Origin: an uncultured Acidobacteriota bacterium
GTDB taxonomy: Bacteria > Acidobacteriota > UBA6911
NCBI GenBank assembly: GCA_963827655.1
Contig: CAWHCF010000002.1
Coordinates: 96,001-160,000, forward strand
Length of the DNA: 64,000 bases
Reading direction: 5' to 3'
Shown: piece by piece, positions 1 to 64,000 of the stretch
Position numbering within the stretch: position 1 is the stretch's first letter
How the letters are laid out: each line of letters begins with the position of its first letter
The notes under the pieces: model-generated
The model's input: the letters and a program-made list of their open reading frames with translations, nothing else
Told to the model about the DNA's origin: nothing
Database searches by the model: none
Program-made: the position numbers and the translations under genes

Positions 1-936
1 GGCACGGATTCCATTGAGAATCAAGCTGCGAAGCTCCTTCCGCGAAAAGCCGAATGTTTTCGCGAGCAGCCGGTATTCTTCAGCCAGCGAGTTGCCGAAC
101 ATGGCGGGATCATCCGTGTTGATAGTCACGATGACGCCGCGATCGAAGAAGCGCCTCACCGGATGGTCCTCATAGGCGCGAACGACACCCGTCCGCAGAT
201 TGGAGATCGGGCACATCTCCAATGGGACCTGGTGATCGACGAGAAACTCCATCAGCGACTCGTCTTCTTCGGCCCGAGTCCCATGACCGATGCGGTCGAC
301 CTCCAGTTTTCGAATAGCTCCCCAGATGCTCTCGGCACCCGCGGCTTCGCCGGCATGTGCCGTTGTGCCGAAGCCGCGGCCCCGCGCTTCTGCGTACACC
401 GCCTCGAAGGGCTCGGGCGGGAACTTGTGTTCGGAACCGCCCATCCCGATCCCGATGACGCCGAGATCGCGCACTTCGCTGATCTCGGACAGGGTCCTGA
501 ACGCGCTTGCGGGCCCACTGTCGCGGACCAGATCGGCGATGAGAGCGACTTGAGTGCCGGACGCCTGAGACAGGCCGCGCCGAATCGCAAGCGTCAAGCC
601 CTGAGCCTCGAGACCCCTGACTTGGAAATCGGCCGGCGAGTAGAAGACTTCGGCGTAGCGAATATTCTGATCCGCGAGACGACGTGCCATGGCTGCGGAA
701 GCGAAAGTGAAATCTTCGTATTCACGCAGGAACTGATTCTTCCACACCCAGGTCTCGACGAATTGTCTGAAGTCGCGGTACTCGAAACGACGCCGAAGCG
801 ACTCCTGGTCGGGAAGCGAGGGATCTCCACCGTATTTACAGACGAGTTCCCACAAGGCTTCGTGTGGAATAGCCCCTTCAAGGTGCAAGTGGAGTTCCAC
901 CTTGGGAACTCGCTCGAACCAGCCCAGGCCCGACAA
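1..936 (-). CDS. add: Adenosine/adenine deaminase (3'-truncated by window edge)
   Basis: Absent from the ORF track because it runs off the window. Manual minus-strand translation gives PKVELHLHLEG, TAHAGE, RIGHG, LEMCPISN and NTDDPAMF. Putative TTG start at 936. Confidence 0.9.
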   Translation of the reverse strand, partial: MSGLGWFERVPKVELHLHLEGAIPHEALWELVCKYGGDPSLPDQESLRRRFEYRDFRQFVETWVWKNQFLREYEDFTFASAAMARRLADQNIRYAEVFYSPADFQVRGLEAQGLTLAIRRGLSQASGTQVALIADLVRDSGPASAFRTLSEISEVRDLGVIGIGMGGSEHKFPPEPFEAVYAEARGRGFGTTAHAGEAAGAESIWGAIRKLEVDRIGHGTRAEEDESLMEFLVDHQVPLEMCPISNLRTGVVRAYEDHPVRRFFDRGVIVTINTDDPAMFGNSLAEEYRLLAKTFGFSRKELRSLILNGIRA

Positions 937-1104
937 GGTAATGTGCCTCGAAGTTGCGTCCTCGCGTCTTCGTGGTTAGTTAAAAAGCCAAGATAGCATC
1001 GATTAGTAACTTAGTAACACGTCAGAAGCGGTCTTGAACTCAATACTGAGCGCGGCGTCAACACGGGCAGCTGGGGGCACCGAAAGATCATCCTGGGACT
1101 CAAG

Positions 1105-1205
1105 AATGACAAATGATAAATGACCAACGATAGATGACAAATTCCGGCGAGCAAGCAGCCCCGATTTATTGGTCATTTATCATTGGTCATTTGTCATTGA
1201 TCATT
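1105..1205. repeat. Inverted pair of heptamer tandem arrays (AATGACA-like / TGTCATT-like)
   Basis: aatgacaaatgataaatgacc at ~1105-1143 faces ggtcatttatcattggtcatttgtcatt at ~1164-1205. Confidence 0.8.
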
Positions 1206-1382
1206 CCCACAATGGTATTTCTTCGTGACCTTGTGGTAGATTCCACTTGCTCGAGGAAGATGCGTCGCGTTTCCTGGTGTCTTCGAGCCTTGGTGGTAGC
1301 AAAAACCAACCCCCTAAGACTCGAAGAAACGCCAGGCGCTAATCACCAAAAATCTGTTGCTAATCTAAATGTGAGGTAAGCC

Positions 1383-3017
1383 ATGCGAAAGAAATCCAGC
1401 CGTGCCTGGAGCCGGCGCGAACTCCTCGAGAGCGGAGGTCTGATTGCGGGCGCCACGCTCGCCGGCGGCGCGAGCGCTGCCGCCCGGCCTCGAGTCGAAC
1501 CCGAGTTGCGGATTGGAAAGGATATCTACAGTTCGATCGGGGTCAAGCCGGTGATCAATTGCCGTGGGACCTTCACGATTCTCAGTGGTTCCACCAGCCT
1601 CCCCGAAGTGAAGCGCGCGATGGAGGAGGCGTCCAGGCACTACGTGAACCTGGATGAGCTGATGGAAGGTGTCGGGCGCCGACTTGCGGAGTTGACCAAG
1701 GCCGAGTGGGGAATCGTCACCGCCGGCTGCTCAGCCGCCGAGACGCTGGCTACCTGCGCGTGCGTGGCGGGTACCAGCCCCGAAAAGATGCAGCGTATTC
1801 CGGACCTGCGCGGGATGAAGAACGAGGTGGTGATTCCACGCTACTCGCGCAACGTTTACGACCACGGGGTCCGGATGGCCGGAGTGAAGATGGTTACGGT
1901 GGATAACCTGGAGCAACTCGAGGCGGCACTGAATCCCCAGACCGCAATGATCTATATTCTGGCGTGCCCCGACGATACCGGACCTTTAGGTCTGCAACCT
2001 ATATCACAGGTCGCTCGCCGCAAAGGGGTCCCGGTCTTTGTGGATGCCGCTGCGGAAAACTTTACTCCGGAGGTGCACTTTTCACGGGGAGCCGACCTGG
2101 TGGCTTACAGCGGCGGCAAGGCGATTCGCGGGCCGCAGTGCGCCGGCCTGCTGCTCGGACGCAAAGATCTATGTCAGGCCGCCTGGCTCAACAGCGCGCC
2201 CCATCACGCGTTCGGCCGCTCTCTGAAAGTCGGCAAGGAAGAAATCATGGGCATGCTGGCGGCCGTGGAGATGTGGTACAAGCGGGACCATGCGGCCGAG
2301 TGGAAACAATGGGAAGGCTGGCTGGGGACGATCGCCGGCCAGGCAGGAAAAATTCAGGGAGTCACGACCGAGATCGTCAAACCCTCCGGGCTGTCGAACA
2401 ACACCCCACAGCTGCGCATCCGGTGGGACGGGGCGCGGTTGGGGATCAGCGGCAGGGAAACTTTCGACCTCCTCCTCAACCGAGACCCGCGGATCAACCT
2501 AGCGGGCTCGACCGGGACACGCCGCGATGGGCTCGAGACCAGCTCGGTCTCCGTAGTCCCCTGGATGATGCACCCGGGGGACGATAAAATCGTTGCCGGC
2601 CGGCTGCACGAAGTCCTTTCGAATCCCCCCAAGGTTGAAGTGACCCAAACGCCCGCGGCTCCTGCAGTCCAGATTTCGGGTCGCTGGAATGCGCGCCTCA
2701 AGTTTTCACTCGGCAACGATAACCACACCTTCTTCTTCGAGCAGCGTGCGGACGCTCTGGTCGGGACTCACCACGGCGAGATCGTCACCGGTTCATTGCG
2801 CGGCCGCGTCGAAGGCAACCAGATCGAGTTCCGCAGTTCGCAGCCCTACGAGGGTACCCGCCTGCAATTCGCCTTCACCGGACAGGTCGAAGGTGACTCT
2901 ATGAAAGGGACCGTCGAGATGGGCGAATATGGAGAAACGCGCTGGGAGGCACAGCGCCACTCTTACGATTCCCCTGGCCCGCGCGGGCGGGAAAGAAGAA
3001 CCGAAGGAAAAGAGTAG
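1383..3017 (+). CDS. SelA/DgaE-related PLP-dependent enzyme with Tat signal and C-terminal beta-rich extension
   Basis: SRRELL twin-arginine leader; VDAAAE; YSGGKAIRGPQ (PLP lysine); KVGKEE. Confidence 0.8.
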   Translation: MRKKSSRAWSRRELLESGGLIAGATLAGGASAAARPRVEPELRIGKDIYSSIGVKPVINCRGTFTILSGSTSLPEVKRAMEEASRHYVNLDELMEGVGRRLAELTKAEWGIVTAGCSAAETLATCACVAGTSPEKMQRIPDLRGMKNEVVIPRYSRNVYDHGVRMAGVKMVTVDNLEQLEAALNPQTAMIYILACPDDTGPLGLQPISQVARRKGVPVFVDAAAENFTPEVHFSRGADLVAYSGGKAIRGPQCAGLLLGRKDLCQAAWLNSAPHHAFGRSLKVGKEEIMGMLAAVEMWYKRDHAAEWKQWEGWLGTIAGQAGKIQGVTTEIVKPSGLSNNTPQLRIRWDGARLGISGRETFDLLLNRDPRINLAGSTGTRRDGLETSSVSVVPWMMHPGDDKIVAGRLHEVLSNPPKVEVTQTPAAPAVQISGRWNARLKFSLGNDNHTFFFEQRADALVGTHHGEIVTGSLRGRVEGNQIEFRSSQPYEGTRLQFAFTGQVEGDSMKGTVEMGEYGETRWEAQRHSYDSPGPRGRERRTEGKE

Positions 3018-3196
3018 CGGCGCTCGGACGCCCGCCGCTTGGAGTTTGGCGAAGCTTGCTTCGCCCGTGCCGGGCAAACAAGCGTGCGCTGTCTCTGCGC
3101 TCTCTCGGTCACAACCTGCTACGCTTCCTGGCTGTCGCCTCCGCGACTGCTCAGAATATTGTTGTGAGCCATCGTCCTCGCCAGTGAGGCTCGGCC

Positions 3197-4819
3197 TTAG
3201 CGCCGCAGGAATGCCCTCGCATTCTGCAGTTCCAGCCTGGCTGAATCGGCGTCGGCGCAAAGCTCGATCAGTTCCGTGTAACGCTGTTTCGCCTTCTTTG
3301 GGTTGCCTGACAGCTCGGCCGCGCGCGCAGCGCCGAATGTCGCATTGAACCGCTTCGGCAAATTGCGGAGTGTAGTTTCAAATTCCGGCAATGCTCGCGC
3401 CGGCTGGTCGAGTTCCAGGAAGAGATCTCCCAGCAGCTCTCGCGCCGGAAGGACCGCTCCGGGCGTGACTGGATGTTTTTCTGTCGTGTCTTCCAGCTCA
3501 GCAGCCGAGCGCATCAGCCGGACTGCCTCCTCGTTGTTTCCTTCCGCGTGCGCCACCCAGGCAGAAGCTGCCAGCCGCTGCATTTCCACTTGCGCGCTCC
3601 AGTCGTAGTTCCCGTCGGCGTGCTCCAGCGCTTTCCGGACGGACTGGAGTTTTTCGGTTTCGATGCGGGCGGCCGCGGGATCACCGCTCCGGGCCGATCC
3701 GATCGCGCGCGCAAAATAGGTAATCGCCTCGGCGTAGCGAAAACGGTCCCAGGGAAACGTGGCGGGACGCACCTGGAGCGCCGCTGCTTCCGACCAGCGG
3801 CGTCTTTCCAGCGCGTAGCGCGCGGGAATCGCGGCAAACGCGTAAGCCGCCTGGAACACCTCCGCGTCAACTTTGGAGATTGCCGCCGTTTCCTCAACCA
3901 CTCGTCTTGCCTTCGCATCCTGGGACCCCTGCAGGTAGGCGTACACGAGGTAGTCCATGGCGTGAAGCTGATCTTGCGAGGCGGCGCCCGGATGCGTGCG
4001 GGCCACGTGATTCTTCGCGGCTGCCGCTGAGGCCAGATTCGATTGGATGGAGTCCTGCCAGAGCCCGAGGCGAGTGAAAATGTGCGACGGCATGTGGAGG
4101 GCATGCGGACTGGCGGGCGCAATGCTCGCGTAGCTGCGAGCGGCAGCCAGGGCGAGAGCGGCAAGCGGCGGCGAGTCGTAGCTGTGAATCACGTAGTGGA
4201 CGATGCCTGGGTGGTTCGGCTGCTCCCGCAGGATGCGGGTCAGAATCGCGGCGGCCTGCTTCTGGTTGGCGTAAGTCTTGTCGGTTGCCGGCGCGGTGCC
4301 GATCAAAGCCAGCGCGAAGAAGATCGCGGCCTCTCGATCCTGTGGATAGCGCGCAGCCAGCCGCTCCATCGCCTCGCGCCAGGCGCGGGCACGCTCCTGG
4401 TGAGGGACTCGGTCCGAGTCCTTGTAGTAGACTTCGAGCGCCGCGATGTAGTCGCGCTCGCGCTGGGTTCTGGCGCCTATGGACTTCGCTTTCTCAATCG
4501 CGCCGGCACCGTTTCTCAGCTCGGCGGGGTTCGGTGGAGCCCAGATGGGGTGATAAAGACTCATGGCGATCCCCCAGTAACCCATGGCGCAGCTCGGGTC
4601 CACGCGGGTTACTTCGGAGAAGGTCTTTTCGGCTTCGTCATACCAGAAGGAATGCAGCATCGTGATCGCATCATTGAAGGTCTTCTGGGCTCCCGTCGAG
4701 CATGACACCGGGAAATGAACCGAGCCGAGCTTCCCGTGATGGTCATGTTGGCCGTCATCGCCGAGCATGTTGGAGCAGAGGAAAATCACCGCAACGGCCA
4801 CAACCAGAATCCTTGCCAT
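3197..4819 (-). CDS. Exported TPR-like helical repeat protein
   Basis: Signal peptide; LGSVHFPVSC, LHSFWY, HYVIHSYD and HALHMPSHIFTRLGLW motifs; all-helical Ala-rich repeats. Confidence 0.75.
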   Translation of the reverse strand: MARILVVAVAVIFLCSNMLGDDGQHDHHGKLGSVHFPVSCSTGAQKTFNDAITMLHSFWYDEAEKTFSEVTRVDPSCAMGYWGIAMSLYHPIWAPPNPAELRNGAGAIEKAKSIGARTQRERDYIAALEVYYKDSDRVPHQERARAWREAMERLAARYPQDREAAIFFALALIGTAPATDKTYANQKQAAAILTRILREQPNHPGIVHYVIHSYDSPPLAALALAAARSYASIAPASPHALHMPSHIFTRLGLWQDSIQSNLASAAAAKNHVARTHPGAASQDQLHAMDYLVYAYLQGSQDAKARRVVEETAAISKVDAEVFQAAYAFAAIPARYALERRRWSEAAALQVRPATFPWDRFRYAEAITYFARAIGSARSGDPAAARIETEKLQSVRKALEHADGNYDWSAQVEMQRLAASAWVAHAEGNNEEAVRLMRSAAELEDTTEKHPVTPGAVLPARELLGDLFLELDQPARALPEFETTLRNLPKRFNATFGAARAAELSGNPKKAKQRYTELIELCADADSARLELQNARAFLRR

Positions 4820-4869
4820 CTAAATACCTCGAAAAATGATCCGGCAGTGAATAGCCCCGCCCGTCGAAA

Positions 4870-5095
4870 GCTGTGAAAAAATTCAGCGAACGGCTCTCGA
4901 TTGACCGGCAGCCCCTCTTGGCTTTTGTGGCGCGGGTCATTAGAGCCGTTGCAACTGTCGCCAGCTGATGTGCACGGGTTATCCATTCCGGCATCACGTT
5001 AATGACATCATAAGAACGTCTTAGGCTAGAAGCTCACGGCTCATCCTTACTGCGCGGGTCTGAAGACCCGCGCCACAGACGAATTTTTTCACAGC
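4870..5095. mobile_element. MITE-like element with perfect 15-bp terminal inverted repeats
   Basis: GCTGTGAAAAAATTC (4870-4884) and GAATTTTTTCACAGC (5081-5095); internal hairpin gcgcgggtctgaagacccgcgc; no transposase. Confidence 0.55.
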
Positions 5096-5194
5096 CTCTC
5101 AGGGCGGGGGACTGGCAGACCCGAGTCCGAGGTCCGAAGGACCGGCACTCTGACCGTGCCGCACCTTCGGCGCTCTTCTTAACGCACACCCAAT

Positions 5195-5245
5195 CCCGGC
5201 CTTACGGCCGGGCCTACTCTCTGTCGGCCTTTCAGGCCTCAACTG
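5195..5245. repeat. REP-like double hairpin
   Basis: cccggccttacggccggg plus ggcctttcaggcc. A reverse-complement partial copy lies at ~10292-10323 (gaggcctgaaaggccgacagagagtagg), with fragments at ~50044 and ~50260. Confidence 0.65.
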
Positions 5246-5333
5246 CTTCAGAATACGTTAGCGGAATTGCAAACAGCACGACTTAATTTCCCTTTGAATG
5301 CCAGGCCAGCGTGCGAATTCGCTCGCGCCAAGT

Positions 5334-6638
5334 TTATCGCTCCCCGAGCGGTCGAAGGTAATTCTTGAAAACCCATTGAGCAACCCGCGCCCCCTGCGAT
5401 CGGCCGTGCGTATCGGCAGTACGGAAGTGAATCCCGGTGAAGACCCGGGCATCGACGACCTCTTCCACGGCGGTCGAAAAGCGGCTGAACACACGCGTCG
5501 GCCGTAATGCCAGCGGATATGCAGTAGTAATCGAGAAGGTGACTCGATCCGTCCCAAAGAATTGGGTCAGTGCTTCGGCCGCCGCGCTCGAACTCGTGGA
5601 GTGGCCTGAAGTGTATTCCGGAAAATTCGGCGTGTTAATCAATGGCTCCCACGTCGGGTCGCCAGCAGTGTCGGGGTTCCCATCGCTGTCTCCCTCCTGA
5701 ATGGCGGTCACGGGCCGCCAGAAGACGTAAAAATACTTGGTCTCCCAGCAAGCAATCTGAGCGTCCGCCGAAGCGAGGTCAACCAGCGCAAACATGCGTG
5801 CGCTGTCTCCGATGTTATCGATGTACCTGCTGGCAATGTTTCGCAGGGCTCTCTGCCACAGAACTGGACCGCTGTCAGCCCAGAAGTACCCGATCTCCGT
5901 CTGCTCTGGCGTCCGCCCGCTGTTGAACCTGGCGCCCAGCTCTTTCACCTCGTTGTAGTCCTCGGTATACAAAGCGCTTGAGAGATCGGGCGGGCCCTCG
6001 GCTCGGAACTGGGAGTTGCGTCTCATTGTAAAAGGAGTAACGTTCGCCACCCAAGGCGTGAGACCCGGAGCTAACGAAGCCGGCGGGCCGGGAATGTACG
6101 AGGCGGTCGGCCTCCAGACGCCGGCAGCCGTTCCACCCATGAACGGTGGCTGGCCCGCAGGAAACCGGCCGTCATTCGACCGCAAGCTAATGATACCCGC
6201 GGCGGCCTGTTGTCCCACCGTGATGCCGGGATCTTGTGGCGAGATCCCATGATTAGCGAGATAGTAGCTAAACGTGGTCGTCAAGCGCGCACTTTGTGCC
6301 GGAAAGAGGTAGACCAGAACATCGTATGCCGCCTTGGCTGCCGCAGCCTCAGGTGAACCGGACGCTCTTGGGATCACCACATGATACGGCTCATAGCGAC
6401 GATCGAGTGAAATAACGGCATCATAGATAGCCACGTGAACAATGGCGAAGTCGAGAGACGCGACTACCGACGGATGTCCGCCAAACGTTACCGCTTGTTC
6501 GGCAATAGCATTCCAATCCGAAACAGTGTCGGCGTACGCGCCAGACCAGCCCGCCACTAAAAGCGTAGCCAGGAACAGGACTCCTGTTCTCAGTTTTACT
6601 GGTCCGACGCCCTTATAGTATCTGTTGCTCTTTTCCAT
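5334..6638 (-). CDS. Exported vanadium-dependent haloperoxidase / PAP2-superfamily phosphatase
   Basis: KYFYVFWRP, EYTSGHS and RVFTGIHF match the three PAP2/VHPO motifs. Signal peptide; start placed at the Met after a GGAGG RBS. Confidence 0.85.
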   Translation of the reverse strand: MEKSNRYYKGVGPVKLRTGVLFLATLLVAGWSGAYADTVSDWNAIAEQAVTFGGHPSVVASLDFAIVHVAIYDAVISLDRRYEPYHVVIPRASGSPEAAAAKAAYDVLVYLFPAQSARLTTTFSYYLANHGISPQDPGITVGQQAAAGIISLRSNDGRFPAGQPPFMGGTAAGVWRPTASYIPGPPASLAPGLTPWVANVTPFTMRRNSQFRAEGPPDLSSALYTEDYNEVKELGARFNSGRTPEQTEIGYFWADSGPVLWQRALRNIASRYIDNIGDSARMFALVDLASADAQIACWETKYFYVFWRPVTAIQEGDSDGNPDTAGDPTWEPLINTPNFPEYTSGHSTSSSAAAEALTQFFGTDRVTFSITTAYPLALRPTRVFSRFSTAVEEVVDARVFTGIHFRTADTHGRSQGARVAQWVFKNYLRPLGER

Positions 6639-6974
6639 GAATCCTCCCTTTTTCCTATCCGCGAGACCAACCGGACAGAAGCGGCTCACAGCCGTTCCCC
6701 TGTTGACAGGACCTCGATTGCTCCAAGGCCAGGGCGCCGATCTGAGCGGCCGCCTTTCTGTCCGGTCAGGACTGATCCTGCAACCACTGATTCGCCGACA
6801 TCGATTCGCGCCACTCAAAGGCGAATCTTTGTCGCACTCATCTCGTAAGGCGGGAATTTCGTCGGAATCGGTCCACTCAATGGCAATTTTTCTTCGCGCG
6901 AGGCCTTCTGGCGAAGCGAATCGGGTGTTAGAATTGGCCGCCTACGCGTCAATCTGATCAAGGGACCGGGTTAG

Positions 6975-7556
6975 ATGAGTGTGCCCTCGCCAGGGAAGGT
7001 GAGTCAGTTGCTCGTGGAGTGGAGCGCGGGGGATAAGGCGGCGCTCGACAAGCTCATGCCGCTGGTCTATGACGAATTGCACCGAATGGCCCATCGTTAC
7101 ATGCGAGGGGAACGTCCTGGCCATAGCCTTCAAACCTCGGCTGTAATCAACGAGGCATATCTCCGGCTCGTTGATTACACGAAAATGCGCTGGCAGAACC
7201 GAGCCCACTTCTTCGCGGTCGCCGCGCAACTGATGCGTCGAATCCTGGTCGATCACGCTCGAAGCCTGCACTATGCCAAGCGAGGGCAAGGGGCAGTCAA
7301 AGTGCCACTCGAGGAAGCGATCGTATCACAGGAGCCGGCAACGGACATGGTTGCGCTCGACGACGCGCTGATTAATCTGGCGACATTGGATCCGCGCAAG
7401 AGTCAGATTGTTGAACTGCGCTACTTCGGCGGACTCAGCATCGAGGAAACAGCTGAAGTCTTGGGGCTTTCGCCCACTACCGTTAAACGCGAGTGGCGCG
7501 GGGCAAAAGCCTGGCTGCACAGGGCCATCACCGGTGGTGAGAGTAATGAAGCTTGA
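6975..7556 (+). CDS. ECF sigma-70 factor, TIGR02999-like
   Basis: LMPLVYDELHRMA, LQTSAVINEAYLRL, WQNRAHFFAVAAQLMRRILVDHAR, VELRYFGGLSIEETA. Confidence 0.92.
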   Translation: MSVPSPGKVSQLLVEWSAGDKAALDKLMPLVYDELHRMAHRYMRGERPGHSLQTSAVINEAYLRLVDYTKMRWQNRAHFFAVAAQLMRRILVDHARSLHYAKRGQGAVKVPLEEAIVSQEPATDMVALDDALINLATLDPRKSQIVELRYFGGLSIEETAEVLGLSPTTVKREWRGAKAWLHRAITGGESNEA

Positions 7557-10263
7557 ACGCTGGCAGCAAATCGATGAGCTGTTTCAAGCCGCGCTGGAGC
7601 GTGAGCCCGCCGAGCGGGCGGCCTACCTGGATGAAGCGTGCGGTGGCGACCAGGCGCTGAGAAAAGAGGTTGAGTCTCTGCTGAAGTCCGACGAACAAGC
7701 CGAGAGGTTCATCGAAACGCCCGCGTTTAAGGAAGCATCCCATTTCCTCGCAGACCATCAACCTGAGTCGATGGTGGGGCGGGCAATGGGTCCTTACGAG
7801 ATTGTGGCCCTGCTCGGCGCGGGCGGGATGGGTGAGGTCTATCTAGCACAAGATGCGAGACTGAACCGCCGCGTAGCTCTCAAGCTGCTGCCGGCCTGCT
7901 TCACAAGAGATGACGAGCGGTCGCGACGATTTGAACAGGAAGCTCGTGCGGCTTCGGCACTCAATCATCCAAACATTGTCACCATCTATGAGATCGGCCA
8001 ATCGGATGGAACACAATTCATAACCACTGAGTTTATCGACGGCGTCACGCTGCGTTCGCGTATCACGGCAGGAAGAATAGAGCTGAGCGAGGCGCTGGAC
8101 ATAGCATTACAAGTAGCGAGCGCGTTGGCAGCAGCACATCAAGCTGGGGTAGTACACCGAGACATAAAGCCGGAGAACGTCATGCTGCGGCGTGACGGAT
8201 ACGTCAAAGTTCTCGACTTCGGGCTGGCAAAGCACACCGTGCCTCGAGGGATCCCAACAGATACAGGATCGCCAACCGCGCCTGAAGTAAAAACCAGCGC
8301 CGGCGTGGTGATGGGCACAACCAATTACATGTCGCCTGAGCAAGCGCGGGGGCTTGTCGTAGATCAACGAACCGATATATTCAGCCTAGGCGTCGTTATC
8401 TACGAGATGATCACAGGGCGCTTACCATTTGAGGGCGAAACCAACAGCGATGTAATCGCTTCGATACTGCATCATGAGCCGCCGCCGCTTGCGCGGTACT
8501 CAAGAGAAGCGCCGGAAGCGCTTGAGCGGATTGTGACCAAGGCGCTGCGTAAAAGTAGAGAGGAGCGGTATCAAACCGGAAAGGAATTGGTCTCCGATCT
8601 CAGGAGCCTCAAGCAGCGACTGGAGAGTCAGGTTGAACCGGAGCGTTCCATACCGCCAGGATCGAGCAACGAACCGACGATTGACAGGACCGCCGGGCGA
8701 CCGATGGCTGATGCCCGCGAGCGGCACGCCCAGGCAGGCGATGTAGCAGCACGCAAGACGTCAAGCGTGGTAGCGCGTCACAAGTTTGCCTTCGCCGCAG
8801 CCGCTTTCCTCGTCGCCACAGTCATCGGCTTGAATCTGCCCCAGATTCGCGATCGGCTCGCTAGTCCAGGCGCTCCCGCCCCAATCCGGTCTTTGGCGGT
8901 GCTCCCACTCGTCAACCTTTCCGGGGATCCTGGACAGGACCACTTCGCCGACGGGATGACCGACGCTTTGATCGCGCATTTGTGTCAGATCAGAACGTTG
9001 CGCGTCATCTCCCTTACCTCCTCGATGTCGTACAAGGGAACAAAGAAATCGGTACCAGAGATCGCGGGTGAGTTGGACGTCGACGCGGTGGTCGAAGGCT
9101 CCCTGCTGCGTTCCGGAGACTCGGTGCGAATCACGGCCAGAATGATCCAGGCGGCTACCGATAAGCCCCTCTGGGGTCAGACCTATGAACGTGATTTTCG
9201 CAATGTGCTAGCCTTGCTGAGCGAAGTAGCGAGGGCCATTGCCGGCGAGATTAGCGTCACTGTTACACCCCAAACGCAGGCGCGCCTTGCCAGCGTCCGT
9301 CCTTCCAACCCCGAGGCCTTTATTGCGTATAGCAGAGGCCGCCATTTCTGGAACCAGAGGACGGAAGAGGGCCTGAGGAAAGCAATCGAGTACTTCAAGG
9401 AGGCTATTCACAAAGATCCTGGTTACGCCCTGGCCTACGACGGGCTGGCTGACTGCTGGCTTCCCCAGGCCTGGTACGCATATCTCCCCGCCAGGGAAGC
9501 CTTTCCCCGGGCAAAGGAGGCGGTAACGAAGGCCCTCGAGCTCGACGATTCGCTGGCTGAGGCTCACACCACCCAGGCATTCATCAACCTGTATTACGAC
9601 TGGGACTGGGCAGCGGCAGAACGAGGATTCCGGCGAGCCATCGATCTGAATCCCAACTACCCCAATGCTCATCATTGGTACGCCGAATATCTATCGTTGG
9701 CCGGCAGGCAGGACCAGGCCATCGCGGAGTCCGAACTCGCCCGAGAGCTCGATCCCAACTCGAGTATCATCAACTCATGGCTAGGATGGCGCTACCATTT
9801 TGTCGGTCAGTACGATAAGGCTGTCGGACAAATCCGTGTCACGCTTGAAATGGACCCCAACTTCGTCCCCGGACGCCTTGTCCTCGGGCAGGCCTACATT
9901 CAGAAGGGCATGCTCAAGGAAGCCATTGCCGAGTTGGAAACGGCGGCAACGCTCTCCGGGGGCAGCCCAGTCTATGTTGCTTCGCTCGCGCACGCCTTCG
10001 CTGTTGCCGGCAGAAAGCAGCAGGCGCTGAAACTGCTGGATGATTTGAAAGAGTTATCAGGCCGAAGATTTGTGTCGTCCTATGACATGGCGTTAGCCGT
10101 TTCCGGCCTTGGTAACAAGGATCAGACGCTGGCATGGCTCCAGAAGGCCGTAGAGGAGCGGTCTCCTCGAGTGCTTTTCGTGAAGCTAGAGCCAAGATTT
10201 AATGCCCTACGTTCCGATTCCCGCTTTCACGATCTGGTAACCCGCATCGGCTTCCCACACTAA
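7546..10263 (+). CDS. Hanks-type Ser/Thr kinase with TM segment, TolB-N-like domain and TPRs
   Basis: GAGGMGEVY, VALK, HRDIKPEN, DFGLAK, YMSPEQ; SLAVLPLVNLSGDP domain; TPRs. Start MKLERWQQ overlaps the ECF 3' end. Confidence 0.92.
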   Translation: MKLERWQQIDELFQAALEREPAERAAYLDEACGGDQALRKEVESLLKSDEQAERFIETPAFKEASHFLADHQPESMVGRAMGPYEIVALLGAGGMGEVYLAQDARLNRRVALKLLPACFTRDDERSRRFEQEARAASALNHPNIVTIYEIGQSDGTQFITTEFIDGVTLRSRITAGRIELSEALDIALQVASALAAAHQAGVVHRDIKPENVMLRRDGYVKVLDFGLAKHTVPRGIPTDTGSPTAPEVKTSAGVVMGTTNYMSPEQARGLVVDQRTDIFSLGVVIYEMITGRLPFEGETNSDVIASILHHEPPPLARYSREAPEALERIVTKALRKSREERYQTGKELVSDLRSLKQRLESQVEPERSIPPGSSNEPTIDRTAGRPMADARERHAQAGDVAARKTSSVVARHKFAFAAAAFLVATVIGLNLPQIRDRLASPGAPAPIRSLAVLPLVNLSGDPGQDHFADGMTDALIAHLCQIRTLRVISLTSSMSYKGTKKSVPEIAGELDVDAVVEGSLLRSGDSVRITARMIQAATDKPLWGQTYERDFRNVLALLSEVARAIAGEISVTVTPQTQARLASVRPSNPEAFIAYSRGRHFWNQRTEEGLRKAIEYFKEAIHKDPGYALAYDGLADCWLPQAWYAYLPAREAFPRAKEAVTKALELDDSLAEAHTTQAFINLYYDWDWAAAERGFRRAIDLNPNYPNAHHWYAEYLSLAGRQDQAIAESELARELDPNSSIINSWLGWRYHFVGQYDKAVGQIRVTLEMDPNFVPGRLVLGQAYIQKGMLKEAIAELETAATLSGGSPVYVASLAHAFAVAGRKQQALKLLDDLKELSGRRFVSSYDMALAVSGLGNKDQTLAWLQKAVEERSPRVLFVKLEPRFNALRSDSRFHDLVTRIGFPH

Positions 10264-10733
10264 GTACTGCTCAGGTAACCTATTTTGGACCAGCTGAGGC
10301 CTGAAAGGCCGACAGAGAGTAGGTGACGTGAAATGCACGGGTCTAATGAGACTGTCGCAAAAGCTCGACCTGCGTTCATAGTGCAGACGCCGGCCATCGA
10401 GCGACCGTCCGGCCCGCGCCAGATGTGAGCTACTGCGTGAACCTTAAGGTAAGGCCATCAGCGATTAGTTAACCTGTCTGCACTGAGCCAATGGCCGCCA
10501 ATGGCCCGTCGCCAGGCCAGGAATTGACTCGCGAAGTAGAGCGCCGAAGGTGCGGTACAAGCGGAGGCCGTCGGACTCAGTGGTCTTCCAGTCTCTACCG
10601 CCCTTTTGCTGGCCTTTTATTTACCCGTTATCACCTGCTCGAGAATTTCTTCCGCTGCTGCGTGGATCTCCTCGATCCGAGGGAAGAGAAACCCCCTTGG
10701 GCGATCTCGGTCAAGTATCGTAGTGAGGCAACC

Positions 10734-11732
10734 TCACCGGCGTTTCTCGGCTGCCGGGTGAGCGGCGAACCACGGTTTCGCCAGTGGATCGGACTTGAAA
10801 AACTCCAGGAGTATCTTCGCCACTTTCTCTCGCCCCACCTCGGAGGGATGGGTGCCATCCTTCGCGAGGTCGTCGCGCCTCCAGAACAGGCCGTCGGCCT
10901 TTCGCGGCGTCGTGCCGTCAGCCCACAAGTACGGTCCCCATAGCAGCAGGGGCGCCTTGACGGCGCCGCGCGTCGCGTCGAAGTTCAGGGCGGGCTCCCC
11001 CTTGATCTGATCCTGAATCAACCAGCGCACTGCGAACGCGGACTCGTAGGCGTATGGTTCGGGGTTGAGCGGCGTGGTTGCATAACCGCCGTAGATGCGG
11101 CTGGAAAGGTAGACGATCCTCAGGTTCGGAAAGCGCGTCCTGGCATTCTGGAGCACGGCGAGCGTATCGCGCTGCAGCTTTTTACCGTGCTCACCGAGGT
11201 CCCCCTGTGGCCCTTTGTTGGCCAGCTTGACCCAGGCTACCTGAACCTGCTGCGCCGTCACGTTTGCGGCTGCCAGCCGGCGATCGGCTTCGGCCCATGG
11301 ACGGGCCGACGGATCAACCCACTCGGCCATGGCCTGCCCCCCTTGGGCGCAATCCACAATGGTCAACACCGGCGATTTCGCAGCATCGACGTCGGCAAGC
11401 TGCTTGAAGACGGAGAATTCCTGGGTCGCGTTCGACATGCTGATGGATACCAGGACAATCTTGCCATCCTTGGCCGCTTTACCATCCGGGTCGAGGGGCT
11501 GCACCTTGACCAGCTCGGCCTCGGCCGCCTTGCGGAGCGCCTCCGGCGGCATGTTCCGCCCCTGGCCATAGAGCCCGCCGTCCTCCCCCTTGTAGCGATC
11601 TCGCGCGGACATGTCCGTGAGGGGCACCAGGCCGGTCGATTCCTTGGGGCCTTTGTCCTGGGCCAGCGCTGGACCGACAGCCAGAACGGCAATTACCGGC
11701 AGAAACAGGGGGAGTTTCAACATGCGGTTCAT
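10734..11732 (-). CDS. Exported hypothetical protein, possibly SGNH-like hydrolase fold
   Basis: Signal peptide ending ALA; SISMSN block and C-terminal DGTHP (DxxH). Confidence 0.6.
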   Translation of the reverse strand: MNRMLKLPLFLPVIAVLAVGPALAQDKGPKESTGLVPLTDMSARDRYKGEDGGLYGQGRNMPPEALRKAAEAELVKVQPLDPDGKAAKDGKIVLVSISMSNATQEFSVFKQLADVDAAKSPVLTIVDCAQGGQAMAEWVDPSARPWAEADRRLAAANVTAQQVQVAWVKLANKGPQGDLGEHGKKLQRDTLAVLQNARTRFPNLRIVYLSSRIYGGYATTPLNPEPYAYESAFAVRWLIQDQIKGEPALNFDATRGAVKAPLLLWGPYLWADGTTPRKADGLFWRRDDLAKDGTHPSEVGREKVAKILLEFFKSDPLAKPWFAAHPAAEKRR

Positions 11733-12022
11733 GAGAGCTCCTTTCTTTGAACGGCGATCGATGCCCCGCCAGAGGCTGCGATATCCGGCCAAGGACATCA
11801 AATGCAGGCCGCCGGACTCTCAGGGGACAATACGAAAGCCTTCTTGCAGAGCCGCCTCCCTCAGACGCCCGTCGAGACACACGAAAGGTCTCGCCTTGCG
11901 GCTGAGACTCGCACCATGCGAGACCAAGTTGAACGGCACCGCCGGCTCGGAGCGGATACGTGGCCAGCCAGCGGCACTTCGGAGATAAGGCCACCCGGCT
12001 CCCGAGTTGGCAACGTGGACTG

Positions 12023-12409
12023 TCATACGATGCGCACGCCTCCCCTGTAACGTCCAAGAACAGAGTCATTGGTCAGAAGCGTAAGCGGCTCGGCAATGCT
12101 CTGCGCGATCAATAGACGGTCGAACGGGTCTCGATGAATTAGCGGGAGCTTGGTGATGCCGGCCGCGTGCGCGGCTGTCACCGGCAGCTCGATGAAGTCC
12201 ATGTCAGGGAGCACTGATTGCAAGGACGCAAGATCGACGCGAAAATCCTTGCGTCCGAGGGAGCTCTTGATTGCGATCTCCCAGATGCTCGCCGCGCTGT
12301 AATAGACTTCGTTCGTCTCGTCTTCCAGAAGTTCCCGGGCTGTGCGCGGCAAGCGTTTGCTGTTCGCCGCCGCCCAAAGAAGCAAATGCGTGTCCAGCAG
12401 CAGTCTCAC
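12023..12409 (-). CDS. vapC: Type II toxin, PIN domain (VapC family)
   Basis: MRLLLDTH, SAASIWEIAIK, HRDPFDRLLIAQ. Confidence 0.92.
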   Translation of the reverse strand: MRLLLDTHLLLWAAANSKRLPRTARELLEDETNEVYYSAASIWEIAIKSSLGRKDFRVDLASLQSVLPDMDFIELPVTAAHAAGITKLPLIHRDPFDRLLIAQSIAEPLTLLTNDSVLGRYRGGVRIV

Positions 12410-12648
12410 CGCTTCCTGCCTTCGAAGAGGCGCGTGACGGCTTCGGGAAGCGGGGCGTTGAAGTCGTCGGGGATCTTGAACTTGCCATCGAGCAGTCCCA
12501 GGCGGCGGCGACCGCGAGCTTTTTTCAATGGAATGAGCTTCGCGGCAGGCTTGCCGGCCCGCGCGATAACGATCTCCTCGCCCGCCTCCGCACGCTCGAC
12601 GAGCTTCGACAAATCGGTCTTCGCTTGATGGATGTTGACCTGCTTCAT
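12406..12648 (-). CDS. Type II antitoxin, Phd/YefM family
   Basis: VNIHQAKTDLSKLVERAEAGEEIVIARAGKPAAKL; 4-bp overlap with the toxin gene. Confidence 0.92.
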   Translation of the reverse strand: MKQVNIHQAKTDLSKLVERAEAGEEIVIARAGKPAAKLIPLKKARGRRRLGLLDGKFKIPDDFNAPLPEAVTRLFEGRKR

Positions 12649-12672
12649 TGCCGTCTCCGCATTCAGCGTTGG

Positions 12673-12707
12673 TTAGCTAACTTTAGCTAATCTCAGGTAG
12701 AAGTCAA
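12673..12707 (-). promoter_or_regulatory. TA promoter with two tandem palindromic operators
   Basis: TTAGCTAA at 12673-12680 and 12683-12690, overlapping a putative TTGACT-N16-TAAAGT promoter. Confidence 0.65.
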
Positions 12708-12895
12708 GCCCGCAGCGAAAGCAGGGCTCACTCTACTTGGCCGGCAATCGTCGCCAGCCAGCCTTCTCATTCTTTCCACTCGGCCGCATAGTCACGCTTG
12801 TGCCACATCTCGACAGGCGCGAGAATGGGCCTCTGGAGTGCGCAAGCTTGCGTGGGCCTTGATCGAACTGTGAACCTTGCGGCTAGCAGGAGAGC

Positions 12896-14056
12896 CTAGG
12901 AGATCAGCACTTTGCGAGGGAACTGAGAATTGTCTTCGAGAAATGTCTTCTTGCTCTCCAGCTCTTCCGAGGTTGGTTGAACCTTCCCACTGGCGTCGAT
13001 TACGCGGGAGACGAGAGTGTGCTCACCCGACGTGGCGCCATTCCAGGCATAGGTGAACAGTTTCCACGAATATTTGCCGCTCGTGGAGGAATCCATCGTG
13101 GCCGGTTGCCACGGGCCATCATCTACCCGGACCTCGACCGACTTCAGCGGCGTGCCATCGTTCAGCACGACGCCGAAAACCTTGTGCCGGCTCCCGTCGC
13201 GCGTGACGCGCGCGATGAAAGACTTCAGCTGCATGCGGGTGATCGCGGTCTCCTTCCACTTCGTCTCGCCGTCAACCACTTCGCCCTTCAAGGTGCGGTA
13301 CCAGCGGGCCTGGTACTTGCCGAGGTACTGCTCTTCCTGAGCATGAATCTGGATGAGCCACTTTATATTGGCGACGCCGTACCATCCGGGAACAATCAGC
13401 CGCAGCGGCGAGCCCTGGTGCCGGGTGAGCGGCTCGCCATTCAGCGCGTAGGCCAGGAAAGGATCAGGAGACAAAGCTTTTTCGCGCGGCAGGCTTCGAC
13501 CAAACTGCTGATCGACCTTGTATTTCTGCGTCCGGAACTCCACTTCTTCTTCGCCGTGATCGGCGCCAAAGAACACGAACTCCCGCGCTTCGGGTTTCAC
13601 ACGGGCCAGCTCGAGCACTGCGCGCAGCGGTACGCCGGTCCAGCGACCGTTGCTGCAGAGACCTTGCAACGGACGACGGTTGCCCGAGCACTCGAAACCA
13701 GCTACCAGCTCCGCGCTTCCAATCCGTCGAAGGTCCTCGAGCGAGAGTGACTTCGGCTGCCCTACCAACCCCGAGATTTTTAAACGAAAGGCCGCCGGGT
13801 CGACTTCAGGATGCCCGTAGTGCTGCACCGTGAAGAACTGATCCTTTGATGTGAGAGGTCCGTCGATCTTGCGAATGTCGAGGATGCGCCTTTCGCCGCC
13901 TGCTTCAGGAAACTTCTCGGGCAGATCGGTGAACGGTACAAGTTCCTCGCCTTGCGCGAGAGCCGGAAGAGCCCATTCGGGTACGCCGAATACGCTCAGT
14001 CCCGCAACCGCAAGCCCTCCCCTAAGGATTTCGCGACGGCTGCTCTGTTTGGTCAT
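12896..14056 (-). CDS. Sulfite-oxidase-family molybdopterin oxidoreductase, Tat-exported
   Basis: SRREIL Tat leader; FECSGN (Mo-ligand Cys); RWTGVPL; HQGSPLRLIVPGWYGVANIKWL. Confidence 0.88.
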   Translation of the reverse strand: MTKQSSRREILRGGLAVAGLSVFGVPEWALPALAQGEELVPFTDLPEKFPEAGGERRILDIRKIDGPLTSKDQFFTVQHYGHPEVDPAAFRLKISGLVGQPKSLSLEDLRRIGSAELVAGFECSGNRRPLQGLCSNGRWTGVPLRAVLELARVKPEAREFVFFGADHGEEEVEFRTQKYKVDQQFGRSLPREKALSPDPFLAYALNGEPLTRHQGSPLRLIVPGWYGVANIKWLIQIHAQEEQYLGKYQARWYRTLKGEVVDGETKWKETAITRMQLKSFIARVTRDGSRHKVFGVVLNDGTPLKSVEVRVDDGPWQPATMDSSTSGKYSWKLFTYAWNGATSGEHTLVSRVIDASGKVQPTSEELESKKTFLEDNSQFPRKVLIS

Positions 14057-14934
14057 GCTGGCTCCTTTCCGCCTGCCGATCATATACCGAAAACCAATGA
14101 ACAGATGCAGGAGAATCTTTCGGGGAAGTATTCAGAGATGAGCGCAGGTAGAGTACTGCCTATTACCTGATCAGCTGATTTTAACGCAGGGAATATCTGG
14201 TGCGCGGATCTCCCAGGTCCGATTGAGTCCAGCCTCAGGGTTGCGCGGACCGGTAGCAGTGTCACATTCCGAAAGTGCCGGGCCGACACGGGACGGCGTC
14301 GTCGAATGGCGCTACAAATTAGAGTTTGCATGGCGTTCTTGGGCAGTTGTCGCGCGTCCAATGGATGTGAGCGACGGGCGAAGATGGGCAGAGCGCGTGA
14401 TATCGAAGAGGAAACTGACTCACGGTTTATCGTGAACACGATCACTTGCCGTTGTACGTCTTTGTGGCACGACGCGCCCGCTCGAGGTGCAGCCGGGCCC
14501 ATGGTGGAGGACGTTACGTCTCAGGAGGCATATCTAAGGGCGTCAGGCACTGACGAACGTCGGAATGGCGTCGATCCCCACAACGCACTTGCCTGGTTGC
14601 AGACCGTAAGCGGCCAATCTCGTCGCAAGCAATTACCGGCGCAGGCCCACGAGTCGTCTGGAGCAACTCGAGGTCAGCATCCAGCGGACAGATCAGCGAA
14701 AAGTATGGACGCTTGTGAAACAGGCTTCATACGTAAGGGACATCATCAGGTAGTCTGAAAACGACCAGGCCCAGGCTTCTCGAAGCCTTTCACGTCGAGG
14801 AAAATCTCGTGTCACAAGCAAGTTCACGTCTGAACGGACCGAGCGTCTGGGCGTTTTTGGCGTGGCGAATTGTGGTCGGCTCAAAAGGCGGGTTGGCGGG
14901 CTTAGGACCAGAGAAATGAGGGTGAGAGTTTGCG

Positions 14935-17404
14935 CTATCCCTGGCGCAGCGCAACGACCGGGTCCACTCTCGCCGCCCGTATCGCAGGCAGCAGGGAGGC
15001 CAGAAGGGATACCAGGGCCAGGATCACCGTGACAAAAGCAAGCACGGTCGAGTCCACTGGACTCACTCCGTAGAGGGCGCTTCTGACATACCTTCCCAAT
15101 CCCAGAGAGCCGGCGAGCCCGATGGTGAAACCTGCGCCAAGGATGAGCATGCCTTCCCACAGAACGAGGTGAAGAATCTTTCCTGTGCTGCTTCCCAGCG
15201 CCATTCGGATGCCGATCTCCCGAGTCCGCTGGGCAACGAGATAGGCCAGTACCCCATAGATCCCCAAAGCCGCAAGGAACAAGGCCACCGCGCTGAAGCC
15301 GAGCGCCAGCAGCATGGGCGACCGGCGATTGACTAACGATCCGTCGAGGCGCTCCTGCATCGTCTTGACGTCGTAAAAGGGAATCTCCGCGTCCAGTTCA
15401 CCGATGCGAGCCCGGACTGCGCTGACGAGGCTCGTGGACTCGCCCGTCGCTCTCACGGCAATGGTCATCGTCGATCTGGGAGTCTGAGTGTAAGGGAAGT
15501 AGCAAGCCCCGACGCGCTCATCAGGATCCACCAGCGCCCTCAACTTCACACTCCCTACGACCCCCACCACGGTGAACCATTGCACTTTATCATCAGGCTT
15601 GATCAGGTTCTGCGTGCTTGTGGGGCGCCACATTCGCTTGCCGACCGGGCTGATTCCCGGCCAGAACTTCCGTGCCAGCCGGTCATCGACAATGATCACC
15701 CGTTGAGAATCCTCCGTGTCGCTGTTTTCGAGGAACCTTCCCGCAATGAGAGGAATCCTCAGAGCCTGAAAATACCCTGCACTGACCACGATGTTGCTGG
15801 GTGAGACCAGCGATTCGCCCGGCTGCATCTGATAGCCTTCGGCCAGTATTACGGAATCGTTCGAACTGTTTCCGAAGGGAATGGTGTCGGTCACACCGGC
15901 TGCCGATATTCCGGGAAGGGACTCGAATATTTTCCAGGAGACGGTTCGTGAAAACACGCCGTTCGGCGTCGTTCTTATAGCGATAAGAAGGAAGAGACAG
16001 CGATCCTGTCACCACCTGGCGGGTAACGAACCCGGGATTGATGGCGAGGACCTTCCGGAAGCTGGCAAAAAGCAAACCCGCTCCTACCAGTAACATCAAG
16101 GCAAGAGCCACCTGTGCCGTCGCGAGCGAAATGCGCACGAGGCGGGCGCCACGGCCCCCGGTGCCCGCGCCTCCTGCTTCGTGCAGCACACGACTCGTAT
16201 CGAGGCTGAAGGCATGGACCACTGGAACGGCCCCAATGACAATCCCGATTATCAAGGCCAGCCCGAGAATGAAGACCACAACGGTGCCGTCCATCGCGAT
16301 CTCACTTCCTCGCGGGATCTCTTCCAGACCAAGCAGCTTCAGCGTCCTCAGACCGAAGTAACCGAGCGCCAATCCGCCGATAGCGCTCGAGACCGTCAGG
16401 AGCGCGGTCTCGGTGAGCAGCTGCCGAGTTACCCGCCAGTGCGCCGCGCCGAGCGCAAAACGCATGGCCAGCTCCTTCCGGCGGGCGAGGCCGCGAGCCA
16501 TCATCAAGTTTGCGATATTTACCGAACCAATCAGGAGCAGGAAGAGGACGCCTCCCAAAAGCAGGTAGAGCGTGCCCCGGATGTCGCGGATCATCTCGTC
16601 CCGCAGGCCGACCACGCGCGTCTGGAACCCCGCGTTCCGGAGAATTTCCGTGAATTGGGGAAATCGTTCCATGTTGGCCGCGTTCAGGGCATCCACCTGA
16701 GCCTGAGCTTTTTCGACGGTGGCGTCCGGTTTGAGGCGGCCGATCATTTCCCAGCTTTGGCTGTGCCGCATTTCATCCGATTTTTGCTCAGGGGTGAACG
16801 CCAGCGGCGTCCAGAGCCGGACCTCGGGATCGAGAAAAAGAAAGTCCACCGGCATCACACCGACAATGGTGAATGGACGCCCGTTGATTCGGAGATCCCT
16901 CCCCAGTACCGATGGATCGCCGCCGAACCGCTGGTGCCAGAGCCCGTGGCTGAGGATGACCTTGGTGTCCTTTCCGGGCTCGCCCTCTTCCTCGGTGAAA
17001 ATTCGGCCCAGGCCAGGCTTCGCGCTCAAGAGCCTGAAAAATGAAGGGGTCACTGCCAGACTCAGGGTCCTTTCCGCAGATCGTTCGCCGCCGATGATAA
17101 CCCCATTGAAATCGTAAAGGGCCTGTTCCTCGAAGACCGTCAAATCCCGCAGCCGGTCGAAGTAGTCGGGCACTCCGGTGGAACTCTTCTCCACACCGGC
17201 GTTGGGATAGCTGTTGTACATGAGAAGAATCCGATCGGATTCCGGCACCGGCAGCGGTTTCAGCACCACGGAGTGGAGAATGCTGAAGATGGCCGAGTTG
17301 GCGCCGATGCAGAGGGTCAGTGTGAGGATGGCCGCGGCGGCGAAGCTTTTGTTCTTCCAGAAAAGCCTCACGCCGAATCTCACATCCTGAATCCAGGATT
17401 CCAT
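14935..17404 (-). CDS. ADOP-type (duplicated MacB/FtsX) ABC permease, one frameshift near 15925
   Basis: [13 protein letters not shown] start; IGANSAIFS; C-terminal [13 protein letters not shown] and DPVVALR. Two ORFs join across one indel. Confidence 0.85.
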
Positions 17405-17585
17405 GGGGTTCTCGGTCCTTTTTGGCTCTATACGATCGGGGGGTCTGCGCAGTTCACCGGAAATTTCATTAACCACAAAGACGCGAAGACCCAAGGATTG
17501 TGTGACTGCTAATCAAGCGAAGTACTGATTGACAAGGGATACGATCGCGTCTTGGTGTCTTGGTGGTTGGCCTTTTTTCGATGGT

Positions 17586-18593
17586 TCAGTTTTGCGGTTC
17601 TACGGTCAGGGCCAGGGCCATGGCGGCCCAGCTGGTCGCGGCGGCTGAAATCCACTGATCGTCCCCGTGTGGGAAGCCGCTCTCGAAGTAGGGCTGGAAG
17701 GGCAAGGACCGGCTCCTTACATGCCAGGAACCATCGTCCAGTTGGGTCTTCAGCAGAAACTTGACTCCACGCGCATAGGCTGGATCGGTTACCGGAAGGC
17801 CTCCGCCCTGATGCAGGGCGACCAGCGCCTGACCGGTGGCGTAAGCATCGCTTTCAAGCGTGGAGAGCTGCGACCAGCCGCCATCCGGACGCTGGGTCGC
17901 GAGCAGTTCCCGAGCGACTTTCTGAACAGCCTTCGAGCCGGCGTTCGTCCAGGACAAGCCGAGAAGCTGAAAGGCTCGCTCCTCGGTAGCTCGCGGGTCC
18001 GATCTGAGAAGCCAGGCCGCGCCCCGCTCCAACCTTTTCTGGAGCTCCGCTCGCTGCCCCTCCGGAGAGTAGAGCTGCAGGGCGCGCAGACTCAAGGCCG
18101 TCGTGGTGATCTCGTTGTATTCCATGGGAGGGCGGTGGGAGGTCGTGCGCCAGTGCCCGTCAGCCGCCTGGGTCGCCTTGAGATAGTGAACCAGCGCATC
18201 CGTCAGGCTGTCCGGCGGGTATTTCCACGCCGCCATGCCGAGCATGCTGTAGCTCACAGTGTCGGCTGCGCCACCGATCCCGATCGCCTGGAGCATTCGC
18301 TCTCGACCCGGGCGGAGAAAGGCGGCGACAGCCTCCAGTTGATCGCGAGCCAGCTGCTCGTCGACCAGGAAGCCTCTTTCGCGAGCCAAAGAGAATGCCA
18401 TCGCCGGCAGCGACTGATGGTGACAGGAAGTACACCCCCCCTTCTTTACGAAGATCGGCCCGCTTTGCTGAAGCAGGGCGACGCTCTTCTTCACGGCGGC
18501 CTGAACCCCTGCGGTTTCATTCTCACGGGCCAGAGCAACCGGCGCGACCGAACCCAGTCCCAGCACGGCAACCACCAGAACCTTCCCGACCAT
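17586..18593 (-). CDS. Exported prenyltransferase/squalene-oxidase-repeat protein with CxxCH motif
   Basis: QAADGHW, QRPDGGW and QLDDGSW QW-type repeats; CTSCHHQ; FPHGDDQWIS. Confidence 0.78.
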   Translation of the reverse strand: MVGKVLVVAVLGLGSVAPVALARENETAGVQAAVKKSVALLQQSGPIFVKKGGCTSCHHQSLPAMAFSLARERGFLVDEQLARDQLEAVAAFLRPGRERMLQAIGIGGAADTVSYSMLGMAAWKYPPDSLTDALVHYLKATQAADGHWRTTSHRPPMEYNEITTTALSLRALQLYSPEGQRAELQKRLERGAAWLLRSDPRATEERAFQLLGLSWTNAGSKAVQKVARELLATQRPDGGWSQLSTLESDAYATGQALVALHQGGGLPVTDPAYARGVKFLLKTQLDDGSWHVRSRSLPFQPYFESGFPHGDDQWISAAATSWAAMALALTVEPQN

Positions 18594-19931
18594 TTACCTT
18601 TCTCCCGTTTTCTCAGGATCACCCGCAGCCGCCTTCATCAGCAACCTGACGACCGGAGTATCCCCTTTTGTCTTCGCCAGGCTCAAGGCGGTTTCGCCAT
18701 CCTGAGTGGTGGCCGCGACGCCGGCGCCGTGATCCAGCAGCAATCTGACAATGTCGGCGGCGAGAGGTTCCGAGTAAGCCGCCAGCATCAAAGCCGTGTA
18801 GCCCCGATCGTCCTTCACATTGACTTCCGCGCCCTTCTCCAGCAAGGCTCTGACAATATCGGTTGATCCCTGGTTAGCGGCCAGCGAAAGAGCGGTGATT
18901 CCCCTCTTCGTCCGCGCGTTCACCTGGGCGCCGTGCGCCAATAATAGCTGGACGGCGCCTGCATTCCTGGCGCGGGCCGCCGCCATCAAGGCAGTACCGC
19001 CGCTATTGGATTGTGCGTTCACGTCCGAGCCCCTGGCAATCAAGAGTCTGAGGATCTCAGCATCTCCGCCGCCCGCCGCCTGAATCAAGGCCGTCGATCC
19101 ATTGATATCTCTCGCCTTGATATCGGCGCCCTTCTCCAGGAGCAATTTCACGATACCGGCAGCCCCCGCTTGGCCTGCTACGATCAAAAGCGGCGTTTTG
19201 CCGTCTTCGGATCTGGCGTTGACATCGGCCCCCCTCGCAACCAGCAAGCGTACTTTGCGCGCGTCGCCCACTCCCCACATCAAGGCGGTTGCGCCGGCAT
19301 TGTTCTTGAGGTTGGGATCGGCGCCCTGATCGAGCAGCAATTTCACCAGGTCCTCTCCGGCGTAGAGAGACCCATGCATCAAAGGAGTGGCGCCGCTCGA
19401 ATCCCTGACGTTTACCAGCGAGTGATCGCTACGGAGCAGCGCGCGAACTGCGTCCGTGTTTCCCTTGCGAATCGCCTGAAACAGGCTTTCGCCCCTTGAA
19501 TCGGAGTTTACGGTCTCTTTCGAGGGAGCGGCTTCCGTCAGAGAGATCTCAGGCCAATCGGGCCCCTGGTCGATCCATGCCCTCAGAACGCCGATTTCTT
19601 CAGCCGTCAGAGGACCTGTGGGGGGCATCTGGATTCCCAGCTCCGAACCCACCAGCCGCAGGATAAACTTGCTTTCGGCGCTGTTGCCGGGGAGAATCAC
19701 CGGGCCTGAGTCTCCGCCTCTCAACGCCGCCGCTCTGTGATCGAGGCGCAGACCCGCCTTTTGTTGTGACGATCCGTGACAGGCATGACACTGCGCGCGA
19801 AGAATGGGATTTACGTCGCGTGTGAAATCGACTTTGATGTTGGCCGGTGGCGGCAGGCCGGTAGACTGCTGGCCTTTAGCCGCCGGCGAGGCCATGAAAA
19901 TCAACAGTATCGCGCAGCCGAATTTCGTCAT
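18594..19931 (-). CDS. Planctomycete-type cytochrome c domain plus ankyrin repeats
   Basis: VDFTRDVNPIL-x3-CHACHG, MPP, WIDQG; about 7 GxTALM ankyrin repeats. Confidence 0.85.
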   Translation of the reverse strand: MTKFGCAILLIFMASPAAKGQQSTGLPPPANIKVDFTRDVNPILRAQCHACHGSSQQKAGLRLDHRAAALRGGDSGPVILPGNSAESKFILRLVGSELGIQMPPTGPLTAEEIGVLRAWIDQGPDWPEISLTEAAPSKETVNSDSRGESLFQAIRKGNTDAVRALLRSDHSLVNVRDSSGATPLMHGSLYAGEDLVKLLLDQGADPNLKNNAGATALMWGVGDARKVRLLVARGADVNARSEDGKTPLLIVAGQAGAAGIVKLLLEKGADIKARDINGSTALIQAAGGGDAEILRLLIARGSDVNAQSNSGGTALMAAARARNAGAVQLLLAHGAQVNARTKRGITALSLAANQGSTDIVRALLEKGAEVNVKDDRGYTALMLAAYSEPLAADIVRLLLDHGAGVAATTQDGETALSLAKTKGDTPVVRLLMKAAAGDPEKTGER

Positions 19932-20098
19932 TGGGTTGGATTATCAGCCATTCACCGCCAAGACGCAAAGCAATCAGCGCTTGGTGTTTCTTCGTGTCTT
20001 TGCGTCTTTGTGGTATTTGTTTGGCGTTACCTTGTTAACGGTGCCTTTCTCGCCGGCGTCTTACGCGCAGGACAAACAACCCGACGGAAGGAGTCGCC

Positions 20099-20776
20099 AT
20101 GAAATCCAGCAACCTCTTTTCACCGAAATGTGCGCCGGCGCTGATCCTGATTCTTCTCTTGATCCAGTCTAACGCCCTGGCCGGACCGCCGCTGCTCTGC
20201 TTTCCATTCGAGATCGGAAACGCGAAATCGCTCCCCTGGCAAGGTCGTAGCTGGGAATCAACTCGGCCGGACTACGATATCAGCCGGCTCGTCGACGACA
20301 CTTTTGCCCTGCTAAGCACAGACGCACCGGTCATCGTGCGCATGGAAACTCTGCGCAGGGCTACCATCTATGCGCGCAAGGACCGTAAAGTCGCCGACGC
20401 GCTGCTGGCTCGAATGAAAAAACGCGCGGCCGAAGCCGAGCGCGATCCGCTGGCATTGTTTGATGCCGGCTATTTGATCGAGTCCTACCGGCAGGCTTAT
20501 TGGATCTCTACCCACTCCGGCGAAACTTACTGGAAATTCAGCCAGGCCGATCCGGGAAAAGATGTGGACGGATATGCTCTGGTGCTGAAAGCCATCCAGT
20601 CCAGGGGCGGGGATCCGGACATGGAATTTGCGGCTGCGCTGATCACGACTGACCCCGAGCGGCGCAGTCAACATGACGAGCACCTGCGTCGAGCCATCGC
20701 AGGCGCGAAAGATGGTTCGCTGCTTGCCAGGAACCTGGAAAGTCATTTCAAGCAGCAGGGCAAGAGCATCGTCTGA
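20099..20776 (+). CDS. Exported hypothetical protein
   Basis: GGAG RBS; signal peptide; GPPLLCFPFEIG N-terminus; no recognised domain. Confidence 0.65.
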   Translation: MKSSNLFSPKCAPALILILLLIQSNALAGPPLLCFPFEIGNAKSLPWQGRSWESTRPDYDISRLVDDTFALLSTDAPVIVRMETLRRATIYARKDRKVADALLARMKKRAAEAERDPLALFDAGYLIESYRQAYWISTHSGETYWKFSQADPGKDVDGYALVLKAIQSRGGDPDMEFAAALITTDPERRSQHDEHLRRAIAGAKDGSLLARNLESHFKQQGKSIV

Positions 20777-20892
20777 TTGCGGATTGCAGATTTTCCGATT
20801 TCGGATTGCGGATTTCGGATTGCGGATTGTTCGAGGAAGTTTCTGAAGATCTATTGAGCGATCACTGAAATCCGCAATCTGCAATCCGCAAT
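20775..20892. repeat. Inverted heptamer tandem arrays (GATTGCG)n / (CGCAATC)n
   Basis: gattgcggattgcagatt...ggattgcggatt faces aatccgcaatctgcaatccgcaat, between convergent genes. Confidence 0.8.
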
Positions 20893-20894
20893 TG

Positions 20895-22583
20895 TTATAC
20901 TTCGGCTCCCAGGCCGGTGTTCGCCCGCACGTTGACCTCGCTGTAGCGCGCTTCGGCCGCGCGGTCGCGCCGAGAGAGCAGGGTTCCTGCGATCGCAGCA
21001 AAAAATCCGAGGGGAATCGACACGATTCCGGGATTCTCCAGCGGAAAGATCGGCTCAGCCTGGATGAGGTGCCTGGCCGAAGCCGCGGGAGAATCAATGC
21101 CCATGACCGCCGGGCTGAGAATAATCAGAATCAACGACGCCGCCAGCCCCGTCAGCATTCCGATCACGGTGCCGGTGGTGTTAAAGCGCCGCCAGAAAAG
21201 CGAAAGGATGATGGCCGGCACATTGGCCGAGGCGGCCACCGCAAACGCGAGCCCGACCAGGAATGCCACATTGAGATTCTTGAGAGCGATCCCAAGAATG
21301 ATAGCCAGAGCGCCGACTGCGAACGCGGTCACACGCGCCACCTTGACCTGCTCGCGTTCATCTTCCTTTCCTTTCTTGATGACCATTAACCACAAATCGT
21401 GAGCAAACGCCGAGGAAGCGGCTATCGTCAAACCGGCGACCACCGCCAGAATGGTGGCGAAAGCCACCGCCGCGATGAAGGCGAGAAAGATCTCCCCTCC
21501 AAGCTGCTCGGCCAGTAGCGGGGCGGCAAGGTTGTTGTTCGGGGTCGGGACGATGTAGCCGGATTTGCTCAGTTGTTCGGAAAGCAGAGCAGCCCTATCC
21601 GGATTGGCTGCGATAAACCGGATTGCCGCCTCACCGGACAATCGCACTCCGATATTGGCTCTTCCTACCAGGGTCGCCGCGCCAAAGCCAAGGAAAGTCG
21701 TCATGATGTAAAACGCGCCGATCAAGATCATGGCCCAGACCACGGAAACCCGCGCCGCTCGAGCCGTCGGCACGGTGTAGAAGCGCATCAGGATGTGCGG
21801 CAGCCCCGCAGTGCCGAAAATCAATGCCATCCCAAGGGAGATGAGATCCAGCGGTCCGTAGATTCCGTTGTAGCGCAAGCCAGGCTGGGTAAAATTCTTG
21901 GTTGCGATGACATTGCCCGCCGCATCGCGTACGGTGCCGGTGACGCTCGCGACTGCCTCGAAGAACTTTACGAATGAGAAGTCGAACCGCGACATGACCA
22001 TCACGCTGAGCACAATGGTGCCTGCCATCAGCAGAATGGCTTTGATAATCTGCACCCAGGTTGTCGCCAGCATGCCCCCGAACACCACGTAGATAATCAT
22101 CAGCACGCCCACAATAACGATAGCGGCGTTGAACGAGATCTCGGGAATCAGGAGATTGACCAGCGAGCCGGCGCCTACCATCTGGGCAATCATGTAGAAC
22201 AGGCTGACGACAAGGGTCGAAACGGCAGCCACCGAGCGAACCGAGGGATGAGCCAGCCGGTAAGCCAGCACGTCGGCCATGGTGTATTTACCGGTGTTGC
22301 GCAGCGGCTCGGCCACAAGCAACAGGACCGTCAAGTAGGCCACTAACCACCCTACCGAGTACATGAATCCGTCATAGCCGAAAAAGGCAATCAACCCTGC
22401 GATCCCGAGAAATGAAGCAGCCGACATGTAATCGCCGGCGACCGCGATGCCGTTCTGAAACCCGGTAATTTGACGCCCTGCCGCGTAGAAGTCCCTTGTC
22501 GTGTGGGTCCGCCGCGCCGCCCAGTATGTGATGCTGAGGGTAATCAGAACAAACAGCCCGAACATCACGAGAGTCGTGTTCAT
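20895..22583 (-). CDS. actP: Cation/acetate symporter (SSS family)
   Basis: [57 protein letters not shown]. Confidence 0.9.
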
Positions 22584-23011
22584 CGAGAGACTCCCTTGAC
22601 TCGCTCGACTATTCGGGCAGCCAGCCGGTCGAATACTCCCGCCTCCCGAACGTAGAGGTACGACAGGACCCAGGCCATCAGGAACTGCGAAAGGGCGAAA
22701 AGGTAGGCGAGATTAACGCTGCCGATGACGTTGGTTTCCATCAGCCGCGGCCAATACCCAACCAGTACAGGAAGGGCGAAGTAGTACAGGATGAAAAAAA
22801 CTGTAGCCGGAATGATAAACCTTCTCTTGGCTGCTATCAGTTTCTGGAATTCCGCATCTGCCTCAATGGCCTGCCATTCGGAAGCGTGGCGCAGCGCTTC
22901 CTGCTCCTCGCGCAATTCAAGTTCCTTAAGAGTGTCGTGGTCTTGCGCCTGGGGTTTTCGGGACACGGGGTCTCCTCTGCTCAAGTTTGCCGGCGGATGA
23001 GCGTCGAACAA
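22580..23011 (-). CDS. DUF485 (YjcH-like) small membrane protein; start uncertain
   Basis: [31 protein letters not shown]; overlaps the actP start, as is usual for this pair. Confidence 0.82.
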
Positions 23012-23087
23012 AAGGGGTAATTATCAGCGATTCCACGCTCCCCATCAAGAGTCGTCGTGTCTTCGTGTCTTTGTCGGTATTTGTTCC

Positions 23088-24380
23088 CTAGCCTTCGACT
23101 GGCCGCGTGGGATCGATCTTCAACCACAACAGCGCCGCGACCAGACACAGAGCGCTTCCCAGCAGAAACCCGGGAGTCCAGCTTTCGAAAGCCTGGAGCA
23201 TCCAGGCGAAGACGATCGGGGAAAGAGCGCCCCCGACGTTACCAAACGTATTCATCAGGCCCGAAACCTTTCCGGCATGGTCGCGCCCGATGTCGAGCGG
23301 AACAGCCCACGAGACCCCGGTCGTCAGCTCGAGGCCTGCCACCGCGATCGACATGAAAACAATCGCCGCCGTGGGGCTCGTGGCCAGGATTCCCAACGCG
23401 ACGAAAGCCACCCCGATACCAAAACCGGCCACCGCAACTATCCTTCGGCTCGACCTCAGATTTCCGGTCCGCAGGTAGAGCTGGTCCGAGAGCCAGCCGC
23501 CCAGCGTGTTGGTGATGGTTCCGGCCAGCAGCGGCGCGCCGGCGTAGAGACTGGCCTTCAGAAGGCTGAAGTGGCGCACCTCTGTGAAATAGGTTGGCAG
23601 CCAGTTCAAGAATATCCAAAGCACGTACCCGTAACAGAAGTACATCACGCATAGACACCAGGTATTCGGACTGCCCAGAAGTTTGCGCCAGGCCAGCGGC
23701 GCCGCGGAGAACACCGGCGACCTGCCTGCATGAATCCACTCGAGCTCCGACTGCGACACCCCGGGGTGGTCCTCCGGGCGGTCGCGGTACCAGAAGAACC
23801 AGAGAATGGCCCAGACGATGCCGGCAACTCCGAATAACGCGAACGCGGCGCGCCAACCCCAGACGGCCATCAAGGCTACCGTGGCCGCGGGGGTCAGGCT
23901 GCCGGCCAAACGCGATCCTGAGTGCGTGATTCCCTGCGCAAATCCGCGCTCAGAAGCGGCGAGCCAGCGAGAAAAGGCTCGAGTCGCGCTCGGAAAGGCC
24001 CCCGCCTGTCCTACACCAAACAGGAATCGGATCACCATCAGGGATGCCGCGTTCCAGGCGAACCCGGTGAGAGCCGTGAAGGCCGACCACCAGAGAACGA
24101 TGGCTGAGAGCATCCGCCGCGGGCCGATCCGGTCGACTAACCATCCTGCCGGCACCTGAAAAAGCCCGTAGCCCCAACCGAAGAGACTGAACACCAGCCC
24201 CATGGTCCAGTTATCGAACCCGAACTCTCTCTTGATGACAGGAGCGGCAGCCGCGATGCAGACCCGGTCCATGTACGTGATGGCATAGAGCAGCACGCTC
24301 ATCCACAGCACCTGATAGCGAACCGACGAACGGAGCTCGGTTTCGGCTGCGGCGGGCTGGTTCACCCTCAGTTCTTTCAT
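23088..24380 (-). CDS. MFS transporter, ACS family (sugar-acid transporter-like)
   Basis: ITYMDR, GWLVDRIGPR, RFLFGVGQAGAFP, GLMNTFGN. Confidence 0.88.
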   Translation of the reverse strand: MKELRVNQPAAAETELRSSVRYQVLWMSVLLYAITYMDRVCIAAAAPVIKREFGFDNWTMGLVFSLFGWGYGLFQVPAGWLVDRIGPRRMLSAIVLWWSAFTALTGFAWNAASLMVIRFLFGVGQAGAFPSATRAFSRWLAASERGFAQGITHSGSRLAGSLTPAATVALMAVWGWRAAFALFGVAGIVWAILWFFWYRDRPEDHPGVSQSELEWIHAGRSPVFSAAPLAWRKLLGSPNTWCLCVMYFCYGYVLWIFLNWLPTYFTEVRHFSLLKASLYAGAPLLAGTITNTLGGWLSDQLYLRTGNLRSSRRIVAVAGFGIGVAFVALGILATSPTAAIVFMSIAVAGLELTTGVSWAVPLDIGRDHAGKVSGLMNTFGNVGGALSPIVFAWMLQAFESWTPGFLLGSALCLVAALLWLKIDPTRPVEG

Positions 24381-24679
24381 CGGCCTCTGTTATTTCAAAG
24401 GCTTCTGCCGGAGTCAAAACTTTTCGCATGTGAACCTTCGAGATTCCTCAATCGGAATCTCATTCTATGTCTGGATGCTTGTGCAGAATTTCACGATCTC
24501 ATCCAAAGCCCCTCGGCGCTCGCCAAGAGTGGTCCATTGGGCCCGCGCCAAATGCGAGTGCATTTGCCCGCGCACAGGCAGTCAGAAATGAGTCAAATGA
24601 CACGTGGAAAATTCGCTCCGTTGCCGGATTCAGTCTTGACCTTTTAAAATGTTCTTAACTTCCGCCCGTCGGTTGTGAT

Positions 24680-24844
24680 ATACAACGCCCCATTCGCGAG
24701 TCAGTTAATAACCGTCCTTAGGGTTCACTTTGATCTGACGATCACCGGTTGCGGCAACGTGGGACGCCAAAGAAAACCTCAAACTACCTGGTCCGCAGGT
24801 TTAAACATACACCGCTGTATTCGCGAGTCGGCAGTAACCGTCCT
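24680..24844 (+). repeat. Two imperfect ~39-bp direct repeats in a long intergenic region
   Basis: attcgcgagtcagttaataaccgtcct (24692-24718) and attcgcgagtcggcagtaaccgtcct (24819-24844), each preceded by ataca(a/c)cgc. Confidence 0.7.
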
Positions 24845-25202
24845 CATGGCTTGACGTTCCTCGCATCAAGTCAATAGTTTTTCTCTCCCCCTCAACATTG
24901 CTAGGAAAAGGAGTTCACGCGGCGACGTACTCTTCGCCAGCTTCAGTCAGTGCAACTGCACGCGTGATGGGTTGCGGCCTGCAGCCTTGAGGGTGCGGCT
25001 GGCATCGGGCTCGCTCAGATTAACCTGGAGGCGTGACCGGTTGGGCTGAAACAGGGTCTTCTTGATTCTTTATGATGGCTGGGTCTCAATGGCTTGAGGC
25101 TTTGCCGTCCTGGTAGCGCCGGTAGCTTAGCCGTGCTGGCGCTCCTTCTTTCAACAGAGGCTGCGCCTCCAAACCGAGGCATAGCCTCGAAGGAGGTGAC
25201 AC

Positions 25203-26618
25203 ATGCTTCGTAGACGGATCGCCTTGGCGGTTTTGTTCTCAGCGATCGCCGCTTTGGCTGCGACGGGCTGTAACCCGTCCGCCAAACAAACGGAACAGCG
25301 GCCAGGCGCCGCACCGACCGGGCGGCAATTCAGGCCGCCCTATTATGTGTTCAGCCCAGATGTGCCGCCCGATATCGTCACACAGGATGTCGGCGCCATC
25401 GGGTTTCAACCCTTTGTAGATAACCTGGCCTGGGACTCGTTTATCGCGCTCAATTGGCCCGTCCCGGACCCGATCACGCAACGCGGGGTCCCGGATCGCC
25501 AGAACGTCATCGGAGGTTTTCTCAGCACCGGAGAGGGTGGAAAGAAATCCCTGCCTATCGGCCCTACCGTCTGGGAGACTTACAAGGACACCGATGACAT
25601 CTTTCTCAATCCGCCGGTAAAGCCTTCGTCCTTCGACACTCCTGAAAGCATCCCGCCCCCCTGCATAGTTCCCGCAAGCGGAAACTCGGCCGCTGCCCGT
25701 CGTACCCTGACTCAAATCGCGAAGGTCTCAGACGTGCTCAAGGAATTCCAGGAGGCGTTCACCGGGTTCCCATTGATAGACCAGAACGGTGAGTACGTCT
25801 GGTACGAAGTGAAGGTCAACCAGGCGTACTACGACTATGTCGTGAACAACGGTTTCTTCAACAGCGCGAACCAGACGGGCAAGGTGATCTCGTTTCCCTC
25901 GTCATCCAACACTACCCGCGATGTGCCCGCGATCAAGATCAAGGCAGCCTGGAAAATAATGGGCGGGTCCGGGAGCCGGCAGCCCGATGACCCTACCAGG
26001 TTCTACACAACATGGGCTTTCGTCTATAACCCTGATACGGGCCAGTGCGCCGCAAAACAGGTGGGTCTTGTGGGACTGCATATCGTGATGAAGACGGCGC
26101 TGCTGCCGCAGTGGAACTGGGCGACCTTTGAGCACGTGGACAACGCGCCTGACCAGCAGGGAGGGCCCGTGCCTGGAAAGAAGTACAACTTCTTCAGCTC
26201 AACCTGCGCAGGTTGCCCGTTCAATAAACCACCAACCAAGCCAAACATGCCGACACAGGTAGTGCGCTTGATTCAGGTCAGCAGCATAGCTCCGAACAGT
26301 GTCTATCAGGGTGCGCTCACATCGCTGCGCCCGGACAACGTCTGGCAGTACTACATGCTTGTTGACTCGCAGTGGTCCGGCACACGCACTCCCGTTGGCG
26401 TTCCGACCCAGCCCAAGTACCTGGCCAACGCGTCGCTGGAGACCTATCTGCAGGGCGCGGTAGACGACCCCAAGGCCCCGCACGGCTGCATCAACTGCCA
26501 CGGAACGTTTGCCGCCACAAAAGATTTGGATTTTCAGTTGTTCAAGGCGTATCCGCGATCGACGAGCCTGATCAAGGACATCCTCAAGGCGCATGGGCAA
26601 GCGCCTGCACCTAGGTAG
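25203..26618 (+). CDS. Lipoprotein with C-terminal CxxCH heme-c motif
   Basis: Lipobox ATGC; AWDSFIALNWP, VWETYK, GLVGLHI, WATFEHVDN; CINCH. Confidence 0.75.
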   Translation: MLRRRIALAVLFSAIAALAATGCNPSAKQTEQRPGAAPTGRQFRPPYYVFSPDVPPDIVTQDVGAIGFQPFVDNLAWDSFIALNWPVPDPITQRGVPDRQNVIGGFLSTGEGGKKSLPIGPTVWETYKDTDDIFLNPPVKPSSFDTPESIPPPCIVPASGNSAAARRTLTQIAKVSDVLKEFQEAFTGFPLIDQNGEYVWYEVKVNQAYYDYVVNNGFFNSANQTGKVISFPSSSNTTRDVPAIKIKAAWKIMGGSGSRQPDDPTRFYTTWAFVYNPDTGQCAAKQVGLVGLHIVMKTALLPQWNWATFEHVDNAPDQQGGPVPGKKYNFFSSTCAGCPFNKPPTKPNMPTQVVRLIQVSSIAPNSVYQGALTSLRPDNVWQYYMLVDSQWSGTRTPVGVPTQPKYLANASLETYLQGAVDDPKAPHGCINCHGTFAATKDLDFQLFKAYPRSTSLIKDILKAHGQAPAPR

Positions 26619-26857
26619 TGCTCTTAGAGTTTCTTTGTGTCTTCGTGTCTTTGTGGTTAGAGCTGTCTAACAAATACCACGAAGACTCAAAGACACGAAG
26701 AAACACCAAGAATCTTGCCAAAAAAGCAAGAAGTTACGGCGTAGTAATACAAGGACACGAAGAAGAAAAATCATCCTGGCCAGTTAATATCGAAGCGCCT
26801 ATAATGATCACTTCTTCCTGGCAATCGCGGCGTCTTATTCCCTTTCAGGAGCAAATT

Positions 26858-29800
26858 ATGCATATTCGTGTCTCCATCACACTCGGTCAATTCCTTCTCC
26901 TCGCCGCCATTGCCGCTGCGCAGGATCCCCGAGGCACCATCCTCGGGCGGGTCACCGACTCCACGGGCGCCGTCATGCCCGGAGTCGAGGTGCGGGCGAC
27001 AAGCACTGCTACCAATGTGAAGGCGTCGGCCGTGACTAATGATGGAGGAAGCTACAACATCCCCTTTCTTCTTCCCGGCACCTACAGTATCCGCGCCGAA
27101 CTGTCCGGCTTCAAAAAATTCGCGCAGGATAACGTTCAGGTGCGTGTGAGCGAGACCGTGGAGTTGAACTTTCGGATGGAAATCGGGGAGCTTACCGAAA
27201 CAGTCACTGCTACGGCCGAAAGCCCCGTGCTCGACACGGCCGGATCGTCTCTCGGTCAGGTAGTGGACCAGCGGCGAGTGCTCGAGCTGCCTCTTTTCGC
27301 CGGCAACCCGATGGAGCTAACGCTGCTGACTCCGGGAGTCGCCAACGCCACCGACATGCGGCTTCGGAAGGCGGCCTTCAATAACGCTCCCTCGCAGATC
27401 GCCACCGACGGAAACGGCCAATACAACAATGAGTTTCAAATCGACGGTGTTTCGAATACCTTCGCCGCGGGCAATGGCACCGCCCGGGTCGCCTTCAGTC
27501 CACCCGCGACCGCGATCAGCGAATTCAAGATGCAGACCACTCCGTACGACGCGAGCGTCGGCCACACGATCGGGGCGGTCACCAACGTCAGCACCGCCGG
27601 GGGCACGAACACGCTGCACGGCGAGGCGCACTTCTGGGAGCGCAACAGCGCCTTCGATGCGCCGAATTTCTTCAACAACAAGAACAACACCGAGCCGCCG
27701 GTCTATCAGGACCACCGCTATGGCGCCTCGGCGGGCGGGCCGGTCTGGATCCCCGGACTTTATGAGGGGAAGAACCGGACCTTCTGGTACTACGCCTGGG
27801 AGGCCAACAAATGGGGCGTCCCGAGCGCGTCGACCAGCACCGTGCCGACGGCCGCTCAGCGCGCCGGCGATTTCTCGGAGTTGTTGAGATTGGGCAACCA
27901 GTACCAGATCTACGATCCTCTGACCACGCGGGCCGAAGCCGGAGGCCGCTTCAGCCGGCAGCCCTTTCCCGGCAACATCATCCCTCAGAACCGGCTCGAT
28001 CCGGTGGGACAGAAGCTGGTCAATTTCTTCCCGCTGCCGAACCAGCCGGGAACCGTCGACGGCCGCAACAATTTCTTTTTCACCTACAAGGCGCTCGAGG
28101 ACTATTACGTTCACCTGGTCCGGGTCGACCACGCGTTCAGCGACAAGCATCGACTGTTCGCGCGCGTGCACTACGACTTCTGGGAGGAGGACAAGAACGA
28201 CATCTTCGGTAATCGGGTCAACAGCTTGATCCTGAACCGCATCAACCGCGGCTTTGCCTTCGACGACGTCTACGTCCTGAACTCGAAGATGGTCCTCAAC
28301 ATACGCTACGGCCTGACGAGCCAGGACTTTCCCGAGCGCCGGGCGAGCCAGGGGTTCGACCTGTCCTCGCTGGGCTTTTCGCCCTCGCTGGTTTCACTCG
28401 TCGACAAGAGCGTCGCCACGATTCCTCGCACGGCGGCCGGCGGTTACACGCGCTTCGCTAACTGGGAGAGCGGCGACGGCACCAATACCAGCCTGACCCA
28501 CAGCCTCACCGGCAACGTCACGCGTCTGGAGGGGAGCCATAACTTGAAGTTCGGAGTGGATGCCCGTGTCTACCGCGCCTTCGGCAACCGCTTCCAGCTC
28601 TCGACGTCGCCCGATCTCGAGTACAACAGTAACTACACGCGCGGACCGCTCGACAACTCGACCACGGCACCGATCGGCCAGGAGCTGGCCGCGATGCTGC
28701 TCGGCGTCCCGGCCGGCTCGATGGCTCGTTCGGCGAGCTTCGCCATGCAGGACACGTTCTACGGCCTCTACCTGCACGACGACTGGAAGGTCAACTCGCG
28801 TCTGACACTCAACCTCGGTCTGCGCTGGGAGCTCGAGACGCCGATTACCGAACGCTTCGACCGGCTCGTGGGCGGCTTCGCCTACGGACAACCGAACCCG
28901 ATCGAGGCGGAGGCCCAGGCCAACTACGCCCGCAATCCGATCCCGGAGATCGATCCGTCCGCATTCCGGGTTCTCGGCGGACTCATGTTCCTGAACCAGG
29001 GAGGCCTCGAGCGCAGCCCGTTTTATGGCGAGAAGAACAACTTCCAGCCCAGGATCGGTTTCGCCTATCAGCTTACCCGGGGAACGGTGCTGCGCGGCGG
29101 CTACGGCATCTTCCACGACACCATCGGGACCAACAGCAACACCGCGCTCCAATCCGGCTTCTCGCAGACCACTCCGATCCAGGCATCGCTCGACAACGGT
29201 CTGACCTATGTCGCGAACAACGTGAATCCGTTCCCGACCGGGCTGCTCAGCCCGCTCGGCCCGGCGGGAGGGCTGCGCACCAACCTGGGCCAGGCGCTGA
29301 CATTCTATGACACCAACCTGCTCCAACCCTACGCGCAACGCTGGTCGCTCGGGATCCAGCAGATGCTGCCGTCTCAGTTCCTGACCGAGGCGACTTACGT
29401 CGGCAACCGCGGAACCCGCCTCGGCGCCAGCCGCAACATCAACGCCACGCCCGCGCAGTACCTGAGCACCAGGCCGACCCGCGACCAGGCGACCATCGAC
29501 TATCTCTCGGCGACATTTGTTAGTCCGTTTGCCGGGATCGACCCGATTTACCCCGCCCGCACGTCGCGCGAGAGCCTGCTTCGCCCCTATCCGCACTTCG
29601 GCGCCGTCAACGTCGAGGAGCCGACCGGCTACTCCTGGTACCACTCGCTGCAGGCGCGCCTCGAGCGCCGCTTCGCGCAGGGGTTCACTTTCCAGCTCGG
29701 CTACACCTGGTCGAAGCTGATGGAAGCGGTCGAGTTCCTGAACGCGAGCGATCCAATGCCGTCGGAGGTGATTGGCTCTTTCGATCGCACGCACCGTCTG

Positions 29801-30319
29801 GCGATGAGCGGCATCTGGGAAATTCCGGTTGGCCGCGGGCGCCGCTACGGCGGGCAGTTGCCGACGCTCGTCAACGGCATCGTCGGCGGCTGGCAGCTCA
29901 ACGGCGTGGTGACGCGCCAGTCGGGGGCTCCGCTCGGCTTCGGCAATGCCATCTTCACCGGCGATTTGAACGACATCGTCTTGCCGAAAAGCGAGCGCGA
30001 CGTCGACCGCTGGTTCAACGTCGATGCCGGATTCAACAAGAACACGGCCCAGCAGCTCGGCAGCAACATCCGCACCATGCCGTTGCGCTTCAGCGGCATC
30101 CGCAGCGACGATCAGTCGCGCTGGGATTTCTCGATCATCAAGAACTTCCCGTTCGGCGAGCAAATCAAAATGCAGCTTCGCGCCGAGGTGTTCAACGCCT
30201 GGAACCAGACGAACTTCGGCAATCCGAATACGACCCCGACCAACTCGGCCTTCGGCCGCATCACTGCCACGTCCGGGGACGCGCGCACCTGGCAGTTCGC
30301 GCTGAAGCTGGTTTTTTGA
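26858..30319 (+). CDS. TonB-dependent receptor, Oar-like with carboxypeptidase-regulatory-like N-domain
   Basis: GTILGRVTDSTGAV, LTLNLGLRWE, NFQPRIGFAY, terminal WQFALKLVF. Confidence 0.92.
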   Translation: MHIRVSITLGQFLLLAAIAAAQDPRGTILGRVTDSTGAVMPGVEVRATSTATNVKASAVTNDGGSYNIPFLLPGTYSIRAELSGFKKFAQDNVQVRVSETVELNFRMEIGELTETVTATAESPVLDTAGSSLGQVVDQRRVLELPLFAGNPMELTLLTPGVANATDMRLRKAAFNNAPSQIATDGNGQYNNEFQIDGVSNTFAAGNGTARVAFSPPATAISEFKMQTTPYDASVGHTIGAVTNVSTAGGTNTLHGEAHFWERNSAFDAPNFFNNKNNTEPPVYQDHRYGASAGGPVWIPGLYEGKNRTFWYYAWEANKWGVPSASTSTVPTAAQRAGDFSELLRLGNQYQIYDPLTTRAEAGGRFSRQPFPGNIIPQNRLDPVGQKLVNFFPLPNQPGTVDGRNNFFFTYKALEDYYVHLVRVDHAFSDKHRLFARVHYDFWEEDKNDIFGNRVNSLILNRINRGFAFDDVYVLNSKMVLNIRYGLTSQDFPERRASQGFDLSSLGFSPSLVSLVDKSVATIPRTAAGGYTRFANWESGDGTNTSLTHSLTGNVTRLEGSHNLKFGVDARVYRAFGNRFQLSTSPDLEYNSNYTRGPLDNSTTAPIGQELAAMLLGVPAGSMARSASFAMQDTFYGLYLHDDWKVNSRLTLNLGLRWELETPITERFDRLVGGFAYGQPNPIEAEAQANYARNPIPEIDPSAFRVLGGLMFLNQGGLERSPFYGEKNNFQPRIGFAYQLTRGTVLRGGYGIFHDTIGTNSNTALQSGFSQTTPIQASLDNGLTYVANNVNPFPTGLLSPLGPAGGLRTNLGQALTFYDTNLLQPYAQRWSLGIQQMLPSQFLTEATYVGNRGTRLGASRNINATPAQYLSTRPTRDQATIDYLSATFVSPFAGIDPIYPARTSRESLLRPYPHFGAVNVEEPTGYSWYHSLQARLERRFAQGFTFQLGYTWSKLMEAVEFLNASDPMPSEVIGSFDRTHRLAMSGIWEIPVGRGRRYGGQLPTLVNGIVGGWQLNGVVTRQSGAPLGFGNAIFTGDLNDIVLPKSERDVDRWFNVDAGFNKNTAQQLGSNIRTMPLRFSGIRSDDQSRWDFSIIKNFPFGEQIKMQLRAEVFNAWNQTNFGNPNTTPTNSAFGRITATSGDARTWQFALKLVF

Positions 30320-30329
30320 GGAATCTTCT

Positions 30330-30400
30330 GACCACGAAGACGCGAAGACACCAAGAAACATCAGACGCCGCTTGATTGCGTCGCGCTGTGTCCTGGTGGC
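30330..30400 (+). repeat. 8-mer-periodic intergenic element (copy 3' of the kinase gene)
   Basis: accacgaagacgcgaagacaccaagaaacatcagacgccgcttgattgcgtc; a related copy in the same orientation lies at 33674-33772. Confidence 0.75.
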
Positions 30401-30413
30401 TTTTTTCCTTTCG

Positions 30414-33381
30414 TCACGAACTAGCCCGGTTCAGGGCTCGTCCGAGCCGGCTCTTGAGTTCGCCCGCGCTCCCAGGTCGCCTTGCGCGGTCTCGCGCAAG
30501 GGCATCGAGGAAAAAGGCCGCCACGGACTCCGGGCACTCCGGAACTATCTCGCGGAGGTCCGGCACCGCGGCCTTGGATATGCAGTCGAGCGTTTCCTGG
30601 AGCGTGGAGCGGCGCATCGGGTTGCTCCCCGCGATGGATTCGTACAGCACCATCGTCAGGCTCCAGAGATCGAAAGAAGCGTCGGGCGGGTCATTGGCGA
30701 CAGCTTCCGGCGACAGGTACATCGGCGTGCCGACCAGCCCATGCGTGACCGTAATGGGCTTGAGGTCCGAATGGGGCGGGAGTGTCGTATCAGGCGCGTA
30801 GGCCCCTGGATCCACGTCTCCGCTTTCCTCGAACGAGACGCGCGAATCGACGATCCGGGCGAGCCCGAAATCCAGCAGCTTTGGGGTATTCTCCAGAGTG
30901 AAGCCTATGTTGCTGGGCTTGACGTCTCGATGCAGGATCCCGGAAGCATGAATGCGCACGAGCACGTTCGAGAGCACGATCCCCAGGTCCAGTCCGTCCT
31001 TCCAGCCCATAGGCGCTTGCGCGAGCCGGGCCGCGAGCGTTCCCCCCTCGAGAAACTCGAAGATCAGCATCGGCGTGCCGCGCCAGGTTTCGAGTCCGAA
31101 GATAAGCGCCAGATTGGGGTGGACGATTGAAGCCATCGCACGAGCCTCGCGGCGCAGCCGAACCGCGTGCTCTGGAGAGACCCGCGGCAGGGTCTTGATC
31201 GCGACAGTCCGGCGAAGCGACAGATCAAACGCGCGATAGACGACCCCCATTCCTCCTTTGCCGACGCGTTTCGCGAACCTGAACTTCCCGAGCAGGACGT
31301 ATGGAACAACTGCGATCTCGCTTTCTCCTCCGCAGAACTTGCAGGGCTTCACCGTGGCGCGAAAGACGGCGCCGCATGTTCTGCATTCGCCTGCCGTGCT
31401 GTCGTCGGCAGCCCTAGGGACTCCCGGACTCGTTTCGAGCTCGTCCGCTCCCTGGCGCGACACGGCGAAGGCCGGGCTGATCCTGATCAGGAGATTCTCG
31501 ACAGCGAAGGACGCAGAACCCGCAAGAGCATTCAACAGCAACCGGTCCTCCCGTGAAAACGGCAACTCGCTGAGCTTTCCGCCGAGGGCCATCACTCCGA
31601 CGAGCCATCGGTTCGACGTAATCAGCGGGACAAGCAGCTCGAAGGCGCCGTCGGCGAGCCACTGCTTGTCCTCCTCGGGGAGGCGACGCAGAGCAGATCG
31701 CGGGTTGCCAAGGTCGATGTCGAGCGCTTCGGTGCCTCCACTCAGTAATGCGACCAGCGGCGATGAGGCCCTAAGCGGACGTATCGTGCCTCTGAGGGGA
31801 AACGAATTCGCCGTAGGTCTCGCTCGAGCACAATACGACAACGGATTCCGGGTGCAGCGCCCGTTGAATGCCCGCGCCTAGAACCTCCGCCAGCTCGTCA
31901 ATGTTCTCGGCCTGGCGGCATTTGTCCACCAGATCGGCCAGAATCTGCTGCGAATCGTACTGCTCCCGAAAAAACCTTCGGTCTAACGCGTTCAGGACCT
32001 TGCCTCGGAGCTTCAATGCGGCATAACCCAAAGCTATCGCAGTTGCGAGGATTGTCAATCTGGGACCTGTCAATAGCCGTGCCAGCGTTTCCTGACGGTG
32101 CGCAAAAAGGTAAATAGCGATCGCCGTAAACGGCAGGGCAACCACACACAGGACGGTGTAACGGGCAAGTGCATACTGTAACGCACGGCGGATTATCAGC
32201 CTGACATCCAGTACCCGATCCACCAGAACGGAGTAGGCCGTGGTCACCGGTACCAGTAGAACGAGCAACTGCGGGAGCCGGTCGAGCCAGCCATAGGCTT
32301 GGCCCGGAGGCCCAGGAAACAGGACGCGGATGAGGATGAGGATATAGACCGGAACGCTGGGAAGCAGCAGGCCCAGCAAAAACACAGATACGCGCTGCCG
32401 CTCCCCTGGCGTACTGTGGCGAGCCTTCCACAGCGCAACCGGAAGCGCCGGGATCATCAGACCGTACAGAATCGCCCAGTAGCGAACCATGACGCTCGAT
32501 TCCCAGAGAACGGCAAGACCACTCCGGCCGTCGGGCCGGGAAAACAGGTGGTTGACCGAAATCACAAAATCGCTCGCGAACATGAGGAATCCGGCTGCCA
32601 TACACAAGCGCACGGCAAAGATAATGGTCCGATCCAGCCGTGCCGACGAAAGGGCTCGGGGAAACTCCCGAACGAAAAGCCACACGCATGCGGGAAGGAA
32701 TGCGTCGGTATGCAAACTTGCCAGTATCCCGAGGAGAAGTTCGAGAGCAGCCGGGGAGCGTGGCGGCCATGAGGGTAGGATCTTGTATGAGTAGGCCGCG
32801 GCTATGAGCAGGAAGACGATCCCGAGGATCCGGGCTCGCGAATCGCTTCGAGACCCAAAGACCAGAAGCAATCCAGAGATGGCAAAGGCAATCAGGTTAG
32901 CGGATCGGAAAAAGGGAAACGTAGCCGAGTGCTCCCCTGAGATCCAGGAGAGCGCGATGCCGGCCGACGCCAGGCACACTTGAAGGCCGGCAAGTACAGC
33001 GACAGTTCGTGTCCAACCCCGGAGGAGCAACCCTACATCCCGCTCAACGCTCTCAACGCACTGAATAGGACAAACGTAAATGCCGATCCTCGTTTTCAAG
33101 GCCACGCGGAGATCCTCGTTTTCGATCAGGGCAGAGCCACGCCCGATCGCTGTAGCTGCGGCAACAAGGCCCGCCGCGCGCGCAAATTCGAGCATCTGCT
33201 TCTCGATCGACGGCCAGCTTCCGCTCCTGACAACTCCCTCGATCTGGCTTTTGTAGGCCTGGCGAAGGCTTCCTGTGGCTTCCCGCGATATCGAAACGAG
33301 AGTGCCCGCTCCACTTCCAAAGGCAAACCAAATCAGATCGCCTAACCCTTCGACGTCGTAGGTCGCAACACTGGGGGACAT
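30414..33381 (-). CDS. Multi-TM Ser/Thr kinase (histone-fold-like N-domain, ~8 TM, GAF-like, Cys4 ribbon, kinase); frameshift near 31797
   Basis: AGGAG RBS before ATG 33381; LDRRFFREQYD linker; CRTC...CKFC; GKGGMGVVY, HRDVKPSN, DFGLAR, GTPMYLSPE. The two ORFs join at a C homopolymer. Confidence 0.82.
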
Positions 33382-33673
33382 AGTATCTCCTCTATAGATG
33401 TGAAGTCGTCGAACGGCGCTCCTTAGCGCGGCGCGAGCAACGCGTTGATTCCTTTCCTCCGCGGAGAGCACACAAGGAGTACCGGTGTGCCCCAATCGCT
33501 TCCCGCTTGCTGCCATTATGGCTAATCGCTACTGAATTTCGGCGTAGATACGCCGCCGAGTCACCAGGTCAGCGTGATCGGGACACCACCGAAGTTGAGC
33601 CAAATTTCGCGTATAAGTGTTTTTATCGCGAGCTCGTTTGAGAAGCAAGGGAAATTGAGGCGGGGTGTCTAAT

Positions 33674-33772
33674 CAAATACCGCGAAGACTCACAGACACG
33701 AAGAAACACCAAGAAAGGGGCTACATCAAACGCCGCTTGATTGCGTCCGCGATTTCTTCGTGTCTTGGTGGT
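33674..33772 (+). repeat. 8-mer-periodic intergenic element (copy 5' of the kinase gene)
   Basis: caaataccgcgaagactcacagacacgaagaaacaccaagaa...catcaaacgccgcttgattgcgtc...tttcttcgtgtcttggtgg. Confidence 0.75.
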
Positions 33773-33800
33773 GTTTTAGTTCACCTCTGAGACTACCGGT

Positions 33801-36800
33801 TCAATTCAACACTACATTCGCCCTGCCGCCCGGCTGCCCATAGCCCGTCAGGATGATGGTGTTGCTATCCAACGGCAATTGAGACGAGATGTTGATACTC
33901 TTGACTTCACCATTACTCAGACCGACGGTTTGAAACAAACGTCCGTTTATGATGATTTCGATGTACAACACCCCGGGGCTCCCGTTTTGAATTCCTATGC
34001 TGCTCATGGTCGGGGGAATGTTGTCGAGGGTCAGGCTGACCGGCCTGCCTGATTCGGGGAGTTCCAGTAGCAGGCCCGCGGACGTTGCTGTCACGGTTAC
34101 GGTGAAGCTGCAGTTCGCCATGTTGCCGGCCGCGTCCGTGACCCTGAAGGTGTTGGTAGTGACCCCCACCGGGAAGGATGCACCGCTGGCCAGCCCGGCC
34201 GTCTGCATCGTGGTTGCTCCGGGACAGGCATCCGTGCCCACAGGCGCCGTGTAGGTGACCACGGCCGAGCCCGAGCCGGGCGAGCTTTCAGTCACAACTA
34301 TGTTGGCCGGGCAGCTGATCACCGGATTCTCCGTATCGATGACCGTCACCGTGAAGCTGCAACTCGTCCCGGCTCCGTTGGCGCAGGTTACCGTCGTTGT
34401 GCCGACGGGGAAGAACGAGCCGGAAGACGGCGTGCAACTCACCGGCCCGCAACCGCCGGTTACGGTCGGGGCAGGGAAGCTGACGATCGCTCCGCACTGG
34501 CCCGGGTCGTTCGGCACGGTGATGTTGCTTGGGCAACTGATCATGCAGGCCGCCGGAAGGATTGTCGTGACATCTGATGCCGTGTTGTTCGTGGTATTGA
34601 CATCCCCACCCCCCGAGACGGTCGCTGTGTTGGTCACCGATGGGGGTGCGTTGGGTGCAACATCCACCGTGAGTGTCACAGGGGGATAGCTCGCTGCGGG
34701 CGCCAGCGCGTCGCTTCGAGTGCAATTGACCATTGCGCCAGTGATGCCGCAGTTCCAGCCCGCTCCGCTCGCCGCCGTGGGAGTCAGCCCCGTCGGGACA
34801 GTGTCGGACAGGGTGACGGCGCCGCTGGTCGGCGAGCCGCCGCTGTTGGTCACGGTCACGGTAAATTCTGCTCCGGTCTGCCCCTGTGTGAAGTTGCCGG
34901 TGTGGCTCTTCATGAGGCTCAAATCCGGCGCCGACACCACCGTTACGGTGAAGCTGCAGTTCGCCATGTTGCCGGCCGCATCCGTGACCCTGAAGGTATT
35001 GGTAGTGACCCCCACCGGGAAGGCTGAACCGCTGGCCAGCCCGGCCGTCTGCGTCGTGGTTGCTCCAGGACAGGCGTCGGTGCCCACGGGCGCCGTGTAG
35101 GTGACCACCGCCGAACCCGAGCCGGCCGGGTTCTCGGTCGCAGTGATGTTAGCCGGACAGGTGATGGCCGGATTCTGCGTATCGTTGACCGTGACGGTAA
35201 AACTGCACGAGGCGTCCGGCGCCACGCCATTCGAGGCGGTGCAGGTTACCGTTGACGTCCCGACCGGGAATGCGTGCGGTGAGGTGATAGGGGTCGCGCC
35301 TATCCTGCACGTTACGGTCGGCGCCGGGCAGCCGGCCGTCGCCGTCGGCGGAGTAAAAGAGACCAATGCCGTGCACGTCCCCGGATCAGTGTTAACAGTC
35401 TGATTGGCCGGACAGGCCGAGATCGACGGCGGCAACTGCACCGTCATTGACGAGGTCTGCGTCCCGTTGTCCAGCGTCGCCGATACATTGCCCGTGTTCG
35501 GAGTCGGACAGGTCGAGCTGGCGGTGAACAAGGTCGCCGGCCATCAGGCTGCTCAGCGCCGCCGATCCGGGCGAAACGCTCCCCAGCCTGCCGCCGGCTG
35601 AACGTGATGGTCAGCCCGTTCAGCACTACCGGATTTATCGCCGCCCCATTTGTGTTCTGGCTCACGTTCGCCGTGAACGTCTGGGTCCCGCCCGGCGCGA
35701 GCGTCGCGCTGGCCGGCAGCAAGCGCAGGTCTATCCGGGGATCGGCGTCGAATGTCCCGCTGCCCGTCTGGCAACCCGCGGCTGCTGGGGAAGCCGTCGC
35801 ACCCCCACCAGTTGTTCTCCACGCTGGCCGTGCCGCCCGTCTGCCCGATGCCCGAGCCTGACGGCGCCGTATTGCTCACGATCCGGTTCAGGTTGGCCGT
35901 CAGCAAGCCGCTGCTGATAAACAGCGCCCCGCCCGCCACGGTCGCGCTGTTGCCGCTGATCGTGCAGTTGGTGATGGTCGTTAACTGATTGACAAAGGCG
36001 TTCGTCGTCGCCACTCCCCCGCCACTGTCCGACGCGTTGCCGCTGATCGTGCAGTTGTTGATCGTCAGCGGCGAGTTGGCCCCGTCTTCAATCCCCCCGC
36101 CTCTGGCATTCGCGCCCCGCCGTCGCGGTGTTATTGCTGATGGTCACACCTGACAGCGTGGTACTGCCCACCGGGTTCGCCGTTGAAGAGACCGCCGCCG
36201 TCGGCAGACGCGCCGGTTCCCTGCGCCGTGTTGCCTGTCAGGCTGCCTCCCGTCATGTTCACGGTCTGGCCGCCCACTCCGGCGATCAGTATCCCGCCGC
36301 CGTCCGACCCCGAAATGTTGCTCGAGATCGTGCATGTGTTGAGCGTGACGGTCCCGCCAAAACTGTGGCGTATGTTGATCCCGCCCCCGTTGGACCCGAT
36401 GTTGGCCGAGGTCTGGTTGCCTGTGATCGTGCTGTTGCTTATCGTCACATTATGCCGGTCAGCGAACAGATTGATCCCGCCTCCGGTCGCGACGCGCCGC
36501 TGCGGCGTTCAACGTGTCATTGTTCGAGATCGTGCTGCCGGTGATCTGAACCGTGCCCCGAAAAATATTGGTGCCTCCCATCAGATCGCCGCTGTCGATG
36601 TTGATCGCCCCGCCGTAGCTGTTCTGGTTGGCATTGCTGTCAAACGTGCAGTTGGTCACGGTCGTGGTCGGCCCGGGCATCGCTCCCGTGCCGGTCAGGA
36701 AGATATCCAGCGCTCCCCCGGTCTCGGTGAAGGTGCCGATCGTGGGGTTGTTGTTCCTGGTGAACCGAACCGTCAAACCCGAAAGGCTCACGCTCAAGGT

Positions 36801-38649
36801 CGAGAACGTCCCATCCTGGTTGATCCCGATTGCCTTGTCTCCCATGTTGCCCGTGAAGGCGGCATTGCTCGATCCCTGGATGATCGTGTTCGCGGCCCCA
36901 TTGCCCATGATGGTTATGTCCGAGTTGATGTCCAGGTCTCCGCTCGCGGCCGTGTTGTCATCGCCCACCTGCGTCAACTGGATCGGCACGCCGTTCAATG
37001 CGGCCGCGAACGTGATCGTGTCCGCGCCGGCATGAGCATTGGCTTCCTGAACCGCCGCGCGCAGGGAACAATTACCCCCCGAGTCGGCGCACGTGCCGTT
37101 GCCGGCGGCCGCATCATCCGTGTCAGCCGCGGTGTTGACGTTAAAGGCGGCGTGTGACTCGACTACCACGATCACGGGTTCCGGGTGGCTCTGTCGTAGC
37201 ACCACCAGACCAGGCCGCCCGTGCACGTTCAGCCGCATCGGCAGCGCCGCAACCGGCTGGCTATCGGCATCGAACGTGATCGCTTCCCTTCCCCCCGGCG
37301 ATGCTTCTTGCCCTGGCTGCGCGTCCTCCCTGAATGCCACCTGAAGTTGCCGCGCCCCGGGATTCACAACCAGCAGATCATGCGATTGCCGCACCCGATG
37401 CCAGCGTGCTCATCAGCAGCGGCTGCGCGCCGTCGCCTGCGTGCGTGAGGGTCATCGAGGTCCTCTCCGCCACCTCCCAGCTCAGTGCCCCGCTGGGTCT
37501 CGCCCCCCTCAGGTCTGACATCGGCCGGCTCCCTCGTCTCACTTCGGCTACAAGCTGCCGGCGCGCCCGAACCTCTTCCACAGTAAAGGGCCGGGTATCC
37601 AGCGTCCCGCGCGCCACGATCTGGACCGTGCCGTCCTCCGCCGCCACCGCCAGTTCCAGCCGCGCATCCCGATCCCAGATGAAATCGCTCACCGCCGCCG
37701 CTTTCACCCCAAACGGCAGTGCGATCGCCTCCAACTGCCCCGCTCGCTCATCCGGGACACTTCCGTACCCGGAGGCTTCATCATCCTCTCCGTGCAGTAT
37801 GTAGAGCCGGTTGCCCGCGATGATCGCCAGGTCCGTTGCACCATCCTCATCCAATCGCCCCAGGGTCACAAAGGTCGCCGCGGCCGGCAGCGGGTAGGTC
37901 GACGCCGCCTCCGCCGCGACACCCTGGTTCGCTTCATAAACCAGCAGCGCAGGCCCATCCGAACCTACGATCCCCACCACCAAATCCGCCCAGCTATCCG
38001 GCTGAGTCTTCTGCCCGGCCGCCATCGTCGTCAGCAGACCCGGCAACGGAACGGCCCTGGGCTCGTGGAATCCCTGGTTCCCGTCCCCACCCAGCAGATA
38101 GAGCGCCCCGCTTCCCCGCGCCCCTGTGATTATGTCCAGACGCCCATCCCGGTCGAAATCTCCCGTGGCCAGAAACTCCGGCGCTTCCGGCGTCCACAGC
38201 ACTGCCGCTTCGGGGAGAAACGGATCAGGATATGCTCCCTTGATGATGGACTGGATTGTCTCCGGTTTTGTCGGCCCATACGCTTCGGGATTGCCCAGGT
38301 GCAATGTCACCAGGCCTCCGCTCGCGCTGGCATACCCGCAAATCAGGTCCGGAAAACCGTCGAGATTGACGTCATCCGAGGCCAGCGACAGCGCCCGGAC
38401 CTGCCCTTGCTCCAGCGCCAGCAGGTTTCCGCCGTTCGTCAGCCCGGCCCCGGTATACTGCGCGCGCAAATCGCGCCCATTCCGAAAATGGATCCGGTAA
38501 TTGTTCTGCCCCCCGGCTCGCATCGTGATGGCGTCTTCGCGGGAGTCGGCCCTCGAGGCCAGGTACTGATTAGCGTCCACCAGGGCTCCAACGCTCGTGA
38601 GAACTAAAACCGAAAGGCCAAACGCAATCTTTGATGTGAGCCGCTTCAT
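33801..38649 (-). CDS. Giant exported protein B: FG-GAP-like, CSLREA, beta-helix, 2 HYR, DUF11, 2 HYR, small C-terminal beta domain; several frameshifts
   Basis: GGAGG RBS; signal peptide; DVNLDGFPDL and GDFDRDGRLD; CSLRAAVQEAN; FPVGTTTVTC HYR motifs; PDLSLMKSH. Reconstructed from six ORF fragments. Confidence 0.78.
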
Positions 38650-38745
38650 GATTTACCTCCAACGTACATCAGCGAAAGGCGCAAGACGAGTGCCTTGGGT
38701 CTCTCGGCAACTTCAGATTCTCACTCCCATGAACCACTAAACGCG

Positions 38746-41700
38746 CTAATCGGGAACCTGCGGAGCCTTCGAGGGGATGACCGGGACCGCGGTGAGTTGA
38801 GTCTGATACTGGGTCAGAGCGACGACGGCAAACGTCTTCCCTCCCTGCCCAACCAGGACCATCGACCCTTTGAATCTCAGTCGTGAGGGGAGGTATTCGT
38901 GCAGGAACCGTGCGACCTGGTGCAGAGGCCGGAGCGGGTTCAGCTCCGGCGGACTGAGCGTATCGGTGATCAATCCGTTTTCGTCGAGAACAACAAGTTT
39001 GATGTTGATGTTGTCGTTTCCGGAATTTGTGACGGCGAAGCCGGTGTAGCGGCTCTGCGTATTGTCGTTATCGACCACGATTGTGGCGGCATTGAGAGGC
39101 TGGCCGCCCAGAATCCCCGCCGCGCTCCTCAAGAGCCCGCCCTCGACCAACTGAAAGTAAGCGGCGCCGCTCAAGAAGCCAGCCGACGCTACCAGGCGAG
39201 CCGAACCGGTCCGCACGGGCTCCGAAGGTTCGACAGCCGAGATCTGCAGAATTCTGGTTCCACCGGGCGGAACGGAAAATGGAAAGGAGGAACCGGTCAC
39301 CTCTCTCCTCGGAAGCGAAGAGGGCCTGGCTGCCGGGGCGGAAGGATCGGTCAGAGAAACAGGAAACGGATTACCGTTCTGATCGGTGAGGATGAGAGTT
39401 CCGGTTGCCGCGACGGATCCGGTATTTGAGAGGAACAGGCCTGTCGAATAGCCCGCCCCCACTGTCACTTGACCGAACGTGTACGGCCCTCCGGCCACGA
39501 TCAGGGTCACGTCACTGGCCGACTCGCCGCCACCTTCGTCCCCGCCACCCGAGACCAATGCCACATTGGTGACCGCCCCCAGGGCATCCGCCGCAACCGT
39601 GACCACCAGCGTGATAGGCGGATAACGCCCTCCCGCAGCCAGCGGGTCGCTCCGGGTGCAGATGACGGTCTGGCCGTTGATCGTGCAGGGCCAGCCGGAC
39701 CCGAAAGCAGAAGTGGGTCGCAATCCTGCCGGGAGACTGTCTTCGACCTTCACCTGGCCGTCGGTAGCAACCTGGCCGGTATTAGAGACAGTGATCGTGT
39801 AGGTCGCGCCCGTTTGTCCCCGGGTGAAGATGCCCGAGTGCGTCTTGGTGATGCTGAGGTCCGGACGCAGGAAAAGGGTTTCGGAGTCTTCGGCCGTGTT
39901 GTTGGCAGGATTGGCGTCTCCGCCTCCCGAGACTCTGGCAATATTGGTCACCGTTGACCCAACCGGGATGTCGGGGGCGACATCTACCGTAAGGGTGACG
40001 GTGGGGTAGCTCACTCCCGGCGCCAGAACATCGCCTCGGGAACACGTCGCGGTTAGCCCGGAGACCTGGCAGTTCCAGCCTGTTCCGTTAGCCGTCCTGG
40101 CGGTCAAGCCGAGAGGCAGGTCGTCGACAAGATTGACAACACCACTGCTTGGCCCGACACCCCGGTTGGCCACCGTGATGAAAAAGATCACCCCGGACTG
40201 ACCCGGCCCGAAGCTGCTCGGATGGGTCTTCACGATCCTGAGGTCCGGGCCAACGCTGATGGTCACCGTGTCGCTTGCCGTGTTATTGCTTGAATTGACG
40301 TCACTGCCGCCGGCAACGCTCGCCGTGTTGGTTACCGATGAGGGGGCGTTGGGTGCCACATCCACCATGAGGGTGACCGGCCCGTAACTCGCTCCCGGCG
40401 CCAGCGGGTCGCTTCGCATGCAGCTGACCATTGCGCCCGAGACGCCGCAGGCCCAGCCCGGACCGCTCGCGGCGGTGGGAGTGAGTCCCGCAGGAACATT
40501 GTCGGCAAGGGTGACCGTGCCGCTGGTCGGGGAGCCGCCGGTGTTGGTCACGGTCAGGGTAAATTGTGCTCCGGTCTGCCCCGGCATGAAGCTACCGACG
40601 TGACTCTTGGATACGATCAGGTCCGGTCCGGGAAGGATAGTCGTAACATCGGTTGCGGTGTTGTTCGCGGCATTGACATCGCCGCCGCCCGAGATGGTCG
40701 CTGTGTTGGTTACCGATGGAGGGGCGTTGGGTGCCACATCCACCGTGATCGTGATCGGCCCATAGCTTGCTCCCGGCGCCAGCGGATCGCTTCGCGTGCA
40801 ATTGACCATTGAGCCCGAGACGCCGCAGTTCCAGCCCGCGCCGCTCGCTGTGGCTGGAGTAAGTCCCGAGGGGACAGCGTCGCTCATGGCTACGGAACCT
40901 GCGGTTGGCACGCTGCCGATATTAGCCACCGTTACCGTGAATATTGCTCCGGTCTGCCCCTGTACGAAACTACCCACGTGGCTCTTGGAGATGATCAGGT
41001 CCGGATCGGTGAGACCGAATGGCGTCGGAAGGAAGATTGTCGTCACATCCGTTGCGGTGTTGTTCGTGGTATTGACCTCGCCGCCGCCCGAGATGACCGC
41101 TATGTTGGTCACCGATGGAGGGGCGTTGGGTGCCACATTCACGGTGATCGTGATCGGCCCATAGCTCGCTCCCGGCGCCAGCGGGTCGCTTCGGCTGCAA
41201 TTGACCGTTGCGCCGGTGATTCCGCAGGTCCAGCCCGCTCCGGTCGCCGCGGTGGGAGTGAGTCCTGCAGGGACATCGTCGCTCATCGTCACGGAGCCGG
41301 CGGTTGGCATGCCGCCGCTGTTGGTCACGGTCACGGTGTATATTGCTCCGGTCTGCCCCAGCGTGAAATTACCCGCGTGACTCTTGGAGATGATCAGGTC
41401 CGGTCCCGGAGTGATTGTCGTGACGTCCATCGCGGTGTTGTTCGTGGCATTGATATCGCCGCCGCCCGAGATGGTCGCTATGTTGGTCACCGATGGGGGG
41501 GCGTTGGGTGCGACATCCACCGTAAGGGTGACTGGCCCGTAACTCGCTCCAGGCGCCAGCGGGTCGCTTCGGGTACAACTGACAAGGGCGCCGATCATTC
41601 CGCAGATCCAGCCGGCGCCGCTCGCTGCCGTGGGAGTGAATCCCGCAGGAACATTGTCCATCAGGGTGACGAGACCGCTGGTCGGGGAGCCACCGGAGTT

Positions 41701-44700
41701 GGTCACGGTCACGGTAAATTGCGCTCCGGTCTGCCCCGGTGTGAAACTACCCACGTGACTCTTGGAGATAACCAGGTCCGGCCCCGGAAGGATTGTCGCG
41801 ACATCTGATGCCGTGTTGTTCGTGGTATTGATATCGCCGCCGCCCGAGACGGTCGCTGTATTGGTCACCGACGGGGGGGCGTTGGGTGCAACATTCACCA
41901 TGAGGGTGACCGGCCCGTAACTCGCTCCCGGCGCCAGCGGGTCGCTTCGGCTGCAATTGACCATGGCGCCGGTGATTCCGCAGGTCCAACCGGCGCCACT
42001 GGCCATTGTGGCGAATGAGACCCGTCGGGACACTGTCGGCCACGGTGACGGCGCCGCTGGTCGGGGAGCCGCCGCTATTGGTCACGGTCATGGTAAATTG
42101 TGCTCCGGTCTGCCCCTGCACGAAATTACCCGCGTGACTCTTGGAGATGATCAGGTCCGGCCCCGGAGTGATGGTCGTGACATCGGTTGCGGTGTTGTTC
42201 GTGGTATTGACATCGCCGCCGCCGGAGAGGGTCGCTATGTTGGTCACCGATGGGGGGGCGTTGGGCGCAACATTCACCGTGATCGTGACCGGCCCGTAAC
42301 TCGCTCCCGACGCCAGCGGGTCGCTGCGAGTGCAATTGACCGTTGCGCCGGTGACTCCGCAGTTCCAGCCCGTGCCGCTCGCTGCCGTGGGAGTCAGTCC
42401 AGTCGGAACGCTGTCGACCACAGTGACGGCGCCGCTGGTCGGTGAGCCGCCGCTGTTGGTCACGGTTACGGTAAATTGTGCTCCGGTCTGCCCCTGTATG
42501 AAGCTACTCGCGTGACTCTTGGAGATGATCAGGTCCGGCCCCGGCGTGATGGTCGTGACATCGGATGCGCTGTTGTTTGCGGTATTGACATCGCCGCCGC
42601 CGGAGACGGTCACTGTGTTGGTCACCGATGGGGGGGCGTTGGGCGCGACATCCACGGTGATCGTGACCGGCGCGTAACTCGCTCCCGGCGCCAGCGCGTC
42701 ACTGCGGGTGCAATTGGCCGTTGCGCCGGTGAGGCCGCAGGTCCAGCCCGTGCCGGTCGCCGCGGTGAGAGTCAGTCCCGCAGGGATAGTATCGACCAGG
42801 GTGACGGCGCCGCTGGTCGGAGAGCCGCCGCTGTTGGTCACGGTCACGGTAAATTGTGCTCCGGTCTGCCCCTGTATGAAATTACCCGCGTGACTCTTGG
42901 CGACGGTCAGATCCTGCCCCGGAATGATGGTCGTGACATCGGATGCGGTGTTGTTCGCGGTATTGACGTCGCCGCCGCCCGAAATGGTCGCTGTGTTGGT
43001 CACCGATGGGGGCGCGTTGGGTGCAACATCCACCGTGAGTGTCACAGGGGGATAGCTCGCTGCAGCCGCCAGCGCGTCGCTTCGAGTGCAATTGACCATT
43101 GCGCCAGTGATGCCGCAGTTCCAGCCCGTTCCGCTCGCCGCCGTGGGAGTGAGTCCCGTCGGGACAGTGTCGGACAGGGTGACGGTGCCGCTGGTCGGCG
43201 AGCCGCCGCTATTGGTCGCCGTCATGGTGTAGGTGGCTCCCGTCTGCCCCTGTCTGAAGTTGCCGGTGTGGCTCTTCGTGAGGCTCAAATCCGGCGCCAA
43301 CACCACCGTCACGGTGAAGCTGCAGTTCGCCATGTTGCCGGCCGCGTCCGTGACCCTGAAGGTATTGGTAGTGACCCCCACCGGAAAAGCGTTACCGCTG
43401 GGCAGCCCGGCCGTCTGCGTCGTGGTTGCTCCAGGACAGGCGTCGGTGCCCACAGGCGCCGCGTAGGTGACTACCGCCGCGCCCGAGCCGGGCGGGTTCT
43501 CGGTCGCAGTGATGTTAGCCGGGCAGGTGATGGCCGGATTCTCCGTATCGTTGACCGTGACGGTAAAACTGCACGAGGCGTCCGGCGCCACGCCATTCGA
43601 GGCGGTGCAGGTTACCGTTGACGTCCCTACCGGGAATGCGTGCGGTGAGGTGATAGGGGTCGCGCCTATTCTGCACGTTACGGTCGGCGCCGGGCAGCCG
43701 GCCGTCGCGGTCGGCGCAGTAAAAGAGACCAATGCCGTGCACGTCCCCGGATCAGTGTTGACCGTCTGATTGGCCGGACAGGCCGAGATCGACGGCGGCA
43801 CCTGCACCGTCATTGACGAGGTCTGCGTCCCGTTGTCCAGCGTCGCCGATACATTGCCCGTGTTCGGAGTCGGACAGGTCGAGCTGGCGGTGAACAAGGT
43901 CCCGGCCATCAGGCTGCTCAGCGCCGCCGATGCGGGCGAAACGCTCCCCAGCCCGCCGCCGGCGAACGTTATGGTCAGCCCGTTCAGCACTACCGGATTG
44001 ATCGCCGCACCGTTTGTGTTCTGGCTCACGTTCGCCGTGAACGTCTGGGTCCCGCCCGGCGCAAGCGTCGCGCTGGCCGGCAGCAAGCGCAGATCTATCC
44101 GCGGGATCGGCGTCGAATGTCCCGCTGCCCGTCTGGCAACCGGCGGCATTGGGGAAGCCGTCGCACCCCCACCAGTTGTTCTCCACGCTGGCCGTGCCCC
44201 CCGTCTGCCAGATGCCCGAGCCTGTGGGCGCGGTATTGCTCACGATGCGATTCAGGTTGGCCATCAGCGAGCCACTAACGATAAACAGCGCCCCGCCCCC
44301 CAGGGTCGCGCTGTTGCCGCTGATCGTGCAGTTGGTGATGGTCGTTAACTGATTGACAAAGGCGTTCGTCGTCGCCACTCCTCCGCCAATGTCCGACGCG
44401 TTGCCGGTGATCGTGCAGTTGTTGATCGTCAGCGGCGAGTTGGCCCCGTCTTCAATCCCCCCGCCTCTGGCATTCGCGCCTGCCGTCGCGGTGTTATTGC
44501 TGATGGTCACACCCGACAGCGTGGTACTGCCCACAGGGTTCGCGTTGAAGAGCCCGCCGCCATCGGCCTCCGCGCCGGTTCCCTGCGCCGTGTTGCCTGT
44601 CAGGCTGCCTCCCGTCATGTTCACGGTCTGGCCGCCCACTCCGGCGATCAGTATCCCGCCGCCGTCCGACCCCGAAATGTTGCTCGAGATCGTGCATGTG

Positions 44701-47017
44701 TTGAGCGTGACGGTCCCGCCAAAGCTGTGGCGTATGTTGATCCCGCCGCCGTTGGACCCGATGTTGGCCGAGGTCTGGTTGCCTGTGATCGTGCTGTTGC
44801 TTATCGTCACATTATGCCGGTCAGCGAACAGATTGATCCCGCCCCCGAACGCCGACGCGCCCGCTGCGGCGTTCAACGTGTCATTGTTCGAGATCGTGCT
44901 GCCGGTGATCTGAACCGTGCCCCGAAAAATATTGGTGCCTCCCATCAGATCGCCGCTGTCGATGTTGATCGCCCCGCCGTAGCTGTTCTGGTTGGCATTG
45001 CTGTCAAACGTGCAGTTGGTCAGGGTCGTGGTCGGTCCGGGCATCGCTCCCGTGCCGGTCAGGAAGATATCCAGCGCTCCCCCGGTCTCGGTGAAGGTGC
45101 CGATCGTGGGGTTGTTGTTCCTCGTGAACCGGACCGTCAATCCCGAAAGGCTCACGCTCAAGGTTGAGAACGTCCCATCCTGGTTGATGCCGATCGCCTT
45201 GTCTCCCATGTTGCCCGTGAAGGCGGCATTGCTCGATCCCTGGATGATCGTGTTCGCGGCCCCATTGCCCATGATGGTTATGTCCGAGTTGATGTCCAGG
45301 TCTCCGCTCGCGGCCGTGTTGTCATCGCCCACCTGCGTCAACTGGATCGGCACGCCGTTCAATGCGGCCGCGAACGTGATCGTGTCCAGCGCCGCGCATG
45401 AGCATTGGCTTCCTGAACCGCCGCCCGCAGCGAACAATTACCCCCCGAGTCGGCGCATGTGCCGTTGCCGGCCGCCGCATCATCCGTGTCAGCCGCGGTG
45501 TTGACGTTAAAGGCGGCGTGTGACTCGACTACCACGATCACGGGTTCCGGGTCGGCTCTGTCGCAGCACCACCAGACCAGGCCGCCCGTGCACGTTCAGC
45601 CGCATCGGCAGCGCCGCAACCGGCTGGCTATCGGTATCGAACGTGATCGCTTCCCTGCCCCCCGGCGATGCTTCTTGCCCTGGCTGCGCGTCCTCCCTGA
45701 ATGCCACCTGAAGTTGCCGCGCCCCGGGATTCACAACCAGCAGATCATGCGCTTGCCCACCCGATGCCAGCGTGCTCATCAGCAGCGGCTGCGCGCCGTC
45801 GCCTGTGTGCGTGAGGGTCATCGAGGTCCTCTCCGCCACCTCCCAGCTCAGCGCCCGCGTTGGGTCTCGCCCCCCTCAGGTCTGACATCGGCCGGCTGCC
45901 TCGTCTCACTTCGGCTACAAGCTGCCGGCGCGCCCGAACCTCTTCCACAGTAAAGGGCCGGGTATCCAGCGTCCCGCGCGCCACGATCTGGACCGTGCCG
46001 TCCTCCGCCGCCACCGCCAGTTCCAGCCGCGCATCCCGATCCCAGATGAAATCGCTCACCGCCGCCGCTTTCACCCCAAACGGCATTGCGATCGCCTCCA
46101 ACTGCCCCGCTCGCTCATCCGGGACACTTCCATACCCGGCCGCTTCATCATCCTCTCCGTGCAGTATGTAGAGCCGGTTGCCCGCGATGATCGCCAGGTC
46201 CGTTGCACCATCCTCATCCAATCGCCCCAGCGTCACAGAGCGTCGCCGCGGCCGGCAGCGGGTAGGTCGACGCCGCCTCCGCCGCGACTCCCTGGTTCGC
46301 TTCATAAACCAGCAGGGCAGGCCCATCCGAACCTACGATCCCCACCACCACATCCGCCCAGCTATCCGGCTGAGTCTTCTGCCCGGCCGCCATCGTCGTG
46401 AGCAGACCCGGCAACGGCACGGCCCTGGGCTCGTGGAATCCCTGGTTCCCGTCCCCAGCCAGCAGATAGAGCGCCCCGCTCCCCCGCGCCCCTGTGATTA
46501 TGTCCAGACGCCCATCCCGGTCGAAATCTCCCGTGGCCAGAAACTCCGGCGCTTCCGGCGTCCACAGCACTGCCGCTTCGGGGAGAAACGGATCAGGATA
46601 CTCTCCCTTGATGATGGACTGGATTGTCTCCGGTTTTGTCGGCCCATACGCTTCGGGATTGCCCAGGTGCAATGTCACCAGGCCTCCGCTCGCGCTGGCA
46701 TACCCGCAAATCAAGTCCGGAAAACCGTCGAGATTGACGTCATCCGAGGCCAGTGACAGCGCCCGGACCTGCCCCTGCTCCAGCGCCAGCAGGTTTCCGC
46801 CGTTCGTCAGCCCGGCCCCGGTGTACTGCGCCCGCAAATCGCGCCCATTCCGAAAATGGATCCGGTAATTGGTCTTTCCCCCGGCTCGCAGCGTGATGGC
46901 GTCTTCGCGGGAGTCGGCCCTCGAGGCCAGGTGCAGATTGGCGTCCACCAGGGCTCCGACGCTCGTCAGAACGAGAACCGAAAGGCCAAACCCAATCTTT
47001 GATGCGAGCCGCTTCAT
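38746..47017 (-). CDS. Giant exported protein A: FG-GAP-like, CSLREA, beta-helix, 2 HYR, 10 DUF11, distinct C-terminal domain; several frameshifts
   Basis: Starts MKRLASKIG with the same N-terminal modules as protein B; ten PDL/QDL-xxxK(S/T)H repeats; C-terminal FGQVTVGAGYSTGLFLSN domain. Reconstructed from seven fragments. Confidence 0.78.
39500..43296 (-). repeat. Coding tandem array of ten DUF11-type domains, ~378-bp period
   Basis: Repeated GQTGAQFTVTVTNSGGSPTSG...CTRSDPLAPGASYGP...SGGGDVNTTNNTA; shadow ORFs at 42330 and 42708 are 378 bp apart. Confidence 0.85.
42925..47017. repeat. ~4.1-kb near-identical direct duplication of ~34555-38649
   Basis: Long stretches match base for base at an offset of ~8368 bp (e.g. 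35401 ff vs 43768 ff; 37561 ff vs 45928 ff), with scattered substitutions. Confidence 0.9.
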
Positions 47018-47031
47018 ATGGACGGACTTAA

Positions 47032-48044
47032 CTAGTAGACGATTCTTGGTGTTTCTTCGTGTCTTCGTGTCCTGGTGGTATTTGTTTCTGCTCTTGCCTG
47101 CGCGAGCAGCACGGTTGAGGCGACCGCCGGAGAGTAGGACTTCGCTTCCTGCGCCTGATCGTTTGAAAGCGTTGCCGTCCAATAGTTGCTGGCTTCGGTG
47201 AGCGTGAGCTTGAATTCGACGTCGCCCTGTTCTTCCCTGAAGGGATTTACTCTATAGATGACAGGCGACCAGCTGGTGGTTTGTCTGGTCGTCAATCGGA
47301 CACCGCCGGTCAAGGTTGCCTCTGCCCAGACGGCAAAACAATTGATCTGATTTGTGTCTCGCAGCTTCCAGCGGGCCGTCAGGTTATTCAGATTCGGGGG
47401 TGATTTGTCGGCGGTCAGATCGGCTCGTACGAGCTCCTGCGGTTCGCTCAGAAGCTTAAGCCTGTCTCGGTTGGTCAATCCGAGGGGATGGTTCAGAAGG
47501 AGCGACTCGAAATAGCCGATATTCGACCGGAATGCCTGCCGGGAGTCCCCGGCGGTTCTGATCGAGATGACCGCCGGCGGCAACCAACGCGACTGAATCG
47601 GGAATCAGCACACCGCCCGGTTTCAGAAATCTCTCGCGGGCGTCGATCATGATGGGAACGATCGTGTTCATCGAAGACCAGGCTGCCCATAGTTTCCGAA
47701 ATGACGACGTCGAATTCGCGGTTGAGTTGAACCTGTCTGGAATCCCCCTGAATGACCTCCACGCGGCTGGCCACGCCATTGTCGCGGGCAAGCGTTCGAA
47801 TCAGCCCGATCAGTAGCTGATCCTGTTCGATCGCCACGACCCTTCGGGCTCCCAACGCGGCCGCCGCGATAGCCCAAACGCCGGTCCCCGATCCGATATC
47901 GAGCACGCTCGATTCGTCGCTGATAGTCTTTTTCAGGGCGCGGTAAAACAGCCGGTTTCTATTGGCATCGCTGAGAAGCTTTTCGTGTCCCGCCAGAAGC
48001 TGATTTACGTGGTCATACAATCTGGCTTCGGCATTATTCTCCAC
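47032..48044 (-). CDS. Class I SAM methyltransferase, protein-arginine-methyltransferase-like; frameshifts near 47665 and 47575
   Basis: HEKLLSDANRN, VLDIGSGTG, VVAIE, FDVVISETMGSLVFDE, ARERFLKPGGVLIP, TTSWSP; GTG start at 48044. Confidence 0.78.
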
Positions 48045-48137
48045 ACATTCCCTTCTGAGGGCTCGATCCTGGTGCTTCGTCTGAGAAATACGAAACAAAT
48101 ACCGCAAAGACCGAAAGACACCAAGAAACACCAAGGG

Positions 48138-48662
48138 TCAACCCCTTGGCGGAAAGATTCCCTGCAGGGCGATGATGAAATTCAGGACGACGTAAGGCGA
48201 CATGTTGTTGTGCGGCTGACTTGAACCCGTCACAGCAAACGCCTGAGGACTCATCGTCGTATTTGGCGCAGCGGCAAAAAGCATTGGCGGCGTTCTGCCC
48301 GGCAGAGACGACCACGCCCGGCCCGTGGGAGATGCCTGGTTTCCGCCCCCCACGGTGGCTCCCACAGGATGTCCGTGCGCGGGCATTTCCGACTCGAGGA
48401 GGGTCACAGATGACGAACCGCCCTGTTGGCCCAGGTCGTAGATGCTCAAGCCGGCACCCTGGCCCTGATGGATCGGCACGCTGCCTTGCAGGTTGGGCAG
48501 GCCGAAGGTTGTCCTGCCGTCACCACCGTAGGTGGTCCCCAGGAGTGAAAACAGCGCCGTGTTCTGTGAGATTGACATGAGCTGGCCGTCACACAACGCC
48601 CAGCCCTTCGGTGCGAAATTGAATCCGACGATTCTGATTTCAGCGACAAATGGATCGCTCAT
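48138..48662 (-). CDS. Phage tail collar domain protein (COG4675/MdpB-like), copy 3
   Basis: MSDPFVAEIR, GWALCDGQLMSISQNTALFSLLGTTYGGDG, HGH, QPHNNMSPY, GIFPPRG. Confidence 0.92.
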   Translation of the reverse strand: MSDPFVAEIRIVGFNFAPKGWALCDGQLMSISQNTALFSLLGTTYGGDGRTTFGLPNLQGSVPIHQGQGAGLSIYDLGQQGGSSSVTLLESEMPAHGHPVGATVGGGNQASPTGRAWSSLPGRTPPMLFAAAPNTTMSPQAFAVTGSSQPHNNMSPYVVLNFIIALQGIFPPRG

Positions 48663-48676
48663 GGTCTCTCCTTGTG

Positions 48677-49171
48677 TCAGTTCCGCGACGGGAATATCCC
48701 AACCAGCGCGATGACGAAATTGATGACGAGGTAGGGCTGCGTGTTTTCGTGGGGCTGGCCTCCTCCTGCCGGAGCATCTAATGTCTGATTCATCATACCG
48801 TCCGACTTGGACGAATACGATCCGGGCAATGCAGCCCAGACGCCGTTTGCCGGGGTTCCCTGGGTCGGCGCGAGCGAGCTGGCCTGCGCGACGTGCGTGT
48901 GAGCGGGCATCTCGGACATGATCAGTGTGTGAGCCGCCTCGCCCCCCTTTGCGCCCTGCGTCAGGCCGCTGCCCATATGCACGGGAGAGCAGCCCCGGAG
49001 GTCCGGGAGAGCGAAGGTGGTCTGTCCATTTCCGCCGTACATCGTTCCCAGCAGCGAAAAGAGCGCCTGATTCTGGTTGATGGGGAGCAACTGGCCATTG
49101 CACAATGCCCAACCTTTGGGGGGGAAATTAAAGGAAACCATCTTGACCTCGCCTAAGAATGCTTCCGACAT
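48677..49171 (-). CDS. Phage tail collar domain protein, copy 2
   Basis: MSEAFLGEVK, GWALCNGQLLPINQNQALFSLLGT, HTH, QPHENTQPY, GIFPSRN. Confidence 0.92.
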   Translation of the reverse strand: MSEAFLGEVKMVSFNFPPKGWALCNGQLLPINQNQALFSLLGTMYGGNGQTTFALPDLRGCSPVHMGSGLTQGAKGGEAAHTLIMSEMPAHTHVAQASSLAPTQGTPANGVWAALPGSYSSKSDGMMNQTLDAPAGGGQPHENTQPYLVINFVIALVGIFPSRN

Positions 49172-49267
49172 GGTTGATTTCTCCTTCAGAATCGCTTCAG
49201 CTTTCAGCGATGAGTTTAATGAGCCTCTGAAACCGGTCTGACCCTGATCACGGAATGCCGGTATTCC

Positions 49268-49777
49268 TTAGTTCTGAGACGGGTAAATCCCCTCCAGCGC
49301 AATGATGAAGCTTATGACGAGGTACGGCATCATGTTGTCGTGCGGCTGGCTTCCGCCGTCGTTCTTCATGCACGCCGAACTCATCACATTAGCGGTGGGT
49401 GGTGAGTCGCTATAGATCGTCTGGTTTGAAGCAGAGGCTGCCCACACGGCGTTCTGCGGAGACCCCAGTTCGCCAGCCGTAGATTTGCATTGCGGCGGGT
49501 GTGCGTGAGAAGGAATCTGTTGAGTGGTCAGCGTAACCGACTCTACCCCGCCCTTCTGGCCTATCGTGAACCCGCTGCCTTGATGGATTGGAATACGACC
49601 CTGAAGATCGGGCAACGCGAAGGTCGATTGGCCATCGCCTCCGTAAGTAGTGCCTATGAGCGAAAAGAGCGCGTCGTTCTGCGAAATCGGGAGCAGTTGC
49701 CCGCTGCAGAATGCCCACCCCATAGGCGCAAAATTCCCGCCAAACATCCTGATTTCACCAATAAAGGGAGTAGACAT
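49268..49777 (-). CDS. Phage tail collar domain protein, copy 1
   Basis: MSTPFIGEIRMFGGNFAP, SQNDALFSLIGTTYGGDG, HAH, QPHDNMMPY, GIYPSQN. Confidence 0.92.
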   Translation of the reverse strand: MSTPFIGEIRMFGGNFAPMGWAFCSGQLLPISQNDALFSLIGTTYGGDGQSTFALPDLQGRIPIHQGSGFTIGQKGGVESVTLTTQQIPSHAHPPQCKSTAGELGSPQNAVWAASASNQTIYSDSPPTANVMSSACMKNDGGSQPHDNMMPYLVISFIIALEGIYPSQN

Positions 49778-50140
49778 AGCCGTTCTCCTCTATTTTGAGT
49801 GCCCTGTTTTCGTTGTCTTGGTGCCCAAGTGGTTAGTTTTTGTTCCGCCCGCTAACCACAAAGACACGTAAAACGCCAACACTAGTCGGATTGAAAATGC
49901 TCAGCCGGGGGAAGGGCTTTTCAGCCGGGGGAAGGGCTGTTCTGCTACGCAAGCACAACCGCAACTGATAAAGTGGCCGGATTCTAAACTTCGGCCAGAT
50001 GAGAGTCAACAGATTATGCTGTTAAAAAACTTTTACAGAGTCGAGTAGGCCCGGCCATGAGAGGCTGTTGCAAAAAACTCAGCTCTACCCTCTAATGCGG
50101 CTGCAGACACTTTACGAAGCCTCATGTGGCGACGGGTCAC

Positions 50141-50260
50141 TGAGACCGTCGCAAGTAACGTGATCGGGAGGATTTGGCCTTAAAAAGTTCTTTCGTGCCA
50201 CTAGCGGGCCGGACGGGCTTGATAGCCCGTCCGCACATGGGGTCGTTTTGCGACAGTCTC
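50141..50260. repeat. Small inverted-repeat element carrying a REP-like hairpin
   Basis: gagaccgtcgcaa ... ttgcgacagtctc ends. Internal ccggacgggcttgatagcccgtccgcaca (50209-50237) recurs exactly at 63509-63537. Confidence 0.6.
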
Positions 50261-50294
50261 GCAAGGCCGGGATTAGACGTGCATCAGTAACCAA

Positions 50295-50782
50295 CTAAGT
50301 TGGGCGCCACTCCATTAATACCTGGATGCCGTTGTCTTCTCGCGCAGAGAAGCCCAGCCGCGCGAATAAACGCTGCGCCCGGCATCACGATCCACGTAGA
50401 TGCTGAGCGCCCTCGCGCTTCCGGCCGCTTCGGCCATCAAGGCTTTGATCAGCGGGGTGCCGATCCCAAGGCCGCGGTGTGCCGGCAGCAGCGCGATATC
50501 AAGGATGCGGATCTCCTGCGCGCGCCGGTCGACATAGAGCCGCCCCACCGGCTGGCCGTTGTTCAGGATGACGTGGTGCTCCGCGTCGGGATACTCACTT
50601 TTGTAGAACCGCTGCTGCGCCGCGAACTGGAACCGGATGAAGGCGGCGCGCTGCGCCTCGTCCCAGGGCACGAGCGCCAGTTCCTCGGCGCGCGTGCCGG
50701 CGTAAACGGCGCGGAGAAACTCCTCGTCCTCGGCGCGCACCGGGCGCAAGCTTACGGCATTGGCATCACTGTTGGTTGTCAT
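50295..50782 (-). CDS. GNAT N-acetyltransferase; frameshift near 50378
   Basis: LRPVRAEDEEFL, YAGTRAEEL, QFAAQQRFY, DIALLPAHRGLGIG. The alternate frame restores AQRLFARLGF...LMEWRPT*. Confidence 0.85.
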
Positions 50783-51087
50783 GGCTCCGCCTTGCGCTTG
50801 CGATTGAACACCGCCTCGTAGGTCAACCCCTCGTCGTCCCTGGCGATCGGCACCAGGAAGAGCCGGCCGCTGCCCAGCTGTTCGTGCCGCAATTGATAGA
50901 GCCATTGCTCGGGGGGCGCCTCGAGCGGCGCGCGGAAGGTGAGCAGAAACTGCTCCTGGCGCGGCGATGGCGATTTATCTTCGACGCTGATCAGTTCGAT
51001 CTCCAGCGTCGTGTCTTCATTGAGCCGCATCTGGAATCGGGTGTTGACGTGCGGAGCGAAATCTTCGTAGTGCAGGGTGTCGAGCAT
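50779..51087 (-). CDS. DUF6916-like small beta protein
   Basis: LHYEDFAPHVNTRF, FLLTFRAP, YQLRHEQLG, LFLVPI, YEAVFN; overlaps both flanking GNAT genes. Confidence 0.78.
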   Translation of the reverse strand: MLDTLHYEDFAPHVNTRFQMRLNEDTTLEIELISVEDKSPSPRQEQFLLTFRAPLEAPPEQWLYQLRHEQLGSGRLFLVPIARDDEGLTYEAVFNRKRKAEP

Positions 51088-51575
51088 CAGGGTTCTTCTC
51101 CTATGGTTCTCCGGGACGGCTGCCATTCCATCAAGTAGTACAAGCCGATGTCGGCGAGCGGCGTAAATCCCAACCGCCGGTAGAGCCGCTGCGCCGGATT
51201 GGACTTCTCCACGTGCAGCCGCACCGGCTTGCCCGACCGCGCCGCCTCGTCGAGCAACTGTTGAAGCAGCGCAGCGCCAATTCCCCGCCCGCGCCATTCC
51301 GGCAGCAGCGCGATATCCACCAGGCGGATTTCGTCCGCCAGGCGGGAAACCAGCAATCGGCCGATCGCGCGATCCACCTCGACGATGATCTGCGGGTCGG
51401 CGTTCGGGAACTCGGCGTAGTGGGCCTGCTGCGCGCGGAATTGCAGGCTCAGGAAGGCTTCCTGCTGCGCGCTGCTCCAGTCCAGGGCGGCCAACTCCGC
51501 GGCACGGGTGCTGGCGTAGAGCCGATAGAGGAACGGTTCGTCTTCGGGCAGGGCGGGACGCAGCGTGACGATCAT
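51087..51575 (-). CDS. GNAT N-acetyltransferase
   Basis: LRPALPEDEPFL, YASTRAAEL, QFRAQQAHY, DIALLPEWRGRGIG, NPAQRLYRRLGF. Confidence 0.88.
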   Translation of the reverse strand: MIVTLRPALPEDEPFLYRLYASTRAAELAALDWSSAQQEAFLSLQFRAQQAHYAEFPNADPQIIVEVDRAIGRLLVSRLADEIRLVDIALLPEWRGRGIGAALLQQLLDEAARSGKPVRLHVEKSNPAQRLYRRLGFTPLADIGLYYLMEWQPSRRTIGEEP

Positions 51576-51793
51576 AACTTGATGATCTGTTTGAGTAGTT
51601 GCCTGGGGGACGCGCGGCGCATCATGCGGTAAAGCGGCGACATTTGTCAAAGCCGAAACAAATACCACCAGGACGCGAAGACACGAAGAAACACCAAGAA
51701 TTTTCTTGACAATACCCCCCGGCACACACCGAATCCTAGCCGGGGATCGAGCAAATCTGAGTGCAGCAGTCTTTTTCATTCGGAGGTTGTCCG

Positions 51794-54700
51794 ATGATTG
51801 TATCGCGGATCTTGTGGCAGATAAGCCCTCGAGTTTGCTGGTGCTCTTCTTTGTCGGACCTTCCTCTCTGGAAGCCCAGCAAGGCCGCGGCACTATTTCC
51901 GGGACAGTCAGCGACCCCAGCGGCGCCGCGGTGCCCGACGCCAGCGTCACGATTACCAATATCAGGACTAACGCCGTTTTTACCACCCAGACCAACCAGG
52001 AAGGCCTCTACACGGCGCCCGGGCTGGCCGTGGGCGATTACATCGTCAGCGCGGAACGGCAGGGGTTCAAGAGGGCGGTCCGCAAGGGAGTTACACTCCA
52101 GGTGGACCAGAAGGCCCACGTCAATCTAACGATGGATGTTGGCGGGATAGCCGACACGGTCGAGGTGGTTGTGCAAACGCCGCTCGTGGATGCAGGCGGC
52201 GCAACGCTCGGGGCCGTGATCGAGAATCGCCGCGTGAGCGACCTGCCGCTCAACGGCCGCAACGCGCTGTCGCTGACGTTGTTGAACTCAGGCGTAATCT
52301 CCAACGCGGGTCCGACCAACTCCGGTTTCGGAGACCGCGGCGTTCAGATCTCCTCCCTGAGTATCAACGGAAGCCCGAACTCGATGAACTCCCAGATGCT
52401 CGACGGCAACAACAACGTTTTGAGTTATGTGGGTGAAGTGGGAGTGCCGCCCGCCGTGGACGCCGTGGAAGAGTTCAAAGTCCAGAGCGGCACCATGTCG
52501 GCCGAGTTCGGCTTTACCGCGGGAGGAACCATCAACCTGGTGACCAAGTCGGGCAGCAATCAGTTTCACGGCACGCTGTACGAGTTCCTCCGCAACGACA
52601 AGTTCGATGCGCGCAATGCCTTCGCGCAGCGCCGGCTGCCGCTGCGCTATAACCAGTTCGGCGGGTCGATCGGGGGTCCCGTGATCAAGAATCGGACCTT
52701 CGCCTTCTTCAACTGGGAAGAGTACATCCTGCGCAGCAGCGCTCCGCGCATCACGAGCGTGCCGCTGCCGGAGTGGAAAAACGGCGACTTCAGCCGGCTG
52801 GCAACGGCCGCCGGGGTTCCCATCCCGATTTACGATCCCAGCACAACTCGCCCTAACCCGGCCGGCCAGGGTCAGGTGCGCGACCCGTTCCCGGGCAATA
52901 GTATTCCGGCGAATCGCTTCGATCCGATCACACGGAAGATTCTCGACTTCTGGCCCGCACCCAACCGCGCCCCTTCCAACCCTTTCACCTTCAGTCAGAA
53001 CTTCGAAGACAGCGCGCTCACGAAGACGGACTGGACCCAGGCGAATATCCGCGTCGACCACAGTTTCAACCAGAAGAACTCGATCTTCTTTCGTTATACG
53101 CACGCCCGGCACCAGACGGCCGGCAACAGCATCTTTACCGATCCGACCGTCGGCCAGAACCGCGAGGACGATCAGATCAACCGCAATGTGATGTTGTCGG
53201 ACTCCCACATCTTCTCGCCGACCCTCATCAACAACCTGCGCGTGGGCGCCATGCGGCAGTCGTTTGACTTTCGCGCCATCAACGCCGGCAAGGACTGGCC
53301 GCGCAAGCTGGGCTTGCCGGAGATCGTCCCGCCGGACCAGTTTCCGCAGATCGATTTCGGCTTCGGCATCATCGGGGGCCAGGCGTTCGGCGCCCGCGGG
53401 TCGCTGAACTGGGACATCCAGGACCTGGTCACCAAGATCACCGGGAATCACACGCTGAGGATCGGGTACAACCATCGCATTCTCCAGGGCTCGAACCGCC
53501 AGGGCGCGGCGCTGTCAGGTGACTACAGCTTCGCTGGCCTGACCAGCAACCCGCAAACCCCGGCCGGCACCGGTTCAAACCTGGCGCAGTTTCTGTTGGG
53601 TGAGGTAAGCAGCTCGTTCATTGACCGCATCCTGGGAAACTCCTGGCATGGCGTCGCCATCAGCGCATTCCTTCAGGATGACTGGCAAGTATCCCGGCGG
53701 CTCACACTGAATCTCGGGCTGCGCTGGGACTGGCAGCAGAAGCCCTACGAACGTCATGACGGCCATATCAACTTCGATCCCAACGGCCAGGTCCCCGGGC
53801 AGCCTTTCCGGGGTACCACGGTATATGCGGGCGTTGACGGCCAGCCGCGCACCTTCCTGGAAGAGGACTGGAACGACTTCGGCCCGCGCTTCGGCGTTGC
53901 CTTCGATCTGTTCGGCAATGGCAAGACGGTTTTCCGCGCGGGATACGGCATTTTCTATCCGTCGATCTTTTTCCGCACCTTCCTGGGCAACACGCAGTTG
54001 TTCTCCAACACCACCACCACCTACGTGGCCCAGGGCGCGGGACAGCGCGCCTTCCGCTTCCAGGATGCGTTTCCGACCCGACCGCTGGAGTCACCCGGCT
54101 CGTCGGCGGGTCCGCTGGCACTGCTGGGCCAAACGGTGTCGCTCACTGAGAGCGACGGCACGACGCCTTTGACACAGCAATGGAACGTCAGTCTCCAGCA
54201 AGAGCTCGGCAACTGGCTCCTCGAGGTCACGTACGCAGCCAACAAGGGGAACAGCTTCGCCGCCAACAACTACAACCTGAATCAAGTCGACCCCGCCCTG
54301 CGCCTGCAGCTGGGACAGGCGCTGTTCACGCCGGTACCCAACCCGTACGCGGGCCAGGTGCCCGGCGGACTGGGCGCCGCGACCACTACGCCCGAACGGT
54401 TGCTGATGGCTTTCCCCTATTACAACGCCGTCAATGTGCGTAATCCGCGCCTGGGCAACTACCTCTCGCACCAGTTGCAGGTGAACATGCGCAAACGCAT
54501 GTACGACGGCTTTCTGCTCGACTTCGCCTACACCAACGGCAAGAAGATCAGTGACTCGAACCTCATCCCGGTGGATTTCGGTCCCATCGAACAAGTGACC
54601 CAGAACGAGTTTCAGAATGGACTCTACAACCGCCAGTCAAACCGCTCTCTGGACCCGGGGGACGTCGCCCAGCGACTGGTGACGAGCGCGCTCTACGAGC

Positions 54701-55218
54701 TGCCGTTCGGGCGCGGCAAGAGGTGGAACCCGGCCAACGGCGCGCTTAGCCGGATCGCGAGCGGCTGGCAGATCAATCTGATCGGTGTGATGCAAGGGGG
54801 CATTCCCCTCACGGTGCGCGGCGCCAACAACTTCCAGGCTGACCGGCCGAATTCCACCGGCCAGAGTGCCAGCCTGCCGGGCGATCAGCGCTCCGCGCAG
54901 CGCTGGTTCGACACGACCCAGTTCGTGAATCCTCCGGACTTCACTTTCGGCAATGTCAGCCGCACCATTCCCGATGTGCGCCATCCTGGCGCGATCAACT
55001 TCGACGTGTCGGTCATCAAGGACACGCAGATCACCGAGCGATTACGGCTGCAATTTCGCGCGGAAGCGTTTAACGTGCCCAACCACGTGAATCTCGGATT
55101 GGTGGACGATACCTTCGGCGCCGGCCCCGATGGGAGGAATTCCCGTGCCCAGTTCGGCACCATCACTTCAGCCCGGGACGCTCGCATTCTGCAATTTGGC
55201 TTGAAGCTGATTTTTTGA
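51794..55218 (+). CDS. TonB-dependent receptor, Oar-like; probable frameshift in the signal peptide near 51825
   Basis: GGAGG RBS before ATG 51794; GTISGTVSDPSGA, LPLNGRN, EFKVQ, LYEFLRND, terminal QFGLKLIF. Confidence 0.9.
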
Positions 55219-55285
55219 GGAAACAAATACCGCCAGGACACGAAGACACGAAGAACCTGATGCTTTTCAATTGGAGGCTGTGAAT

Positions 55286-56274
55286 ATGAAATATTTTCGG
55301 GCGCTGATGCCGATCGGCTTGATCGTTGTGCTCGGCTTTGTCTGGCTTGTCACCTCAAGGCAGGAGACCCAGGCGACTCCAGGAGATGTGAAGCTGATCG
55401 TCCCTGGGGTGTGGTTCCGCGAAGGCGAGCTCCTCGACAAGGGCCATTGCAACAACATCTGGATCGAAATGAAGGACTACCTGATTGTCGTGGATGCCAA
55501 TTTCCCGAGCGGAGCCGAGGCTTGCCTGGCCGATATCAAGAAGACCTCCCAGAAACCTGTGAAGTACGTGTTTGACACGCACCATCACGGCGACCACGCC
55601 TACGGAAACCCTGTCTGGACAAAGTTGGGAGCCACTACGCTGGCTACGGCAGGTGTTGCCGAAGAAATGAAGCGCTATGAGCCGAAGCGCTGGCTGGACA
55701 CAGCCAAACAGCGGAAAGATGTGGGCTGCTTTGAATCTTCCGACGGCTGAACCTCCCAAACAAACTTTCAAGGAGAACAAGTTCGTGCTGGACGATGGCT
55801 CTCGCAAGGTCGAGTTTCATTTCCTGGGGTGGGCGCACACTCGGGGCGATGGCTTTGTCTATCTACCCAAGGAAAAAATCATCTGCACCGGAGATGCCGT
55901 GGTTAACGGTCCTTACAATTTCATGGGGGACGGCAATTCCGCCAACTGGCCCAAGGTCATCGAGAAGGCTCTTCGATTCGATGTGACCACCGTCCTGCCG
56001 GGACATGGTGTCCCGGGGACAAAGGACGTGATGAAGGGGCAAGCGCAGTTTTTTGTGGAATTGCGCAAGGCTGTCGGCGATGCCATCAAGTCCGGCAAGA
56101 AGGTGGAAGATCTGGTAACCAAACAGGGGGATAAGGTAACCGGCACCAACCTCAAGCTTCCTGATTCGGTAAAGAATTGGGTAGATACTGAACGGATGGG
56201 TCGGACAGGTGGAAGTTGTGTACAAGGAAATCACCATGGGAAAACCTCATGGTGAAATCCAGGGCGGGAAATAG
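55286..56274 (+). CDS. Exported MBL-fold metallohydrolase; frameshifts near 55725 and 56200
   Basis: THHHGDH, AHTRGD, TGD, PGHG motifs across two ORFs. Confidence 0.82.
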
Positions 56275-56547
56275 CTACGGAAGGCTTTGTCAGAAGCTAA
56301 CGCCCTTCGCCAACTGATAGCTGACCGCTGATAGCTCAGCGCGGCCAGGCGTTCTTGATCATTTGTTGGTTGCGGCCTTCCGGGCCGCGCTGTGTCTTCG
56401 CGGTTAACGCTGCGGTTGCCGCCTGATATAATGCCAATTCGGCGGAAGCGGAGGAGCTGGAGTTGGTTTCGCCGCCGTATCCTTAAAACTGCCGAGATCG
56501 AGTCAATCCTTGGACCCTCTCGGCGCGTCTATCGTGAGGGCGCGATT

Positions 56548-57513
56548 ATGTATGCCATTCGTCGATCCTGCTTTGGTCTTGTCCTGGTGACGGTTGTGGC
56601 ATCCGGGATGCCGCTTGCCTTAACGCAGACAAAAGAGACATCCAACGAGTCGCCCAGGACCACGGGCGTATCGCTGGGCGAGAAGAGAAAGATCGAGGGC
56701 ACGATTGCCGCGCGTGACGGTGACCGCATCACCGTGCGTCTGGCGGCAACCGAATCCAGCCTGGTGGTCAAGCTCAACAGCCTTTCAGAGATCAGGGAGA
56801 AGAAAAGCAATCCCTTCCGCAAGGCGCAGCGTTACCATGCCGGACAGCTGGTGCCTGGCTTGTCGGTCGAAGTGGAGGGTCGCGGCGACAGCGATGGCAC
56901 TCTCGTGGCGGACAAGGTCCGGTTCACCAACGATGATTTCCTGATGGCTCGGACCGTGGATACGCGAGTTGCGCCGGTCGAGGAGAATTCGCGCAGGATG
57001 TCGGGCCAGATCGCGGAACTGGAAGAGATTTCCAACGCCGCCAGGGGGGGCGCCAAGGCAGCGCAGGATACTGCCGACAAAGCCCATGAGCGCATCACGT
57101 CACTCGATGACTACGAACCGGTCCACAATGTCACCATCCGATTCAAAGTGGGGAGCTCCCTTCTCTCGACCGAAGCCAGACGGTACCTCGATGACGTAGC
57201 CCGTGAGGCCAAGAACCATAAGGGCTTTGTCATCGAAGTTGCAGGTTTCGCCTCTTCTGAAGGCGATCAATCTCTTAACCGCCGTCTGAGCCGTCAAAGG
57301 GCTCAGGCTGCGGCGGAGTACCTGGCGGAACAGCATGACATTTCGTTGCGCAGAATCATGATTCCTACCGGTTACGGAGTGTCGCGCCCCGTGGCAGACA
57401 ACTCCACCCGTACGGGGCGGCAGGAAAATCGGCGCGCCGAAGTGACGGTCCTCGTAAGCCGCGGGATGATCACGCAGGCGAGCGGAGTCCAGCCGCCTGT
57501 CGACAATCGATAG
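56548..57513 (+). CDS. OmpA-family protein with N-terminal DUF5666-like domain
   Basis: Signal peptide; IRFKVGSS, NRRLSRQRA, GYGVSRPVADN, NRRAEV. Confidence 0.88.
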   Translation: MYAIRRSCFGLVLVTVVASGMPLALTQTKETSNESPRTTGVSLGEKRKIEGTIAARDGDRITVRLAATESSLVVKLNSLSEIREKKSNPFRKAQRYHAGQLVPGLSVEVEGRGDSDGTLVADKVRFTNDDFLMARTVDTRVAPVEENSRRMSGQIAELEEISNAARGGAKAAQDTADKAHERITSLDDYEPVHNVTIRFKVGSSLLSTEARRYLDDVAREAKNHKGFVIEVAGFASSEGDQSLNRRLSRQRAQAAAEYLAEQHDISLRRIMIPTGYGVSRPVADNSTRTGRQENRRAEVTVLVSRGMITQASGVQPPVDNR

Positions 57514-57573
57514 GACCGCTGAGAAGGCTTTGGTGACTTGTAGCCGCCGGCGCAGCAACCTTCCCAGACTAAG

Positions 57574-57842
57574 GCGGTAGCAAGTTTCGCCCCGGAGGGG
57601 CGACGGAAATTAGCCCCGGGCAAGCGAAGCGCAGCCCGGGGTTTCGGGGTTTATAGTCTATGCGCCCTGAAGGGGGCGCAGGAGCATTGAGCGGCAGCAC
57701 CCAGCGCCACCTCCGGGGCGCTTTTCTTTGCTTGTGTGTGACCGGGGGCAGCGCTCCGCTTGCCCCCCGGCTAATTTCCTTCGCCCTTTCAGGGCGCGAG
57801 CTGGCGTAACCATTCAGGTTCACAGCAAGCTACCGCACTCCA
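57574..57842. repeat. Nested BIME/REP-like palindromic cluster
   Basis: cgccccggaggggcg-ggaaattagcc-ccgggcaagcg at 57588 ff mirrors cgcttgccccccggctaatttcc-cgccctttcagggcg ending ~57796; enclosed by gcggtagc...gctaccgc. Confidence 0.7.
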
Positions 57843-58250
57843 GGGGCGCGCCTTTGGCGTGCGCAAGCTTGCTCGCGAAAATCGCTGTCCACCCCGGTTC
57901 CTCAAGAACTTCTACGACCAGGCAGATTTACCTAAAAAAGCATTTCATCGAAGAAGAGAAACTAGTAAAACAGATCTGCTTGCCGGCCAAGCGTGCTCGG
58001 CGAATCCCCCCGGTGCCCGCGTCCACGACGCACAGTTCCAGTACAATCCCCCACCTTTCGACATGCGTATCGACGCACCACGCCTTCCTGGCCATGAGTC
58101 TTGGCGGGCACGGATGGCAGCAGCGATCGCCAGGAGCAGAACGTGCTCGACAGATCTCGTCCTCGGAGGCCGGTCGTATTCGCTCCATCTGTGATTCGTT
58201 CAGTTGGGCCGAGAGGTCCGGAGATACTTCTGAATTCAATGGAGGTGCGT

Positions 58251-61200
58251 ATGCGCGATATACCGTTTTGGCGATGCCAGGCTGTGACCTGCACTATCTG
58301 CAAAGATGCCAGGCGTACGAGACGCAAGCCATCGGTTGGTCTCTTTTTCGTGCTGACCGCCGTGAGCCTTCAGCCGCTTTGGGCGCAGAGAGACACCGGA
58401 ACCATCCGCGGCACTGCAACGGACTCTACCGGCGCGGTGATCCCCCAGGTACAGGTGACAATCACCGACGAGCGGACCAATGTTGTGGCCTTCACCACAG
58501 AAACCGACGAGGCTGGGCGCTACGTCGCGCCCGCGCTCAAGGCCAGCGCCTACCTGGTGAGCGCTGAGATCAGCGGATTCAAGAAAGCGATTCGCCGCGG
58601 TGTGATTCTCGACGTGAACCAGGTGGCGATCGTGGACATCGCGCTCGATATCGGAGAAGTTTCCGAGGTTCTGGAGGTCAGCGGCGCGGCGCCCTTGATG
58701 CGCACCGAATCCGCTGAGTTGGGAGACGTCGTCGAGCAGCGCCGCGTGGTCGAGCTGCCGCTCAACGGCCGCTTCTTCGTCAATCTGGTTGCCCTGACTA
58801 CCGGCGTCAATCCGCCGGCTGCCGTGCAGAACCCGAATAACAACGTATTCCTCGGCGCCCGGGCCGGCCAGCCGGGCGTGCAGGTCAACGGGCAGCGTCC
58901 GGGCAGCAACAACTATACTGTGGACGGGATCGATAATGCGGAAAGCACCGTGGGTAACATCGTTCTCTATCCGCCCATCGACGCCATTCAGGAATTCAAA
59001 GTTCAGACCAGCAACCAGGAAGCCGAGTTCGGCAAGAATCCCGGAGCCACCATCAACGTCGTCATCCGCGGCGGCACCAATGATCTGCACGGCAACGTAT
59101 ACGAGTTTCTGCGCAACGACCGCCTGGACGCCCGTAACTTCTTCGACCGACCCGACTCGGCCAAGCCTCCATTCCGGCTGAATCAATACGGCGCGACACT
59201 GGGCGGTCCCTTGGTCAAAAACAGAAGTTTCGCTTTCGGTTATTACGAGGGGTACAAGATCCGCCAGGCGCAGACACTGGTTCGCACGGTGGCCACGCCG
59301 CTGATGCGCACCGGAAATCTCTCCGAACTGGGGCGGCCGATCTACGACCCTCTGACCTATGACGCATCGACCAACCTGCGGCAACGCTTTCCGGGAGATA
59401 CAATACCGGAGAGCCGGCTGAATCCGGTGTCCCTGAGACTCCTCGAGATGCAATCTCCGCTGCCGAACCGGCCGGGCATCGGGGGTAATTTCGTCTGGAA
59501 TCCCAAGCGCATCTCCGACAGCAATTCGTTCGGCACCCGCGTCGATCATCAGTTCAGCAGCAAGGACAACGTGTTCGGCCGTTTCATGTTTCAAAATTTC
59601 ACTCTCGATGATCCGGGCGTGTTGACCCTGCCCATCCTGCCCAATCGTTACATCGGCAACACGAAACCGATCGAGGCCGCGCACGAAATCCTGAACGTGC
59701 GGGGACTGGCCCTGGGCTGGAACCGCACCTTCAGCCCGCGAGTCGTGAGCGAATTCCGCGCCGGCTTCACGCGTGAGAGAGTTGACTTCCCCAACCCGCT
59801 GCAGGACACCAAGGCTGCCGAGGCCGTGGGCATCCCCAACGTCAACAACCCGGCCGTTTCTTATTCTGGAGGGCTTCCCACTTTCGGCATCGGGGGCTTC
59901 ACCGGGCTGGGAGAGAGCCAGATCCAGCCGTTCATCGTCGTGGACAACAACTTCCAGTACACCGAGCACCTGACCTGGCTGAAGGGCAACCATAACATCC
60001 GGTTGGGCGGGAATGTGATCCGCAGGCAATATAACTTTTACCAGGTGCTTGGCCAGCGGGGGAATTTCAACTTCGATGGCAGCTTTACCAGCCAGCTTGG
60101 TGTGGGCGGCTCCGGAAGCGGGCTGGGCGACTTCCTTCTCGGCTTCCCGCTGAACAGCACGCTCTCGGTCATCAACAACCCGGTCGGACAGCGCCAGATC
60201 GAGATGGGCATTTACATCCACGACACCTGGAAAGCCGCGTCAAACCTCACCCTGGCGCTGGGCCTGCGCTACGAGCTCTTCACGCCGCGAGTGGAGGTCG
60301 CCGATCGTCAGGCGAATTTCGACCCGACTTACCCGGGAGGCGCCGTGGTGGTCGCTTCAGATTCGGCGCCCTGCGGCCGGGCGCTCCGCTGCCTGGATGG
60401 CGGGAATCTCGCGCCGCGCTTCGGCTTCGCTTACCAGATTGCGAAAAACATGGTGATTCGCGGCGGCTACGGCATCTCCTACGATGATTATGCCGTGCAC
60501 GCCTTCGGCGGCATCACCACGGGGTTGATGATCAACCCGCCGTTCTGGCGGGGCCAGGCAATTATCAACGCTATTACCACGCCTACCAACCGGCTGGAGG
60601 ACGGCGTTCCTCCGGTGGTCTCTGTGCCTGTGAGCGACGGGCGTGTGGTTCCGGTACCCGGACTGCTTTACCAGACTAAATATCAGGACCCTCATGGCAA
60701 GAATTCCTACGTGCAGCAGTGGAACCTGACGATGGAACACGAACTGTTCACCGACCTGCTGACGACCATCTCTTACGTGGGCAACAAGGGTACCCGGAAC
60801 ATGTACACCTCCAACATCAACCAGGCCTACCCTGGGCCCGGCGCCGTGGCGGCGCGGCGCCCGTTCCCGGCCTGGCCCGACATCACCACGATGTTCATGG
60901 ACGGGCTCTCCAACTACAACAGCCTCCAGGCCAAGCTGCAAAAGCGGTTCTCGCGCGGAGTCAGTTTTCTGACCGGCTACACCTGGTCGAAGAGCATCGA
61001 CAACGCCAAGGGGGAGGCAGGGGCTCCCATGATCGTCCGCAATCTCAAGGCGGACCGCGCGCGATCGGATTGGGACATCAATCACCGCTTCATTTTCAGC
61101 GGGACTTTGGAGATGCCGTTCGGTCCGGGCAAGCCGATCGGTCGTGACGTCACAGGCGTGGTGCGTAAGATGATCGAGGGCTGGATGGTGAACCCGATCA

Positions 61201-61634
61201 TCGTGATGCAGACCGGCCTGCCGTTTACTCCCGCGCTGGTGGCATCGGTGGCCAATACCGGTACCTTCAGCCGGCCGGACCGGATTGCAAGCGGCAAGCT
61301 TGAAACGCGGACTGTCGATCGCTGGTTTGACCCCACGGCCTTCACCACGCCGGCTCTTTTCACTTTCGGCAACAGCGGGCGGAACATTCTCACCGGTCCG
61401 GGCACTCGTCAGGTCGACGTCAGCTTCCTGAAAACAACTTCGTTCTCTGCCGACGGCGCCCGGTCTTTACAGTTCCGCGCGGAATTCTTCAACCTGTTCA
61501 ACACGCCGCAGTTCAATAACCCGGACGTGAATATCGGTTCGCCGAACGCGGGACGGATTCTGGGCGCGGGAGATCCAGCGAACTTCACTCGCACCTCGCG
61601 CCAGATTCAACTTGGATTGAAGCTTTACTTCTAG
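58251..61634 (+). CDS. TonB-dependent receptor, Oar-like
   Basis: GGAGG RBS; GTIRGTATDSTGA, LPLNGR, EFKVQ, YEFLRND, terminal QLGLKLYF. Confidence 0.92.
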   Translation: MRDIPFWRCQAVTCTICKDARRTRRKPSVGLFFVLTAVSLQPLWAQRDTGTIRGTATDSTGAVIPQVQVTITDERTNVVAFTTETDEAGRYVAPALKASAYLVSAEISGFKKAIRRGVILDVNQVAIVDIALDIGEVSEVLEVSGAAPLMRTESAELGDVVEQRRVVELPLNGRFFVNLVALTTGVNPPAAVQNPNNNVFLGARAGQPGVQVNGQRPGSNNYTVDGIDNAESTVGNIVLYPPIDAIQEFKVQTSNQEAEFGKNPGATINVVIRGGTNDLHGNVYEFLRNDRLDARNFFDRPDSAKPPFRLNQYGATLGGPLVKNRSFAFGYYEGYKIRQAQTLVRTVATPLMRTGNLSELGRPIYDPLTYDASTNLRQRFPGDTIPESRLNPVSLRLLEMQSPLPNRPGIGGNFVWNPKRISDSNSFGTRVDHQFSSKDNVFGRFMFQNFTLDDPGVLTLPILPNRYIGNTKPIEAAHEILNVRGLALGWNRTFSPRVVSEFRAGFTRERVDFPNPLQDTKAAEAVGIPNVNNPAVSYSGGLPTFGIGGFTGLGESQIQPFIVVDNNFQYTEHLTWLKGNHNIRLGGNVIRRQYNFYQVLGQRGNFNFDGSFTSQLGVGGSGSGLGDFLLGFPLNSTLSVINNPVGQRQIEMGIYIHDTWKAASNLTLALGLRYELFTPRVEVADRQANFDPTYPGGAVVVASDSAPCGRALRCLDGGNLAPRFGFAYQIAKNMVIRGGYGISYDDYAVHAFGGITTGLMINPPFWRGQAIINAITTPTNRLEDGVPPVVSVPVSDGRVVPVPGLLYQTKYQDPHGKNSYVQQWNLTMEHELFTDLLTTISYVGNKGTRNMYTSNINQAYPGPGAVAARRPFPAWPDITTMFMDGLSNYNSLQAKLQKRFSRGVSFLTGYTWSKSIDNAKGEAGAPMIVRNLKADRARSDWDINHRFIFSGTLEMPFGPGKPIGRDVTGVVRKMIEGWMVNPIIVMQTGLPFTPALVASVANTGTFSRPDRIASGKLETRTVDRWFDPTAFTTPALFTFGNSGRNILTGPGTRQVDVSFLKTTSFSADGARSLQFRAEFFNLFNTPQFNNPDVNIGSPNAGRILGAGDPANFTRTSRQIQLGLKLYF

Positions 61635-61744
61635 TCCTGGCGTTTCTTCGAGTGTTCGTATGTTAGAGTTGGTCTTGTTTCGCGGCACTAACCACGAAGA
61701 CTCGAAGACACGAAGAAATCACCTGAAGGAAGTCGAAGGGCGAA

Positions 61745-63368
61745 ATGGTAACTCCCGGCACAGAGAAAACTTCGGCTCACGGCGCCGGTTCGCCGACTTC
61801 CAGGCGGCAGTTCCTCACAACCACGCTGGCTGGAGCGGGCGTCCTCGCCGTGCGTCCGCAAGGGGAACCGAACTGGAATCCTGGCATTGTCCGTCACCTG
61901 CTCCCGGCAGTCAGCCACAACCGGTTGCGGCTGAAGGCCGGTTTTGACCGGCCCTTGACCGCAGTCCCGTTGTTACGCGCAGGCTCGCGGTCGGCGCCCG
62001 GCGTTCGCACCGATACCGCAGGGGAGTTCTATTCGTTTGACATCGCCGGTCTGGAGCCGGAGCGCAGGTATAGTCTGGAGCTTGCTGGACTCGCGCGGCA
62101 AACCGCTGTGCGACCCGTGGCCGATCTCGAGTTTTCCCAGCCCCGAAGCGCAACCGAAGCGATTCCGGCTGCTGGTTTATACCTGCGCCGGCGGTCATCC
62201 AGCCACGGTCAACCCCGATACGGGTCACCCGTACTGGGTGTCGATCACCAATCGGCGAAAGATGCTGTTGACGGGGCTTTCGTACCAACCCGATGCGGTG
62301 ATCGCAATCGGCGACCACGTCTACTGGGACTTGCGTTCCCCGGTAGGTTCGACCAATCTCGGCAATTCGCCCGTCGCGCGCAAGCTGGTGGGCGAGTTCG
62401 CCCGCTCCGAACCGATCCTCGGAACAGATAATGAACGAAAGCTGAAACTTGTCGTCACTCCTCAGTTACGCGATCTCTACGGCACGATCTTCCGTTCCAT
62501 GCCGGTCTTCTTCGTCCAGGATGATCACGATTACTTCGAGAACGATGAGGCAACCGAGGCGATGGTCACCTTCCCGCCGGACGATTTCATGCTTCGGCTG
62601 GCCCGCGCGACCCAGGGGCTCTACTACCCCGAGTTTCTGCCCGACTCCGGCCGGCCGCGGGGATTGCCCGGCAGCGGCGATGTATCGGAATCTTACGGGA
62701 CGCTGCGCTACGGCAAGCTGATTGAAGTAATGATGTACGACTGCCGGCGCTGCCTGACGCTGAAGGGACCGGCCGCCGGATTTCTCCCCGACACGGTGGA
62801 GGCCTGGCTTCTGAGGCGAATGGCCGCGCTGGAGACGCACCACATTGTCAATCTGCCCTCGACTCCCGTGGGCTGGAGTGCCGGAAAGTGGGGCGAATGG
62901 TATCCGGATCTGCTGCAGCCTGACGGCAAGCTCGGTACCGTCAAGCCGAAGTACTTCTGGCAGCCGGGGTGGAAGTCACAACACGATCGTCTGCTCAGCG
63001 CGGCGTCGGCGATGACGCGAATTCCGCTGTTCCTGAGCGGCGATCTCCATGCTCTGGCGGAAGGCAAGATTCGGCGCTACGGCCAGCTCGACTTCAGCCG
63101 CAATCCGGTCGTCTCGGTATTGACCGGCCCTATCAGCACCGGCCCGAAAGCCTGGCCTTCGGCCTGGCGCGGGACGGCACCCCAGACTCCGACCGGACTC
63201 GAGAACGAAGAAGGACTGCAGCCGCTCGAAAAGAACGGATTCTCCATCATCGACTTCACCGAGGATCGGATCGAAGGACAGTTCTTCAGTTGGAAAATGG
63301 GCGAACCTGAGGAGCGGCTGGACAACCTGAAACCCTTTCACCGTTTTACGCTGGAGCGTCGGCTGTGA
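61745..63368 (+). CDS. Tat-exported PhoD-like metallophosphoesterase; frameshift near 62082
   Basis: SRRQFL leader; IGDHVYWD, DDHDYFEND, SGDLH. Confidence 0.72.
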
Positions 63369-63435
63369 GAAGGTGTAAGCAAATCCTCAAACCCACCGTG
63401 TGTAGGGTGGTTTCGCGATTTCGCGGCCGCGGCCT

Positions 63436-63537
63436 TGGAGTGCGGTAGCATTGCTACCGCCTTATTTATGGCGAAGCTTGCTTCGCCGTGCGCGAACGAC
63501 TGCGTAAGCCGGACGGGCTTGATAGCCCGTCCGCACA
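63436..63537. repeat. REP-like hairpin cluster
   Basis: gcggtagcattgctaccgc; ggcgaagcttgcttcgcc (also at ~3048-3065); ggacgggcttgatagcccgtcc. Confidence 0.65.
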
Positions 63538-63910
63538 GGTCTCGGAAGGTTTTGCGGCGGTCTCTGAAGACCGTGCCACACAAGCAAAAAGGCCTCTCGG
63601 TCAATCGAGGGCCCGTTCGCTGATTCCCTCCCGCAGTTCGCTCTTTCGCGGAATGATTGCCGGATCTATGATGGAACTTCCTCGCCCCTGACAAGGCTGG
63701 CGGAAACGACATAACCGGCGAGCTCTCCCGCCGCCTGATCTCGCTACAAGGACGAACATGTCGGTCACGGTGGCGCGATGGCGAACTCATGCGAGGATCC
63801 GTTCGATAGCAATGCCTCGGGAAAGAAGCTCCCGATGATCTCTGTGGTTCGCGGCCGGCAGGTTCTCTGACGGTAACACCGGCGGAAATGTCAAACCAGC
63901 AATGACACTC

Positions 63911-64000
63911 GTGCGACTTCGACTTGATCCCTGGCCCGGGGACTACGAGGGACCGTTTCAACTCGAAGAGTCAGAAGAGGAGCCCGCCGGAAAGATCGAT
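63911..64000 (+). CDS. 5' end of a gene, possibly a NurA-domain nuclease (partial)
   Basis: (M)RLRLDPWPGDYEG resembles the RLDPW N-terminus I recall for bacterial NurA proteins; only 30 codons are visible. Confidence 0.4.
   Translation, partial: MRLRLDPWPGDYEGPFQLEESEEEPAGKID

Follow-up and report, generated by a model that had tools for sequence, protein, structure and literature searches.

An apparent fusion of a small histone-related protein to a membrane Ser/Thr kinase in an uncultured Acidobacteriota bacterium

The open reading frame that the initial annotation described as a histone-fold-like domain at the N-terminus of a membrane Ser/Thr kinase is best explained, with a probability of about 0.8, by a separate small gene that was joined to its neighbour by a base shift and that encodes a protein with a closed histone-related fold, a putative partner of the kinase. 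The window, i.e. the whole 64,000-nt stretch of DNA that was analysed, would carry this gene on the minus strand at 33033-33381, and its product would be a cytoplasmic protein of about 114-115 aa. What appears to be new is an unannotated family of stand-alone small proteins from the histone/AAA+ C-domain superfamily, tightly coupled to membrane GAF Ser/Thr kinases. The features discussed below are listed in Table 1.

Frame breaks behind the apparent fusion

Read on the minus strand from the ATG at 33381, the translation contains AFGSGAGTLVSISREATGSL, MLEFARAAGLVAAATAIGRG, and SALIENEDLRVALK, followed by CPIQC at 33072-33058; the residues quoted in the initial annotation thus exist as written. 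A longer reading frame opens at 33516. It is unlikely to mark the real start, because the three closest homologues begin with MSPSV, as does the window protein.

Three homologues share the following identities with the window protein: 95% (P0027); 71-73% (P0037); and 64-65% (P0003). All of them are stand-alone proteins of 115 aa with a stop codon of their own, and their C-termini consist of CP(L)xC, seven further residues, and the stop. The C-terminus of P0027 is QELLSGM-stop, and the +1 frame of the window reads ...LSGM-TAG (33047-33033), the same ending. The continuity of the small domain with the transmembrane part hinges on one net extra base at approximately 33048-33057, which is absent in the relatives. 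Inserted between the stop and the codons for CPIQC, such a base would push the tail of the small gene out of frame, and the shifted reading frame would run on into the kinase, mimicking an N-terminal domain. The stand-alone homologues and the LSGM-TAG one frame off bear out the fallback offered in the initial annotation, namely a separate small gene that has lost its stop codon.

The same site was compared in four sequencing runs, all represented by Logan contigs of relatives and none by the window's own sequence; a run with the latter was not found (best share of words, 0.24). A contig of a relative approximately 95% identical to the window (X2; 1901 nt compared, partly covered, with depth in 25 of 30 bins) has one additional base behind 33048 and lacks two at 33056, which makes a net difference of -1, and has one base fewer than the window at 31795. 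These three were the sole indel sites reported in this partly covered comparison. In another run (X1), the loose end at 33043 gives CPLQCQELF on manual translation and continues in frame into GM-TAG.

No other fused form was detected. The scan of proteins of all lengths gave 22 matches, including 14 proteins of 99-146 aa, 5 tandem doublets, and 3 unrelated repeat proteins, but no fusion to a kinase. In the profile search for longer forms, the window's own reading frame was the sole match. Fusion of the small gene to the kinase was found at none of the 12 other genome loci with an adjacent kinase and at none of 38 metagenome loci, all 38 of which have separate reading frames. The homologues, which the initial annotation had proposed to inspect for fusion, are therefore stand-alone and separate from the adjacent kinase, and its suggestion of a new domain architecture is not upheld.

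Judged from its sequence, the neighbouring gene is a Hanks-type Ser/Thr kinase: the Pkinase domain (PF00069) reaches 116.1 bits (cut-off 31.7), and the catalytic motifs VAIK, HRDVKPSN, and DFG are legible in the translation. GAF_3 and GAF_2 gave partial, sub-threshold matches in the Pfam search. The first part of the kinase shares 31-37% identity with the corresponding N-terminal halves of kinases of 830-951 aa from other genomes. The TTG at 33030 is its likely start, because the orthologue in genome G020 begins with MPTAQW... and has its Trp equally far from the start. An intact kinase would thus comprise about 870 aa with a multi-TM region, a GAF domain, a Zn ribbon, and a Hanks-type kinase domain, and a one-base break at about 31795 would split it within the GAF domain. 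The C-terminal GAF half, together with the Zn ribbon and the kinase domain, is encoded in the reading frame at 30414-31841, and the two kinase reading frames overlap in different frames around this break. The in-frame connection claimed initially is thus correct for the multi-TM part, up to 31771, but not for these three C-terminal elements, which lie in another frame.

Table 1. Features of the small gene and the adjacent kinase gene, with positions in the window.
Feature	Position	Strand	Basis or remark
GGAG, ribosome-binding-site-like motif	33387..33390	-	5 nt 5' of the ATG at 33381
Small-gene body, residues 1-108, in its own frame	33058..33381	-	Belongs to the unannotated family (proteins of about 100-146 aa)
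First helix-strand-helix motif (helix 10-25, strand 30-31, helix 33-53)	33223..33354	-	AlphaFold2 model
AFGSGAGT, glycine-rich end of helix 1 and loop L1	33301..33324	-	Most conserved motif of the family
Hinge, residues 44-55, just ahead of conserved Trp56	33217..33252	-	Length variation and model
Second helix-strand-helix motif (helix 56-80, strand 85-86, helix 88-94), histone-like G..xI...D	33100..33216	-	AlphaFold2 model
CPIQC in a short C-terminal hairpin, includes Cys104	33058..33072	-	
Frame break between Cys108 codon and TAG	33036..33057	-	22 nt, against 21 nt in relatives
TAG that originally ended the small gene, at present shifted by one frame	33033..33035	-	Preceded on its 5' side by the LSGM codons (33047-33036)
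TTG, likely true kinase start (MLLRGW...)	33028..33030	-	2 nt past the TAG of the small gene
Kinase part 1: multi-TM region (no Pfam match) and N-terminal half of GAF	31796..33030	-	
Second frame break, inside GAF	31795..31799	-	Within or beside a C4 run (TTTCCCCT, minus strand)
Kinase part 2: C-terminal half of GAF, Zn ribbon, Hanks-type kinase domain	30414..31795	-	
Four-Cys Zn ribbon	~31320-31388	-	
Hanks-type kinase domain	~30468-31277	-	

Could the fusion nevertheless be real and functional? A +1 mutation would then have removed the stop codon and tethered a histone-related module to the N-terminus of a membrane kinase, giving a new architecture. The reading frame is indeed open from 33381 through the TM region, and the difference at 33048-33057 is complex, beyond a plain homopolymer error. 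Moreover, the small gene and the kinase are encoded side by side, and fusions usually arise from such adjacent partner genes; in genome G020 both genes even share one frame and are parted just by TAG TAA and eight codons. However, the fused form is unique to the window, being absent from the searches and from the 12 genome and 38 metagenome loci, its linker would consist of the old tail read out of frame, and the second frame break severs the C-terminal half of the GAF domain and the kinase domain, which leaves the assembled reading frame without a kinase. We consider a functional fusion very improbable. The fused frame does not represent a functional architecture, whether it arose by an assembly error or by a recent inactivating mutation.

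Both frame breaks stem either from errors in the assembly or from recent inactivation by mutation. The break at 33048-33057 may be a real mutation, because the relatives show +1, -2, and substitutions at this site, which is not the pattern of a homopolymer slip. If both breaks were real, the operon of the small gene and the kinase would be decaying to a pseudogene, a special case of the separate-gene explanation. Two frame-disrupting differences within 1.3 kb, both missing from relatives, and the substitutions that accompany the first of them agree with decay, as do the intact neighbouring 3.7-kb reading frame (26618-30319), which indicates that indels are not spread uniformly, and the frame switches of the reading frames at 35444-37394. 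On the other hand, the break at 31795 falls within or beside a C4 run, where errors are typical, and the rest of the protein sequence is well conserved, without stops or other damage. The genome consists of 53 contigs with a total size of 8.2 Mb and is 90% complete, as might be expected of a long-read assembly in which some indels persist; this also speaks against decay. We therefore regard decay as possible but doubtful. In either case, a single extra base can produce a convincing chimeric reading frame, and a 'histone-kinase' architecture would have been a false one.

The small-protein family and its kinase neighbour

The small protein is a member of an undescribed and unannotated family in soil Acidobacteriota. 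By sequence comparison, the match of the small-gene stretch to this family is far beyond chance: the best E value was 2.3e-38 in the HMMER scan of 1.84 billion representatives, and the profile search gave 41 matches to the family. The family alignment comprises at least 58 proteins. Family members are 89-146 aa long, or 228-238 aa in the case of doublets, and no ATPase part is present in any of them. None of 50 members reached the cut-off of any Pfam family, no Pfam family was found in the small-protein sequence of the window, and four small proteins of the family had no match in NCBIfam. The repeat proteins P0004, P0014, and P0024 (the last judged on five partial stretches) were rejected as family members. 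L005 and L006, which were among the weak matches (L003-L006 and L008; E 0.016-0.17), were discarded as unrelated proteins.

The glycines of loop L1 are nearly invariant: G22 is present in 56, G24 in 58, and G26 in 57 of the 58 sequences. Position 32 is occupied by Ser or Thr in 33 members, and A35, I86, and D90 are conserved in 44, 47, and 46 members, respectively. The motifs ISxEA and IxxED, on whose conservation the histone proposal depended, are thus conserved among the 58 aligned members. Cys104 occurs in 57/58 sequences and is followed by a second Cys as CxxC in 20 and as CxxxC in 4 members; 33 have no second Cys. The median pI of the 58 members is 6.0, with 41 values below 7 and 6 above 9. 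Arg follows the glycine of loop L2 in 21/58 members; this position is Ser in the window. The role other than DNA binding that was proposed initially is plausible, because most members are not basic.

Genetic coupling to the kinase is evident in both data sets. A homologous kinase is adjacent on the same strand at 12 of 13 other genome loci, and at all 38 metagenome loci counted (single-domain members with a downstream flank of at least 427 nt) the small gene lies directly upstream of a multi-TM/GAF/Zn-ribbon Ser/Thr kinase gene. The search for related loci used a 12-row sub-alignment of the family. Among the genome loci, the small gene of L016 lacks an accompanying kinase, and L017 and L019 display the reversed gene order. 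Besides the kinase, no conserved neighbours were revealed across the genome loci. An AhpC/TSA gene is present upstream at 3 loci. For the tandem-doublet subfamily, neither a kinase nearby nor any conserved neighbour was found.

We infer that the small protein is a putative cytoplasmic partner of the kinase, acting as a regulator, an adaptor, or a substrate. The two proteins would be made together. The L1/L2 face with its invariant GxGxG loop would probably bind a protein or a phosphate-bearing group, and the conserved Cys, part of a CPxC motif in one member out of three, may supply a metal or redox switch. A predicted complex of the G020 kinase (858 aa, 11 alignment rows) with the small protein of the same genome (113 aa, 55 rows) gave a score of 0.00, which counts neither for nor against binding. 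The literature searches yielded no paper on this kinase/small-protein pair. To our knowledge, few dedicated small partners of bacterial Hanks-type kinases have been recognized, and the small protein is a candidate accessory subunit in this type of signalling.

Predicted fold of the small protein

The AlphaFold2 monomer model, based on a 50-row alignment, has a pLDDT of 88.3 and a pTM of 0.81; a single-sequence model of residues 1-122 (pLDDT 45.8) was set aside. The model comprises four helices and two short strands, in the order H10-25, E30-31, H33-53, H56-80, E85-86, and H88-94. These elements form two helix-strand-helix motifs with a short strand bridge, and not three helices with one long continuous central helix. 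The model predicts that the two motifs are folded back on each other at the hinge, as in a closed, AAA+ C-domain-like relative of histones. According to the DSSP string and the alignments with AAA+ lids, strands 30-31 and 85-86 are deduced to pair intramolecularly. This closed four-helix form would correspond to one half of a histone dimer. The three-helix fold with a lengthened central helix, as envisaged in the initial annotation, is not what was modelled, since the central region is broken at residues 54-55.

The length variation within the family points in the same direction. The hinge is the sole internal segment of variable length, with 9-28 residues separating positions 43 and 56 in the 58 sequences, and indels are confined to the hinge and the tail. 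Segments 20-26, 56-68, and 68-86 have a constant length in 58/58 sequences. The helix break of the model lies within the indel-tolerant segment.

Likeness to histones, AAA+ lids, and other known folds

The best single match in both the profile and the structure comparison was the archaeal doublet histone HMk from Methanopyrus kandleri (1f1e). It ranked first in the structure search (VIA-align) with a Z of 7.2, which is within the range that the tool calls common for unmatched models, an rmsd of 3.1, 87 aligned residues, and 21% identity. Residues 11-98 of the model were aligned with 4-147 of chain 1f1e_A, spanning both folds of the doublet histone. The best PDB profile match was also 1f1e_A (E 0.03); residues 21-46 and 66-93 aligned with 14-39 and 118-145, respectively, in a register that agrees with the structure alignment. 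Most of the 50 structure matches listed are AAA+ C-domains, with some unrelated entries between them. The AAA+ lids among these listed matches display a modest similarity (Z 4.3-5.9; 70-76 aligned residues; rmsd 3.0-3.8).

Other searches returned little. Foldseek, from which histone-fold matches had been expected, gave none against the PDB at E <= 0.001; the top matches were RuvBL lids and a single chain of Cse4/H4 at E 0.4-0.6. A single-sequence phmmer search against the PDB gave chance-level matches only. Neither a curated histone HMM nor a curated AAA lid HMM scored above its cut-off in any of the 50 members. The sub-threshold Pfam matches among them included AAA_lid_2 (2/50; best E 0.0063), LonB_AAA-LID (2/50), Cdc6_lid (1/50), PF00808 (1/50; E 0.076), and Bromo_TP (1/50; E 0.12). 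The nearest language-model clusters were PF00808 histone families (0.79), which is to be taken as a lead only. A search of the window's own genome with PF00808 gave no match.

The small-protein family shares with archaeal histones the L1 motif G.G..(V/I)S.EA and the L2/helix-3 motif G(R)xxIxxxD..A. The conserved alanines of the second motif are as described by Alva et al. (2007). A classical histone fold with a lengthened central helix, which forms handshake dimers and possibly binds DNA, would account for the motif at L2 and helix 3 (with R in 21/58 members), for the archaeal histone as the best profile and structure match, for the PF00808 language-model clusters, and for the existence of five tandem doublets comparable to doublet histones. 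The model, however, splits the central region into helices 33-53 and 56-80 and is a compact monomer (pTM 0.81), which argues indirectly against a handshake dimer; the split occurs at the site where insertions reach 28 residues in the family, which a continuous packed helix would not accommodate. The central helix of histones has about 28-30 residues, far short of the 48 that an unbroken helix would require here. In addition, the 1f1e match takes both folds of the doublet, i.e. half a dimer; the median pI of 6.0, with just 6/58 members above 9, and the lack of any Pfam histone model reached are also at odds with a classical histone. This reading is improbable. The relation to histones proposed in the initial annotation is thus retained as far as the best profile and structure match is an archaeal histone, but the classical three-helix fold is not.

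We prefer the closed histone-related fold, in which, according to the model, the central helix is interrupted by the hinge and one chain corresponds to half a histone dimer. The small-protein family further differs from archaeal histones in being mostly acidic or neutral, without reaching any histone Pfam model; as a rule, its members are not basic proteins with DNA-contacting residues in L1/L2.

The fold of the AAA+ C-domain, or lid, is predicted for the small protein by the AlphaFold2 model and the lid alignments, at modest Z values. The small protein differs from the lids in being free-standing, without a P-loop ATPase core to which it would be placed C-terminally. At 21 and 25 residues, its two inner helices well exceed those of the lids, and it adds the invariant GxGxG loop, the C-terminal Cys hairpin, and the genetic coupling to a kinase.

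An intermediate between the AAA+ C-domain and the domain-swapped histone was postulated by Alva et al. (2007); beyond this study, nothing relevant was found in the literature on unswapped histone-like proteins. The family might be such an intermediate, a free-living closed relative of histones that was recruited in the Acidobacteriota to membrane Ser/Thr kinases, as a subunit that binds phosphate or protein and has a Cys-based metal or redox switch. This is a tentative and rather unlikely reading, according to which the sequence would be nearer to histones than to AAA+ lids, and the fold would be a monomeric two-motif bundle. If it is true, shortening of the hinge should yield a histone-like handshake dimer. 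The family lends itself naturally to testing whether the histone fold originated by a domain swap.

A C-domain-type fold outside AAA+ proteins is also known from Dpoe2NT (2v6z), the N-terminal domain of DNA polymerase epsilon subunit B (Z 5.6; 75 aligned residues). This is a eukaryotic domain of a larger subunit, in contrast to the separate bacterial protein considered here; it has neither a Cys hairpin nor a kinase link, and there is no sequence relation beyond the fold. Among prokaryotes, the DUF1931 and 'transmembrane' histones were described, in the part of the survey by Schwab et al. (2024; PMC11390915) considered here, as lacking the usual DNA-binding residues, and other roles were suggested for them. 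That part of the survey mentions no Acidobacteria and no kinase partner. Like the small-protein family, the proteins described there are histone-related and without the usual DNA-binding residues but, unlike the small protein, they count in that account as true histone folds.

Reading frames and homologues of the small gene

The small gene encodes a protein of ~114-115 aa, which reads MSPSVATYDVEGLGDLIWFAFGSGAGTLVSISREATGSL...MLEFARAAGLVAAATAIGRGSALIENEDLRVALKTRIGIYVCPIQC in the frame from ATG 33381 (Table). A longer ORF starting at 33516 is unlikely to be the real one, since the closest homologues all start with MSPSV. As assembled, the frame is stop-free into the multi-TM region of the Ser/Thr kinase gene that follows and ends at 31771. 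The initial annotation took this for a histone-like domain fused in frame to a multi-TM/GAF-like/Zn-ribbon/kinase protein. The latter parts of the kinase lie in another frame, so that the "kinase protein" is itself already split within GAF. Its Pkinase domain scores 116.1 bits against a cut-off of 31.7.

Homologues of the small protein are stand-alone proteins. With residues 1-122 as the query, HMMER yielded 22 matches at E <= 0.001 among 1.84 billion cluster representatives; the best was P0003 (115 aa, E 2.3e-38), and no kinase is present. These include 14 proteins of 99-146 aa aligned over their full length, five tandem doublets (228-238 aa) and three long repeat proteins aligned in the glycine-rich piece only (two inspected, the third assessed from partial stretches). 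A profile search restricted to proteins of 54-256 aa gave 41 family members of 89-146 aa, named "hypothetical" wherever the source gives a name. The search for longer forms returned the window's own ORF only, which is weak evidence by the tool's own rating. The three nearest relatives, P0027, P0037 and P0003, each have 115 aa, with the stop a few residues past the Cys motif.

The seven terminal residues of P0027 require 21 nt between the Cys108 codon (33060-33058 in the window) and the stop, versus 22 nt in the window. Shifting the frame by one base gives ...ALRALSGM-TAG after CPIQC; the former end of the small gene, stop included, therefore persists at 33047-33033. The kinase orthologue of genome G020 begins MPTAQW..., its Trp being equally far from the start as in the MLLRGW... 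that follows this TAG. One net extra base thus produces the "histone-kinase" fusion as an artefact, and the alternative offered in the initial annotation, a separate small gene with a lost stop, is borne out.

Logan contigs from relatives agree with the 21-nt spacing and support one net extra base in the window. In run X2, one contig (32915-33381) carries an additional base behind 33048 but is short of two at 33056, a net change of -1, and a second contig has one base fewer at 31795. A contig of run X1 with a loose end at 33043 reads CPLQCQELF by hand translation, joining in frame to ..GM-TAG. The three indel sites of X2 are the only ones reported, beside many substitutions, over the 1901 nt compared, where cover was partial (for X2, 25 of 30 bins had depth). 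The extra bases in the 33048-33057 region and at ~31795 are either assembly errors or real mutations. The former agrees with the 31795 site touching a homopolymer and with the otherwise undamaged encoded proteins; for the latter speak the cluster of changes at the small-gene site, which is no simple slip, and the uninterrupted neighbouring 3.7-kb ORF. Both are retained because the compared runs are those of relatives, none containing the window's own sequence (best share 0.24). In either case, a functional "histone-kinase" protein is absent.

The 1233-aa ORF converging on the kinase gene may encode a TonB-dependent receptor, judging by the look of its sequence. On the other side, four successive ORFs, the last two parted by one in-frame stop, may derive from a single large surface-protein gene interrupted by additional frame errors; Pfam matches (HYR x4, DUF11) occur in the last piece only.

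Table. Features of the window, of related loci and of the small protein
Feature	Position	Strand	Remark
FG-GAP repeat protein, 423 aa	37378-38649	-	upstream of fragmented surface-protein region (putative)
Fragmented region	35444-37394	-	ORFs 36459-37394, 36131-36448, 35553-36014, 33801-35531; frames 2, 1, 2, 2
GGAG	5 nt upstream of ATG 33381	-	sequence read
Small gene	33033-33381	-	
TTG, MLLRGW...	33030	-	2 nt past TAG of small gene
Second frame break, one base, inside kinase GAF	31795-31799	-	at or beside C4 run 31796-31799
GAF C-terminal half, four-Cys Zn ribbon, Pkinase domain	30414-31841	-	different, overlapping frame
ORF of 1233 aa	26618-30319	+	uninterrupted
Paralogue of kinase TM domain	G000:C36:62545-63579	-	window's genome
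AhpC/TSA redoxin	L015:4099-4860	+	PF00578
AhpC/TSA redoxin	L018:5481-6140	-	PF00578
AhpC/TSA redoxin	L022:67-669	+	PF00578
Two small-gene/kinase pairs	L022:842-7076	+	842-1171 with 1195-3840; 3986-4315 with 4341-7076
P0027 C-terminus	...VCPLQCQELLSGM-stop		95% identical to window
P0037 C-terminus	...CPLSCEPKLSRM-stop		
P0003 C-terminus	...CPLECDERLARI-stop		
Helices of model	residues 10-25, 33-53, 56-80, 88-94		AlphaFold2
Strands of model	residues 30-31, 85-86		AlphaFold2
Small hairpin	residues 98-103		AlphaFold2; ahead of Cys104

Pairing of the small gene with the kinase gene

The 50-row profile identified the small gene in 6 of 401 sampled genomes of the phylum, the window's own included; G020, G002 and G017 from the window's own family have it as well. 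A scan of species-representative genomes added five loci, all from named Acidobacteriota MAGs (Vicinamibacteria/-ales, Thermoanaerobaculaceae). A kinase homologue of 830-951 aa adjoins the small gene on the same strand in 12 of the 13 genome loci outside the window, being 31-37% (TM part) and 41-53% (GAF-to-kinase part) identical to the window's kinase; in L016, the small gene occurs without a kinase. The small gene is upstream in ten loci and downstream in two (L017 of G167 and L019 of G415, both family f58), where it directly follows the kinase. Two consecutive pairs are present in L022, from a Thermoanaerobaculaceae MAG. The gap between small gene and kinase start, read by hand, is 2 nt in the window, ~19-33 nt in L018, L020-L022 and L025, and 72 nt in L015.

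Metagenome loci, found with a doublet alignment, carry a single-domain gene in 48 of 64 cases. The downstream flank reaches 427 nt or more in 38 of these and 415 nt or less in the other ten; all 38 have a kinase homologue directly downstream, in none of them in one open frame with the small gene. No other conserved neighbour was detected across the genome loci, save an AhpC/TSA redoxin (E 1e-20 to 2e-19), which directly precedes the small gene in 3 of 14; in L018, its N-terminus resembles a signal peptide. The small gene is a separate gene coupled by position and strand to this kinase family, and its product is probably co-translated with the kinase as a physical or regulatory partner. The window's genome also encodes a second, distant paralogue of the kinase TM domain (28% identity, E 1.8e-16), and at E <= 10 the small gene has no further copy there; hence, not every such kinase has a small partner.

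The doublet subfamily has two complete domain copies in tandem, each with its own Cys motif (~230 aa in total). It comprises P0005, P0006, P0007, P0010 and P0012 and 12 loci (L028-L036, L038, L039, L054), plus L057 and L059 with two ORFs each and the ambiguous L040 and L089. Neither a kinase nor another conserved neighbour was found near doublet-type genes in any such locus, four of which have at least 3.2 kb on either side.

Predicted fold and conserved residues

No Pfam or NCBIfam model matched the small protein. Its AlphaFold2 model (50-row alignment) is compact (pLDDT 88.3, pTM 0.81) and displays two helix-strand-helix motifs, not the three helices of the divergent histone fold proposed initially. 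In 58 aligned sequences, the sole internal length-variable place is between positions 43 and 56 (9-28 residues, with a 28-residue insertion in the L027 member); segments 20-26, 56-68 and 68-86 are of constant length in all 58. The helix break at 54-55 of the model falls within this segment, and we read the region as a probable hinge, since a buried continuous helix would not tolerate such insertions. A histone fold with a central region ~18 aa longer, as first proposed, is not supported by the model.

The histone-type character of the motifs was partly confirmed. Among the best 50 rows of a search against 48,161 PDB representatives, rank 1 was the doublet histone of M. kandleri (1f1e_A; Z 7.2, rmsd 3.1 A, 87 residues, 21% identity), although such Z values are modest, ~7 being common for unmatched models per the tool's warning. 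Model residues 11-98 span chain 4-147, with the first motif on histone fold 1 and the second on fold 2; the two matched parts would jointly make up half of the pseudodimer. AAA+ C-domains (GtrR, MCM, FtsH, RuvBL, CbbX, Rpt subunits, p97, MuB) account for most of the remaining 49 rows and, like the Pol epsilon B N-domain 2v6z and the fused histone pairs 8uqe_B, 7n8n_D and 1q9c, had Z of 4.3-5.9; several rows were unrelated. Independent methods point in the same direction. Namely, 1f1e_A was again the top PDB-sequence match by profile (E 0.03) in the same register (21-46 to 14-39, 66-93 to 118-145), the sub-threshold Pfam matches were AAA_lid_2, LonB lid, Cdc6 lid, CBFD_NFYB_HMF and Bromo_TP, and the nearest ESM-Atlas clusters of the homologue P0015 were histone families (0.79; a lead only).

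The small proteins form a family with several conserved positions. The strongest motif, AFG(Q)G(A)G(T), covers the end of helix 1 and L1 (G22 in 56/58, G24 in 58/58, G26 in 57/58). Also conserved are Y43, W56 at the putative hinge, E65, R68 (56/58), G71, A74/A75/A78, I86, D90 and A94. Cys104 is present in 57/58 and followed by Pro in 36/58; the second Cys makes CxxC in 20 members and CxxxC in 4 (the window's clade), and is missing in 33. Members are mostly acidic or neutral (median pI 6.0; >9 in 6/58 only). The L1/L2 strand face is a candidate binding site; according to Alva et al. (2007; PMC1847821), histones use it to contact DNA phosphate and Clp N-domains to contact ClpS. The glycine-rich loop may be a phosphate- or anion-binding element, and the conserved cysteine(s) may serve in metal binding or redox chemistry; the redoxin gene next door in three loci weakly hints at a thiol/redox link.

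Comparison with histones and AAA+ lids

No published description of the family or gene pair was found in the literature searched. The small protein fails every curated membership test for histone families and does not qualify as an AAA+ lid proper, since no ATPase is attached. Schwab et al. (2024) distinguish prokaryotic histone categories without DNA-binding residues, "transmembrane" ones among them; the available part of their text mentions neither a kinase partner nor Acidobacteria. The finding is of moderate interest, owing to the small-protein family and where it stands in evolution rather than to the domain architecture. As far as the available text of Alva et al. (2007) goes, histones are proposed to have arisen via hinge shortening and 3D domain swap, and the relation of our family to histones and lids is the one described there: judging from the model and the searches together with that relation, its topology would be closed, while its sequence is no further from histones than from lids. 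A precedent for the C-domain fold outside AAA+ proteins is Dpoe2NT (PMC2528186). Within the helix-strand-helix superfamily, the small protein constitutes a new variant that exists on its own.

Follow-up and report, generated by a model that had tools for sequence, protein, structure and literature searches.

Nine genes occupied positions 33801..51575 of the window, which is the whole stretch of 64,000 nucleotides analysed. All of them were on the minus strand, and the ORF calls and Pfam matches bore out the co-oriented set of nine described in the initial annotation. The genes and additional features of the locus are shown in Table 1.

Table 1. Genes and sequence features of the collar-gene locus (positions in the window).
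Feature	Position	Strand	Evidence
GNAT1, RimI-like N-acetyltransferase, 162 aa	51087..51575	-	PF00583, E 1.7e-13
DUF6916 protein, 102 aa	50779..51087	-	PF21880, E 1.8e-25
GNAT2, second acetyltransferase	50315..50782	-	PF00583, E 4.6e-9
Intergenic region GNAT2/Col1	49778..50314	-	Interspersed ~110-nt repeat with hairpin; tandem 18-nt direct repeat
Col1, collar-domain protein, 169 aa, paralogue type A1	49268..49777	-	PF07484, E 1.2e-29
Col2, collar-domain protein, 164 aa, type A2	48677..49171	-	PF07484, E 1.1e-27
Col3, collar-domain protein, 174 aa, type A3	48138..48662	-	PF07484, E 7.5e-28
PrmA/PRMT-like class-I methyltransferase	47032..48134	-	PF06325, E 4.5e-13
48-nt interspersed repeat	47041..47088	.	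465 blastn-short matches in genome
Giant A, ~2750 aa if read through	38746..47017	-	ORFs and Pfam
Giant B, ~1615 aa if read through	33801..38649	-	ORFs and Pfam

The stop codon of GNAT1 overlapped the start of the DUF6916 gene (TGATG), and the stop of the latter overlapped the start of GNAT2 (ATGA). The gap of 538 nt between GNAT2 and Col1 housed the interspersed repeat of about 110 nt, with 122 matches across the genome, and a promoter-like sequence, TTGACT-17-TAGAAT (50009..49981), whose occurrence was not above chance (2 sites vs 1.4 expected). A terminator-like hairpin was located at the 3' end of Col3 (48151..48129). The 48-nt repeat lay between giant A and the conserved portion of the methyltransferase gene and had an inverted copy upstream of GNAT1 (51655..51701); in four runs, read depth piled up over it and loose ends flanked it. 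The genome (8.18 Mb) held no collar or DUF6916 genes beyond these three and one, respectively.

Col1, Col2 and Col3 matched the collar domain PF07484 with 102.4, 96.2 and 96.7 bits, respectively (curated cut-off 24 bits). The HxH and H..N motifs were invariant in types A1, A2 and A3, each of which was aligned separately. All PDB sequence matches of Col1 were phage tail-fibre tips (8kec, 9qgo and 1ocy), and the fold matches were restricted to the phage fibre tips 8kec, T4 gp12 and gp37. Tips of the T4 gp12/gp37 type are characterised by an HxH metal motif, a C-terminal strand with conserved H..N and trimeric assembly; for the collars of the cassette, trimer formation and metal binding are predicted.

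GNAT1 and GNAT2, 46% identical (tblastn), matched PF00583 with 51.3 and 37.0 bits (cut-off 20.7 bits). The PDB sequences nearest to GNAT1 were N-terminal acetyltransferases and RimI, and its nearest NCBIfam was rimI (TIGR01575, S18-alanine N-acetyltransferase); with 46.9 bits for GNAT1 and 26.1 bits for GNAT2 against an equivalog cut-off of 86.4, neither was assigned to this family. The DUF6916 protein matched PF21880 over positions 1-91 of 91 (89.3 bits, cut-off 27 bits), the motif FLVPIARD was invariant in an alignment of 34 sequences, and the AF2 model was a six-strand beta-barrel with an N-terminal helix (pLDDT 93). No signal peptide was seen by eye in the unfused Col1-3, DUF6916, GNAT1, GNAT2 or methyltransferase of the window.

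The match of the methyltransferase to Pfam PrmA (49.8 bits) was confined to its Rossmann part, and membership of PrmA proper (TIGR00406) was rejected (44.3 bits vs an equivalog cut-off of 183). The gene was present in only 3 of the 80 loci of the collar-seeded survey described below (L062, L063 and L090), and is a lineage-specific accessory gene and no general member of the cassette. The same nine-gene set was found in L062 and the same gene order in L063. In contigs from two other soil runs, position 47086 or 47063 was joined to 48115 and the methyltransferase was missing.

The initial annotation had described two very large proteins with signal peptides. Both giants start with an identical, signal-peptide-like N-terminus (judged by eye), but neither is one open frame in this assembly, giant A being spread over at least five frames and giant B over at least four; the methyltransferase, likewise, took three frames (-3, -1 and -2) to align with its intact homologue in L063. 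These frame breaks, caused by single-base indels, are most likely assembly errors, because two frames each are also needed to read rpoB and rpoC in this genome. Extra bases at 45388, 45395, 45553 and 46240/1 of giant A were absent from independent contigs. The two giants are paralogous, with their first 4.1 kb 96% identical and 16 single-base indels between them. Giant A comprised the signal peptide, FG-GAP, a CSLREA-type beta-helix common to 17 other collar-adjacent giants, two HYR domains and about ten DUF11 repeats, and its ORFs contained a 378-nt repeat family; giant B carried four HYR and one DUF11 after the A-like 4.1 kb. A tandem pair of FG-GAP giants was also present 3' of the triplet in L062.

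A DUF6916-seeded survey of public genomes yielded 59 loci, a collar-seeded survey 80 loci and a third survey 78 loci. The surveys took the best 80 matches, so that near relatives of the cassette were sampled, and the locus counts overstate independence because many loci are kin (34 Xanthomonadales). At least three tandem collar genes were found in all 80 collar-seeded loci, with six in four loci, seven in L065 and nine in L083, and at least three collar genes in 53 of the 59 DUF6916-seeded loci, the remaining six being cut short where the contig ends, no more than about 650 nt away. The third survey comprised 74 loci with unfused tandem collar genes and four with collars fused in a single chain. 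A quick tree was built with 156 collars drawn from 52 loci; on it, gene position needed 8 changes, vs a minimum of 2 and a shuffled mean of 74 (0 of 200 shuffles as low), and type A3 ended the triplet in 47 of the 52 loci. Judged from these sequences, the tandem triplets are three ancient paralogue types.

The neighbours proposed in the initial annotation were recovered in these surveys. A GNAT gene lay near the collars in 58/59 DUF6916-seeded, 65/80 collar-seeded and 63/74 unfused third-survey loci, and DUF6916 in 47/80 and 40/74 of the latter two; GNAT was absent from 15 of the 80 collar-seeded loci and DUF6916 undetected in 33 of them at tblastn E ≤ 1e-5, a threshold that may undercount. 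A giant, defined as an open frame reaching 1300 aa or more (850 aa or more where it runs off the contig), was located within 1.5 kb in 39/41 and 31/41 loci with full flanks. Giant-size frames numbered 15 in the window's own genome. Three loci with full flanks (L081, L109 and L127) had no neighbouring frame of at least 800 aa.

The explanation that we favour, and to which we give about an even chance on the basis of sequence comparisons, is a non-phage cassette in which a collar heterotrimer is associated with one or more neighbouring giant adhesins and GNAT-DUF6916 modifies one of the system's proteins. The three collar paralogues would associate as a small 1:1:1 heterotrimer with the architecture of the tip by which a phage tail fibre binds its receptor: a collar, a putative HxH metal site and a variable head. 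This heterotrimer would be a ligand-binding or capping partner of the adjoining giant adhesin-like protein(s), and the unfused form may be placed at the surface, with a putative role in adhesion or target recognition. The RimI-like GNAT, with DUF6916 as partner or targeting domain, would modify a protein of the system, most plausibly the collar subunits, made without signal peptides, and a PRMT/PrmA-like methyltransferase would have been added in this acidobacterial lineage; every enzymatic step, like metal binding, is predicted. Against this reading, the unfused collars, DUF6916 and the GNATs have no signal peptide, and autotransporter, Sec and T9SS routes carry unfolded or signal-bearing proteins, which leaves a trimer made in the cytoplasm no evident way to meet a surface adhesin.

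Natural fusions, searched among the best 120 longer collar homologues, lend support to the view that the collars act in threes, at the surface and in connection with adhesin domains. Thirteen of these homologues had long modules typed A1, A2 and A3, in the same order as the window genes, and 77 were permuted triple collars, 68 of them with an N-terminal extension and 68 with an Arg-rich PEP-CTERM-like end; PF07589 was detected in 16 of the 120. The fused triple collar P0002 was predicted to fold as a single chain (pTM 0.84, pLDDT 88), and P0119 is a single protein that unites HYR and Big_9/Cadherin with a triple collar. The collar module would act outside the cell in the fused proteins, because of their signal peptides and PEP-CTERM ends and the adhesin domains of P0119. 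Among the longer DUF6916 homologues, three of five were GNAT-DUF6916 fusions (P0121, P0122 and P0124), in support of a partnership between these two domains.

Alternatively, the collar heterotrimer might remain in the cytoplasm as a holdase, quality-control or modification scaffold for the giant before its export, with GNAT-DUF6916 and the methyltransferase modifying the giant; cytosolic methyltransferases modify some surface adhesins. Consistent with this are the lack of signal peptides, by eye, in the unfused collars, DUF6916, GNATs and methyltransferase, the finding of GNAT and DUF6916 with unfused triplets only (each 0/4 in the fused, signal-peptide-type loci of the third survey, a sample of four only, vs 63/74 and 40/74 in the unfused loci), and an adjacency independent of the domain class or secretion route of the giant, which fits a generic role. 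We consider a pre-export role unlikely, since fused triple collars bear signal peptides and PEP-CTERM ends (68/77 permuted forms), P0119 sets a triple collar amid extracellular adhesin domains, and the fold is that of a receptor-binding tip with a variable head.

The collar-adjacent giants carried Big_9, Cadherin, He_PIG, HYR, Flg_new_2, FG-GAP or beta-helix domains, and their anchors varied with the host envelope (autotransporter, Por_Secre_tail of T9SS, SLH and RTX). They fell into at least three unrelated classes with no domain universal to them (hhalign probability 0.4), so that no docking site common to them is apparent. The cassette and the giants might be functionally separate and have become neighbours through transferred islands or variable surface-gene regions, the collars being a lectin-like or RhiB/MrpB-like factor. 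The patchy distribution (DUF6916 in 1 of 60 relatives), the integrases found 2.5-4 kb away from the collar triplets of L142, L149 and L150, the lack of a common domain in the giants and, as far as excerpts of the reports go, the single collar genes of RhiB and MrpB without giants (PMC6969944, PMC3328848) agree with such a separation. It is nonetheless decidedly unlikely in view of the adjacency, which holds in many phyla and for unrelated giant classes, with a median gap of 88-305 nt to the nearest collar gene and often on the same strand. Moreover, collar clades track the giant class between phyla, for example Dyadobacter with Blastocatellia and Mesorhizobium with Xanthomonadales, and P0119 is a direct fusion.

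A competition module, in which the released collar trimer would serve as a bacteriocin or targeting factor resembling a fibre tip and self-protection would come from GNAT and/or DUF6916, is very improbable. Phage fibre tips are reused in tailocins, acetyltransferases confer immunity in some peptide-antibiotic systems, and the distribution is patchy and transferred-looking. However, neither a killing domain nor a gene for lysis or export occurs in the cassette, its collars are 55-69% identical between phyla, unlike fast-evolving toxins, and the fused forms are PEP-CTERM-anchored and not released. PADLOC-DB 2.0 gave no match for the collars, GNATs or DUF6916; that of the methyltransferase was generic (mad2, 56 bits).

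Phage Pfam families were found in none of 25 large window ORFs, and PHROG head, tail, connector or integration families in none of 34 window ORFs outside the locus, confirming the earlier observation that the window is free of phage structural and integrase genes. No tRNA gene was detected in the window; sheath, tube, baseplate and spike genes were absent from it and also from the 88 neighbour ORFs surveyed at 13 related loci. The best 80 matches in IMG/VR comprised 65 single collar genes and 10 triplets; the six triplets examined had no capsid, terminase, sheath, tube or baseplate gene next to them. Homologous triplets occurred in cellular, non-phage contexts, and not mostly in prophage or eCIS loci, the outcome that the initial annotation had named as adverse to its reading. 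A decayed prophage, tailocin or eCIS remnant with tail-fibre genes left by chance, suggested by the collar domains, by their best PHROG matches to tail or tail-fibre families and by several frameshifted-looking genes, is scarcely credible and already contradicted, as the frameshifts agree with the assembly-wide errors in rpoB and rpoC, no phage structural or integration gene was found in the window or the 13 annotated loci, triplets, order and accessory genes are conserved between phyla, and only 10 of the best 80 IMG/VR matches were triplets. The recurrence of the cassette beside giants in many phyla suggests a widespread surface system that has yet to be described, and no leftover virus, and the initial interpretation of a domesticated fibre-tip module is partly supported. 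Within that interpretation, modification of the collars by the GNAT or the methyltransferase is putative, as is a role in attachment, biofilm formation or cell targeting.

No published account of a bacterial collar-triplet system was found in the literature. Giant adhesins of known types with dedicated accessory genes (type Va autotransporters, T9SS cargo, RTX and SLH proteins) have the same anchors and Ig/cadherin-type repeats as the neighbouring giants, and no collar-type accessory proteins were found for them in the literature. Tailocins and eCIS are likewise phage tail parts reused by bacteria, but the cassette has no sheath, tube, baseplate or spike genes.

RhiB of Rhizobium leguminosarum (rhiABC), entered under COG4675 as 'microcystin-dependent protein' (PMC6969944), and MrpB of Microcystis, whose gene is co-transcribed with mrpA, are also stand-alone bacterial collar-domain proteins of unassigned biochemical function; rhiABC is AHL-controlled (PMC3328848). 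In the excerpted descriptions each has just one collar gene, which goes with a gene of the RhiA/MrpA type and is not part of a triplet, and no association with GNAT, DUF6916 or giant adhesins is reported.

The phage tips T4 gp12 (1ocy/5iv5), T4 gp37 (2xgf) and that of cyanophage A-1(L) (8kec) share with the cassette PF07484, HxH and a C-terminal strand returning to the collar. They are, however, long homotrimeric fibres on a baseplate, whereas the cassette consists of three short, stand-alone paralogues without a shaft in cellular loci.

The closest description is that of the virophage DSLV2 (J Virol 2025), in which, according to excerpts of the report, three consecutive collar proteins of ~19 kDa co-purify as a 1:1:1 heterotrimer with collar and variable head that binds cells of the cyanobacterium Synechococcus (PMC12724248). 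The initial statement that stand-alone collar proteins have no demonstrated function is outdated by this triplet, as excerpted. The tripartite tail proteins of DSLV2 are virion parts, said there to sit on the capsomer. The likeness, drawn from that description and, on the bacterial side, from the genes, lies in three collar genes in a row that each encode some 170-180 aa. A 1:1:1 bacterial complex is predicted, with indirect support from the three conserved paralogue types and the single-chain fusions; the bacterial cassette differs in being without virion genes, in adding GNAT and DUF6916 (and here the methyltransferase) and in adjoining giant adhesins.

The initial annotation described nine co-oriented genes running from position 51575 down to 33801 of the window. 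Gene calls placed them at the same coordinates (listed below), with overlapping stop and start bases between GNAT1 and the DUF6916 gene (TGATG) and between the DUF6916 gene and GNAT2 (ATGA), and with spacings of 3 to 14 nt between Col2 and Col3, Col3 and the methyltransferase gene, and the latter and giant A; from these positions, shared bases and short gaps, the description is therefore correct. The whole host genome (8.18 Mb, 53 contigs, approximately 59% G+C) contains no collar genes other than these three and no second DUF6916 gene. DUF6916 was present in one of 60 relatives searched, so the distribution of the cassette is patchy. Within the locus, an Rfam search gave no match, and a promoter and terminator scan gave no matches above chance.

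Features of the collar cassette, with positions in the window
Feature	Coordinates	Strand	Remarks
GNAT1	51575..51087	minus	
DUF6916 protein	51087..50779	minus	
GNAT2	50782..50315	minus	
Gap GNAT2-Col1			538 nt
Col1	49777..49268	minus	collar-domain paralogue
Col2	49171..48677	minus	collar-domain paralogue
Col3	48662..48138	minus	collar-domain paralogue
Class-I methyltransferase	48134..47032	minus	
Giant A	starts 47017	minus	signal-peptide-like N-terminus, identical in kind to that of giant B
Giant B	starts 38649; cluster ends 33801	minus	signal-peptide-like N-terminus, same as that of giant A

Two kinds of interspersed repeat were observed around these genes. A 48-nt CACGAAGA-rich element (47041-47088; 465 blastn-short matches in the genome) has inverted copies at 51655-51701 and about 55220-55255, so that the stretch from GNAT1 to the methyltransferase is bracketed by inverted copies; it also piles up in unrelated soil metagenomes. 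The GNAT2-Col1 gap contains a repeat of about 110 nt (50153-50260; 122 matches in the genome) with a GGACGGGC...GCCCGTCC hairpin, followed by a tandem 18-nt direct repeat near 49905-49940. Elsewhere, the window encodes CarboxypepD_reg TonB-type receptors and carries two Acido-Lenti-1 sRNA matches (5194-5239, plus strand; 57588-57641, minus strand), each scoring 39.3 bits, barely above the gathering score of 37; the receptors and the RNAs indicate an acidobacterial (Acidobacteriota) origin. Immediately downstream of giant B, at 30414-33516 on the minus strand, an ORF for a multi-pass membrane protein (31771-33516) and one for a Ser/Thr kinase (30414-31841) overlap; the two may be one frameshifted membrane kinase gene.

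Several reading frames of the cassette are broken. At least five frames are needed to read through giant A and at least four for giant B, and the methyltransferase aligned in three frames with its intact homologue from the related locus L063. The two giants are 96% identical across their first 4.1 kb, with 16 single-base indels between them in G/C-rich contexts. Outside the window, rpoB and rpoC (G000:C8:77700-86155, in the same genome) are each split across two reading frames, and therefore indel errors occur genome-wide in this assembly and its apparent pseudogenes are not trustworthy. In the window, a duplicated MacB_PCD/FtsX (ADOP-type) permease (14935-17494, minus strand) lies in two overlapping frames, probably another assembly frameshift. 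The extra bases at the frameshift sites of giant A (45388, 45395, 45553 and 46240/1) are missing from contigs of other soil metagenomes; these may come from relatives or from the paralogue, and so are no proof of the true sequence of this strain. At most 0.17 of the sampled words were present in any one sequencing run. The methyltransferase stretch 47512-47602 was not bridged by contigs of the sequencing runs examined. Contigs of an RNA library (run X10) span the collar genes and link Col3 to the methyltransferase, giving no expression level and with DNA carry-over possible. The broken frames in the methyltransferase and giants are most likely assembly errors. On the basis of the indels between the giants, the split rpoB, rpoC and permease genes and the other-metagenome contigs, the methyltransferase and both giants are therefore read as probably intact in the organism.

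Three surveys of related loci in public genomes agreed with the association, given in the initial annotation, of collar triplets with GNAT and DUF6916 genes and large neighbouring proteins. A search seeded with DUF6916 gave 59 loci (L003-L061) from Acidobacteriota, Actinomycetota, Xanthomonadales (including Stenotrophomonas maltophilia and Dyella), Mesorhizobium, Sphingomonas, Bacteroidota, Rhodothermota and Verrucomicrobiota. Of these, 53 had three collar genes or more and 58 a GNAT gene; the six loci without a triplet all end at a contig edge within about 650 nt. A giant, defined strictly as an open frame within 1.5 kb that spans 1300 aa or more (850 aa or more if it runs off the contig), was found in 47 of the 59 loci and in 39 of the 41 with at least 4.5 kb of flank on both sides, the full-flank exceptions being L060 and L007 (fragmented frames, yet with an FG-GAP homologue).

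The second search used the Col3 alignment, and the best 80 of at least 585 relatives were retained. All 80 showed at least three tandem collar genes; GNAT was detected in 65, DUF6916 in 47 (tblastn E <= 1e-5), both in 44, and the window-type methyltransferase in three (L062, L063 and L090). The strict giant rule held in 52 of these best 80 (31 of 41 with full flanks), and with an 800-aa threshold 61 had a giant frame, L081, L109 and L127 being the only full-flank loci without one. The third search, seeded with the fused collar protein P0060, added 78 loci: 74 unfused triplets (GNAT in 63, DUF6916 in 40 and, within 1.5 kb, a frame of 800 aa or longer in 51) and four single-chain fused forms, none with GNAT or DUF6916. 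All these counts refer to nearest relatives, many of them kin (34 Xanthomonadales), and to frames rather than gene calls. As a baseline, stop-to-stop frames of 1300 aa or more number 15 in the 8.18-Mb genome of the window (0.9% of the sequence); the adjacency of cassette and giant is far above chance expectation. The complete nine-gene set recurs in L062 (two GNATs, DUF6916, methyltransferase, Col1-3 and two FG-GAP giants), and the gene order of L063 is that of the window.

Copy number varies among loci. L065 carries seven collar genes, L083 (a Gemmatimonadales MAG) nine and four further loci six each; two triplets were counted in each of L065, L067, L070, L084 and L098, and three triplets (nine genes) in L083 and in L147, an IMG/VR contig. 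A second DUF6916 gene, often inverted, lies near the first in acidobacterial and other loci (L005, L011, L012, L015, L062, L074, L090, L093, L114, L125 and L135). The cassette on L037, a record titled Bacillus subtilis SK7B5 contig00022, is of Xanthomonadales type, has a giant frame beside it and clusters with Dyella in the tree of collars; the contig probably entered that assembly as a contaminant.

The annotation had also stated that the window lacks phage structural and integration genes, which holds: no phage Pfam family was detected in 25 large ORFs of the window, no PHROG head, tail, connector or integration category in 34 ORFs outside the locus, and no tRNA gene was found in the window. 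The Pfam scan of 88 neighbour ORFs from 13 loci and of 20 further giants likewise gave no phage family. In IMG/VR, 297 relatives were identified; among the best 80, 65 had a single collar match, as is usual for tail fibres, five had two and ten had three or more. Six of the triplet-bearing contigs were scanned with PHROGs, and no capsid, terminase, sheath, tube or baseplate gene was detected in them. Of these six, L142, L149 and L150 carry GNAT, L149 also DUF6916, and an integrase gene lies at a distance of 2.5-4 kb; in L150 the triplet is also followed by a frame of 1563 aa. Another of the six, L144 (882-8906), encodes three consecutive collagen-like tail-fibre proteins (533, 474 and 489 aa) followed by two collar triplets, and could be a heterotrimeric collagen shaft bearing heterotrimeric tips. 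Overall, the cassette of the window is real, conserved and non-phage.

Col1, Col2 and Col3 all match PF07484, and their PDB sequence matches are phage fibre tips only (8kec at 7e-8, 9qgo and T4 gp12). A quick tree of 156 collars from 52 loci (L007 and L032 omitted for fragmented matches) resolved three ancient types (A1, A2 and A3), most loci having one gene of each; position labels required eight changes, where the minimum is two and shuffled labels averaged 74. In 47 of the 52 loci the last collar gene is of type A3 (exceptions L017, the L042/L053/L058 lineage and L028), and in the window, L006, L009 and L013 positions 1 and 2 have changed places. Within each type an HxH motif and a C-terminal H..N are invariant and the approximately 50 residues between them vary; identity across phyla is 55-69% among the best 80 of at least 585 relatives.

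Longer collar homologues numbered 1220 at E <= 1e-10, of which the best 120 were examined. All of these 120 have two or three collar modules per chain except P0011 (795 aa), a different architecture with nine collar motifs (three times three), no heads and an AT-rich-looking sequence. Thirteen have long modules A1, A2 and A3 in the gene order of the window, and 77 are circularly permuted short triple collars, with an N-terminal extension in 68 and an Arg-rich PEP-CTERM-like end in 68; PF07589 was detected in 16 of the 120. In P0119 (1391 aa), the triple collar is flanked by an HYR domain on one side and by Big_9/Cadherin domains on the other. For the fused triple P0002 a single compact fold was predicted (pLDDT 87.9, pTM 0.84), with fold matches to phage fibre tips only. 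These fusions argue that the three paralogues form one trimer-like unit, that in fused forms it works outside the cell, and that it can be combined with adhesin domains. The predicted complex of Col1, Col2 and Col3 with DUF6916 as partner, run without controls, scored 0.25 against a mark of 0.32 and speaks neither for nor against such a complex.

The domains of the giants (Pfam, the same 88 ORFs and 20 giants) are Big_9, Cadherin-type, He_PIG, HYR, Flg_new_2, FG-GAP, DUF11/DUF7933 and beta-helix repeats. Their anchor type matches the host envelope: an autotransporter beta-domain in Arenimonas, Dyella, Mesorhizobium and S. maltophilia, Por_Secre_tail in Dyadobacter and Sphingobacteriales, SLH in Paenibacillus and RTX in Nocardioides. 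The giants fall into unrelated classes, namely those with an N-terminal 'module X' (Big_9 plus about 270 aa; about 45 giants), the CSLREA-type beta-helix of the window (17 other giants), and He_PIG autotransporters. Neither module X nor the window-type beta-helix occurs in the Xanthomonadales autotransporters. A universal docking domain was sought in the giants and none was found, module X and the beta-helix being unrelated (hhalign probability 0.4). The giant directly beside the collar genes is divergent in 43 loci, downstream on the same strand in 30 and upstream on the same strand in 24, with median gaps of 88-305 nt across the three arrangements. Collar clades track the class of giant across phyla: the Dyadobacter collars cluster with those of Blastocatellia and of actinobacterial loci (module-X type), and the Mesorhizobium collars with those of Xanthomonadales (autotransporter type).

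For the GNATs, RimI is the nearest family, with scores below its cut-off, and the nearest PDB entries are N-terminal acetyltransferases. DUF6916 (approximately 100 aa, invariant FLVPIARD motif) is confidently predicted as a six-strand beta-barrel. Foldseek gave no match to this fold in PDB and BFVD at E <= 0.001, and an atlas search retrieved DUF6916 clusters only. The best VIA-align values (Z 7.3-7.0) were to the N-domains of MrkH and YcgR and to PP4397; these, all below 8, may reflect only a shared beta-barrel arrangement and were set aside as a clue to function. GNAT-DUF6916 fusions make up three of the five longer DUF6916 homologues, and we infer that DUF6916 is a partner or targeting domain of the acetyltransferase. 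Of the other two, P0123 (half a DUF6916 joined to Big_9 on a 2.3-kb contig) was excluded as evidence as a possible assembly chimera, and P0125 (a weak spermidine-synthase-like domain with DUF6916) fell under Pfam cut-offs. The Col3 type retains an MSDPF N-terminus that, speculatively, would fit N-terminal acetylation after methionine removal. The methyltransferase is PrmA/PRMT-like and is an accessory of a few acidobacterial loci; in contigs of two other soil runs the end of Col3 is joined straight to the 48-nt repeat, without the methyltransferase.

In the likeliest working model, the collar triplet would be a binding module in which the three collars assemble as a fibre-tip-like heterotrimer, GNAT-DUF6916 matures it, and the adjoining giant adhesins are its partners. 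The chief rival is a cytoplasmic, pre-export role of the collars. It is favoured by their lack of a signal peptide, the route to the surface being the main gap of the binding-module model; against it stand the single-chain collar forms, which are exported and anchored. Extending the binding-module model, it is conceivable, if rather doubtful, that the phage tail-fibre receptor-binding tip has been domesticated in many phyla (among them Acidobacteriota, Pseudomonadota, Bacteroidota, Actinomycetota, Bacillota, Chloroflexota, Verrucomicrobiota, Planctomycetota, Gemmatimonadota and Eremiobacterota) as an N-terminally modified heterotrimer that serves giant adhesins as a 'cap' or co-receptor, with GNAT-DUF6916 as the maturation machinery of an unrecognised signal-peptide-independent surface route. 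If so, the system would add a general, hitherto unnoticed layer to surface recognition in bacteria.

Collar-domain (COG4675) proteins are frequent in soil bacteria, without an assigned role. The data indicate four rules: collar genes come in threes, one per ancient type; a giant surface protein adjoins them; GNAT and DUF6916 work as a pair; and single-chain forms are exported and anchored. With these rules, the roles of three families that are still uncharacterised can be tested directly, and cultured carriers exist, for example Dyadobacter alkalitolerans DSM 23607 (L045), Paenibacillus eucommiae DSM 26048 (L066) and several Dyella strains. The cassette suggests an accessory layer for giant adhesins, which are important in attachment and biofilms.

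In the literature search, the name 'DUF6916' was not found, nor anything on a bacterial collar-triplet system. COG4675 proteins appear in tables of a soil metaproteome (PMC5579227), and RhiB is listed under COG4675 in a table of PMC6969944; MrpB resembles RhiB and, in the relevant passage of a review (PMC3328848), is of unknown function. Domestication of phage receptor-binding parts as proposed here is distinct from tailocins and injection systems. The closest arrangement is that of a virophage described in 2025, in which, according to that report (PMC12724248), three consecutive collar proteins co-purify 1:1:1 as a complex of 16-nm fibre-like appearance that binds Synechococcus; the bacterial cassette shows the same arrangement of three consecutive collar proteins.
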